This document shows positions 1-39,860 of a stretch of DNA of 39,860 bases, piece after piece (position 1 is the first letter of the stretch; each line of letters begins with the position of its first letter). Origin of the DNA: a virus. A program made the position numbers and the translations under genes. The stretch lies in the IMG/VR virus record IMGVR_UViG_3300045988_157278; one strand, given 5' to 3'. The notes beneath the pieces are model-generated. The model had not been told where the DNA came from. It saw nothing but the letters and a program-made list of their open reading frames with translations, and did no database searches.

Positions 1-847
1 AATCAATATATATTTTGGCAGATCTTTTATTCGGTAATCGCTTTGTACTCCATAAGTCTTTGCCTTGATGTCCTTTATTGTAACGTTTTCTTAATGTAGC
101 TATGCTTATACCAGTTAATTTTGATAATTCAGGAATTGTTACTTGTCTGCCATAATAATTGACATAAATATTTGCCTTATTTGGTAGTCGATTAGTGTTC
201 CATATTTCTTCGCCGGAGCATCCTCTTTTCAGCCTTTCATATATCGTACTGCATTTTACACCAGTTATTTTATTTAACTCAGTAAGATTTACATATCTTT
301 TTTCAGGTGTGTAATATACAAGAGTCTCATTTGACTTCTTGATAATACTAGCGCGTTCTACTTTTCTTTTTTCTTCTGGACCGTTATTTAACATATCTTT
401 TAAATATGGTTCATGTAACTCCTCTTTTGCTTTTAAATATGCATCATGCGCTTCATCCGCTGTATCAAATTCTCCAAGATGATGTTGTTTACCTTTAAAA
501 GTTATATCCGCAGCATAGCGGTTTGTGCGTTTATTAAGAGATACGCCACGATAACCGCTTTTGTTATTTTTTCGTGGCTTATCACCATATAGCTTGTAGG
601 GGTCTGAGCCATCAACACAATGGTTACGTGTAATGGCACCGAGTTTCTTACCATTGATAGTTTTAAGGCATCCACAGCTCTTTGTCTGTTTATTTCTGAG
701 ATTTCGCAGCGATACAACAATAGTATTTCCGCAGTCGCACTCACAATTCCAATAAGCATTACCGCTCTTATCGACTTCACCGGTCGGAGAAATAGCTCTA
801 AGCATTCCGTATCGCTTACCTGTTATATCTTTTCTAGGTCTTGCCAT
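1..847 (-). CDS. DNA-binding protein. N-terminal Cys motif (WxCxCDCGN...SCGC), AP2 domain, then tandem NUMOD1-like HTH repeats. The 5' end is at 847 and the 3' end runs off the window.
   Basis: Hand translation from the ATG at 847 with RBS AAGGAGAG gives 282 codons and no stop down to position 1. The AP2 signature GYRGVSLNKRTNRYAADITFKGKQHHLGEFDTADEAHDAY is present. The C-terminal repeats match the ...GY(Q/R)GEELW pattern seen at the other window end. Confidence 0.6.
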   Translation of the reverse strand, partial: MARPRKDITGKRYGMLRAISPTGEVDKSGNAYWNCECDCGNTIVVSLRNLRNKQTKSCGCLKTINGKKLGAITRNHCVDGSDPYKLYGDKPRKNNKSGYRGVSLNKRTNRYAADITFKGKQHHLGEFDTADEAHDAYLKAKEELHEPYLKDMLNNGPEEKRKVERASIIKKSNETLVYYTPEKRYVNLTELNKITGVKCSTIYERLKRGCSGEEIWNTNRLPNKANIYVNYYGRQVTIPELSKLTGISIATLRKRYNKGHQGKDLWSTKRLPNKRSAKIYID

Positions 848-858
848 AGCCCTCTCCT

Positions 859-1230
859 TTACACGATCAATATATCATTGGATATATAAGACACATCAGT
901 AAATACAGTGTAAGATATAAGCAATCGATCCATATCGGATATTTTTCGTTCGCCTTTTTCCCATGCTAACAGCGTGCGTTTACTGGTTATATAAATATCA
1001 GCCATCGCCACTTTGGTAAGGCCGAGCTTCTCACGCAAAGCAGCAACACTGCAGCGCGTTAATTCGTAAATATAATTTAAGATATCGTTTATCTCGTCAG
1101 CACTATATCCGAGTGCCCAGTCATCATGATCGAGAGACATGGCCTCTTCAATAAAACTTTCTTTATCTGCGCAATGCTGCGCTTTTTTATAAAAATATGA
1201 AAACGTCTGAAATGACACTTGTTTTTTCAT
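859..1230 (-). CDS. HTH (XRE-like) domain protein
   Basis: 123-aa ORF with RBS AGGAGG. C-terminal helix-turn-helix LGLTKVAMADIYITSKRTLLAWEKGERK. Co-directional with the flanking minus-strand genes. Confidence 0.5.
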   Translation of the reverse strand: MKKQVSFQTFSYFYKKAQHCADKESFIEEAMSLDHDDWALGYSADEINDILNYIYELTRCSVAALREKLGLTKVAMADIYITSKRTLLAWEKGERKISDMDRLLISYTVFTDVSYISNDILIV

Positions 1231-1284
1231 TTGCTACCTCCTATAAGTGAATGAATGAGGAGCTGTGACGCTCCTCGTATCAAT

Positions 1285-1470
1285 TTAATATTCAATGTCT
1301 TCGAATTCGCTGTCAAGAACTTCCTTGAAGGATGGATCTAATTCCAGGTATCTGTTCAAAAATTCTTCCGGAGTGCAAGGTAAGTCGATTGTTACGTGTA
1401 CATGATCTCTAATTTCATCGTCCATGTAAGTACAAATAGTTTCAAAAGTTTCCTGTGTAAGTTTTGCCAT
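1285..1470 (-). CDS. small acidic hypothetical protein (61 aa)
   Basis: ORF with RBS AAGGAGA 7 nt upstream. It is the first gene of the minus-strand operon leaving the control region. Confidence 0.45.
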   Translation of the reverse strand: MAKLTQETFETICTYMDDEIRDHVHVTIDLPCTPEEFLNRYLELDPSFKEVLDSEFEDIEY

Positions 1471-1522
1471 GATTTTTCTCCTTAAGGGGGTTGCCCTTAT
1501 CTCTTTACACCTATATTATAGC

Positions 1523-1567
1523 GCACATTGTGCGCTATGTCAATAGAAAACGAGCACATTGTGCACT
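1523..1567. promoter_or_regulatory. pair of operator-like palindromes (GCGCACA-t-TGTGCGC and GAGCACA-t-TGTGCAC)
   Basis: One perfect 7-1-7 inverted repeat, then a near-copy 30 bp downstream ending in a T run. They lie in the divergent region between the minus-strand operon and the integrase. Confidence 0.3.
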
Positions 1568-1728
1568 TTTTTTTGTGAACGCCGAATTATAAGTAAGGTT
1601 TCACAATGAAAATCCCGTATTTGATGATTATTTTACATTTATAATTTAATTGTGAGAAAATATATATGGCAGCAAAGATATTTTACTCACCCATAAAAAT
1701 CCGTATCATATCTTCTTCCTAGCTGCCA

Positions 1729-1760
1729 GCTCCTGTATATGTGCAGGAGTTTTTCTGTTT
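1729..1760 (+). terminator. hairpin CTCCTG-tatatgtg-CAGGAG followed by TTTTTCTGTTT
   Basis: 6-bp stem, 8-nt loop and T-rich tail in the non-coding control region. Confidence 0.3.
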
Positions 1761-1966
1761 ACCCGAAAACAACCAGAAAAAAATGTGCAATTTATGAATA
1801 AATGCTATAATAAATTAAAACGAAAAACAAATATATCCTTATATTATAATGAAAAAGAATGAAATATAATAAAAAAAGATGGAAAATGAATATTTCTATA
1901 GTTCTGGGTACCGGCACCATCATGATAAATAAAGGTTTTTTAAAGCCTTGGATATATCAACCCGAA

Positions 1967-1997
1967 AACAACCCGAAAAAATCAGGTTGTTTTTTTC
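1967..1997. terminator. hairpin AACAACC/GGTTGTT flanked by an A run upstream and a T run downstream. Possible bidirectional terminator or insulator upstream of int.
   Basis: 7-bp stem with TTTTTTT after it on the plus strand and an A run before it. It overlaps the AACCCGAAAA direct repeats. Confidence 0.3.
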
Positions 1998-2036
1998 GTG
2001 CTTTTGTGCTAATATGAGGGTATAGAGGTGGTTTAT

Positions 2037-3371
2037 ATGACGATTATCAGAGATAAAAAGCAGCTGATCATGAAAGGAAAACTGACCCGCTGGGATGGCA
2101 GTTATTACAATTATGAGATTCCGGCACTTGCCAAAACAGAAGCAAAGGCAGCGAAAGAGGAAATCATTTTTAAGGATGAATTTAAAAAAAGGCAAGAGGA
2201 TATTAAAATCCGGTTATCGGCCGGTGAATACATAGAGGAGATTCTGGGGCCAAAACCGCAAATAGCTGACTACCCAAAAAGTAAAATAAAAGAATACAAG
2301 AAAAATTATGATGAAAACATAGCAAAAGCCAAAGGACTTTTTAAGCCAAAAACTCAAATACGCAAGGATAGGTTTTTTAACAGCGTATGCGAGGACTTTT
2401 TAAGCAGGTATGTAGATGTTAAGGAATCCACTAAAAAGACGAAGGAAGACGATTTGAAGCGCCCTATAGCGAAGTTTGGGGATAGGGATATTGTATCAAT
2501 CACATCAGAAGAGTTGCAAGAGTACATATGGCAGCTTGATTATGAGATTTCAGAGAGATCAGTTAAGAAAATATTTTACGCAATGAATCCGGTCTTTCAG
2601 CTTGCTGTAGAAAAGGGATACATTCCTGCAAATCCCATGAGCAAAGTAAAACGGAGAATTAACAAGGATAAGCCAAGAGAGGAAATGAAAATATGGGAAC
2701 CGGATGAATTTCAGCTGTTCCTGGATGAGTTCCCAGAAAAAGACCGATTTTATTATTTCTTTGAATTTTTATATTTCATGGGAACCCGATCGGGCGAAGC
2801 AAACGCCCTTACCTGGAACGACATCCATTTCAATGAGAACACCGTGGAAATAAAAAAATCCGTATCTTTCAAGCTGCGCCCGTATAAAATAACATCACCT
2901 AAAAATCCGAACGCCCACAGAAAAATATCAATGCCAAAAAGAATCCACGATTCATTAAAGGAGTTATACAAGATGCAAAAGGAGTATGAGGGCTTCACAC
3001 TGGATTGTTTTGTGTTTGGCTTCGATAAGCCACTGGATCCGGAAACAGTCCGCCGGGTAAAGCGTGAAAAAGTAAATGCAGCCAATGAAAAGGATGAAAA
3101 TAAGAATAAACAGCTTGAATTGATCAGAGTACACGATTTCAGGCACTCTCACGCGTCTTATCTAATAAATAACATGTCTGATCAGTTTACAGATTTTGAC
3201 GTTGCAAAGCGACTGGGAGACACGGTACAGACATTGCACAACACGTATGCGCATTGGTTTAAACAACGTGATAAGAGTATCATTGATTTTATGGATGGTC
3301 ATGCTGTAGAAACACAGCAGAATCACAGCAACCGGATCGCGGAACTAAAAGAGCTAAAGGCATTTCAATAA
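2037..3371 (+). CDS. int: site-specific tyrosine integrase
   Basis: C-terminal catalytic residues: R in GTRSGEANALTWNDI, HxxR in HDFRHSHASYL and Y in LHNTYAHW. RBS AGAGGTGG precedes the ATG at 2037. The ORF track start at 2028 is a GTG lying inside the RBS. Confidence 0.85.
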   Translation: MTIIRDKKQLIMKGKLTRWDGSYYNYEIPALAKTEAKAAKEEIIFKDEFKKRQEDIKIRLSAGEYIEEILGPKPQIADYPKSKIKEYKKNYDENIAKAKGLFKPKTQIRKDRFFNSVCEDFLSRYVDVKESTKKTKEDDLKRPIAKFGDRDIVSITSEELQEYIWQLDYEISERSVKKIFYAMNPVFQLAVEKGYIPANPMSKVKRRINKDKPREEMKIWEPDEFQLFLDEFPEKDRFYYFFEFLYFMGTRSGEANALTWNDIHFNENTVEIKKSVSFKLRPYKITSPKNPNAHRKISMPKRIHDSLKELYKMQKEYEGFTLDCFVFGFDKPLDPETVRRVKREKVNAANEKDENKNKQLELIRVHDFRHSHASYLINNMSDQFTDFDVAKRLGDTVQTLHNTYAHWFKQRDKSIIDFMDGHAVETQQNHSNRIAELKELKAFQ

Positions 3372-3693
3372 TTACGTTTTGTTTCTCTTCTGACATGTTC
3401 ACAAATTTTCTAATAATAGATGTAGCAGCATCTGATAAATCAAATTCTTCCTTTAATTCATCAATTTTTGAATCGGGGAATCCGGTAAACATATCGCCTT
3501 TGCCTTCGGTGAGCCATAAATAATAAACATTGAATTCGCTACATATGAGTTTAGCCATTGTATCAGTTACGTTATTTTTTCCGCTTTCTATAATTGACAC
3601 AGCTGATTTAGTAATACCTAACTTTGATCCAAAAGCTTCTTGACTCATCCTTAATTCTTTTCTGACCTGTCTCACTCTTTCATTTATTGTCAT
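3289..3693 (-). CDS. cI-like repressor, XRE-family HTH
   Basis: N-terminal HTH VRQVRKELRMSQEAFGSKLGITKSAVSIIESGKN. Strong RBS AAGGAGG before the ATG at 3693. Divergent from a consensus promoter and adjacent to int. Confidence 0.75.
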   Translation of the reverse strand: MTINERVRQVRKELRMSQEAFGSKLGITKSAVSIIESGKNNVTDTMAKLICSEFNVYYLWLTEGKGDMFTGFPDSKIDELKEEFDLSDAATSIIRKFVNMSEEKQNVIIEMPLALLVPRSGCCDSAVFLQHDHP

Positions 3694-3749
3694 GATTACC
3701 TCCTTTCGTAACAATTATAACACAGAAGTTAAAATAATCAACATTATCG

Positions 3750-3778
3750 TTGACAACATTGATTTAATAAACTATAAT
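3750..3778 (+). promoter_or_regulatory. sigma-70 consensus promoter: TTGACA, 17-nt spacer, TATAAT
   Basis: Perfect -35 at 3750-3755 and perfect -10 at 3773-3778. TAATCAACA repeats at 3735-3743 and 3786-3794 flank it and are candidate operator sites. Confidence 0.45.
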
Positions 3779-3798
3779 GTTATTGTAATCAACAAGAG

Positions 3799-4023
3799 GT
3801 GAAGAACAAAATGAATACAGGATATGAAAAAGAATATGCGAAAGCAGTCTCGGCGGGCTTAGATATGTTGGAACGTGCTAATCAACTTGACAAGACAGCC
3901 AATGACTTGCGTCCAGAAGTTATTAATTTGACAAACACACAAGATTTAAGGGCTATGCAGTATTTATATTTGCTAGCACAGGCTAGAGAGCTGCGTGCTT
4001 GGCATGAAAAGCTGTTTGGATAA
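3799..4023 (+). CDS. hypothetical early protein (74 aa) in the Cro position
   Basis: First ORF downstream of the consensus promoter, with RBS AGAGGTG. Confidence 0.45.
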   Translation: MKNKMNTGYEKEYAKAVSAGLDMLERANQLDKTANDLRPEVINLTNTQDLRAMQYLYLLAQARELRAWHEKLFG

Positions 4024-4109
4024 TCAAAAATCGACTAGACGATAAAAAACAGGTGTTAGGTCTAGTGCGGCAGGGTTCTTCCCTGCGTCACACATGAGGA
4101 GGTGATTAA

Positions 4110-4256
4110 ATGACAGCAGAAGAATATCGTGCGAATTTGGAAAAAGCACGTGTACTCATATCTCTTATTATGCCTATGCCAGAAAAGGAGATAGAAGTTC
4201 TAGCTGCATTTATGGCAGGTTACAAGAGCGGTTATGAGAGCAAACAGCTGACATAG
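4110..4256 (+). CDS. small hypothetical protein (48 aa)
   Basis: Strong RBS GAGGAGGTG 6 nt before the ATG. Below the 60-aa cutoff of the ORF track. Confidence 0.4.
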   Translation: MTAEEYRANLEKARVLISLIMPMPEKEIEVLAAFMAGYKSGYESKQLT

Positions 4257-4272
4257 AAAGGGGCGTGAAAGG

Positions 4273-4452
4273 ATGAAACAGTTAAATATCCCGGTATATG
4301 TAGGGAATAAGGAAATTTGCAAGGAATTTAATTGTTCTCCTGCTACGGCGGTAAAAATCATGAAGAATGTCAAAGTTGCAAACAAAGATAAAAAGAATCC
4401 ATACGAGAGAAAGGTGCCGCTTTCTTGGGTGCTGGAAATGTATGGAGAATGA
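4273..4452 (+). CDS. small DNA-binding protein (59 aa), possibly excisionase or regulator-like
   Basis: RBS AAAGG before the ATG. Basic and HTH-like (NIPVYVGNKEICKEFNCSPATAVKIMKNV). It sits in the int-proximal early region. Confidence 0.35.
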   Translation: MKQLNIPVYVGNKEICKEFNCSPATAVKIMKNVKVANKDKKNPYERKVPLSWVLEMYGE

Positions 4453-4602
4453 TGGAAAGGAGAGTGAGATATTGATGCAGGATAATAAAAAAGGCTTCAC
4501 CGAATCTGCAAATTCAGTAAAGCCTAATGATGAATCATTCGCAGAAAAAAATGTTTATAAAAGGGTTTTGTAATATCCTATGAGAAAGTGAGGAAATCGA
4601 AA

Positions 4603-4767
4603 ATGGATTCTCTAATCATTGATGGAACCATTGCATTAGTACTGAATGTAATAGTGACAGTATTCGTATGCTCATGGTTTGCAAAAGAAATATTATGTGA
4701 AGTAAGAAAAAACGAGATTAAGCTTTTGGATGATGTTAAAGAAATTGCGGAGATGTTAAAGAAATGA
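4603..4767 (+). CDS. small membrane protein (54 aa, one TM helix)
   Basis: RBS AGGAAA. Hydrophobic stretch IIDGTIALVLNVIVTVFVCSWF. Confidence 0.35.
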   Translation: MDSLIIDGTIALVLNVIVTVFVCSWFAKEILCEVRKNEIKLLDDVKEIAEMLKK

Positions 4768-4883
4768 TTACAGTAATATATCTTGTAGTTATTGAAAAAC
4801 TGATTTTGAACTTATGGGTACGCTTGACAAGGAAAAAGTGCGAAACAATATTGTCTCACACTTGGATAGATATTAAAGCGATA

Positions 4884-5654
4884 TTATCTGCTGCCGATAC
4901 ACGTCTTGATAAAGTTTTTTCCGAGAGATGTTAATTGCACACGGTAAGCAGGACCAGTAGCCCACTTCATAGTGTTGGAATTATTTAGTGATTCTAACCA
5001 TGTAAGTTTATCGTCGATTTTGGAAGGGCCTATTTCTTCAGAATCCATCATAATAAGCCTAAGTCTTAAAAGATTATCAATTGCAATATCAGTCAACTTT
5101 AAATCTTCAATGACGTTTTCATTTGGATCTTTGTAGTAATAGAAGTTTGAATAATCATCTGCATGTCCTTCTGTATTGCCTGAATATTCTAAATAAATAG
5201 AATGTATGAAAGCAGATTTATCATTTTTAATATCCAATAGAATATTGGCATCTAGTTGAGATATCTGCTGAATGATAAAAGGAAATGACGGATGTAGATT
5301 GCAATATGTTGATTTGTCAAAAGTTGAAGTAATGAGAGTATTGAACATTTTACGGTAATGATCTGAAGTAAAATCATAGTTTCTAAATGCCATACTGGTT
5401 ATTACCCCTATATCGGAATTGCCAGGACTATAAGGATTATTTAGATTAGCACTGACTATAGATAAAATACTGTCTGTTAAAGATTTCTTGACAAGATTAA
5501 CCTCTTCATCTCTACATAAGCCTAAAATCTTCATATGCTTGATAAAATCACCGCAGTAGCACTCTATCAATGCGGAGATAAGCTCCTGGACTTTATCATT
5601 TGTTAATACAGAGCCGAGAATTGTAGCAAGAATTACAGCATCCATTTTATTCAC
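4884..5654 (-). CDS. hypothetical protein (256 aa). AT-rich minus-strand moron. No domain recognised.
   Basis: Clean 256-aa ORF with RBS AAGGGGGTG. The local sequence is visibly more AT-rich than its neighbours, and the gene runs opposite to the surrounding early genes. Confidence 0.65.
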   Translation of the reverse strand: MNKMDAVILATILGSVLTNDKVQELISALIECYCGDFIKHMKILGLCRDEEVNLVKKSLTDSILSIVSANLNNPYSPGNSDIGVITSMAFRNYDFTSDHYRKMFNTLITSTFDKSTYCNLHPSFPFIIQQISQLDANILLDIKNDKSAFIHSIYLEYSGNTEGHADDYSNFYYYKDPNENVIEDLKLTDIAIDNLLRLRLIMMDSEEIGPSKIDDKLTWLESLNNSNTMKWATGPAYRVQLTSLGKNFIKTCIGSR

Positions 5655-5725
5655 CCCCTTCCCATATAGGTAAATAATACCATATATGAAATGAAGGTCA
5701 ATAATTTACAAAAGGAGGAATAAAC

Positions 5726-5917
5726 ATGACAGCAAATGAATCAATCATTACAGAAAGCCGTGAAGCCAAACGCGAGTTAATCGATAAAGTGGTATCCGGT
5801 TTAACGCTCGATGAAGCAGAAGAAAAGTTTCTGGCGTTTCTTGTAGATATGGAAGATATGGAAACTGTGTCAAAGTTCTGCAGCATCATCCGGAAGGCAA
5901 AGGAGTATCAGCAATGA
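5726..5917 (+). CDS. small hypothetical protein (63 aa)
   Basis: RBS AAAGGAGGA. Its stop overlaps the start of the next gene (ATGA). Confidence 0.5.
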   Translation: MTANESIITESREAKRELIDKVVSGLTLDEAEEKFLAFLVDMEDMETVSKFCSIIRKAKEYQQ

Positions 5918-6138
5918 AAATATGGAAAGTATCTGTTACCGGGGCGGTGTTATTGACTGTAACAGTCTGCGCCATAGTGGTAAAAAATGAATGGGAACAA
6001 AAAATTGAAAGGCTGCAGCTGCTGAATAAGGTAACAAACGAAGAGCTGCAGATAACAAGGAAGATTGTGAAAGAGCAGAAAGCTGAGCTGCAGGAAAAGG
6101 ACAAAGAAATTGCGCATCTGGAATCTCAACCAAAATGA
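5914..6138 (+). CDS. membrane-anchored coiled-coil protein. Likely the N-terminal part of a 3D-domain protein interrupted by the TGA at 6136.
   Basis: N-terminal TM helix (VTGAVLLTVTVCAIVV) and a heptad-like coiled coil. It is in the same frame as 6178-6435 with only one TGA between them. Confidence 0.55.
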   Translation: MKIWKVSVTGAVLLTVTVCAIVVKNEWEQKIERLQLLNKVTNEELQITRKIVKEQKAELQEKDKEIAHLESQPK

Positions 6139-6177
6139 ACAGCTCTACCCGGCGAGTTTACGATAACGTACTATGGC

Positions 6178-6435
6178 ATGGATATCACATCAGCAACGGC
6201 CAGCGGCGCCGATCCAGAAATCGGAGTGACCATTGGTGTTGATCCTGCTGTTATACCATACGGCACTATCGTGTTAATCAATGGTAAAGAGTATGTGGCG
6301 CAGGATACTGGCAACTACACCGGGAATCACATCGACATCCTATGCGAATCAGAAGCAGCTGCACAACGACTGGGAACATATAAAACGAAGGTATACATAA
6401 AGAGTGAAGGAGGGAAAGAGTGTGGAAAAGACTGA
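6178..6435 (+). CDS. 3D-domain protein (YuiC/YabE/Rpf-like, MltA-type fold). C-terminal part as annotated from the first ATG.
   Basis: TASG...VDPAVIPYG...AQDTG...GNHIDI...TKVYI matches the 3D domain. The conserved TITYYG-x-ITSATASG segment begins upstream of this ATG, immediately after the TGA of the previous ORF. Confidence 0.6.
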   Translation: MDITSATASGADPEIGVTIGVDPAVIPYGTIVLINGKEYVAQDTGNYTGNHIDILCESEAAAQRLGTYKTKVYIKSEGGKECGKD

Positions 6436-7024
6436 CAAGCTTTATCTTATCAATGCGAAGCTGAACGAGATAAGAGAATCAACACAGATGTATCGCGAAA
6501 ACGAGAATATGTATTGTCATTTTAACAAAGTCTTAGAGCATCTGGATGCTGCGCTGGAAGAAATGCGAGAACATCCACACTGGAAGCGTCCGATCAACCT
6601 GCCGGAAGATATGATATGGTCGGACGCTTGCAATCCTGATGACCGATCAGACCCATTTGCATATGGCGGTGATATGCCGGTGGAAGACTTCGTGCGTATG
6701 CAGGACGAATATTTTGCAAATGAAGGAAATGAGGTACTAGATGCTGCGGATTTCCGGAGTGAAGCAAAAGCAGAGGAGGAAATTGAGAACAATGAAGAAA
6801 ATAAAAGCGCAGCCGGTATCAATGGCTGTGATACAGGATGCGCTATTGATGGAAATGCGGAATGTCGAACATCCGTTGACGGTGAGAATCGCGTTACAAA
6901 AAGATTCTATACTTGTTCTGTTAACAGAAAACCGGAAGTATATAGCGTCGTTCCAGATAAACAGCAACATGAAACCGACCTACCAGCAAAGGATATTTCG
7001 GGATGCGGTACACGCCATCCGTAA
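6404..7024 (+). CDS. highly acidic early protein. The N-terminal ~135 aa look convincing. The C-terminal part overlaps another frame.
   Basis: D/E-rich N-terminal region with RBS GAAGGAGGG. An in-frame GTG at 6422 is an alternative start. After about 6800 the composition looks off-frame. Confidence 0.35.
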   Translation: MKEGKSVEKTDKLYLINAKLNEIRESTQMYRENENMYCHFNKVLEHLDAALEEMREHPHWKRPINLPEDMIWSDACNPDDRSDPFAYGGDMPVEDFVRMQDEYFANEGNEVLDAADFRSEAKAEEEIENNEENKSAAGINGCDTGCAIDGNAECRTSVDGENRVTKRFYTCSVNRKPEVYSVVPDKQQHETDLPAKDISGCGTRHP

Positions 7025-7052
7025 CGCGCAAAAAAAAGAATGTTTAACCTGA
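6792..7052 (+). CDS. hypothetical protein (86 aa), MKKIKAQP...
   Basis: Protein-like composition in the +1 frame relative to 6404. RBS GAGGAGGA at 11 nt. A stem-loop follows. Confidence 0.35.
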   Translation: MKKIKAQPVSMAVIQDALLMEMRNVEHPLTVRIALQKDSILVLLTENRKYIASFQINSNMKPTYQQRIFRDAVHAIRNAQKKECLT

Positions 7053-7068
7053 CAAGCCTAACATTCTT
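7028..7068. terminator. 9-bp perfect hairpin AAGAATGTT/AACATTCTT with A8 upstream. Reads as an intrinsic terminator on the minus strand.
   Basis: An A run at 7029-7037 precedes the stem, which gives a T run after the stem on the minus strand. Confidence 0.3.
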
Positions 7069-7207
7069 TCCATAGTGAGTTGGTTGATTGTTCAACCTAC
7101 CTTTATTTTACCACAAAGCGCTTGAAATGCAAGTAAATAGAGGTATTTTGGACAATCTCTAACGGCCTTGGAATGGATATTAACAAGTCAACCAAAGGAA
7201 GAGATAC

Positions 7208-8113
7208 ATGAAGAAACACAACAGACAACGAGGCAGGCCATCGAAACAGCACTACCTCAACTATGATTATGAGAGAGCATATGACATACAAGCGAGCATG
7301 CTCTCTGAATCACAGATCGAACGTGCTTTGAAGGATGGGAAAATCAAATCAATATATGCAACAAAGTCTATCTACTCAGGGACGCAGCTGGAAGTCGAGA
7401 TATTCCCGGAATTTACAAAGAGATGCATGATACCGGCGGCAGGCAAAAGAAAACCAACGAAGGAAGAAATGCAAAACCTGAATGATAAGAACGCTAGGAA
7501 GAAGGTCATACGAATATTGAATACAAATTTCAGAAAGGGATTTTGGATAACGCATGGCTATGAGGACAGATTCCTTCCTGAGAGTATGGAGGAAGCATTA
7601 AAGGACATTCAAAATTATTTCCGGCGTGTAAATCGTTTGCTCAAGAAAAAAGGAATGGAACGTGCAAAGTATCTTTACGTAACAGAATGGGAGGAGGATA
7701 TCCGCTGTCACCATCATTTTGTAATTGATTGTGGGTTAACAATGGATGAACTCAACAGGCTGTGGACGAAAGGAAAAAGAAGCGAGCTGCGTCCTATTGA
7801 CTATGACGAAAACGGATTGACTGGAATGGCGAACTATATCACGAAGAAGCCGCGTGGAAAGCGCCGCTGGAACACCAGCAAGGGTAATCTGAAACAGCCG
7901 ACCATCCGGAAGAATCACTCAACGTTTAAACGTAAGCATGCAAGAGCGATGAAAGAGGACTTTTCCACGATTGAGCGGATGCTTAAACAAGAATACAAAG
8001 GCTATGTGTTTAAGGATGCACAGGTCTTTGTGAATCAAGTAAATGCAGGGATATACATATATGCGCAGCTGCGTAAATGGGACCCGATAAAGGATGGCGA
8101 TAACAGTGCGTGA
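7208..8113 (+). CDS. rolling-circle replication initiator (HUH endonuclease superfamily Rep)
   Basis: Motif I-like YLYVTEW, motif II HUH in IRCHHHFVIDCG, and motif III catalytic Tyr in GMANYITKK. Spacing is typical of RCR Reps. Confidence 0.55.
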   Translation: MKKHNRQRGRPSKQHYLNYDYERAYDIQASMLSESQIERALKDGKIKSIYATKSIYSGTQLEVEIFPEFTKRCMIPAAGKRKPTKEEMQNLNDKNARKKVIRILNTNFRKGFWITHGYEDRFLPESMEEALKDIQNYFRRVNRLLKKKGMERAKYLYVTEWEEDIRCHHHFVIDCGLTMDELNRLWTKGKRSELRPIDYDENGLTGMANYITKKPRGKRRWNTSKGNLKQPTIRKNHSTFKRKHARAMKEDFSTIERMLKQEYKGYVFKDAQVFVNQVNAGIYIYAQLRKWDPIKDGDNSA

Positions 8114-8120
8114 AAATGTA

Positions 8121-8264
8121 ATGCGAAAGTGCAGCATGTGCGGCGAATACAAGCCGGAAAGTAATTTTAGATTCATGAAAACACAAAAACGGTATAATGC
8201 GTATTGCAAAGAATGTGAACGCTGGTATAACGCGAATTATAAGCGGCTCAGGCGGGAACGATAG
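8121..8264 (+). CDS. small zinc-ribbon protein (CxxC...CxxC)
   Basis: 47-aa ORF KCSMCGEY...YCKECERW directly after rep. No clear RBS. Confidence 0.3.
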   Translation: MRKCSMCGEYKPESNFRFMKTQKRYNAYCKECERWYNANYKRLRRER

Positions 8265-8445
8265 ACATCCCATAAAAAAGCTTTAACAGAAATCAATCAG
8301 TAAATAAAAACGGTATCATCCATCCATGTGTTGAGCAAGACAACGACCCTATTTCATGCAGGAAAAGTTGATAAAAAGGCAAATGCTCGCACAGGTACAT
8401 GCGGGAAGGGAGGGCAGTTTCACGCATGGATGGAGGGCATCAAAT

Positions 8446-8763
8446 ATGGATCTAAAAGAAATAGAAAAGCTATTGAAAAAGAAAGCGATCATGTATAAGA
8501 AGTCATATGACGAAAGCGAGGTATCCATTGGAAGATATCCAAAATATATTATCGTTTATATGGCAGATATAGATTACACTCTACCTGATTATCCCCATAC
8601 AGGATTGTTTTACTGGATAGTATCGTGGAATGACTGGGAGAAAAGCTCAACACCTAAAAGGAATCAGGCTTATACACCAGCAGAAGCAATAAAAATCATA
8701 AAGCAAGCTATGCAAGAGCTTGGCATATCAAAGAACACAATACAAGAGACACTGTTTTTTTGA
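8446..8763 (+). CDS. hypothetical protein (105 aa)
   Basis: ORF with RBS GGATGGAGGG 8 nt upstream of the ATG at 8446. The track start at 8356 lies further upstream in the same frame. Confidence 0.5.
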   Translation: MDLKEIEKLLKKKAIMYKKSYDESEVSIGRYPKYIIVYMADIDYTLPDYPHTGLFYWIVSWNDWEKSSTPKRNQAYTPAEAIKIIKQAMQELGISKNTIQETLFF

Positions 8764-8774
8764 AAGGAGAAGAA

Positions 8775-9656
8775 ATGAAAAAAGTAATCAATCAAGCAAT
8801 TACAGAACATTACGCATTATATAACGGAGATTCCTGCGAAGTGATGCAGGGTTTACCAGACGAATCGATAGACTATTCAATTTTTAGTCCACCTTTCGAG
8901 GATCTGTACACTTATAGTGACAGCCCGAGAGATTTAGGCAACTGCCGCAGTACAGAAGAGTTTTACAAACAGTTTGGTTATATCGTAGCTGAACTATTCC
9001 GGATAACCAAACCTGGTAGATTGGTCAGCATCCACTGCATGGACCTTCCTACAACAAAGGCAAGTGATGGATTTATTGGTTTACGAGATTTTCCGGGCAT
9101 ATTGAGAGAGTTATTTCAGGATTATGGATTTTACTACCATAGCAAAATCACGATTTGGAAAGATCCGGTGGTTGCTATGCAGCGAACGAAACATATCGGA
9201 TTGTTGCACAAGCAGTTAAAAAAAGATAGCGCTATGAGCCGTCAGGGCATTGCTGATTACATCGTTACGATGAGGAAACCGGGAGAAAACAAAGAACCGA
9301 TAACGCACACGAATGAATCATTTCCGGTAAGCAAATGGCAGGAATATGCATCGCCGGTATGGATGAACATCCGACAGAGCAACACTCTCAATCGTACATC
9401 AGCGAGGGAAGAACGAGACGAAAAGCATATATGCCCTTTGCAGTTAGATGTTATAGAGCGATGCATTGAACTGTGGACAAATCCAGGGGATACAGTGTTT
9501 ACTCCATTCTTGGGTATCGGATCAGAAGCGTACCAGTCCATAAAGATGCACCGTAAGGCTGTAGGGATAGAATTGAAAGAATCATATTTTGAGCAGGCAG
9601 TGAAAAATTGTGAACGTGCTGCAAACGCAGAAGAACAGCTGGAGTTTTTTATTTGA
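8775..9656 (+). CDS. DNA methyltransferase, beta-class N4-cytosine or N6-adenine
   Basis: Motif IV SPPF (DYSIFSPPFEDLY) precedes motif I FxGxG (TVFTPFLGIGSE). This circularly permuted order is that of beta-class amino-methyltransferases. RBS AAGGAGAAG. Confidence 0.85.
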   Translation: MKKVINQAITEHYALYNGDSCEVMQGLPDESIDYSIFSPPFEDLYTYSDSPRDLGNCRSTEEFYKQFGYIVAELFRITKPGRLVSIHCMDLPTTKASDGFIGLRDFPGILRELFQDYGFYYHSKITIWKDPVVAMQRTKHIGLLHKQLKKDSAMSRQGIADYIVTMRKPGENKEPITHTNESFPVSKWQEYASPVWMNIRQSNTLNRTSAREERDEKHICPLQLDVIERCIELWTNPGDTVFTPFLGIGSEAYQSIKMHRKAVGIELKESYFEQAVKNCERAANAEEQLEFFI

Positions 9657-9668
9657 AGGTGATGAAGA

Positions 9669-11054
9669 ATGACATACGAAGAATTTTTAAAGACTAAAGA
9701 ATACACAATAGAACCATCTGGATTCACTGCAGAAAACCTCAATGAAAACCTATTTGACTATCAGCAAGCAATAACAAAATGGGCACTTAGAATTGGAAAA
9801 GCTGCATTATTTGAGGATACCGGGCTAGGCAAGACCATCCAGCAATTATCATGGGCGGATGCGGTTGCAAAACATACAGGAGGTACAGTGTTGATTCTTG
9901 CTCCCTTGGCGGTGTCAAAACAGACTGCACAGGAAGCTTCAAAGTTTGGAATTACTTGTAATCTGGCAGAAGGTCAGGAAGACATAAAACCAGGTATCAA
10001 TATCACCAATTATGAGAAGATACATAAATTCGATACAGACAGCTTTTCCGGCGTTGTCCTAGATGAAAGTTCGATTTTGAAATCGTACGCAGGGAAAACA
10101 ACAAAAGACATGCAGGAACGTTTTGCTTACACACCATACAAATTATGCTGCACAGCAACACCAAGCCCTAACGATTATACCGAGATTGGGACTACAGCGG
10201 AGTTTCTCGGTGTCATGCCACGTAGCGAAATGTTAGCGACATTCTTCATCAACGATTCAATCAAGAAAAAAGGAAAGAATGATCGTATCGGGTGGCGCCT
10301 GAAACGTCATGCGGAAAAAGAGTTCTTCCGCTGGATGGCAACATGGAGCATGATGATCAAATCACCGGCAGACCTTGGATATAATGGAGAAAAATTTGTA
10401 TTGCCGAAACTGCATGTAAAAGCAAACATATTAAAAAGTGAGCCAGATGCAGAGAGCTTATTTGTGGAGTATGCAGAAACGCTGCAAGAGAGGAGAGAAG
10501 CACGAAAGCAAAGCCTTGATGAAAGAGTGGAAATGGCAAAGAATATCGCTCGGACAAAAGAGAATTGCTTGATATGGTGCGATTATAACAATGAGAGTAC
10601 CGCATTGCATAAGGCTATACGTGAATCCGTGGAGGTAAAAGGATCTGATACGCCAGAACATAAAGAAAAAGCTATGATGGGATTTGCATCTGGAGACGTG
10701 AAGTATCTCGTAACGAAACCTTCCATCTGTGGATTTGGAATGAACTGGCAGAACTGCCATGACATGATATTCTGTGGGTTGTCTGACAGCTACGAACAGT
10801 TTTATCAGGCAATACGCAGGTGCTATCGTTTTGGCCAAAAGCATGAAGTGAATGTGCATGTCATTATCTCAGAAAAAGAAATGAATGTATTAAATAATAT
10901 CAAGCGAAAACAAGCGGACCATGAACGTATGAGTGCCGAAATGGTAAAGGTCATGAGTGAAAGTGCAAAAGTAGAATTGTTTGGTCAACAACGTGAAAAG
11001 ACTGACTATATCCCGGAAATCGCTATGGAGGTGCCATTATGGTTTCCGTTTTAG
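9669..11054 (+). CDS. SNF2-family (DEAD-like) helicase
   Basis: Walker A FEDTGLGKT, motif II VVLDESS, motif III TATPSPN, and SNF2 motif VI QAIRRCYRFGQ. Confidence 0.8.
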   Translation: MTYEEFLKTKEYTIEPSGFTAENLNENLFDYQQAITKWALRIGKAALFEDTGLGKTIQQLSWADAVAKHTGGTVLILAPLAVSKQTAQEASKFGITCNLAEGQEDIKPGINITNYEKIHKFDTDSFSGVVLDESSILKSYAGKTTKDMQERFAYTPYKLCCTATPSPNDYTEIGTTAEFLGVMPRSEMLATFFINDSIKKKGKNDRIGWRLKRHAEKEFFRWMATWSMMIKSPADLGYNGEKFVLPKLHVKANILKSEPDAESLFVEYAETLQERREARKQSLDERVEMAKNIARTKENCLIWCDYNNESTALHKAIRESVEVKGSDTPEHKEKAMMGFASGDVKYLVTKPSICGFGMNWQNCHDMIFCGLSDSYEQFYQAIRRCYRFGQKHEVNVHVIISEKEMNVLNNIKRKQADHERMSAEMVKVMSESAKVELFGQQREKTDYIPEIAMEVPLWFPF

Positions 11055-11245
11055 AAAAACGAGAAAAATCTATAATCGCAGGTCATGCATTGGTCAAAGT
11101 GGAAGAAATATTGAAACAGTGTGGGCTTGAGAATGTGCTTGTGAACGTTGAATTGAACGGAGACAGGAAGGATTATGTTGTTTTAGACGAATTGAAAGAT
11201 GCAATCAGATTGCTTCACAAAGGAGATCGAAGGAAAGAGCAGTGA
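11039..11245 (+). CDS. hypothetical protein (68 aa)
   Basis: ORF overlapping the helicase 3' end by 16 nt. No strong RBS. Confidence 0.3.
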   Translation: MVSVLEKREKSIIAGHALVKVEEILKQCGLENVLVNVELNGDRKDYVVLDELKDAIRLLHKGDRRKEQ

Positions 11246-11345
11246 AAAACATTTTATAAGTATGTGAAACCGATATATGACAAATCGGTACAACGAAGCA
11301 GCTCACCTGACGATTTTAACCGTTTGAAAATAAAGGAGGGAAGAA

Positions 11346-11804
11346 ATGCGCTACAAAGTAACATGGACAATGTATTTTACAGACAGCAATATACCGGATG
11401 CAATAGCTGTTGCTATCGTTGAAGCTGCATCAGTGAGCAAGGCACGCTATGCAGCATATAAGCAGATGATTCCGGATAGAGGATACCGTTTTGAATGGTT
11501 TATTAACGAGACAGAAGTTGAAAAGGAGAGTGAACAAATGATACATAAATTGAAAATCTTACCTCAGTATTTTGAAGATAAGCTGCAAGGTATGAAAAAA
11601 TGGGAAGTCCGCAAAAATGACCGTCCATTTAAAGACGGGGACACTTTACAATTAGAAGAATGGAGTGAAGAAACAGGATATACCGGAAGGCTGCTGCAGG
11701 AATATATAAAGAAGATATATACGGAAGCACCCGGAATCAAAGAAGGATATATCATTATGAATACAGAATATATCTCAGCAAGTTATAAAACGAGAGGAGA
11801 GTGA
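11346..11804 (+). CDS. ASCH (PUA-like) domain protein
   Basis: C-terminal KLKILPQYFEDKLQGMKKWEVRKNDRPFKDGDTLQLEEW matches the ASCH/DUF3850 pattern. Strong RBS AAGGAGGGAAG. An internal ATG at 11536 also has a good RBS. Confidence 0.6.
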   Translation: MRYKVTWTMYFTDSNIPDAIAVAIVEAASVSKARYAAYKQMIPDRGYRFEWFINETEVEKESEQMIHKLKILPQYFEDKLQGMKKWEVRKNDRPFKDGDTLQLEEWSEETGYTGRLLQEYIKKIYTEAPGIKEGYIIMNTEYISASYKTRGE

Positions 11805-11810
11805 AGGATC

Positions 11811-12017
11811 TTGAAAGTACATATTGAAAAAGATATTTACATCCCATCCGGCATCTATTGCGCACAGTGCAGTAAAAAAAAGACAGATATCCAAGGAAAC
11901 GCGTATTGCGATGAATTTGGAGACTGGATTCATACATCGAATGATGGCACCGGCAGAATCGTGAAATGTGTAAGCTGTTTTAAAGCAATGCAACGGCAGA
12001 TCACAGGAAAGAGATAA
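11811..12017 (+). CDS. Cys-rich small protein (CxxC...CxxC)
   Basis: The only possible start is the TTG at 11811, directly after the upstream TGA and in the same frame. No internal ATG. Confidence 0.35.
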   Translation: MKVHIEKDIYIPSGIYCAQCSKKKTDIQGNAYCDEFGDWIHTSNDGTGRIVKCVSCFKAMQRQITGKR

Positions 12018-12021
12018 TGAT

Positions 12022-12285
12022 ATGCAGATAGATTTCAATATCCCGGTACGCTGCCCTTTCTGCGGTGTTTGGGTAGAAGATAAGTTTTCCGTTAGTATAC
12101 GTGAGGACACTACCAAAATGCTGCAGTGCCGCTGCGGAAAGAGCTTCTATGTGCGACGGGAAATTTCGGCTAAAGTAAAACTGTATCCGGTGAATTATTT
12201 TGAAACGAACGGAAGATCGGGAGCTGGCTTCCGGATGGACCAGCAGAAAGGATATGAAGATGATCGTAAGAAAAGAGCAAAGTAA
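12022..12285 (+). CDS. zinc-ribbon protein (CPFCG...CRCG)
   Basis: 87-aa ORF with two CxxC pairs. Confidence 0.5.
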   Translation: MQIDFNIPVRCPFCGVWVEDKFSVSIREDTTKMLQCRCGKSFYVRREISAKVKLYPVNYFETNGRSGAGFRMDQQKGYEDDRKKRAK

Positions 12286-12841
12286 AACGTTTTATAAGTA
12301 TCTTAAGCTGATATATGACATATTGGCCACTGAAACAAGCGGCTACGCATTGTATATCCATGAAGGAAGGTTATACTTTACGACTTATGCAATGGGTGGA
12401 AAGCTGTCCATCAGCTGCTCTGGCGTAGAAGTATATGACGAATTATGCAAAGAGCCGGGAGCGTATGAGATACGTATGACGCCACACAAGGATTTTGAGA
12501 TATCAAAACTGCCAGAAAGTAAAGTTACGGAGGATATGAAAAACATTTTTAAACATGCAACCATAGGGCTGGAAGAAAAAAACCATTTATGTGAGATCAA
12601 TAGTAATTGTTCCAGTGTGATCGCAAATATCGCAAGAAAATCAAAACTGCGTATAAAGGACCGATATCTAAAGGTAATGAAAAAACTGCAGGACTTTGAT
12701 GTAAGCATGAATAAGGATTTCATCATTTGTACAAAAGCAGAAGCAGTTGACAAAGAAAACCTGCAGGTAGTCCTCATCATGTACTTTTGGTGCGAGGATG
12801 TTCAGGACGAATACGACCAGGACAAGCTGGAAATGGATTAG
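12260..12841 (+). CDS. hypothetical protein (193 aa)
   Basis: ATG at 12260 with RBS AAAGGA 7 nt upstream. The longer track ORF starts inside the previous gene. Confidence 0.5.
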   Translation: MIVRKEQSKTFYKYLKLIYDILATETSGYALYIHEGRLYFTTYAMGGKLSISCSGVEVYDELCKEPGAYEIRMTPHKDFEISKLPESKVTEDMKNIFKHATIGLEEKNHLCEINSNCSSVIANIARKSKLRIKDRYLKVMKKLQDFDVSMNKDFIICTKAEAVDKENLQVVLIMYFWCEDVQDEYDQDKLEMD

Positions 12842-12853
12842 GAGGTGGAGCAG

Positions 12854-13075
12854 ATGCTGATCAGGATAATAAAAGAGCTGCGTGACCTGCCGGAGTACAA
12901 GCGGCCGATGCGAGGAAAAGTATATGAAACGCTGGACCAGATATCAGGGAGATATAATGCACAGGAAAACTGTCGCAAGATTATCATAGTGAATGGTCAC
13001 AAGGTGTCTGTACATCGGGAAGAATATGAGCCGACCCAGAAGATAAGAAGGAGGAAGAGTAATGAAGGAGGATAG
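12854..13075 (+). CDS. hypothetical protein (73 aa)
   Basis: RBS AGGAGGTGG then the ATG at 12854. Confidence 0.45.
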   Translation: MLIRIIKELRDLPEYKRPMRGKVYETLDQISGRYNAQENCRKIIIVNGHKVSVHREEYEPTQKIRRRKSNEGG

Positions 13076-13274
13076 AATAAAGCCATGTCCATTCTGTGAT
13101 GGTATAGTAAAAGTCATAAAGTCACCTATCGGAGTAATTTTCTTTAAATGCGAAGAATGTGGATGTATCGTATCCTTTGATACGAAGAAATGCAACAAAC
13201 ATCCGGAAAAAGCGATCGAAGCTTTCAATAGGAGGGTGAGAAATGACGAAAGAAGGAATGCGCCGGTCTGTTGA
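13062..13274 (+). CDS. Lar-family restriction-alleviation-like zinc-ribbon protein
   Basis: KPCPFCDG...FKCEECGC...AIEAFNRRV matches the Lar pattern (CPFCG...C..C...AIEAWNRR). RBS AGGAGGA. Confidence 0.55.
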   Translation: MKEDRIKPCPFCDGIVKVIKSPIGVIFFKCEECGCIVSFDTKKCNKHPEKAIEAFNRRVRNDERRNAPVC

Positions 13275-14094
13275 CAACTTTATCATAAAGGAACGCGAAG
13301 CTGAGAAAAGCAGGAACACGGTGCGCCATTATGCGCATGTGCTGAATATGCTGTATGACTTCCTGCCGGAAGGTGAATTGATCAAGACCGGTATCATTGA
13401 TTTCAAGGAGCATCTATTGGAATCCGGATTTGAACCTTCCACCGTGCAGAATTACATCGTGATTGTAAATAAATGGCTGAAATACGCAAAGTTGAAACGC
13501 TTAACAGTCACAAATATAAAGGTCCAGGGAAAGGCATCGTTGGAAGAGGAGGAACTGCTCACACCGGAGGATTTCATGCGGCTCCTGCGGCAGGCGAAAC
13601 GCATGGGATATAAGCAATACTACATGATAATGGAGATCATGGGCTACACAGGCATACGGCTGTCAGAGCTGCAATATTTTACAGTAGAAAATATCCAGAA
13701 GCCCAAGCTGCTCGTGCACAATAAAGGCAAGATACGGACCATCATCATGCCAACAGCACTAAAAAGGAAGCTGCGTAAATACATCGAAGAACAAGGAATC
13801 GAATCAGGTTATATCTTCCCCGGGAAGAAAGAGGGAACGATGCTGCATCCAACGACGGTGTACAAAAACATCCGTAAGATTGCAGCTGCGGCCAAGATAA
13901 AAAAGACGAAGGCGCATCCGCATGCCTTCCGACACCTGTTTGCAATCAAATACATCGAACAGGGTGGACAGCCAAGTGACCTTGCGGACATCCTGGGGCA
14001 TAGTCAGCTTGAGACGACAGCAATCTATACGCGAACGACCGATAAGATGAAAAAAATACAGGTAGAGAAGATCAACTACCGGAATAGGAGGTAA
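13243..14094 (+). CDS. second tyrosine recombinase, XerC/D-like short form
   Basis: R in TGIRLSELQYF, HxxR in HAFRHLF and Y in TTAIYTRT. It lies inside the replication module, not next to int. Confidence 0.75.
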   Translation: MTKEGMRRSVDNFIIKEREAEKSRNTVRHYAHVLNMLYDFLPEGELIKTGIIDFKEHLLESGFEPSTVQNYIVIVNKWLKYAKLKRLTVTNIKVQGKASLEEEELLTPEDFMRLLRQAKRMGYKQYYMIMEIMGYTGIRLSELQYFTVENIQKPKLLVHNKGKIRTIIMPTALKRKLRKYIEEQGIESGYIFPGKKEGTMLHPTTVYKNIRKIAAAAKIKKTKAHPHAFRHLFAIKYIEQGGQPSDLADILGHSQLETTAIYTRTTDKMKKIQVEKINYRNRR

Positions 14095-14097
14095 CCA

Positions 14098-14358
14098 ATG
14101 CCGGGGAAATTAGAAATCGACATCAAAGGAAAGGGTGCGTACGACATTGCGGGTTCAAACTTTGGAAATATGATGCCATCGGAATATGTAGAGCTGGCCG
14201 CAGCGTTCACAGCGGCAGCAGCCGGAAAAAGTGGTGTGCCATTCAGCGATATCATGATGTTGATACAAAGAAGAGCACAATATCTGTACGCACAGAACCA
14301 ACTGGATATCATGGATGAAAAAGTCCAGAAAGGTCTGAAAAAAACTCCAAAAGTATGA
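14098..14358 (+). CDS. hypothetical protein (86 aa)
   Basis: Strong RBS AGGAGGT before the ATG. Confidence 0.5.
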   Translation: MPGKLEIDIKGKGAYDIAGSNFGNMMPSEYVELAAAFTAAAAGKSGVPFSDIMMLIQRRAQYLYAQNQLDIMDEKVQKGLKKTPKV

Positions 14359-14470
14359 AGGTGGCGAAAAGTGAAGAAAAGCCTTTGTTTATAGGCTTAT
14401 CAGAAGGAAAAACCAATCTTTATAATATGGGGTTATATTGATTGGTATACAGGGTAAAGGAGAGCGGAAA

Positions 14471-14782
14471 ATGAACGAATATCAAGAATCACTGAACACG
14501 ATTAAAAGATGCTGTGAGGAAAGAGATGGATGCTGCTGCTCAAGTGTAGAGAGACTACAGGAGCTGATTCATCATTGCGAAGCACTAGATAAACGGTTTG
14601 CTGATCAGCATAACACAGATGAGTTTCAGCATTTTAAATTGCATAGTGATAGCACATTAAAGTCGCTAAAAAAGGACGAGCTTATAAGCTATATTCATAT
14701 GCTTTACCATAACTGGAGTGCAACGGATGAATCATATTATAATGTGATGGCATATGCTAAAAAACTACAGGATGGAAAGTAA
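14471..14782 (+). CDS. Cys-rich hypothetical protein. Paralog of 14848-15195.
   Basis: RBS AAAGGAGAGCGGAAA then ATG (MNEYQE...). The same RBS string recurs at 14811-14826. Confidence 0.5.
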   Translation: MNEYQESLNTIKRCCEERDGCCCSSVERLQELIHHCEALDKRFADQHNTDEFQHFKLHSDSTLKSLKKDELISYIHMLYHNWSATDESYYNVMAYAKKLQDGK

Positions 14783-14847
14783 TCGCATGGCAGGAGCTGC
14801 CGGAAACGTACAAAGGAGAGCGGAAAGATGCTGAAAAAGCTTAGATC

Positions 14848-15195
14848 ATGGATAACACAGAAAGGGAACAGGCTATGAATGAATATCAAGAGTTATATGA
14901 AGGTATCGAACTGATGTGCCTATGCACAGATACATACGAAGATGCGGAAGAATATCTGAAATCATTAAGAGAGTTAATTGAACATTACATAGTGTTGGAA
15001 GATGCATTCACAAGAGCATGCGAACATATCAAATATGAGAATGCAGAAGGAAAGATGGACGATACATCTGCATGTCCAAAATCCATATATGCCTTCACAC
15101 CAAACCGCTGCAGGAAAGATAAATGCAGGATGTCAAACGAGAAGTGCTGGAAAGAGTGGTTTTTATACCTGGCAAAACAGAAAAATCGGAAATGA
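14848..15195 (+). CDS. Cys-rich hypothetical protein. Paralog of 14471-14782.
   Basis: The N-terminus contains MNEYQE as in the previous gene. An alternative start is at 14875. Confidence 0.5.
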   Translation: MDNTEREQAMNEYQELYEGIELMCLCTDTYEDAEEYLKSLRELIEHYIVLEDAFTRACEHIKYENAEGKMDDTSACPKSIYAFTPNRCRKDKCRMSNEKCWKEWFLYLAKQKNRK

Positions 15196-15345
15196 AAAAG
15201 TTTGCACATATTTTTTGATAAAGAACACCGTAAAATGAGCGTAAAGCCTTTATACATCAGCTAATACTTACATCATAAGGCACCTGAAAATACGTTACAG
15301 TTTTATAGTGTATGTAACATATTTAAAGAGGAGGAAACAAGGAAA

Positions 15346-15576
15346 ATGACACTGGAAAAAGCACTGGAAATATCGCAAAACATCATCGTTGAGAAAACAA
15401 CTTATCTCAATACACTGGAATACGAAGCCCAGCGGATGAAGGAAACGGATCTGCATGCTGCATCGATTGAAGCAGAATTGAAAAAGACCAGAGAAGAGAT
15501 TGCGGCAATGGAGATTGTCAATGGAAGGCTGCAGGTATACAGGAATGTTGCACAACAGGAGGGAGTAAGACGATGA
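15346..15576 (+). CDS. hypothetical protein (76 aa)
   Basis: RBS AGAGGAGGAAA. Confidence 0.5.
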   Translation: MTLEKALEISQNIIVEKTTYLNTLEYEAQRMKETDLHAASIEAELKKTREEIAAMEIVNGRLQVYRNVAQQEGVRR

Positions 15577-15881
15577 ATTATGATGAATTTAGAGATTCTC
15601 ATGATATGGAATTTCATGGGAAGCTATATAAGATAATGTTGAATCTATGCCAATATAGAGATAAGGAAACGAAAGTCAGCTGTATCAGAGCGGAGGTATA
15701 CGATGAGGAGAGCGAGGGGCTGAGAACGATTTACGCACCATGCACGGAATTTAAATTTCCGGAAAAGAAAGCTGCATGCAAAACATGCATCTATTACGCA
15801 AAAGGCTATTGCCATAAATTTGAAACTGCCATAAAAAAAGATGATGAAGCATGCGAATATTATGTTGAATGTGATGAATGA
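15573..15881 (+). CDS. Cys-rich hypothetical protein (102 aa)
   Basis: ATGA overlap with the previous gene. Contains eight Cys residues. Confidence 0.5.
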   Translation: MNYDEFRDSHDMEFHGKLYKIMLNLCQYRDKETKVSCIRAEVYDEESEGLRTIYAPCTEFKFPEKKAACKTCIYYAKGYCHKFETAIKKDDEACEYYVECDE

Positions 15882-16143
15882 TGTAATTACACCGGAAGAT
15901 GCTGTGGAGGAAGTACGCAGAATGTCGGATCCGGTAGTATATGTGCGTGTGCCATTTGATGAAATGGTGCTGATCACACGAAAATCTGGGTATGTAGAAT
16001 CATATGATGCGCTGCAGTTAACGAGAGAATGGCTACATACACCGGAAGATGTATTTATCCGGCAGTACGGTTTTAAATGGCAGCCGCCGGAAACATGCAT
16101 AAAAACGGTATTGGGAAAGGAAAGTAAAAAGTGGAAAGATTAA
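15841..16143 (+). CDS. hypothetical protein. Start uncertain (15841, 15862 or 15874).
   Basis: Continuous ORF overlapping the previous stop. No clear RBS. Confidence 0.4.
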   Translation: MMKHANIMLNVMNDVITPEDAVEEVRRMSDPVVYVRVPFDEMVLITRKSGYVESYDALQLTREWLHTPEDVFIRQYGFKWQPPETCIKTVLGKESKKWKD

Positions 16144-16358
16144 GAATATTGTCAAGGAACATGTTTATCATGATATTTACAGTGATTTATATCTACTCAT
16201 TGTATAAGGTTGTTAAGGACATTAAGTCATGGAACAAAGGCAGAGAGCAGCTGCCGCAACGGAAATTGGCATTGTCAACGCAGGCTATGGCTTTGCTCCA
16301 TGCTGCATTTGCCGTGGCTGCTCTGGTAACCTGGTTTTTGTGGGCGTTTGAAATATAA
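16131..16358 (+). CDS. small membrane protein (two TM helices)
   Basis: Hydrophobic segments FIMIFTVIYIYSLY and LLHAAFAVAALVTWFLWAF. GTG start. Confidence 0.4.
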   Translation: MERLRILSRNMFIMIFTVIYIYSLYKVVKDIKSWNKGREQLPQRKLALSTQAMALLHAAFAVAALVTWFLWAFEI

Positions 16359-16369
16359 GGAGGAACAAC

Positions 16370-16651
16370 ATGCTAAAAGTAACCGATAAGTATTACATTG
16401 ACGCTGATGATAAATACTTTAACGTCGTGGAAAAAGCTGTAAATCATAAAACAGGAAAGATAACATCCTGGAATAGGGCAAGTTTTAAAAAAATACAGGA
16501 TGCAGTTGCCGAAATCAGGGAGATTGTATTGCGGGACAAAATCATGAATAACGAAATTCTTACGCTTTCAGATTTACGTAGTACGGCATTGAATATTGAT
16601 AAATTTATCGGTGATCAAATGTGGACAGAAGGAAGAAAATACGATGCATAA
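16370..16651 (+). CDS. hypothetical protein (93 aa)
   Basis: Strong RBS TAAGGAGGA. Confidence 0.55.
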   Translation: MLKVTDKYYIDADDKYFNVVEKAVNHKTGKITSWNRASFKKIQDAVAEIREIVLRDKIMNNEILTLSDLRSTALNIDKFIGDQMWTEGRKYDA

Positions 16652-16949
16652 GGACGATAAACGGATAAAAAAAGCCGAGAAGCTGCTCTACTTATATCCA
16701 CACACCGATACTTGTTATAAAAAGCTGCAAAAGGCTGTGGACAATATAAAAAGTGATAAGTATTACGATATCATTGATATGCGTTTCTTCCGGAAAATGA
16801 AATACAGGGAGATTGCAGAGGAATTAGGACTGGATGATAACACTGTGTATAAGCATAAACGTAGACTTGTGGAGCTAGTGGCAGATGTATTATATGCGGA
16901 TGACATCGTAAAAGAAATCATGGAAGAAATCGAAGACGAAAAGCTATAA
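16644..16949 (+). CDS. ArpU-like late transcriptional regulator with a sigma-70 region-4-like HTH
   Basis: FFRKMKYREIAEELGLDDNTVYKHKRRLVELV resembles sigma region 4. It lies immediately upstream of the late genes. RBS AAGGAAG. Confidence 0.6.
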   Translation: MHKDDKRIKKAEKLLYLYPHTDTCYKKLQKAVDNIKSDKYYDIIDMRFFRKMKYREIAEELGLDDNTVYKHKRRLVELVADVLYADDIVKEIMEEIEDEKL

Positions 16950-16955
16950 ACAAGA

Positions 16956-16982
16956 GGATGCATGAAAATTGCATCTTTTTTA
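16956..16982 (+). terminator. intrinsic terminator GGATGCA-tgaaaat-TGCATC plus T run
   Basis: Stem-loop followed by TTTTTTAT, directly after the regulator gene. Confidence 0.55.
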
Positions 16983-16989
16983 TGGAGAT

Positions 16990-17056
16990 GGATAAAAACA
17001 GGAGAAAAGCAGGGAATAAAAAGGGATAAATAAAGCAGAAAAAAGGGATAAAAGTA
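16990..17056 (+). repeat. four phased direct repeats of GG(G)ATAAA
   Basis: Copies at 16990, 17012, 17023 and 17044, spaced 22, 11 and 21 bp apart. Confidence 0.4.
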
Positions 17057-17150
17057 AGGATATTTCTGTGTATTGTGAAAAACGAATATTTCGCTTATGA
17101 TTCTGGCATTGAACGGAACAGCTGTTCCGCGAAGAAAAGGAGAAAAAGCA

Positions 17151-17423
17151 ATGGAAGAAGAAAAGAAAGTTATCCAGCCTGAAGGATCAGGAGTTGAACC
17201 GGCAACGATTGCTAGAACAGTCTGCCTGTTCATCGCACTTGTCAATCAACTTCTTGCTGTATGCGGAAAGGGCACCATTGGTATTGCTGACGATACAGTT
17301 TATCAGCTAGCGACAGCAGGCTTTACAATTACAGCTGCACTTATTTCATGGTGGAAGAATAATTCATTTACACGTGAAGCAAAGGCATCAGATAAAGTAA
17401 TGAAGCAGTTAAAAGGAAAATAG
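17151..17423 (+). CDS. holin, phiLC3/LL-H family-like
   Basis: TM segments and the family-typical WWKNNSFT motif. RBS AAAGGAGAAA. Confidence 0.65.
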   Translation: MEEEKKVIQPEGSGVEPATIARTVCLFIALVNQLLAVCGKGTIGIADDTVYQLATAGFTITAALISWWKNNSFTREAKASDKVMKQLKGK

Positions 17424-17427
17424 CTGC

Positions 17428-17712
17428 ATGGAGTTGCTTACATTCGTCAAAGACTACTGGGCTATTTTAATTTTTCTCGGGACTATGTTTGCTTGGATAT
17501 TAAAATACATCATAGCTCTACAGAATGGTATAAAAGCCATCCTGCACGATAGGATCATACAGAAGTGTGAGTATATGATCAATCGCGAATATGTCACGTC
17601 TGATGACTTAGAGGAACTAGAATATTTGAACGGTCCATATAAAGCATTAGGCGGGAACGGCACAGTAGAAGTCATGTTAAGAGAGGTACACAAGTTACCA
17701 AAAAAGAAATAG
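17428..17712 (+). CDS. second holin-like small membrane protein
   Basis: N-terminal TM helix (WAILIFLGTMFAWILKYIIAL), placed between the holin and the endolysin. Confidence 0.45.
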   Translation: MELLTFVKDYWAILIFLGTMFAWILKYIIALQNGIKAILHDRIIQKCEYMINREYVTSDDLEELEYLNGPYKALGGNGTVEVMLREVHKLPKKK

Positions 17713-17722
17713 GAGGAAGCAT

Positions 17723-18403
17723 ATGACAGCAAAAGAATTTAAGAAGAGGGTCGAAGGTAAGGCCTATGATGTAGACGGCGCATTCGGCGCACAGTGCTGG
17801 GATCTATTCGCATATTTTTGTCAGCTGATGAAATATCCAATCTATAACTGCACAACGACTGGATATGTACCAGATCTGTGGAATGACCGTAAGAAGAATG
17901 GTATCCTGAAAAAGTTTGTGGAGACACAGAACATGCAGGAAGGAGACTGGTGTATCTGGGGTAAGTGCGCAGCTGCACCAGACGGACATATTGCGATGTA
18001 TCTGTCAGATAATGGAGACGGGACAGGTCAATTCCTTGGACAGAATCAGGGCAGCAATGTGGCAAATGTGATCACGATGCCGTATGCTGGGTCACTCGGG
18101 GCTTTGCGAGCAAATGATTACGTCAAAAAGCCGGCAAAAAAGACACCGGCACAGAAGGCTGGAATTGCTGCATCTGGAACGATGGTTGCTACCGTAGATC
18201 GTATCCGTGTGCGTAATAGCGCATCTCTCAGCAAAGGAGAGACCGGATTGTATTACGATAAGGGCATGGTGCTGAATTATGAATCCGTGAAAGAAGCGGA
18301 TGGATATTTCTGGCTGGTCTACACATCTGCAAGCACAGGAACGACACGTTACATCGCCTACGGAACCACCGATGGCAAGAAAAAATTCTGGAAGAAAAAG
18401 TAA
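17723..18403 (+). CDS. endolysin: CHAP peptidase plus SH3b-like cell-wall binding domain
   Basis: Catalytic Cys in GAQCWDL and His in DGHIAMY. C-terminal YFWLVYTSASTGTTRYIAYG is SH3b-like. RBS AGGAGGAAG. Confidence 0.8.
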   Translation: MTAKEFKKRVEGKAYDVDGAFGAQCWDLFAYFCQLMKYPIYNCTTTGYVPDLWNDRKKNGILKKFVETQNMQEGDWCIWGKCAAAPDGHIAMYLSDNGDGTGQFLGQNQGSNVANVITMPYAGSLGALRANDYVKKPAKKTPAQKAGIAASGTMVATVDRIRVRNSASLSKGETGLYYDKGMVLNYESVKEADGYFWLVYTSASTGTTRYIAYGTTDGKKKFWKKK

Positions 18404-18899
18404 GTACGAAACACATGTACTTCCCAGATTTAAAGAAATAGCCGAGTGGTGTAGACAGGGAGCAACTGATAAAGAATTGATAAAGGCACTCGGAATAGGA
18501 AAGAGTGCCTTCTATGAATATTTGAAAATTCCGGAGTTTTCGGAATTGCTCAAAAATAGCCGTATCAGTACCGTACAGGAACTGAAATGTGCGATGTTTA
18601 AACGGGCTATTGGATTTACGTACACCGAGACAGAGAAGACTGTGGAACGGATTGAATTCGATAAGTCCGTAAAAAAAATATTGCTGGAGAATGGTATCGA
18701 TGTAGAAGCACTGGAACAACCAAAGCTTATAAAAACTAAGATATCAGAAAAACATGTCCTTCCCGACCCGACATCAAATCTCATACTGTTGAAACACTGG
18801 GACAAGGAAGCAGGATGGACATCGGATCCACAGACATTGGAATTGAAGAAACAAGAATTTGAACATCGAAAAAAGATGGATGAAGAAAAAATGTTTTAA
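18372..18899 (+). CDS. HTH protein resembling a terminase small subunit (KY...GxSxxEIxxxLGIxKSxFYEW-type N-terminus)
   Basis: KSKYETHVLPRFKEIAEWCRQGATDKELIKALGIGKSAFYEYLKIPEFSELL. The start overlaps the endolysin 3' end by 32 nt and has a weak RBS. Confidence 0.45.
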   Translation: MARKNSGRKSKYETHVLPRFKEIAEWCRQGATDKELIKALGIGKSAFYEYLKIPEFSELLKNSRISTVQELKCAMFKRAIGFTYTETEKTVERIEFDKSVKKILLENGIDVEALEQPKLIKTKISEKHVLPDPTSNLILLKHWDKEAGWTSDPQTLELKKQEFEHRKKMDEEKMF

Positions 18900-18905
18900 G
18901 AAAGG

Positions 18906-19103
18906 ATGATGGATATGGCAGATAAGCTAAACGGATTTAAGGATAATCATAGTCTTGCAGAAGCTGCAGCAAAGGATACGGTATACACGAAACAGGAAAT
19001 CGATGCAAAACTGGCAGCACTTCCGGTATTCCGTTCTGGTACTGCAAATCCAGATAATTCCGTCGGAAAAGACGGAGACTTTTATCTAAAGTTGGAGCAG
19101 TAA
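18906..19103 (+). CDS. hypothetical protein (65 aa)
   Basis: RBS AAAGGATGATGG. Confidence 0.45.
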   Translation: MMDMADKLNGFKDNHSLAEAAAKDTVYTKQEIDAKLAALPVFRSGTANPDNSVGKDGDFYLKLEQ

Positions 19104-19104
19104 T

Positions 19105-20475
19105 ATGGCATGGAAAGAGGTATGGAATAACAGCTATTACAAGATAGAAGTAGAATATACCATGATGAAGAATGTCATAGCGAACACTACCACATTTACT
19201 GCTAAGCGGATACGGATAACATCTGTAAATTCATATTATAGTTGCAATAATGCAGCTGGGACTGTAGGTATCGGTGTACGATCAGATATCAGAGGTACAC
19301 AGACAAAAGCTATCAATGTTGGAGGGGGTGGCTCGCAGACTATTGACCTTTATGATAAGACGTGGACGATTGGACACAATGGAAGCGGAACGCCGAACAA
19401 TAACCCGGTCTATGTCCATGGATATTGTGATGTCGGTTTAGGTGGCAGTTATCATACACCGGCAGGTGGATGGAAGACCGCTGCGATATCTGTTCCATCC
19501 ATAGATCGCAGCGGAGGGTCTGCTGGAATATATGTATCATCAGTATCACAAAACGCTATAACCTGCGTGATAAGCTCAAATGTAAAAACAACATTAGGGC
19601 GCTATCGGATAGATGGTGGAGGATGGACAAATTTCACACCTTCTTCAGCTCTTGCTGTAACTAATGGCGGATCTATGAGCAAAACGTTTAGCGGATTTTC
19701 GCCTAACACTTACCATACGATAGAGGTCCAGTTTCGCCGAGACTACAACGAAGTATGGGGATCTTCTGCTTCTGCTGGTGCAACGACACCAAAACCGCCG
19801 GCACCATCTGCCGGGTCGATCAAAGTTACAGCGGTAACGATAAATTCTATCACCGTACAGGTGAGCGGATTTGGATTCGGAGGTTATGGAGCTACATGGG
19901 GAGCATATTTCTTCAAACGTTCTATTGACGGGAGTTGGTCCAGCAATGGATCTGGATCGACAAGAACATTTACAGGACTTTCTCCTGGTACTTCGTATAC
20001 ACTACAGGCTCTATTACGGGATAACTATGGGACTGATTCGGGTGTAGCAAGTGTCACAGCCACGACACTTCCGGCAACACCGGTCGCGGGATCATTATCC
20101 TATTCAGGATTGCTGTTCGATCGCTTCACAGTATCAGCATACGGATACAGTATTGCGGCAGGAATAAGTCGATTTGAATGGCAGATCAATGGCGGTTCAT
20201 GGGTATCCTCCGGAACAACAGCCAGCAAAGCATACACAGGGCTGAAAGAGAAAACAAGGTATACAGTCAATTGTCGTATTCTGGATAAATTGGGAAGGTA
20301 TTCAGGGGTCTTTGGTGTGACCATCACAACGCCGGCGGAGCCAGCAGGGCATATATTCTTAAAAGTCAATGGAAGGTATCAAAGATACAATATCTATAAG
20401 AAGGTTAATGGTAGATACTTACGAGCAACAGATATATTCCGCAAAGTAAACGGAGTGTATAAACGCGATGTGTAA
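19105..20475 (+). CDS. fibre-like structural protein with FN3-like repeats
   Basis: Repeated beta-sandwich-like segments (ITVQVSGF...YTLQA and FTVSAYG...YTVNC). Rich in G, S and T. C-terminal triple KVNG(R/V)Y motif. Confidence 0.55.
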   Translation: MAWKEVWNNSYYKIEVEYTMMKNVIANTTTFTAKRIRITSVNSYYSCNNAAGTVGIGVRSDIRGTQTKAINVGGGGSQTIDLYDKTWTIGHNGSGTPNNNPVYVHGYCDVGLGGSYHTPAGGWKTAAISVPSIDRSGGSAGIYVSSVSQNAITCVISSNVKTTLGRYRIDGGGWTNFTPSSALAVTNGGSMSKTFSGFSPNTYHTIEVQFRRDYNEVWGSSASAGATTPKPPAPSAGSIKVTAVTINSITVQVSGFGFGGYGATWGAYFFKRSIDGSWSSNGSGSTRTFTGLSPGTSYTLQALLRDNYGTDSGVASVTATTLPATPVAGSLSYSGLLFDRFTVSAYGYSIAAGISRFEWQINGGSWVSSGTTASKAYTGLKEKTRYTVNCRILDKLGRYSGVFGVTITTPAEPAGHIFLKVNGRYQRYNIYKKVNGRYLRATDIFRKVNGVYKRDV

Positions 20476-20490
20476 CGAGGTGAAATTTTT

Positions 20491-21480
20491 ATGAGGAATA
20501 TCGTCAGTATATATTTTGCGGATACCAATCAGTACGGTTCATGCAACTCTGCAAGTGATGAGAATGAATTGATCCTATTTCTAATACCTCTACCATCACA
20601 GAAAACGAATCTGAGAGTGGAAGTAACTGACCGATCTGGAAACGTAACCACTAGCCCGGTCTTACAGCTAGAAGAAGGATATCTGAATTATAAGATAGAT
20701 AAAACCTTGTGGTATACAGCGGGAACGATGAAAGTGCGCTTGTTGAGTAATGAAGGAAATACTGGATATGTAGAGTTCAGAACACTTGTGACGATAACGG
20801 ATCAGGATGCAGCAATCTGCAAATTAGACGCATCATTCTTCAGCATCTCAAAACGTTCGGAGCAGGCCAGCGAAAGCTGGCCGATCGGTTCAGTTTTTGA
20901 AAGTATCCGCAATGTCAACCCAGCAGAATACTTCGGCGGTATATGGGAGCGTTTTGGGAAAGGGCGTGTCACGGTCGGCGTCGATGAGAATGATGCAGAT
21001 TTCGATACGGTGCAAAAGACTGGCGGGGAAAAGAAACACGCAACCACAGTGAACGAGATGCCAATACATACACATAGCCAGAAATCACATAATCACACTC
21101 AGAATGCTCATGGGCACAGTGCTTCGTCTGGGTCGGCAGGAAGCCATACTCACTCAGGGTCAACCGGGAGCGCAGGAAGCCATGCTCATACGATGTATAC
21201 GAGACAGAAAGTGCCAGGCGGTACAGGTGGTAAGTGGGCTACGATGGGATGGTCGAGTGATTATGACGGTACTTCTACTACTGCGGCACAAAGCGCAGGA
21301 AGCCATAGCCACAGCGTGACTATCAATTCAGGAGGAGCACACTCACATACAGTGAATGTAAGTAGTAATACCGCAAGTAATAACGCAACAACCGCAACGA
21401 ACAACAATGCTGGAGGAGGAGCTGCGCATAACAACCTGCAACCGTACATCACAGTATACAAGTGGGTGAGGACAGCGTAA
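20491..21480 (+). CDS. tail-collar-domain fibre protein with HxH repeat region
   Basis: Collar-domain pattern (GGIWERFGKGRVTVG...EMPIHTHSQ and C-terminal HNNLQPYITVYKWVR). About eight HxH motifs sit in GSAGSH(T/A)H-type repeats. Confidence 0.6.
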   Translation: MRNIVSIYFADTNQYGSCNSASDENELILFLIPLPSQKTNLRVEVTDRSGNVTTSPVLQLEEGYLNYKIDKTLWYTAGTMKVRLLSNEGNTGYVEFRTLVTITDQDAAICKLDASFFSISKRSEQASESWPIGSVFESIRNVNPAEYFGGIWERFGKGRVTVGVDENDADFDTVQKTGGEKKHATTVNEMPIHTHSQKSHNHTQNAHGHSASSGSAGSHTHSGSTGSAGSHAHTMYTRQKVPGGTGGKWATMGWSSDYDGTSTTAAQSAGSHSHSVTINSGGAHSHTVNVSSNTASNNATTATNNNAGGGAAHNNLQPYITVYKWVRTA

Positions 21481-22163
21481 TGTTTAAAAATAAGAAAGAA
21501 TTCTATAATTCAGATGAGTTTAATAGCTTGAAAGAATATCTAACCAATGAACGAAAGAATCCAGACGATGGGATGGTCTATTGTGAGCATTGCGGAAGAC
21601 CTATCGTTAAAAAGTATGATATGGTCGCGCACCATAAGAAGGAGCTTACAGACCAGAATATCAACGATTACATGATATCACTGAATCCGGAACTGATCGT
21701 GTTAGTACATTTTAAATGTCACAACGAGATACATCGCAGATTCGGAAAAGAAGGATATCGCAAGGCATATATCGTTTATGGTCCACCGTGCGGAGGTAAG
21801 ACAACATTCGTTCAAACCAATGCAGGACCGAATGATCTCATTGTCGATATGGACAGCATCTATCAGATGATAACCGTAAACGATAGATACATAAAGCCTG
21901 ACAGACTGAAGATGAATGCTTTCGCTGTACGTGATTGTTTGTATGAGCAGATCAAGTATCGGACAGGTAAATGGGAAAATGCATATGTGATTGCAGGATT
22001 ACCAATGGCAATGGAGCGTCAACGTCTTGAGACACGATTGAATGCATCTGGTATATTCATTGATGTTGACAAGGATACATGCAAAGCACGGGCACAAGAA
22101 CGTAGTAACGCAGAAGAAACTATAAAGTACATAGAGGAGTGGTTCTCCATGTATACGACTTAA
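21480..22163 (+). CDS. HNH endonuclease fused to a P-loop NTPase domain
   Basis: CEHCGRPIV...HH.KEL...HFKCHNEIH is HNH. Walker A YGPPCGGKTT. Located upstream of terS and terL, as in cos-type packaging modules. Confidence 0.7.
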   Translation: MFKNKKEFYNSDEFNSLKEYLTNERKNPDDGMVYCEHCGRPIVKKYDMVAHHKKELTDQNINDYMISLNPELIVLVHFKCHNEIHRRFGKEGYRKAYIVYGPPCGGKTTFVQTNAGPNDLIVDMDSIYQMITVNDRYIKPDRLKMNAFAVRDCLYEQIKYRTGKWENAYVIAGLPMAMERQRLETRLNASGIFIDVDKDTCKARAQERSNAEETIKYIEEWFSMYTT

Positions 22164-22175
22164 GGAGGAAGTTAT

Positions 22176-22571
22176 ATGAGATATAAGGATGGAGTGAAAG
22201 GTTCTGCGGATTTGAATTGGCTGAACGATATGTTAGAAAAGCAACCGATCGACGCAATCATGATCAATCGTAAGACAGCGGAAACGCTGCTTGACTATGT
22301 AGATAAGGCACTGGCTGCACAGGCGAATGAGCAGACAGGAAATTGCATACAAAGCAAGCCATTGCCGCCGCTGGGATTGCAGGTGCCGGAGCGTGGTGCG
22401 TGTGCTGCATATGGTGTTGCATTGGATATGATCGAGCTTAACATGCTGGTCGATCTGGTACAGGAACAGTTAGAACGAACAGAAATGGATGAGAGCTACG
22501 GGAAGCAGTATGTGTTCGATCTGATGTCACTGAATCATAAACTGCAAGTCGAACGCATGAAAAGAAGATAG
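22176..22571 (+). CDS. hypothetical protein (131 aa)
   Basis: Strong RBS TAAGGAGGAAG. Confidence 0.5.
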   Translation: MRYKDGVKGSADLNWLNDMLEKQPIDAIMINRKTAETLLDYVDKALAAQANEQTGNCIQSKPLPPLGLQVPERGACAAYGVALDMIELNMLVDLVQEQLERTEMDESYGKQYVFDLMSLNHKLQVERMKRR

Positions 22572-22731
22572 TCCCCCCGGGTCAGAGATTCACTGAAGCT
22601 GAAAAGGGACTGTAAGGGATTCACTAAATCCACCGAAAGCGAAAAAATGAGATTTTTGAAGAAGTTTTCCGGGAATATCAAAAGTGATATTTAATAATCT
22701 GAAGATATTGCAAAAGAAGGGAGCTGACAGG
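22572..22731 (+). promoter_or_regulatory. candidate cos/packaging-initiation region
   Basis: Non-coding gap directly upstream of terS. GC-rich CCCCCCGGG block at 22573-22581. Direct repeats GATTCACTGAAG at 22587 and GATTCACTAAAT at 22618. An HNH gene lies upstream. Confidence 0.3.
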
Positions 22732-23034
22732 ATGGAACGTAAAAAAGAGATGCTTGAACAGCTGCCGGATGACGCAACAAGAAAACTAATGGAACCGCTG
22801 ATCGACGATATCGTTTTTCTGGAAGAAATGCTACACAATTTACGGAAGCTTCCATTTATACGGGTTTCGGATAAAGATCCAAACCGGCAGAAAGCGACAC
22901 CGGCAGCTAAGCAGTACAAAGAACTGCTGCAACAATACAATAACTCTTTGAAGGTGCTGCGTTCCGTGATGAATAAGGATAATGATGGAGATGAAAGCGA
23001 ATTACGCAAGTGGTTTAGAAACAGGACTGGATAA
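22732..23034 (+). CDS. terminase small subunit (P27-family-like)
   Basis: Small basic protein immediately upstream of terL and overlapping it. DKDPNRQKATPAAKQYKELLQQY resembles the P27 family. RBS AAGGGAG. Confidence 0.5.
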   Translation: MERKKEMLEQLPDDATRKLMEPLIDDIVFLEEMLHNLRKLPFIRVSDKDPNRQKATPAAKQYKELLQQYNNSLKVLRSVMNKDNDGDESELRKWFRNRTG

Positions 23035-24733
23035 AGAAAAAACCTGGTTGTGGAAGTATCGGGAAGCCATACAAAAAGGTGAGATCGTTGCCGGCATAGA
23101 TATGATAACGGAATTAAATCATCTCATTGAAGAATGGGATGACCCGCAATATCGTTATGATACAGCAGATGCTGATATCCGTATCGACTTCATCGAAAAC
23201 TGTGTGAAATTGACAAAGAGTCCTTTTTATGGGAAACCCATGATCTTGATGCTCTGGGAAAAAGCATTTATCGAGGTTGCGTATAGCTTTAAAATGATGT
23301 CGATTGATACAGGTGGATGGGTAGACCGTTTTCAGGAGATCCTTATGTTGATTACGCGAAAGGGTGGAAAAACGGAATTGATCGCTGCACTGGAGCTAGC
23401 TGAATTGTTTCTTGGCCAACCAGGATCAAATATTATCTGTTCCGGTACCAATGATGCGATTGCTGACCTGTGTTATCAGTCTATCGATACGATGCGGCTG
23501 ATAATTGATCCGAAAAGCTTAGATACATGGCGGAATCAGAAAGGAATCAAATGTAATTTCAATAATAATTTTTTATCGAAGTTATCAGATTCCAGCCGTA
23601 ACAAGGAAGGCCGTAATATCGACATGGCCGGAATCGATGAGATATGGGCGTTATTAGATGACGGTATCTACAAACCGATCCAGCAGTCAACAAGTACGAA
23701 AGACAATTATAAGATATTTATGTTTGGCTCGCAGGGTTTTGTCGCAGATGGTTTCCTGGATAAGACACTGGAAGAATACTACAGGATCAACAGACGGGAA
23801 GATAACCGAGAAAGCGCAAAACGGAAGCTGCCATGGCTCTATACGCAGGACAGTGAAAGTGAAGTATGGGAGACGAATGAACAGGGGATCAATCCGGCAT
23901 GGGAGAAATCAAATCCTTCTATCGGAATCGTGAAAAAATGGTCCTATCTGCGTGATCGAGTGGATGAAGCACGTATCAGCAAATCTGACAGGATGTTCGT
24001 TTTATCAAAGGACTTCAACTTCAAAGTTTCCGAAGCAACCACCTGGCTACTTCCAGAGCTATTGGATTATGACACCAAATTTGATATAGAAGATTTCAGA
24101 GGGTTTTTCTGTATTGGTGGTGTCGATCTGGCAGAAACAACAGATTTATGTTCTGCGAAGGCTTTGATCATGCGTCCTGAGGATAAACGGAAATATCTTA
24201 TTTCTATGTATTGGATGCCCATTAGTAAATTAGACAACAACGATGACAAACTGGCAGGGGCTGAATATAGGCAATGGGCCAGAGAGGGATATTTACGAAT
24301 CGTTGATGATACAGAAGTCGATGTGACGATCGTTGCCGACTGGTTCAATGAACTATACAAAAAATATGGGATATGGACAATCAAGTGTGGATATGATCAA
24401 AAATTTTCCAAGGAATTTCTGAAGCGACTAGATGAATATGAAATTGAATATGAAAATATACCGCAGAATCGCTTTGTTATGAGTACCCCGACAAAAGTCA
24501 CCGAAGAAGAAATACGGCAGCAACTTATTGTTTACGGAAATAACCCGATCGATAAATGGAATATGAAAAATGCATGTGTCCAGGTATGGGATACAGGACA
24601 TATCATGCTGGTGAAGGAAAAGAACATGCCAGGCAAAAAAATAGATGGAGCTGTAAGTACGGTGATCGTAAACGAGACTTACAGAAGGAATCGTGCTGAT
24701 TATATGTTATATGTGAAAAAGAATCGGAGGTGA
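22982..24733 (+). CDS. terL: terminase large subunit
   Basis: Walker A-like ITRKGGKTE and Walker B DEIW, plus a C-terminal nuclease domain. Length and position are typical. Confidence 0.9.
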   Translation: MMEMKANYASGLETGLDKEKTWLWKYREAIQKGEIVAGIDMITELNHLIEEWDDPQYRYDTADADIRIDFIENCVKLTKSPFYGKPMILMLWEKAFIEVAYSFKMMSIDTGGWVDRFQEILMLITRKGGKTELIAALELAELFLGQPGSNIICSGTNDAIADLCYQSIDTMRLIIDPKSLDTWRNQKGIKCNFNNNFLSKLSDSSRNKEGRNIDMAGIDEIWALLDDGIYKPIQQSTSTKDNYKIFMFGSQGFVADGFLDKTLEEYYRINRREDNRESAKRKLPWLYTQDSESEVWETNEQGINPAWEKSNPSIGIVKKWSYLRDRVDEARISKSDRMFVLSKDFNFKVSEATTWLLPELLDYDTKFDIEDFRGFFCIGGVDLAETTDLCSAKALIMRPEDKRKYLISMYWMPISKLDNNDDKLAGAEYRQWAREGYLRIVDDTEVDVTIVADWFNELYKKYGIWTIKCGYDQKFSKEFLKRLDEYEIEYENIPQNRFVMSTPTKVTEEEIRQQLIVYGNNPIDKWNMKNACVQVWDTGHIMLVKEKNMPGKKIDGAVSTVIVNETYRRNRADYMLYVKKNRR

Positions 24734-24737
24734 GTGC

Positions 24738-25967
24738 ATGGGGATATTGAAGGTATTGTCAGGAATGTTTGGTGTAGAGAAGCCGCCGGCAAAATTGAAT
24801 TATGGAACGATGATGAATGGTGTCACGCCTATCTATTCAGGACATGGACAGAATATATATGCAAATGATGTCGTACAGCAAACATTGGATTGCATCGTTA
24901 ATGAATTAAAAAAATTGAATCCTACGCATGTTAGATATGAAGGATTTGATCCAGTGCCGGTAGATGGACCGCTTCAGCAAGTATTGGAAGACCCAAACCC
25001 GCTCATGACAACAAGTGAATTCATCGAAAAATGGGCTTGGATGCTTCTTCTCACATACAATGCATTCATCTATATACAAAGAAATGAGAAAGATGATATC
25101 AAAGGTTACTTCCCGTTGAACCCTAAACAGGTTACGTTCATGGAAGCACCGAACGGAAAAATGTATTTGAAGATGAGATTCGGAAGTGGATATGAATCTA
25201 CAGTGCCGTATGCTTCCATCATTCATTTAAGAACACACTTTGCACAGAATGATCTCATGGGTGGGAATGAATTTGGACAACCTGATCAGGAACATATTAA
25301 AAAGACGATCGGTATCAACGATGACCTACTGGATGGGGTGCGAAAAGCTATGAAGATATCGTGTGCTATAAATGGTATCGTACAGTACAACATTATGCGG
25401 GATGATGACCAGATGCAGGAGAATATCAAAGAATTTGAAAGAAAACTTTTGAATTCTGAAAGTGGACTTATGCCAATGGACACAAAAGCTGTATACACAC
25501 CGTTATCAAGAAATATGCAGCTAGTGGATAAAGCAACACTGGAATTTCTAGACAATAAGATCATGCGGAATTGGCATGTTCCAGCAAATATCGTATTGGG
25601 TAACTATAAAACCGAAGAATATGCGTCATTTTATCAGGCGGCGCTGGAACCGATTATCATATCGGCTTCGCAGGGATTCACAAAAAAGTCGTTTACGAAG
25701 CAGCAGGCGGGTGGATATAAGAATAAGATCATATTCTTCATGCGTGAGCTGATATTTGCAGATACCGCACAGACATTGGCGGTTGTGAAAGAGCTTGGTC
25801 AGACTGGTGCATTATGGGAAAACGAAAAACGTGTTGCATTTGGATATGCACCAGATAAAGAATTGATCGGTAAACGCATGCAGTCACTGAACTGGATAGA
25901 AACGCAATATGCCAGAGAGTACCAGCTGACTAAGAAAAAGCCAGGCGAAAAAGAGATAGAAGAATAG
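24738..25967 (+). CDS. portal protein (HK97-family-like)
   Basis: 409-aa ORF directly after terL with portal-like composition. Confidence 0.8.
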   Translation: MGILKVLSGMFGVEKPPAKLNYGTMMNGVTPIYSGHGQNIYANDVVQQTLDCIVNELKKLNPTHVRYEGFDPVPVDGPLQQVLEDPNPLMTTSEFIEKWAWMLLLTYNAFIYIQRNEKDDIKGYFPLNPKQVTFMEAPNGKMYLKMRFGSGYESTVPYASIIHLRTHFAQNDLMGGNEFGQPDQEHIKKTIGINDDLLDGVRKAMKISCAINGIVQYNIMRDDDQMQENIKEFERKLLNSESGLMPMDTKAVYTPLSRNMQLVDKATLEFLDNKIMRNWHVPANIVLGNYKTEEYASFYQAALEPIIISASQGFTKKSFTKQQAGGYKNKIIFFMRELIFADTAQTLAVVKELGQTGALWENEKRVAFGYAPDKELIGKRMQSLNWIETQYAREYQLTKKKPGEKEIEE

Positions 25968-25984
25968 GAAAGGAGGTAGAAGAA

Positions 25985-26137
25985 ATGCTATCCAAAAAAG
26001 AAGAAAATGCAAAAGAAAAAGTTATTCTTGCTTTATCTGACAGGATCATTGATGAATTAAAAGACACTTCCTTAAAGCGTGATGAAAGTGCCTTGGTAAA
26101 TCTGATCATCGGATTTGCAAAATTATTAAATGTTTAA
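25985..26137 (+). CDS. small hypothetical protein (50 aa)
   Basis: Strong RBS GGAAAGGAGGTAG 6 nt before the ATG. Confidence 0.35.
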   Translation: MLSKKEENAKEKVILALSDRIIDELKDTSLKRDESALVNLIIGFAKLLNV

Positions 26138-26307
26138 TCATTATCTGATTCTGCTAATGCTTCATAAATTTTGATATAGTAGTCAGTAACATTTTTAGCG
26201 CTCTGCTCAGGCGATGATGTATGCGGAATCAAATGCTGTTCTATAGCGATTTTAGTAAATTCTTCAGCAAGAGTCAGCGCATAGTTATCTGCAAGTTTAT
26301 TTTTCAT
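26134..26307 (-). CDS. small hypothetical protein (57 aa), antisense to the head module
   Basis: RBS AAGGGGGTG 7 nt before the ATG at 26307. Convergent with 25985-26137. Confidence 0.4.
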   Translation of the reverse strand: MKNKLADNYALTLAEEFTKIAIEQHLIPHTSSPEQSAKNVTDYYIKIYEALAESDND

Positions 26308-26392
26308 AATATCGCACCCCCTTTCCTTACAGATAAATATTATCACAGAAAAAGGAAAGGTCAATTATTCGATTACAAAGGAGGTGAAAGGA

Positions 26393-27034
26393 ATGGATGA
26401 ATTTGTAAGAAGAAGCTATATGTGTGAAGTCCGTTCGGAGGATGGCAATTCGGAGAACGAGCGTATCATCGTAGGACGGCCGATCGTATATGAAAGTAAA
26501 ACAGATATGGGATGGTATGACGAAGTGATATGCCGTGGCGCGCTGGATGAAACAGACCTTACGGATGTGAGCTTTTTAGTTAATCATATGACCGGTATGA
26601 TACCGATGGCCAGAAGTCGAAAAGACAATATAAACAGCACGATGCAGCTGAGCGTCGATGTCAACGGTATGGCGATCCGAGCTGGTGTGGATGTCGTAAA
26701 CAATGGGACTGCAAGAGAATTCTGTTCTGCTGTGGACAGGGGAGATATATGCGGCATGTCCTTCATGTTTGGTATTCGCAAACAGCGTTGGGATGATCTG
26801 GATTCTGAACATCCGACAAGGTACATCGAAAAGATATCTATCGTAATGGAAGTGTCAGGTGTGACATGGCCGGCTTATGAGGAAACAGATATATCTTTGC
26901 GGGATAAAGGAAACTGCGACGAAGCCCGACAGGCGTTTGAACACGCAAAAGAAGAACAGGCGCTGAGCAGGAAAGATACAGCCTGCGTGAATAAAGCGAA
27001 AGCACTGGTACGTATGTACAGGAAAGGAAAATAA
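26393..27034 (+). CDS. prohead protease (HK97 family, S78-like)
   Basis: RBS AAGGAGGTG. It sits between portal and capsid, with length and motifs typical of prohead proteases. Confidence 0.75.
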   Translation: MDEFVRRSYMCEVRSEDGNSENERIIVGRPIVYESKTDMGWYDEVICRGALDETDLTDVSFLVNHMTGMIPMARSRKDNINSTMQLSVDVNGMAIRAGVDVVNNGTAREFCSAVDRGDICGMSFMFGIRKQRWDDLDSEHPTRYIEKISIVMEVSGVTWPAYEETDISLRDKGNCDEARQAFEHAKEEQALSRKDTACVNKAKALVRMYRKGK

Positions 27035-27037
27035 GAT

Positions 27038-28339
27038 ATGAACATCAGAGAGTATTTGAACAATCTATTGAAAGACTTCAGAGAACAGAGAAGTACCCTT
27101 CGCACATCATTGGTTGCAGCCGAGACGCAGGAAGAGCGCCAGGCGATCAATGAAAGTCTGGATGCTGTGGAGGAGCAGATCGAATCCGTGAATGAACAGA
27201 TTCGGTCCCTGCCGCCTGTTGATGATGCAGGCGACGCAGGAAATGGAGAACAGCGAGGATTCAATCCACTGGCAAGCTATGGATTGAATGCAGGAGGTGC
27301 AGCTGCGGCTGCCGACGAGGAACGTGAAGCGGGTCCAACAGGAACTATGGAATATCGAAAGGCATTCCAGAAATATTTCCGTACAGGTGAGATGGATGAG
27401 GTTCTGATCACTCGTGCAAATGAAGCGAATACCAGTGAAGACCTGGGCGTCGTGATTCCGGTCACAGTCATGCAGACATTCATCACGGAAGTGGAGAAAG
27501 TCCGCGGACAGCTGTACACAAAAGTCAAGAAAACAAATGTCAAGGGCGGAATGAAATATCCGATCGGAGCATTTGGCGCAACCTTCAAACGAATCACAGA
27601 AGGTACGGTAAGCGATCGCCAAAAGGGTGGAAAGACTACCGGGCATGTCCAGTTCGGATATAACATCGGTGAGATCCGTATCGCAAAGACATTGCTGGAA
27701 AGTATCCTGGAGACTGCTGCATTTGAAACTGAACTGGGAAAAGTGATTGCGAAAGCATATGTAGAAGCGATGGATAAGGAGATCATCTCCGGAGTTCCGG
27801 CAAACAATGAAATGGAAGGGATCCTGACAGAAGCAAAAAAGGAAAGTGGAAGCCGCATCCTGCCAGCGAACATCATTGCGTTTACTGCAGACGATATCAG
27901 TGACTGGACAGCATGGGAAAAGAAAATGTTTGCAGTGATCCCTATGGCAATGGAAAAAGAACGTCCGGAATTCGTGATTGCGAAGCAGACATATGTCAGC
28001 AACCTCTGCACGATGAAGGATACATCCGGACAGCCAATCAAAAAAGCAGGATTTGACGCCAGCGACAAGTTGCACAAATTCAATGAATACGAAGTGAATC
28101 GTGTAGAAAAAGATATCTTCAAGGACTTTGACAGCTGCGAGGACGGGGATTACTTCGGTATGTTCTGGGTTCCGGAAATGGCTTATGCTATCAATTCCAA
28201 TATGGAGTTTACGCTGATGCGATATTTCGACCATGAAACGAATCAGTATGTCGATAAGGCGCTGGTCGTGAATGACGGCAAGGTATTGGATCCAGCATAT
28301 ATCTATTTGCTGAAAAAATCTGCCCCTGCGCAGGGATAG
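27038..28339 (+). CDS. major capsid protein (HK97 fold) with N-terminal coiled-coil delta/scaffold domain
   Basis: 433 aa with an N-terminal coiled coil followed by the capsid domain. Located directly after the protease. Confidence 0.85.
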   Translation: MNIREYLNNLLKDFREQRSTLRTSLVAAETQEERQAINESLDAVEEQIESVNEQIRSLPPVDDAGDAGNGEQRGFNPLASYGLNAGGAAAAADEEREAGPTGTMEYRKAFQKYFRTGEMDEVLITRANEANTSEDLGVVIPVTVMQTFITEVEKVRGQLYTKVKKTNVKGGMKYPIGAFGATFKRITEGTVSDRQKGGKTTGHVQFGYNIGEIRIAKTLLESILETAAFETELGKVIAKAYVEAMDKEIISGVPANNEMEGILTEAKKESGSRILPANIIAFTADDISDWTAWEKKMFAVIPMAMEKERPEFVIAKQTYVSNLCTMKDTSGQPIKKAGFDASDKLHKFNEYEVNRVEKDIFKDFDSCEDGDYFGMFWVPEMAYAINSNMEFTLMRYFDHETNQYVDKALVVNDGKVLDPAYIYLLKKSAPAQG

Positions 28340-28356
28340 GCAGGGGGTGACCATCC

Positions 28357-28641
28357 ATGGAGGATGCACTGATCCTTGAAAAAGTAAAGACAGCACTGGG
28401 CGTTACAGGTGCCTATCAGGATGGCACGATATCGTTCTATATCGATGAAACGAAGGCATACCTGAAGAGTGCCGGAATCGATCCGCGTGTGATCGATTCG
28501 CCGGCATCCTTCGGGGTGATCGCCCGCGGCGTTGCGGACCTGTGGAACTATGGCGCTGGATCCGGACGGCTGTCACCCTATTTTAAAGAGCGGGCAATGC
28601 AACTGAGTTTTGAAAAGAGTGATAACGATGTATCGACCTAA
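28357..28641 (+). CDS. head-tail connector (gp6-like)
   Basis: Size, position and pattern match a gp6-like connector. Confidence 0.55.
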   Translation: MEDALILEKVKTALGVTGAYQDGTISFYIDETKAYLKSAGIDPRVIDSPASFGVIARGVADLWNYGAGSGRLSPYFKERAMQLSFEKSDNDVST

Positions 28642-28987
28642 AGACCCGTTTACTGTACCTGTGTTATTGTTGCCGGTCTTAAAATGTGAAAATATCAAAG
28701 GAACTATCAAAAAGATATTCCTGGATCCTGCAGATGCTACGGATGATAAGCAGCTGCTTGTCAGCATGCGCACCTATGGGGGGACGGAAACAGTCGTGAA
28801 TGGAATCATGACGATCAACGATACAGCAATCGTGGAAACATGGTATCGGCCGGATATCAAAGCAGACTGCCGTATCTATGTGTGTGAGACACAGCGCACA
28901 TACGATATCGTATCGCCACCGGAAGATATCGATATGCGACACCAGTTTGTAAAATTCAAAATACGCTCATTAGGTGGCAAACCATGA
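28628..28987 (+). CDS. head closure / head-tail adaptor protein
   Basis: ATG at 28628 overlaps the previous gene. Position matches synteny. Confidence 0.5.
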   Translation: MYRPKDPFTVPVLLLPVLKCENIKGTIKKIFLDPADATDDKQLLVSMRTYGGTETVVNGIMTINDTAIVETWYRPDIKADCRIYVCETQRTYDIVSPPEDIDMRHQFVKFKIRSLGGKP

Positions 28988-29397
28988 GCAACAAGATCAG
29001 TATGGAGTTTGATGGTTTTGAACTACTGGAAGATGAGTTTGATGCAATACTGGCGGATCTAGGCGAAATGGTGAGTGAAGGATTAAAAGAAGCACATGGA
29101 ATCATTACGAGGAAAGCAGAGCCGGCAATCAGAAAACATCACTTGACTGGTGAAACAGAAGATTCGCTGATTGCAAATCCGACCGTTTCATGGAGTGGCT
29201 TGAGCGCATCTACAAAGGTCGGTTTCCGCATCCGTGACGGAGGTTTGCCATCCATCTTTCTGATGTACGGGACACCTAGGATGAACAAGGATCAGGAGCT
29301 ATATGATGCCTTCCATGGCGCTTCTACATCCGAGAGCATCGAAAGAGCGCAGAAAAATATCATAGAAAAATTCATGTCATTCAAGAAAGGGCGGTAG
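28984..29397 (+). CDS. HK97 gp10-like tail-component protein
   Basis: ATGA overlap with the previous gene. Size and position match. Confidence 0.55.
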   Translation: MSNKISMEFDGFELLEDEFDAILADLGEMVSEGLKEAHGIITRKAEPAIRKHHLTGETEDSLIANPTVSWSGLSASTKVGFRIRDGGLPSIFLMYGTPRMNKDQELYDAFHGASTSESIERAQKNIIEKFMSFKKGR

Positions 29398-29401
29398 ATG
29401 C

Positions 29402-29782
29402 ATGCAGGAGCGAATAATAAAGCTATTGAATGCTTTTGGATACCCGATCTACAGACAAGGATCGATGAGTTCGACACAAGAATATCCACAGGCATTCTTC
29501 ACAACATGGAACAACGATACACGGGAAGAAGCATTCTATGGAGGAGAAGCAAGACGTAGAGTATGGGATTACGATATAAATTTCTATGCATCTGATCCCG
29601 AACTGGTAGATAAGATACCAGAGGAAGCTATTGCTAGAATGAAAAGGGAAGGATTCATCATCGATCGCGCGGGATACGATGTGATGAGCGACGAACAAAC
29701 ACATACAGGCAGAGGGATACACATCCTCTGCATCGATGATATGAAGAAAGAAAGAGAGGATGAGCTTAATGGCAACATTTGA
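29402..29782 (+). CDS. tail completion / terminator-like protein
   Basis: Position matches synteny. Confidence 0.45.
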   Translation: MQERIIKLLNAFGYPIYRQGSMSSTQEYPQAFFTTWNNDTREEAFYGGEARRRVWDYDINFYASDPELVDKIPEEAIARMKREGFIIDRAGYDVMSDEQTHTGRGIHILCIDDMKKEREDELNGNI

Positions 29783-30389
29783 AGAATTCCGAAATTGCAG
29801 GAATGCATGTATTGCATTGGTAACAAGTGACACGATTGAAGCATATGAAACAGGACAGGTCATGCCATTGGCGCCGCTTGCTGAGATTTCGAAGACAACA
29901 GCAACAGCAAGTGAAGCAAAATACTATGATGGATCACCACTTATCGTTGTAAATGCTGAAGGAGCCGACACAGTAACTTTGACAACCACGGTCATTCCGC
30001 TCAAGACGCTGGCAATGATCACGGGAAAAAAAGTAGATGCAAAAACCGGAGCATTGATGGATGGCCCTGCAAAACCGGTGTATTTTGCACTGGGTTACAT
30101 CCTTGAAAAGACGGATGGAACGAATCGTTACGTATGGCGTTATAAATGCTCTGCGAGCATTCCGGACGAGAGTGGGAAGACGGCGACTGCAGGTACAGAA
30201 ACTTCAAATCAGCAGATCACGATCACTGGTATCAATACCATTCATAAATTCACAAAGCCGCAAGCTTCACAAAAAGCACTCGTCGTAGATGAATCCGATG
30301 GACTGGCAGACCTGACTACATTCTTCAATGAAGTAACGACATGCGACACTTTGAGACCGCTGAATTCAGATGTATCGTCTGAAGGGTAA
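29769..30389 (+). CDS. major tail protein
   Basis: About 200 aa and T/S/G-rich, directly upstream of the chaperone pair. An alternative ATG is at 29760. Confidence 0.7.
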   Translation: MATFEEFRNCRNACIALVTSDTIEAYETGQVMPLAPLAEISKTTATASEAKYYDGSPLIVVNAEGADTVTLTTTVIPLKTLAMITGKKVDAKTGALMDGPAKPVYFALGYILEKTDGTNRYVWRYKCSASIPDESGKTATAGTETSNQQITITGINTIHKFTKPQASQKALVVDESDGLADLTTFFNEVTTCDTLRPLNSDVSSEG

Positions 30390-30401
30390 TGAGGTGATTA
30401 T

Positions 30402-30728
30402 ATGTTACTGAACATCTGGAAAGACCAGACGACGATCGAAAAGACAGTGCAGGCAGATGCTTATGATATCATGCTGGGAACGGTAGACGATATCCTTGCT
30501 TTACTTGACGATGTATTGAAATTAGATGAGGAAGGTGACTTCAACGGCCTTCTCCTGGAGCTTATCAGGAATAATCTTCCGCGGGTAAAACATTTGTTGA
30601 AAGAGATATTTCCATCATTGAAAGATGAAGATTTAAAAAGAATCAAGATGAAGGAACTCGTCCCATTGTTTGTGGAATTGGTCATGTACTGCAAAGAATC
30701 GATGGAGTATGACGGAAAAAACGTGTAG
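30402..30728 (+). CDS. tail assembly chaperone (gpG-like)
   Basis: Acidic 108-aa protein between the major tail protein and the tape measure protein. It ends with the slippery heptamer A_AAA_AAC. Confidence 0.65.
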   Translation: MLLNIWKDQTTIEKTVQADAYDIMLGTVDDILALLDDVLKLDEEGDFNGLLLELIRNNLPRVKHLLKEIFPSLKDEDLKRIKMKELVPLFVELVMYCKESMEYDGKNV

Positions 30729-30756
30729 AGGGTGAGGGTGGCAGCACTCTCACCCT
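30716..30756 (+). promoter_or_regulatory. programmed -1 ribosomal frameshift signal: A_AAA_AAC plus stimulatory hairpin AGGGTGAG/CTCACCCT
   Basis: X_XXY_YYZ heptamer in the gpG frame, an 8-bp stem with a 12-nt loop, and an open -1 frame downstream. Confidence 0.5.
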
Positions 30757-30961
30757 TTATCAAGTGATGTTTCGTATGCAAGATATGCTGTGCACCAGGT
30801 ATACCGGAATGAACCCGCTCATGCTGCGCAAAGAACGCAGTGGAGAAGTGTTCAAGTTGGTGAAACGCATCCTGGACAGCATTGAAGTTAATGAAGAAGA
30901 GATACAAAATAATAACAACCGTGTCATACGCCGAAAAGCAACAGATGACAGCTGGTATTAG
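30722..30961 (+). CDS. gpT-like C-terminal extension reached by -1 frameshift from gpG (GT fusion product)
   Basis: The -1 frame is open from 30713. The slippery site at 30716-30722 is followed 6 nt later by an 8-bp hairpin. Confidence 0.5.
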   Translation, partial: RVEGEGGSTLTLYQVMFRMQDMLCTRYTGMNPLMLRKERSGEVFKLVKRILDSIEVNEEEIQNNNNRVIRRKATDDSWY

Positions 30962-30975
30962 AGGGAGGTGCAGAT

Positions 30976-33900
30976 ATGGCTAGAAATACAGAAGCGACGA
31001 TGAAATATAGAGCGGACATAAGTGAATTGAAATCGAGTATACAGTCCGCCAATCGTGAAATCAAGTTGGCAAACGCTCAGTTCAAAGCTGGAACAGTCGG
31101 CATGAAGGATTGGTCATCATCCGCGGATGGTCTGAGTGCAAAGCAAAAGCAGTTGACAAGCGTTATCGCCGCTCAGAAGCAGAAACTGACTGACCTCGAA
31201 AAACAATACGCTCTCGTTTGTGAAAACCAGGGAGAAAATTCTAAAATGGCGCAGGATCTCGCTGTGAAGATCGAAAAGCAGAAATCAACAGTCATTGCCA
31301 GTGAACAGGCAATGGAAAGATACAATAAAAAACTGATCGATGCAAAAAACAGTGGAAAAATCACAGCTGAAGAGTTTGAACGCCTGGCTTCCGCACAATC
31401 AAAAGAAGCAGCTGAATCATTGAAGGCGGCACAAAAGGCTGAGCATACGACGAAGAAGCTGACAGAATTAAAAGAGGTATCTGCAGAACTAACAACACGA
31501 ATCGGTAAGGGGTTGGTCACAGCTTTAAAAGCAGGAGCTGCAGCTATGGGGGCGATGATCGCAACATCTACGAAAGTCGGTGTGGAATTCGAAGCAGGGA
31601 TGAGTGAAGTGCAAGGCATCAGTAGGGCAAGTGCAGAAGATATGGAGTTATTGAGTGCAAAAGCTAAAGAGATGGGAGCGAAAACAAAGTTTTCTGCATC
31701 TGAAGCAGCAGAAGCATTCAAATATATGGCGATGGCCGGATGGAAGACACAAGATATGCTGGTGGGGATCGAAGGTATCATGCAGCTTGCGGCTGCTTCC
31801 GGAGAAGACCTGGCAACTGTATCCGATATCGTAACAGATGGACTGACGGCATTCGGACTGAGCGCCAAAGATTCTGGGCATTTTGCAGATGTCCTCGCTG
31901 CCGCATCCTCAAACGCTAATACGAACGTATCCATGATGGGAGAATCTTTCAAGGAAGCAGCTGCCTTATCAGGCACCATGAAATACAGCATAGATGATAT
32001 GTCGGTGGCGATCGGTCTGATGGCAAACAGTGGTATCAAAGGATCCAAAGCCGGAACGACACTGAAGAACGCGATTGCGAATATGGCGAAGCCGACCGAT
32101 GCTATGCGAGAATTGATGGATAAGTATAATCTTTCCCTTTCAAACGCAGATGGAACGATGAAGCCGTTTGCTACTGTTGTAGAAGATCTGCGAAAAGCAT
32201 TCGGTGGATTGACTAAAGATCAGCAGGCTAGCGCAGCAGCAACACTATTCGGAAAAGAAAGTATGGCCGGTATGCTGTCTGTCATCAATGCAAGTGAGAG
32301 TGATTACAATAAGCTGAAAACAGCAATCAAGAACGCAGATGGAGCATCCAAGGAAATGGCGGATACGATGCAGAACAATGTAAAAGGATCTGCAACGATA
32401 CTGAAATCCACCCTTGAAGGTTTAGGAATACAAATGTACGATGTTTTTAAGGATGATCTTAAAAAGGGAATCGATTCTGTTACGAAAGAGTTTAGCAAGT
32501 TGTCAAGAGAACTCAGTAAGCCGAATATAAAAAATGCGCTGGCTAGTGTTGTAAAAGGATTGTCATCTTTCTTACAGGCTGGTTTAAAGGTCATTACGTC
32601 ACTTATCCCGCCGTTGATAGAGGGATTTGCTTTTATGGCAACGAATGCAGACAAGTTGATTCCACTCATTACAGGGCTGGCAGGTGCATTTATCGTCTAC
32701 CAGACTAAGACAGCTATCGCAACAAAAGCAACCGGTGAATTGAATGCGATACAACTTGTAGCGAAGGCTGGATCTGTCGCTTACAACACGGTGATGGGGA
32801 TACTGAACGGGACGATGGATATCCAGATCGTTAAGACTAAAGCATTGAACCTGCTTCATTCAGCAAGTCCATGGGGATTGGTAGCACTTGCGATTGGCGG
32901 TGTCGTTGCGGCGTTATTGGCTTTTAACAACCAAGAAGACGAAGCAACAAAAAAGCTGAGAGAAAACGCAGACGAAGCTAAGGAGAATCGTGAAGCATGG
33001 GATGAGATGAACGAAGCTAAACAGATGGCGATGCAGGACGGTGCAGCTGAAATTGACTACTACATGCGCCTGAAAGAGGAAATGTCATCACTCGTGGATG
33101 CGAATGGTAAAGTAAAAAAAGGTTACGAAGGCCGTGTAAAATTTATCGTAGGTGAATTGAATGATGCATTAGGAACAGAGATATCCATGACCGGTAACGT
33201 TATTGACAACTATAAGGAACAGATGAAGGCATTAGATGACCTTATGGCAAAACAACGTGCGAAAACGATCATTGATGCTGGTGCAGAAGCATACTCCACA
33301 GCAATCAAAAATCAGACGAAGGCATTGCAAGAACAGAAGGATGCTGAAAAAGAAGTCATGGACCAGAAAGCGAAGCTGCAAAAAAGTGTTGAAAAGCTCA
33401 TGGAAGAAGGTCTAACGAACGAACAGGCTTGGTACGCTATCAGGGCAGGTGCCGCAGGAGAAGATCTCGTTCTGGCAGAAGAAACCTATGCGGAAAAGAA
33501 ACGCCTTGCGGAAGGTTATACAGAGACGATTGCGGAACAGGAGATGCTGCAGAAACTATATGCACAAGGAAACGCTGAAGACATCGCGGCTATCAATGCA
33601 TATATATCGAGGTCGTACGATGATAAAGGTAAAAAGGTCGTATTATCAACGCAGGAACAGGTAACCAACGAAGAAACACTGCTGTCTTATCTGAAACAGA
33701 GATATAAGGATACCGGGGATCAGATGTATCAGGATCAGATAAAAGCAAGCGAGAATCGACTGAAAAATCTGAAGGAAGATGTGAAGAACCAAAAATCTAC
33801 TGTCGAGGAAGGGACCGGAGGATTCCGAACTGCATGGGAGAATATGACTAAGCAGGGTAACAGCGGATTTGAGAAAGGTTCTGACAATTATAAGGTAGCA

Positions 33901-34530
33901 GCTTTAAACCAGGTCATGATGGCTAAGCTGGGTATCACAAAAAACACGAAGGAGACGACAGGAGCATGGGAATTCCTGGCAGCGCAGGGACTGGCTGCTT
34001 ATGATGATAAAGCAAAGCAATGGAGATTTACCGAAGCCGGAGAATTGTATGCGTTGGGGGCAAAAGCGGGAATTCAAAATAAGCAAGGTGATGTGTGGGG
34101 GGCTGTTAGCGGCATGGCTAGCGGCATGGTAACAGCCATGTTCCAGGCACTGGATATCCATTCACCTTCCAGAAAAGCATATAAAGGCGGAGATTATTTT
34201 GGTTTAGGACTTGTCAATGCCTTACGTGACCGCATTCCGTCTATAAAAAAAGTAATCAGTGAAATAACTGCCGTGATGCTTGACGGTACAAGTGCTATAG
34301 CTCCGCAACTTAATGACAATATGAGTATAGCTGTATCAGGTATGCAGAAAAGTGCTGCCTCCAGAACGCAGACGCCACAGACGCCGCAGCAATCTCAGGG
34401 AACCACAGGATCGCAAACGACATTCAATCAGTACAATTATAGCCCGAAAGCATTATCACAGAGAGAAATCTATCGTAATACGAATAGAGCGCTTCGTTTT
34501 AAAGATATGATCGGAGGTATCAGAAGATGA
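30976..34530 (+). CDS. tail tape measure protein
   Basis: 1184 aa, coiled-coil rich, with a conserved TMP core (AFKYMAMAGWKTQDM...). Confidence 0.9.
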   Translation: MARNTEATMKYRADISELKSSIQSANREIKLANAQFKAGTVGMKDWSSSADGLSAKQKQLTSVIAAQKQKLTDLEKQYALVCENQGENSKMAQDLAVKIEKQKSTVIASEQAMERYNKKLIDAKNSGKITAEEFERLASAQSKEAAESLKAAQKAEHTTKKLTELKEVSAELTTRIGKGLVTALKAGAAAMGAMIATSTKVGVEFEAGMSEVQGISRASAEDMELLSAKAKEMGAKTKFSASEAAEAFKYMAMAGWKTQDMLVGIEGIMQLAAASGEDLATVSDIVTDGLTAFGLSAKDSGHFADVLAAASSNANTNVSMMGESFKEAAALSGTMKYSIDDMSVAIGLMANSGIKGSKAGTTLKNAIANMAKPTDAMRELMDKYNLSLSNADGTMKPFATVVEDLRKAFGGLTKDQQASAAATLFGKESMAGMLSVINASESDYNKLKTAIKNADGASKEMADTMQNNVKGSATILKSTLEGLGIQMYDVFKDDLKKGIDSVTKEFSKLSRELSKPNIKNALASVVKGLSSFLQAGLKVITSLIPPLIEGFAFMATNADKLIPLITGLAGAFIVYQTKTAIATKATGELNAIQLVAKAGSVAYNTVMGILNGTMDIQIVKTKALNLLHSASPWGLVALAIGGVVAALLAFNNQEDEATKKLRENADEAKENREAWDEMNEAKQMAMQDGAAEIDYYMRLKEEMSSLVDANGKVKKGYEGRVKFIVGELNDALGTEISMTGNVIDNYKEQMKALDDLMAKQRAKTIIDAGAEAYSTAIKNQTKALQEQKDAEKEVMDQKAKLQKSVEKLMEEGLTNEQAWYAIRAGAAGEDLVLAEETYAEKKRLAEGYTETIAEQEMLQKLYAQGNAEDIAAINAYISRSYDDKGKKVVLSTQEQVTNEETLLSYLKQRYKDTGDQMYQDQIKASENRLKNLKEDVKNQKSTVEEGTGGFRTAWENMTKQGNSGFEKGSDNYKVAALNQVMMAKLGITKNTKETTGAWEFLAAQGLAAYDDKAKQWRFTEAGELYALGAKAGIQNKQGDVWGAVSGMASGMVTAMFQALDIHSPSRKAYKGGDYFGLGLVNALRDRIPSIKKVISEITAVMLDGTSAIAPQLNDNMSIAVSGMQKSAASRTQTPQTPQQSQGTTGSQTTFNQYNYSPKALSQREIYRNTNRALRFKDMIGGIRR

Positions 34531-35381
34531 GTTTTGCATTATATATCGAAAATCAAAAGCAGGAAGTGCTGGACTTGACAAATGATGCCTCCTATACTGT
34601 GGTGCAGGTCGATGGCCTAGATCCACCAGATGCGCAGATCAGCACGACGAAGCGTATCGGTTATGATGGAGAGGATATTCAATCGGTCTACGTAGAACCG
34701 CGTACCATAACGATCTATATCGTGATGTATGGTGATGTCGAAGAAGCGCGCCTACGTTTATATCAATATGCACGTATCAAGCAGTATCTGAAAGTCCGCT
34801 ATCGTAATGCACACCGTGATGTGGTGGCGGAAGGAACTGTGCAAGGGATACAGTATGATCATTTTGCACAGATACCAATGATGCAGATCGTCGTGTACTG
34901 TCAGTATCCATATCTCCGAAACATCGACACGATAACAGACGGAGGATCGCAGATACAACCTGCATTCGGATTTGTTTTTTCTTGTGAAAACGGGAATACG
35001 TTTGAATTCGGGACATTTCTGGAAATTCCTGAGATCGTTGCGTTGAATAGTGGTGAAGTGGTAACCGGGATACGATTCATTTTCCGGATGAATGGTATCG
35101 TGAAAAATCCAAAGATATTCAATCGGGCAACAGGTCAATTCATAGCATTGGAATATGATTTTCAAGCCGGAGATGTCGTTACGCTATCCACTCATTTTGG
35201 AGATAAATATGCACAACTGCTACGAAATGCGCAAACGATAAATATATTTAATGCGATTACGAAAGATAGCACATGGATGCAGATGGATGTCGGTGATAAT
35301 GTATTTGTTTTTGAAGCTGCACAAGGACAGGACATGATCGAATTATCCATCATACATACGGATGAGTATGAGGGGGTATAA
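34527..35381 (+). CDS. distal tail protein (Dit)
   Basis: ATGA overlap with the tape measure protein. Size is typical. Confidence 0.7.
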   Translation: MSFALYIENQKQEVLDLTNDASYTVVQVDGLDPPDAQISTTKRIGYDGEDIQSVYVEPRTITIYIVMYGDVEEARLRLYQYARIKQYLKVRYRNAHRDVVAEGTVQGIQYDHFAQIPMMQIVVYCQYPYLRNIDTITDGGSQIQPAFGFVFSCENGNTFEFGTFLEIPEIVALNSGEVVTGIRFIFRMNGIVKNPKIFNRATGQFIALEYDFQAGDVVTLSTHFGDKYAQLLRNAQTINIFNAITKDSTWMQMDVGDNVFVFEAAQGQDMIELSIIHTDEYEGV

Positions 35382-35383
35382 AT

Positions 35384-36415
35384 ATGCAGCTGATAATATG
35401 TGACCGCGAATTTCAAAGGTTAGGAATGATCGAAACAGCATCCGTTATATGGATGAGCAGATATTATGATCTTGGAGATTTTGAGATATTAGTTGCGATG
35501 GATCAGAAACGTTATGAACTGCTGCACAAAGACTATTATGTTTTACGGTATGACGATCCCTATGTAGGGATTATTGAAGATATCAATATTACAGATGATG
35601 GCGAGACTGAGTATCTGAAGGTGACCGGTCGCTTTGCGGAATCTCTCCTCACGCGAAGGATCGTGTATAATCAAACACAGGTCAGCGGAACAGTAGAAAA
35701 TGGCCTGATTGCGCTGATAAAAGACAACATCACTGATCCTAAGATCAGTGCAAGAAAGATAGACATCATCGGCATCTCACCTTTAAAAGGCTTTCATGAA
35801 AAATTGAATGCGCAGTATACGGGTGATGAGATTGCGGAGGTTGTTACCGCCGTATGTCAGGCAAATGGGCTGGGATATCGGATGCCGTTGATAGATGATA
35901 GATTTATGTTTGAAATATACAAAGGGACGGATCGATCATATGCTCAGGACGAAAATCCGCACATAGTATTTTCTGATAAGAATGATAATCTTATATCAAG
36001 CACGTATACAGAAGTAAATTCCAAGCATAAGAATTTTGCGCTTGTGGCCGGAGAAGGAGAAGGTGCACAGCGCCGCAAGCTCCCGGTTGGGACATTGGAA
36101 GGCATAGACCGTAAAGAAACATTTGTAGATGCCAGAGATATATCGTCGAACGAAGGAGAAGTCTCGGATATAGAATATGACAAGGCATTGATGGAACGCG
36201 GATATGAAAAACTGTCAGAGACCGCCATGACACAGGCATTTGACGGAGAGGTCAGTATGAACGTGAACTATCAGTATCGCAAAGATTATCAGCTGGGTGA
36301 TATCGTCACGATCGAGAATGAAAGATGGGGAATATCAATAAATTCCCGTATTATCGAAGTGATGGAATCAGAAGATGAAAACGGATATATAGTAACACCA
36401 ACATTTGGAGCATGA
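35384..36415 (+). CDS. tail-associated protein (Tal / gp27-like baseplate hub N-domain)
   Basis: The N-terminus resembles the prophage-tail family. Position is after Dit. Confidence 0.6.
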   Translation: MQLIICDREFQRLGMIETASVIWMSRYYDLGDFEILVAMDQKRYELLHKDYYVLRYDDPYVGIIEDINITDDGETEYLKVTGRFAESLLTRRIVYNQTQVSGTVENGLIALIKDNITDPKISARKIDIIGISPLKGFHEKLNAQYTGDEIAEVVTAVCQANGLGYRMPLIDDRFMFEIYKGTDRSYAQDENPHIVFSDKNDNLISSTYTEVNSKHKNFALVAGEGEGAQRRKLPVGTLEGIDRKETFVDARDISSNEGEVSDIEYDKALMERGYEKLSETAMTQAFDGEVSMNVNYQYRKDYQLGDIVTIENERWGISINSRIIEVMESEDENGYIVTPTFGA

Positions 36416-36428
36416 GGAGGTATAAGGC

Positions 36429-37604
36429 ATGTCGATAAAATATGGATTTTTCAATAGTGTTAACAAGGATAGACAATATGACGCAAATGATTTTAACTAT
36501 GGTTTGCGTAAGTTGATATCAAATGGCGTCTTTGCTGAACCGGGGAATAATCTGCAGGTGATGGCCGGAAGCGGTATGAACATCGTAATCAAAAAGGGAG
36601 AAGCGAGACTGGATTGGAAGTGGTTCATATCGGATGCCGATGAAATATTAACGATTGCAGCATCCGATGTTTCACTGAATCGTATCGACCGCATTGTTAT
36701 CCGTCTGGACTTTACGGCACGGACGATAAACTTCGCAATAAAGAAAGGCGCAGGAGCAACGAACCCGACTGCTCCGGACATCGAAAGGACTTCATCGGTA
36801 TTTGAATTAGGGTTAGCACTGATCAACATACCAAAGCAGACAACGACGATCACCCAGTCACTCATCACAGATACCAGAATGGATGCAGGTGTATGTGGTG
36901 TCGTTACCGGATTGATTGACCAAGTAGATACCACAACGCTATTTAACCAATACCAGACAGCTTTTCAGGAAGACCGCACCTTTAATAATGCAGCTTTCAA
37001 TACATGGTTCTCTGGAATAAAAGAGCAGATGTCTACCTCAACGCTCATCCGTAAGTTTACGAATATCATGACCAGTACAGCCGGACAAAAAGTATTCAAC
37101 ATCGGCATAGTGGGCTATAACACTACTTTGGATATCTTGGAGGTATATATCAATGGATTGCGGACAGCTGAGACAATAGACTACACGCATGATGCTACGC
37201 AGATAACCTTGACAAAAGCACTGGATGCTGGACAGCAGCTGGAAGTCGTGGTATGGAAATCAATCGATGGTGCGAATGCAATCACTGTTATAGAAGAGGT
37301 TGAGCAGCTGCAGAATGAAAAGTTGGATAAAACTGGCGGAGAAGTAACAGGAAATATAACACTTGATACAGGTACAAGAATGATGGTAAAAGATAAAAAT
37401 AATACAGGACTTAATGGCTTGTCTTTATTAGATGACAGACTTCTTTTAGGAAATAGCATGTATAAAACAGCCATAGGTTCTAAAAATGTACCGATATGGG
37501 ATAGTGGGACTACTGCAAAAAACCTTGCTACTGAAGAATATGTAAACGCAAAGATTAAAGAATTGCAGGATCAGATCGACGCATTGAAAGGCGCAGGACA
37601 ATGA
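36429..37604 (+). CDS. receptor-binding / tail fibre protein (BppU-like N-terminus)
   Basis: N-terminus MSIKYGFFNSV...YDANDFN typical of upper-baseplate/fibre proteins. C-terminal coiled coil. Last gene of the tail operon. Confidence 0.55.
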   Translation: MSIKYGFFNSVNKDRQYDANDFNYGLRKLISNGVFAEPGNNLQVMAGSGMNIVIKKGEARLDWKWFISDADEILTIAASDVSLNRIDRIVIRLDFTARTINFAIKKGAGATNPTAPDIERTSSVFELGLALINIPKQTTTITQSLITDTRMDAGVCGVVTGLIDQVDTTTLFNQYQTAFQEDRTFNNAAFNTWFSGIKEQMSTSTLIRKFTNIMTSTAGQKVFNIGIVGYNTTLDILEVYINGLRTAETIDYTHDATQITLTKALDAGQQLEVVVWKSIDGANAITVIEEVEQLQNEKLDKTGGEVTGNITLDTGTRMMVKDKNNTGLNGLSLLDDRLLLGNSMYKTAIGSKNVPIWDSGTTAKNLATEEYVNAKIKELQDQIDALKGAGQ

Positions 37605-37613
37605 AATGAAGAT

Positions 37614-37651
37614 AACGCCCTATCTTAATAGCAAAGTGGGGCGTTTTTTTA
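37614..37651 (+). terminator. intrinsic terminator AACGCCC...GGGCGTT plus T7
   Basis: 7-bp GC-rich stem followed by TTTTTTT at the end of the structural operon. Confidence 0.55.
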
Positions 37652-37672
37652 TATTAGAATTAGTGTTATAAT
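37640..37672 (+). promoter_or_regulatory. extended -10 promoter TGTTATAAT
   Basis: TGnTATAAT at 37664-37672. It lies upstream of the basic-protein gene, after the structural terminator. Confidence 0.35.
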
Positions 37673-37695
37673 GATGATACAAAGAGGTGAGGATT

Positions 37696-37896
37696 GTGAA
37701 AATAGGAATCAGAAAACCATCTATAAAAAAATCAATAAAAGCAAGAACGACAGGAGCAGTGAAAAGAAAGGCTAAAGCTGCCGTTAATCCAATATACGGA
37801 AAGCCTGGTGTCGGATTTGCGAAAGACCCAGTAAGATCGACTAAAAACAAAGTATATAAAAAGACAACCAAAAGTGTATGGGATTTTTTTAAATAA
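37696..37896 (+). CDS. lysine-rich, very basic small protein (about 67 aa)
   Basis: K/R-rich sequence (KPSIKKSIKARTTGAVKRKAKAAVNPIYGKPG...). RBS AAAGAGGTGAGG. Confidence 0.45.
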   Translation: MKIGIRKPSIKKSIKARTTGAVKRKAKAAVNPIYGKPGVGFAKDPVRSTKNKVYKKTTKSVWDFFK

Positions 37897-37904
37897 AAAT
37901 AATT

Positions 37905-38591
37905 ATGAAAATTAAATATGATTTAACAGGCGAACGGTTTGGCAGATTATATGTCACAAAGTTAGATGGAAAAAATAAAAGTAATGAATATCTATGGTTG
38001 TGTAAATGTGACTGCGGACAACTTTGTCATGCAACAACATATGCGCTGCGGCATGGTATCAAGCGCAGCTGTGGATGCATCACGCGGGAACGTACCAGCA
38101 AACAGCTGGAGGGAGAACGATTTGGGAAGCTAACTGTCCTAAAGAGGTTGGACAAGAAAAAGCATGATTGCTATATGTGGCTTTGTAAATGTGATTGTGG
38201 AAACACATGTGAAGTAAGGACAGATGCCTTAACAAGAGGAGTAACAAAAAGCTGTGGCTGCATGCATATAACATCGTTGGATGATAAGCGCAGCAAGCTG
38301 TATGTAAAGGATACTGGCTTACAATATGTCGGTGATTATAATAAGCCAAGAAAAAGCAAAACAGGCTTTACAGGAGTAGTATACGATAAACGCAGGGCAG
38401 GTAATAAATATTATGCAAAAGTAAAATTTCAGGGGAAATATTACTATCTTGGGAGTGCAGCAACTGCAGAAGAAGCCTATGAATTATACAAATCAGGTAA
38501 AGAAAAAATACACAAGAAGTTTCTCGCGGAAAATCCTGAATATCTGCAAAGAGTTGAGGAATTGAGAAAAAAAGCGTCTAAAAAAAGATAA
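37905..38591 (+). CDS. AP2-domain DNA-binding protein with two N-terminal GERFG(R/K)L...WLCKCDCG...SCGC repeats
   Basis: AP2 signature GFTGVVYDKRRAGNKYYAKVKFQGKYYYLGSAATAEEAYELY. The N-terminal Cys motif is duplicated and is shared with the 1-847 gene. Confidence 0.6.
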   Translation: MKIKYDLTGERFGRLYVTKLDGKNKSNEYLWLCKCDCGQLCHATTYALRHGIKRSCGCITRERTSKQLEGERFGKLTVLKRLDKKKHDCYMWLCKCDCGNTCEVRTDALTRGVTKSCGCMHITSLDDKRSKLYVKDTGLQYVGDYNKPRKSKTGFTGVVYDKRRAGNKYYAKVKFQGKYYYLGSAATAEEAYELYKSGKEKIHKKFLAENPEYLQRVEELRKKASKKR

Positions 38592-38622
38592 ACCCTGTCT
38601 CTATTCAGGTAAGGCAGGGTTT
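38590..38622. terminator. bidirectional terminator hairpin AAACCCTG/CAGGGTTT between convergent genes
   Basis: 8-bp stem with A/T runs on both sides. It lies between the stop codons at 38591 (plus) and 38626 (minus). Confidence 0.5.
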
Positions 38623-38625
38623 AGA

Positions 38626-39860
38626 TTATTTCTTTTTACTTCTTTTATATATTGGGCGCCATAGGTCTTCACCTCTATCGCCGTTCGAATATCGATAAAG
38701 CAATGTACCGTATGAAATATTAGTAATTTTTGATAGTTCATTTAAAGTTACTATTTTGCCTTGATAATCGATTTCCATTTCGCTTTGAAGATTTCTCCAA
38801 AGCTCTTTTCCACGATCGCCATTTCTATAACGTCTATGTAAAGTGGTATAACCAATTCCGGTTCTATTTGATAATTCTGTAAGATTTATTTTTTCACCTT
38901 CATAATCCACTAAAATTTCTTTTCCCATAGATTTTTGAAAGAGTTGTGAACCGCTCGCGCCTTTAGAATAACGCTTCCATAAAGTAACATAATCAATTCC
39001 AGTTTTTTTTGATAATTCATATAAAGACACTTTTTCACCATCATACTCGACATATATTTTCGCTTTTTTGCTTATTTTTCTTTTATATTGCTTTATCTTC
39101 CCTGTCCATAATTCTTCACCTCGATATCCCTTATCGTAACGATATCTTAATGTAGTGTCATTTATACCTGTTATACTTGATAATTCTGGTATTGTTACCT
39201 GTTTACCATCATACTCGACATAAATATTTGCCTTATTCGGTAATCGTTCAGCACTCCATAATTCTTCACCTTGGCATCCATTATAATAACGTTGTTTCAA
39301 TGTACCTTCATTTATTCCGGTCAAAGTAGATAGCTCAGCAAAGGTTACTTGTTTACCATGATAATCAATATATATTTTGGCAGATCTTTTATTCGGTAAT
39401 CGCTTTGTACTCCATAATTCTTCGCCTCGATATCCTTTATGATAACGATTTTTCAATGTACCTTCATTTATTCCGGTCAAAGTAGATAACTCTGCAAAGG
39501 TTACTTGTTTACCATGATAATCAATATATATTTTGGCAGATCTTTTATTTGGTAATCGCTTTGTACTCCATAAGTCTTCGCCTTGATAACCGATTTTATA
39601 ACGCATGCTTAATGCAGATCGGTTTATTCCAGTTAAAGCAGATAACTCAGTAAAGGTTACTTCTCTACCATAATAATCGACACGGGTCGTCCCCTTACCT
39701 GTTAATCGTTTAGTGCTCCATAATTCTTCGCCTTGATATCCTCTATAATAACGATTTTTCAATTTAGTTTCGCTTATCCCTGTTAAAGTAGATAGCTCAG
39801 CAAAAGTTACTTGTTTACCATGATAATCAATATATATTTTGGCAGATCTTTTATTCGGTA
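38626..39860 (-). CDS. tandem NUMOD1-like HTH repeat protein, C-terminal part. The 5' end runs off the window. Probably the same gene as 1-847.
   Basis: About eight repeats of roughly 52 aa (...YHGKQVTFAELSTLTGINEGTLKNRYHKGYRGEELWSTKRLPNK...). The track start at 39762 is a TTG, and the frame stays open to the window end. Confidence 0.6.
   Translation of the reverse strand, partial: PNKRSAKIYIDYHGKQVTFAELSTLTGISETKLKNRYYRGYQGEELWSTKRLTGKGTTRVDYYGREVTFTELSALTGINRSALSMRYKIGYQGEDLWSTKRLPNKRSAKIYIDYHGKQVTFAELSTLTGINEGTLKNRYHKGYRGEELWSTKRLPNKRSAKIYIDYHGKQVTFAELSTLTGINEGTLKQRYYNGCQGEELWSAERLPNKANIYVEYDGKQVTIPELSSITGINDTTLRYRYDKGYRGEELWTGKIKQYKRKISKKAKIYVEYDGEKVSLYELSKKTGIDYVTLWKRYSKGASGSQLFQKSMGKEILVDYEGEKINLTELSNRTGIGYTTLHRRYRNGDRGKELWRNLQSEMEIDYQGKIVTLNELSKITNISYGTLLYRYSNGDRGEDLWRPIYKRSKKK

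Follow-up and report, generated by a model that had tools for sequence, protein, structure and literature searches.

The window analyzed here, a viral DNA stretch of 39,860 nucleotides (IMG/VR record IMGVR_UViG_3300045988_157278), raises the question of what a phage gains from proteins that carry the DNA-binding modules of homing endonucleases and no nuclease. An earlier note, made from the DNA letters without database searches, had placed two such proteins, together with a lysine-rich one, in an accessory island between the tail and lysogeny modules (37,696-39,860, continuing across the window ends), and had offered three explanations: a multi-site DNA-binding regulator, a degenerate homing element, or an uncharacterized exclusion or anti-defense module. 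We found that the island and its sequence features are genuine, several points having been corrected, but that its kind is already known, namely the CasPR-type anti-CRISPR locus. CasPRs are phage-encoded DNA binders that shut down the CRISPR genes of the host; they were characterized experimentally in February 2026 (bioRxiv 10.64898/2026.02.23.707548; a preprint, not yet peer reviewed), and they are monomeric, nuclease-free and sequence-specific, their DNA-binding modules having come from homing endonucleases. We put at roughly 60% the probability that the island serves a temperate siphophage of [Clostridium] innocuum as its anti-defense (acr) locus, with both Cys-repeat and AP2 proteins belonging to the CasPR family.

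Domain composition of the two AP2 proteins

The shorter protein (228 aa, plus strand, 37905..38591, identical in sequence to WP_118003170.1) comprises two CapR-type domains (aa 6-58 and 67-119), a disordered linker (aa 125-151) and a C-terminal AP2 domain (aa ~152-210). Each CapR-type domain contains a W-x-C-x-C-D-C-G...S-C-G-C motif: residues W31, C33, C35, D36, C37, G38, S55, C56 and C58 are invariant in the alignment of the family (A1), and the second copy has its cysteines at positions 94, 96, 98, 117 and 119. The AP2 domain is not recognized by Pfam in the single sequence, and was found only via PHROG profiles, comparison of the family profile with AP2 chains in the PDB (WRI1 AP2 domain, E 3e-6), and structure prediction; in the AlphaFold2 (AF2) model (pLDDT 81) it is matched by Foldseek to the AP2 domain of TEM1 with a probability of 1.0 and an rmsd of 1.5 Å. 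The assignment of the gene as CasPR-like draws on these matches together with the Cys signature and homology. The dN/dS ratio of this gene is 0.08.

The longer protein is encoded on the minus strand by a gene that, as proposed earlier, wraps around the window ends: it starts at codon 847-845, runs down to position 1, and resumes at the end of the window down to 38626. The window ends on 36 nt (39825-39860) that repeat its first 36 nt (1-36), so that naive joining doubles 12 aa and the true product has 681 aa rather than 693. The 681-aa product is uninterrupted in two independent contigs (L009 and L010) and is found also as P0121/MCR0621150.1. The break falls within an array of 156-nt tandem repeats in this gene, and 629-aa versions of the protein with one repeat fewer also occur, though their missing repeat may have been collapsed in assembly. 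The N-terminal part (1..847), assigned from the Pfam AP2 match, homology and the orthologous product, encodes a CapR-type domain (aa 8-60, bases 668-826), an AP2 domain (aa 97-150, bases 398-559; Pfam AP2 34.4 bits for the N-terminal fragment vs a cut-off of 33.3), a helical linker, and the first two repeats of a helix-turn-helix (HTH) array (bases 29-322), while the C-terminal part (38626..39860) encodes repeats 3-10. The protein has a single Cys motif (aa 33-60), in which C35, C37, C39, C58 and C60 are invariant in alignment A3. Of the earlier description, which gave both proteins a duplicated Cys motif and an AP2 domain, the AP2 domain stands for both and the duplication for the short protein, but not for the long one. 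The two proteins are indeed paralogous, with 34% identity (E 9e-24).

The HTH array, previously counted as about ten repeats, consists of exactly ten units of 46-56 aa each (aa 176-678). It had been described as a series of NUMOD1 repeats, a designation that we could not retain: single repeats give no match to Pfam NUMOD1 (PF07453) even at E <= 10, and match generic HTH models weakly, the best being Sigma70_r4_2 at E 0.006. PADLOC and NCBIfam returned nothing informative, the PADLOC 'mad1' match reflecting only summed HTH similarity. Orthologs in C. innocuum possess between 5 and 10 repeats, with expansions in the central part of the array; the scaffold positions of the repeats are invariant, and those of the recognition helix are hypervariable. 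The dN/dS ratio is 0.33-0.39 in the array and 0.13-0.25 in the CapR-type and AP2 region. A distant relative of the HTH repeat occurs in a protein (P0180) with GIY-YIG and NUMOD1 domains. In the AF2 model of the whole long protein the domains are arranged like beads on a string (pTM 0.23), which made a Foldseek search of the complete model against the PDB uninformative, its only meaningful matches being weak ones to AP2 domains.

No nuclease was detected in either protein by Pfam, NCBIfam, PADLOC, PHROGs, profile searches of the PDB, or AF2 models combined with Foldseek, and in the models every folded segment of both proteins is assigned, with none left over. Both the absence of a catalytic domain and the restriction to DNA-binding modules of the homing endonuclease type, which had been read from the sequence alone, were thus confirmed.

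Genomic setting and the acr-aca operon

The segment of the window comprising 26429-39860 and 1-1920 is 100% identical to an integrated prophage (L010) in the isolate genome GCA_003603195.1, beyond which host genes follow. The prophage is carried also by the host assembly GCA_000225685.1. Identity to this copy stops at 1920, which places attP at about that position (boundary 1900..1925), just upstream of int. The position of the island in an accessory slot beside attP and int is thereby supported; in integrated copies the CapR-AP2 cassette lies at the end of the prophage that adjoins host DNA. The host phylum is Bacillota. In the second contig, L009, the integrase (466 aa) differs from that of the window, so it shares with the window only the stretch that begins with the tail genes and ends with the acr operon. 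The exact sequence of the window integrase has no record in our look-up. A megablast search of the island against the INPHARED phages gave no match, and the maximal coverage of the long protein by any cultured phage is 41%. On the other side of the island, a receptor-binding role of the gene at 36429-37604 is plausible, as it fits the position after Dit and Sipho_Gp37. The prophage also has an Abi_alpha gene.

The tail genes are followed on the plus strand by a hairpin resembling an intrinsic terminator (37614..37650, AACGCCC...GGGCGTT and a T run), which may end their transcript, even though it is absent from the list produced by the consensus scan, and then by a possible extended -10 promoter (TGtTATAAT, 37664..37672), which may serve the lysine-rich gene and the short CasPR-like gene; both elements were read directly from the DNA. 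The lysine-rich protein (37696..37896, plus strand; WP_118003169.1) turned out to be a genuine conserved member of the island, with a start at 37696, a length of 66 aa and a pI of ~11: its exact sequence is on record, it is predicted at the same length in independent contigs, and it is kept in C. innocuum prophages. It matches PHROG 10934, 3374, 29766 and 4721, all without assigned function, and has no match in Pfam, NCBIfam or PADLOC; we found nothing that would link it to CasPR function. The short and the long CasPR-like genes converge, as noted before, on a stable hairpin (38589..38625) with U-rich tracts on either side, whose predicted folding energy is -19.6 kcal/mol on the plus strand (z -3.6) and -15.6 kcal/mol on the minus strand (z -3.3), and which is probably a bidirectional intrinsic terminator.

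The long gene is the distal member of a three-gene operon on the minus strand, the arrangement recognized at the outset and now found in the same order in every related locus. The first gene (1285..1470) encodes an acidic protein of 61 aa (pI 4.05) that resembles AcrIC5 and is a candidate anti-CRISPR on the strength of profile comparisons. The window copy scores 25.0 bits with the Pfam AcrIC5 model, 2 below the cut-off of 27, and the model matches 15 of the 15 members of the family (best E 6.9e-11); the family profile is weakly similar to the AcrIC5 structure 7yhr_A (E 0.12), and a PDB search with the single sequence gave no AcrIC5 match. The second gene (859..1230) encodes an Aca-like Xre-type HTH protein of 123 aa (Pfam HTH_3, 23.5 bits vs a cut-off of 23; phrog_25567, E 8.5e-52), which is always encoded by the middle gene of the three, has a dN/dS ratio of 0.12-0.21, and is likely to be the autorepressor of the operon.

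The region around 1500 from which the operon departs, called operator-rich in the earlier note, indeed contains a promoter with two palindromes (1515..1567, minus strand), supported by the sequence scan and by conservation. The promoter itself (TTGACA-17-TATAAT, 1543-1515) matches the sigma-70 consensus at 12 of 12 positions. A perfect 10+10 palindrome, ATAGCGCACAaTGTGCGCTAT, lies at 1518-1538 in the spacer that separates the -35 from the -10 element; a second copy of GCACAATGTGC is located at 1554-1564, 31 bp upstream of the spacer palindrome. The pair at this distance is present in 10 of 12 related loci (L001-L005 and L008-L012), and the other two (L006 and L007) retain one palindrome; across the phage the two promoter copies are the only exact ones. 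The hallmarks of an acr-aca operon, i.e. an Acr homolog followed by an HTH gene, behind a strong promoter with inverted repeats, are therefore all present, Acr activity and Aca binding being predicted.

The pairing of an AcrIC5 homolog with an AP2 gene has been noted earlier, in Cryptobacterium curtum; a comparable locus is that of phiCDHM13 gp27 in C. difficile (PMC7913775, PMC10732046). The gp27 protein, which serves as AP2 anchor of this acr locus, was matched directly by tblastn, at 35% identity. What these loci and acr-aca operons have in common with the window is that a small, acidic Acr-like protein is encoded first, along with an HTH regulator and an AP2-domain protein, that the strong promoter contains inverted repeats, and that the genes occupy a slot between late (lysis or tail) genes and attP. 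The window differs in that the predicted AcrIC5-like, Aca-like and CasPR-like genes occur together and are accompanied by a second CasPR paralog.

Relationship to the CasPR family

CasPRs are defined by a CapR domain and an AP2 domain, by the conserved cysteines C33, C35, C37, C56 and C58, and by their location in prophage acr loci of Bacillota; both domains are directly needed for Acr activity in the characterized members (bioRxiv 10.64898/2026.02.23.707548). Both window proteins possess the five-cysteine CapR-type signature when aligned to a CasPRIB1-type protein from Listeria, and in both an AP2 domain follows downstream. Their genes are situated where a C. innocuum prophage ends, beside the AcrIC5-like gene, the Aca-like gene and the palindromic promoter, i.e. 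in the expected type of locus. The homology rule of the preprint is a BLASTp E-value <= 1e-4 with >= 70% query coverage against CasPRIB1 (QDA75636.1). As a stand-in for the latter we used a protein of 166 aa from Listeria phage LP-LmcIH1-8 whose residue numbering is exactly that of CasPRIB1 (C33...C58, R138, R149). Against this stand-in, rather than QDA75636.1 itself, the long protein shows 34% identity over residues 7-161 (93% coverage, 75.5 bits, pairwise E 1e-20) and the short one 29% identity over residues 8-164 (95% coverage, 59.3 bits, pairwise E 6e-16). By our estimate for a database as large as nr, the long protein would satisfy the rule, and the short one would lie at its margin. The arginines R138 and R149, which are needed for CasPRIB1 activity and conserved among Listeria homologs only (bioRxiv 10.64898/2026.02.23.707548), are replaced in the long protein by E and Y and in the short one by S and Y, which we take as a sign of different specificity rather than of non-membership. 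The Pfam CapR model (PF21817) matches neither the window proteins nor any of the 26 relatives in alignment A1 at E-values up to 10; P0093 is the only relative to attain the cut-off, with exactly its 24.2 bits, and does so over this Cys motif. The CapR label draws on the Cys signature, the HHpred call reported in the preprint, and the P0093 match.

Among the characterized systems, CasPRIB2 (AcrIB12, from a Listeria seeligeri prophage) resembles the long protein in having an N-terminal CapR-type region, a central AP2 domain and a C-terminal HTH array, in lacking a nuclease, and in being encoded in an acr operon of a Bacillota prophage. Compared by description, it comprises two CapR domains, AP2 and four HTH units, whereas the long protein has one CapR-type domain and ten HTH repeats; its target is cas8b of a type I-B system, and its host is a different one. 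CasPRIB1 (AcrIB14) and CasPRIIA1 resemble the short protein, as they consist of CapR and AP2 only and place the five cysteines identically; two CapR domains are present in CasPRIIA1 as in the short protein. The short protein differs by its low identity to the CasPRIB1 type and its replaced arginines, and its gene is convergent to the acr operon, unlike those of CasPRIB1 and CasPRIIA1, which lie inside. A more remote parallel is CapR of the PLE, phage satellites of Vibrio cholerae, a domesticated DNA-binding domain of a homing endonuclease that represses phage capsid genes (Netter et al. 2021, PMC8096241). It is likewise nuclease-free and Cys-dependent, and it represses transcription where mobile elements are in conflict, a role that the window proteins may share. 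Its Cys pattern is CxxC...CxC, in contrast to CxCxC...CxC in the window proteins, and it lacks AP2, targets a promoter region and belongs to a satellite, whereas the window proteins bear AP2 domains and are encoded by a phage.

Our findings contradict the proposal that the module is uncharacterized, as CapR and AP2, with or without HTH, is the defining CasPR architecture. The claim of novelty had been made to depend on there being no homology to a well-characterized regulator family, and it fails on those terms, since the architecture matches a family characterized by experiment. Of the three explanations offered initially, the anti-defense module is the one favored by this architecture and by the acr-locus context. 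Homology does not guarantee Acr activity: one of eight tested CasPR homologs inhibited neither system, and AP2 genes of Listeria and C. difficile acr loci showed no Acr activity in earlier tests (bioRxiv 10.64898/2026.02.23.707548).

Proposed function and alternative explanations

The most likely function of the two proteins, judging from the family to which we assign them, would be to repress defense genes of the host, cas or others, as sequence-specific roadblocks during lysogeny. DNA binding, its target, the repression and the role of the Aca-like protein are what we infer from the comparison. The putatively zinc-coordinating CapR-type domain or domains and the AP2 domain would jointly read a site of ~30 bp, most likely within a host cas gene; a type I-C system is a reasonable guess, given the neighboring AcrIC5-like gene, and the literature yielded nothing usable on the CRISPR type of C. 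innocuum. The bound protein would act as a roadblock for elongating RNA polymerase and so lower Cas levels in the prophage state. The long gene would be transcribed third in the acrIC5-like, aca-like, caspr operon from its strong promoter, probably autorepressed by the 123-aa Xre-type protein via the two palindromes, and the short paralog would be expressed from its own convergent transcription unit, after the terminator of the tail genes. The ten-repeat array may serve as an accessory DNA-binding module that extends or anchors the footprint, or adds a second target or autoregulation. A bolder version, which we consider quite doubtful, makes the array a modular DNA reader of variable copy number, directed at a second, long or reiterated target and retuned in specificity by gain and loss of repeats in the course of an arms race; such a target could be the CRISPR leader or array, as a repeated element, or several defense loci together.

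Other explanations deserve consideration. The modules of the window proteins are fused in relatives to HNH, HNH_3, DUF2726-type and GIY-YIG domains, i.e. relatives with nucleases, for which the earlier note had suggested a search, do exist. Free-standing homing endonucleases of the HNH, GIY-YIG and PD-(D/E)xK types (e.g. P0103, P0111, P0119, P0037, P0180) have Cys-repeat arrays like those of the window proteins, and some have a similar C-terminal HTH or AP2 domain; moreover, the matching PHROG families are labeled 'HNH endonuclease'. All this would suit decaying remnants of homing endonucleases that have lost the nuclease and are functionless at present. However, those endonucleases carry the catalytic domain that the window proteins lack, and within the PHROG profiles only the CapR and AP2 portions are matched. 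Dozens of independent assemblies contain the open reading frames intact, neither the position nor the operon structure varies, and dN/dS ratios of 0.08-0.39 over all genes of the locus indicate purifying selection. On account of the low dN/dS ratios and of the intact, conserved genes we reject the degenerate homing element and regard functionless remnants as scarcely credible.

It is also conceivable, if unlikely, that the proteins work as roadblock repressors in the manner of CasPRs but silence a target other than CRISPR, for counter-defense or for superinfection exclusion. This option is raised explicitly in the discussion of the preprint (bioRxiv 10.64898/2026.02.23.707548) and has a precedent in PLE CapR; the replacement of the AP2 arginines important in Listeria means that the specificity must differ, and the Abi_alpha gene shows that the prophage invests in conflict between phages. 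Yet all CasPRs with a known target (9/9) bind cas genes (bioRxiv 10.64898/2026.02.23.707548), and the AcrIC5-like first gene of the operon points to CRISPR as the adversary. Rather unlikely, in our opinion, is a regulator of the phage's own genes, i.e. an Aca-like autoregulator of the operon or a modulator of lysogeny with no direct anti-defense activity. AP2 genes in acr loci were proposed earlier to be Aca proteins, the extra HTH domains are possibly autoregulatory according to the preprint (bioRxiv 10.64898/2026.02.23.707548), and NCBI calls some of the relatives 'transcriptional regulator'. Against it, the operon already has a dedicated Xre-type HTH protein; its promoter offers only two short palindromes, which fit a dimeric HTH repressor and provide no target for a ten-unit array, and the exact palindrome is absent elsewhere in the phage. 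The direct requirement of CapR and AP2 for Acr activity in the characterized members also disagrees with a purely regulatory role.

With silencing of host cas genes as the preferred reading, what the window adds to the known CasPRs is modest: the host, two paralogs per locus, an HTH array of 5-10 copies and, probably, the type I-C context. If this reading is true, transcriptional silencing of immunity of the CasPR type reaches the prophages of a common commensal and opportunist of the human gut, and it may include a CasPR directed at type I-C, the specificities known so far being only I-B and II-A. The variants with 5 to 10 repeats would then form a natural allele series, usable to probe the accessory role of the HTH units. 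It would also follow that a class of nuclease-free regulators is hidden under the labels 'HNH endonuclease', 'AP2 domain-containing protein' and 'hypothetical protein'. Proteins that combine Cys repeats with an AP2 domain number in the thousands and form >6,000 clusters.

Domain architecture of the short and long proteins

The short CasPR-like gene (37905-38591, plus strand) codes for a protein of 228 aa (WP_118003170.1), and on the same strand a lysine-rich ORF starts at 37696, the best reading of which gives 66 aa with a pI of about 11. In the short protein the pattern G-x-R-F-G-x-L-x-V...W-x-C-x-C-D-C-G...S-C-G-C occurs in two copies, followed by a disordered linker and a three-stranded sheet with a helix (AF2 model, pLDDT 81). 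This C-terminal domain superposes on the AP2 domain of Arabidopsis TEM1 (probability 1.0, rmsd 1.5 A), and among PDB entries the family profile matches those of WRI1, TEM1, and ERF096; the Pfam AP2 model matches 14 of 26 relatives and does not match the window copy. The long protein comprises a Cys motif (aa 33-60), an AP2 domain (34.4 bits vs. the Pfam cut-off of 33.3, with the N-terminal fragment scanned alone), a helical linker, and exactly ten beta-hairpin plus helix-turn-helix (HTH) repeats (aa 176-678). The duplicated Cys motif that the earlier note ascribed to both proteins is therefore present in the short one, while the long one has a single motif; the estimate of about ten HTH repeats was accurate, and their assignment to NUMOD1 is not supported, as single repeats show weak matches to generic HTH models only and none to NUMOD1 of Pfam. 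Sequence comparison identifies the pair as paralogues (34% identity, E 9e-24). As had been proposed, neither contains a nuclease domain according to family searches and structure models: Pfam, NCBIfam and PADLOC detect no nuclease family, the matches to PHROG "HNH endonuclease" profiles extend over their DNA-binding parts only, and every folded segment of the models is assigned to a domain.

Like a circular phage contig, the window ends with the same 36 nt (39825-39860) with which it begins (1-36), and the long gene runs on the minus strand from 847 to 1 and then from 39824 to 38626. The terminal 36-mer is also present at 39363 and 39519, within a 156-nt tandem repeat array (39105-39860) that is part of the HTH array of this gene. 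The contig was thus broken inside a repeat, and repeat numbers taken from any short-read assembly should be treated with care. Naive joining of the ends yields 693 aa with a duplicated LPNKRSAKIYID, and removal of the duplicate yields 681 aa. The identical 681-aa protein is uninterrupted in an independent 40.8-kb metagenomic contig (L009) and in an integrated prophage (L010) of the isolate genome GCA_003603195.1; its NCBI name is "AP2 domain-containing protein [[Clostridium] innocuum]". Versions of 629 aa, which lack exactly one 52-aa repeat, are seen in otherwise matching contigs and in one NCBI isolate record.

Both repeat types are widespread. The Cys repeat (more than 6,300 clusters at 90% identity) occurs in 1 to 6 or more copies per protein, most often followed by AP2 and in some proteins by HNH, HNH_3 or DUF2726-like endonuclease domains. 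The HTH repeat (2,491 representatives at E <= 1e-3) forms arrays of 2 to 13 units and sometimes makes up the entire protein (e.g. P0201, with 13 repeats); another relative, P0198, combines two Cys domains, AP2, and five HTH repeats. From this sharing across many combinations we infer that the Cys, AP2, and HTH modules are shuffled DNA-binding parts from the homing-endonuclease world, as the earlier note had supposed.

The acr-like cassette and its likeness to CasPR loci

The long gene occupies third place in a cassette that is fixed across all related loci, after the genes for a 61-aa acidic protein (1285-1470, minus strand) and a 123-aa Xre-type HTH, Aca-like protein (859-1230, minus strand), which bears out the suggested three-gene minus-strand operon; the short and long genes converge on a stable hairpin, in agreement with the terminator proposed in the earlier note. 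Every one of the 15 proteins in the 61-aa family matches Pfam AcrIC5 (best E 6.9e-11); the copy in the window reaches 25 bits vs. the cut-off of 27. AcrIC5 homologues beside AP2 genes have a precedent, and it was through the AP2 gene gp27 of phiCDHM13 that the acr locus of C. difficile was found (PMC7913775, PMC10732046); gp27 is a direct match of the short protein. Upstream of the cassette lies a promoter with perfect consensus, TTGACA-17-TATAAT (1543-1515, minus strand), with the palindrome ATAGCGCACAaTGTGCGCTAT in its spacer and a second one, GCACAATGTGC, 31 bp upstream, a layout typical of Aca-controlled acr promoters. The pair is kept in 10 of 12 related loci (L006 and L007 retain one copy), and the phage has no further exact copy of the operator palindrome.

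In related loci, the position downstream of the long gene is taken either by the short CasPR gene or by hicAB. Prophages of the latter kind carry a second copy (87-89% identity; L005 11477-11648, L008 6601-6771) of a ~170-bp segment that lies upstream of the acr-like operon (window 1585-1754); this copy follows the long gene and immediately precedes hicAB, and the segment may represent a portable promoter or recombination module.

CapR was first described as a domesticated DNA-binding domain of homing endonucleases, with which a Vibrio PLE satellite represses phage capsid genes (PMC8096241). CasPRs, in which acr loci of Bacillota prophages are rich, are defined by CapR and AP2 DNA-binding domains (one of each in CasPRIB1), with C33, C35, C37, C56, and C58 universally conserved; they bind a ~30-bp site within cas8b or cas9, stall RNA polymerase, and act in lysogeny (February 2026 preprint, 10.64898/2026.02.23.707548). 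The invariant columns of the short protein (W31 C33 C35 D36 C37 G38 S55 C56 C58) have the same Cys numbering. A 166-aa protein of the Listeria phage LP-LmcIH1-8, encoded in an operon between the endolysin and integrase genes, has exactly the C33/35/37/56/58 and R138/R149 reported for CasPRIB1. Its end-to-end alignment shows 34% identity to the long protein (residues 7-161, E 1e-20) and 29% to the short one (residues 8-164, E 6e-16); the CapR model of Pfam does not match the two window proteins. Both R138 and R149 are replaced in the two window proteins, for which a DNA specificity different from that of CasPRIB1 would be expected.

Selection and possible functions

Pairwise comparisons against orthologues gave dN/dS values of 0.13-0.25 for the CapR and AP2 part of the long protein, 0.33-0.39 for its HTH array, 0.08 for the short protein, 0.12-0.21 for the Aca-like gene, and 0.17-0.24 for the AcrIC5-like gene. 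In C. innocuum orthologues of the long protein the number of HTH repeats is 5, 6, 7, 8, 9 or 10, the window phage having the largest array of the family; the first and the last four repeats are conserved and expansions occur in the middle. Scaffold positions do not vary, and variation is greatest at the start of the recognition helix.

The best-supported reading is that the island is an anti-defence locus with a candidate conventional Acr, an Aca-like regulator, and two CasPR-type roadblock repressors, which would be expressed from the prophage. With an AcrIC5-like gene adjoining, the reasoned guess for the putative target is type I-C cas genes; the same roadblock mechanism could instead be aimed at other defences or rival phages, which we consider unlikely. 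Pure self-regulation of the phage's own genes appears slightly less probable again. The kinship of the modules with homing endonucleases might suggest non-functional remnants of such enzymes, but the dN/dS values across the cassette argue against decay and make this very improbable. If the island is indeed an anti-defence locus, its novelties are incremental: the host, the likely I-C context, two paralogues in one locus, and an HTH array of 5-10 copies; the CasPR-type architecture itself is already known (10.64898/2026.02.23.707548).

Attachment site and other features of the prophage

Identity to the integrated prophage copy stops at window position 1920, which places attP between the operon promoter region and int, next to the island as anticipated; in lysogens the CasPR cassette is the last element before host DNA. 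Between attP and the int start, a perfect tandem direct repeat of CAACCCGAAAA (two copies, 1958-1979) overlaps an inverted repeat and may serve as an arm-type or regulatory site. Despite identical tail, CasPR, and acr regions, the integrases differ: that of L009 (15432-16832), L011, and L012 has 466 aa and includes a SHOCT domain, and that of the window (2028-3371) has 447 aa, which suggests that lysogeny modules have been exchanged at attP.

A full-length Pistol ribozyme (Rfam RF02679, 4029-4092, plus strand; 55.7 bits vs. the gathering score of 34.5) is located on the rightward early transcript, directly downstream of a 74-aa ORF (3799-4023) and ahead of a 59-aa ORF (4273-4452), both divergent from an Xre-type repressor-like gene ending at 3714. 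The early/lysogeny region also contains an Abi_alpha (abortive infection) family gene (4884-5654, minus strand; Pfam 73.7 bits). The lysis cassette is located mid-genome, upstream of terminase (within 17097-22163), rather than after the tail genes, with an SPP1-type holin (17097-17423), a CHAP+SH3_5 endolysin (17723-18403), a Y_Y_Y-domain protein (19105-20475), a Gp10_C baseplate/fibre-like protein (20491-21480), and an HNH+AAA_33 protein (21462-22163), whereas in the related prophages L001 and L005 the holin and amidase occupy their customary position, with the tail genes on one side and the acr locus on the other. Far from attP, the early region also contains a second tyrosine recombinase (13243-14094, plus strand; 283 aa, Pfam Phage_integrase), which in a related phage follows a Lar_restr_allev gene.
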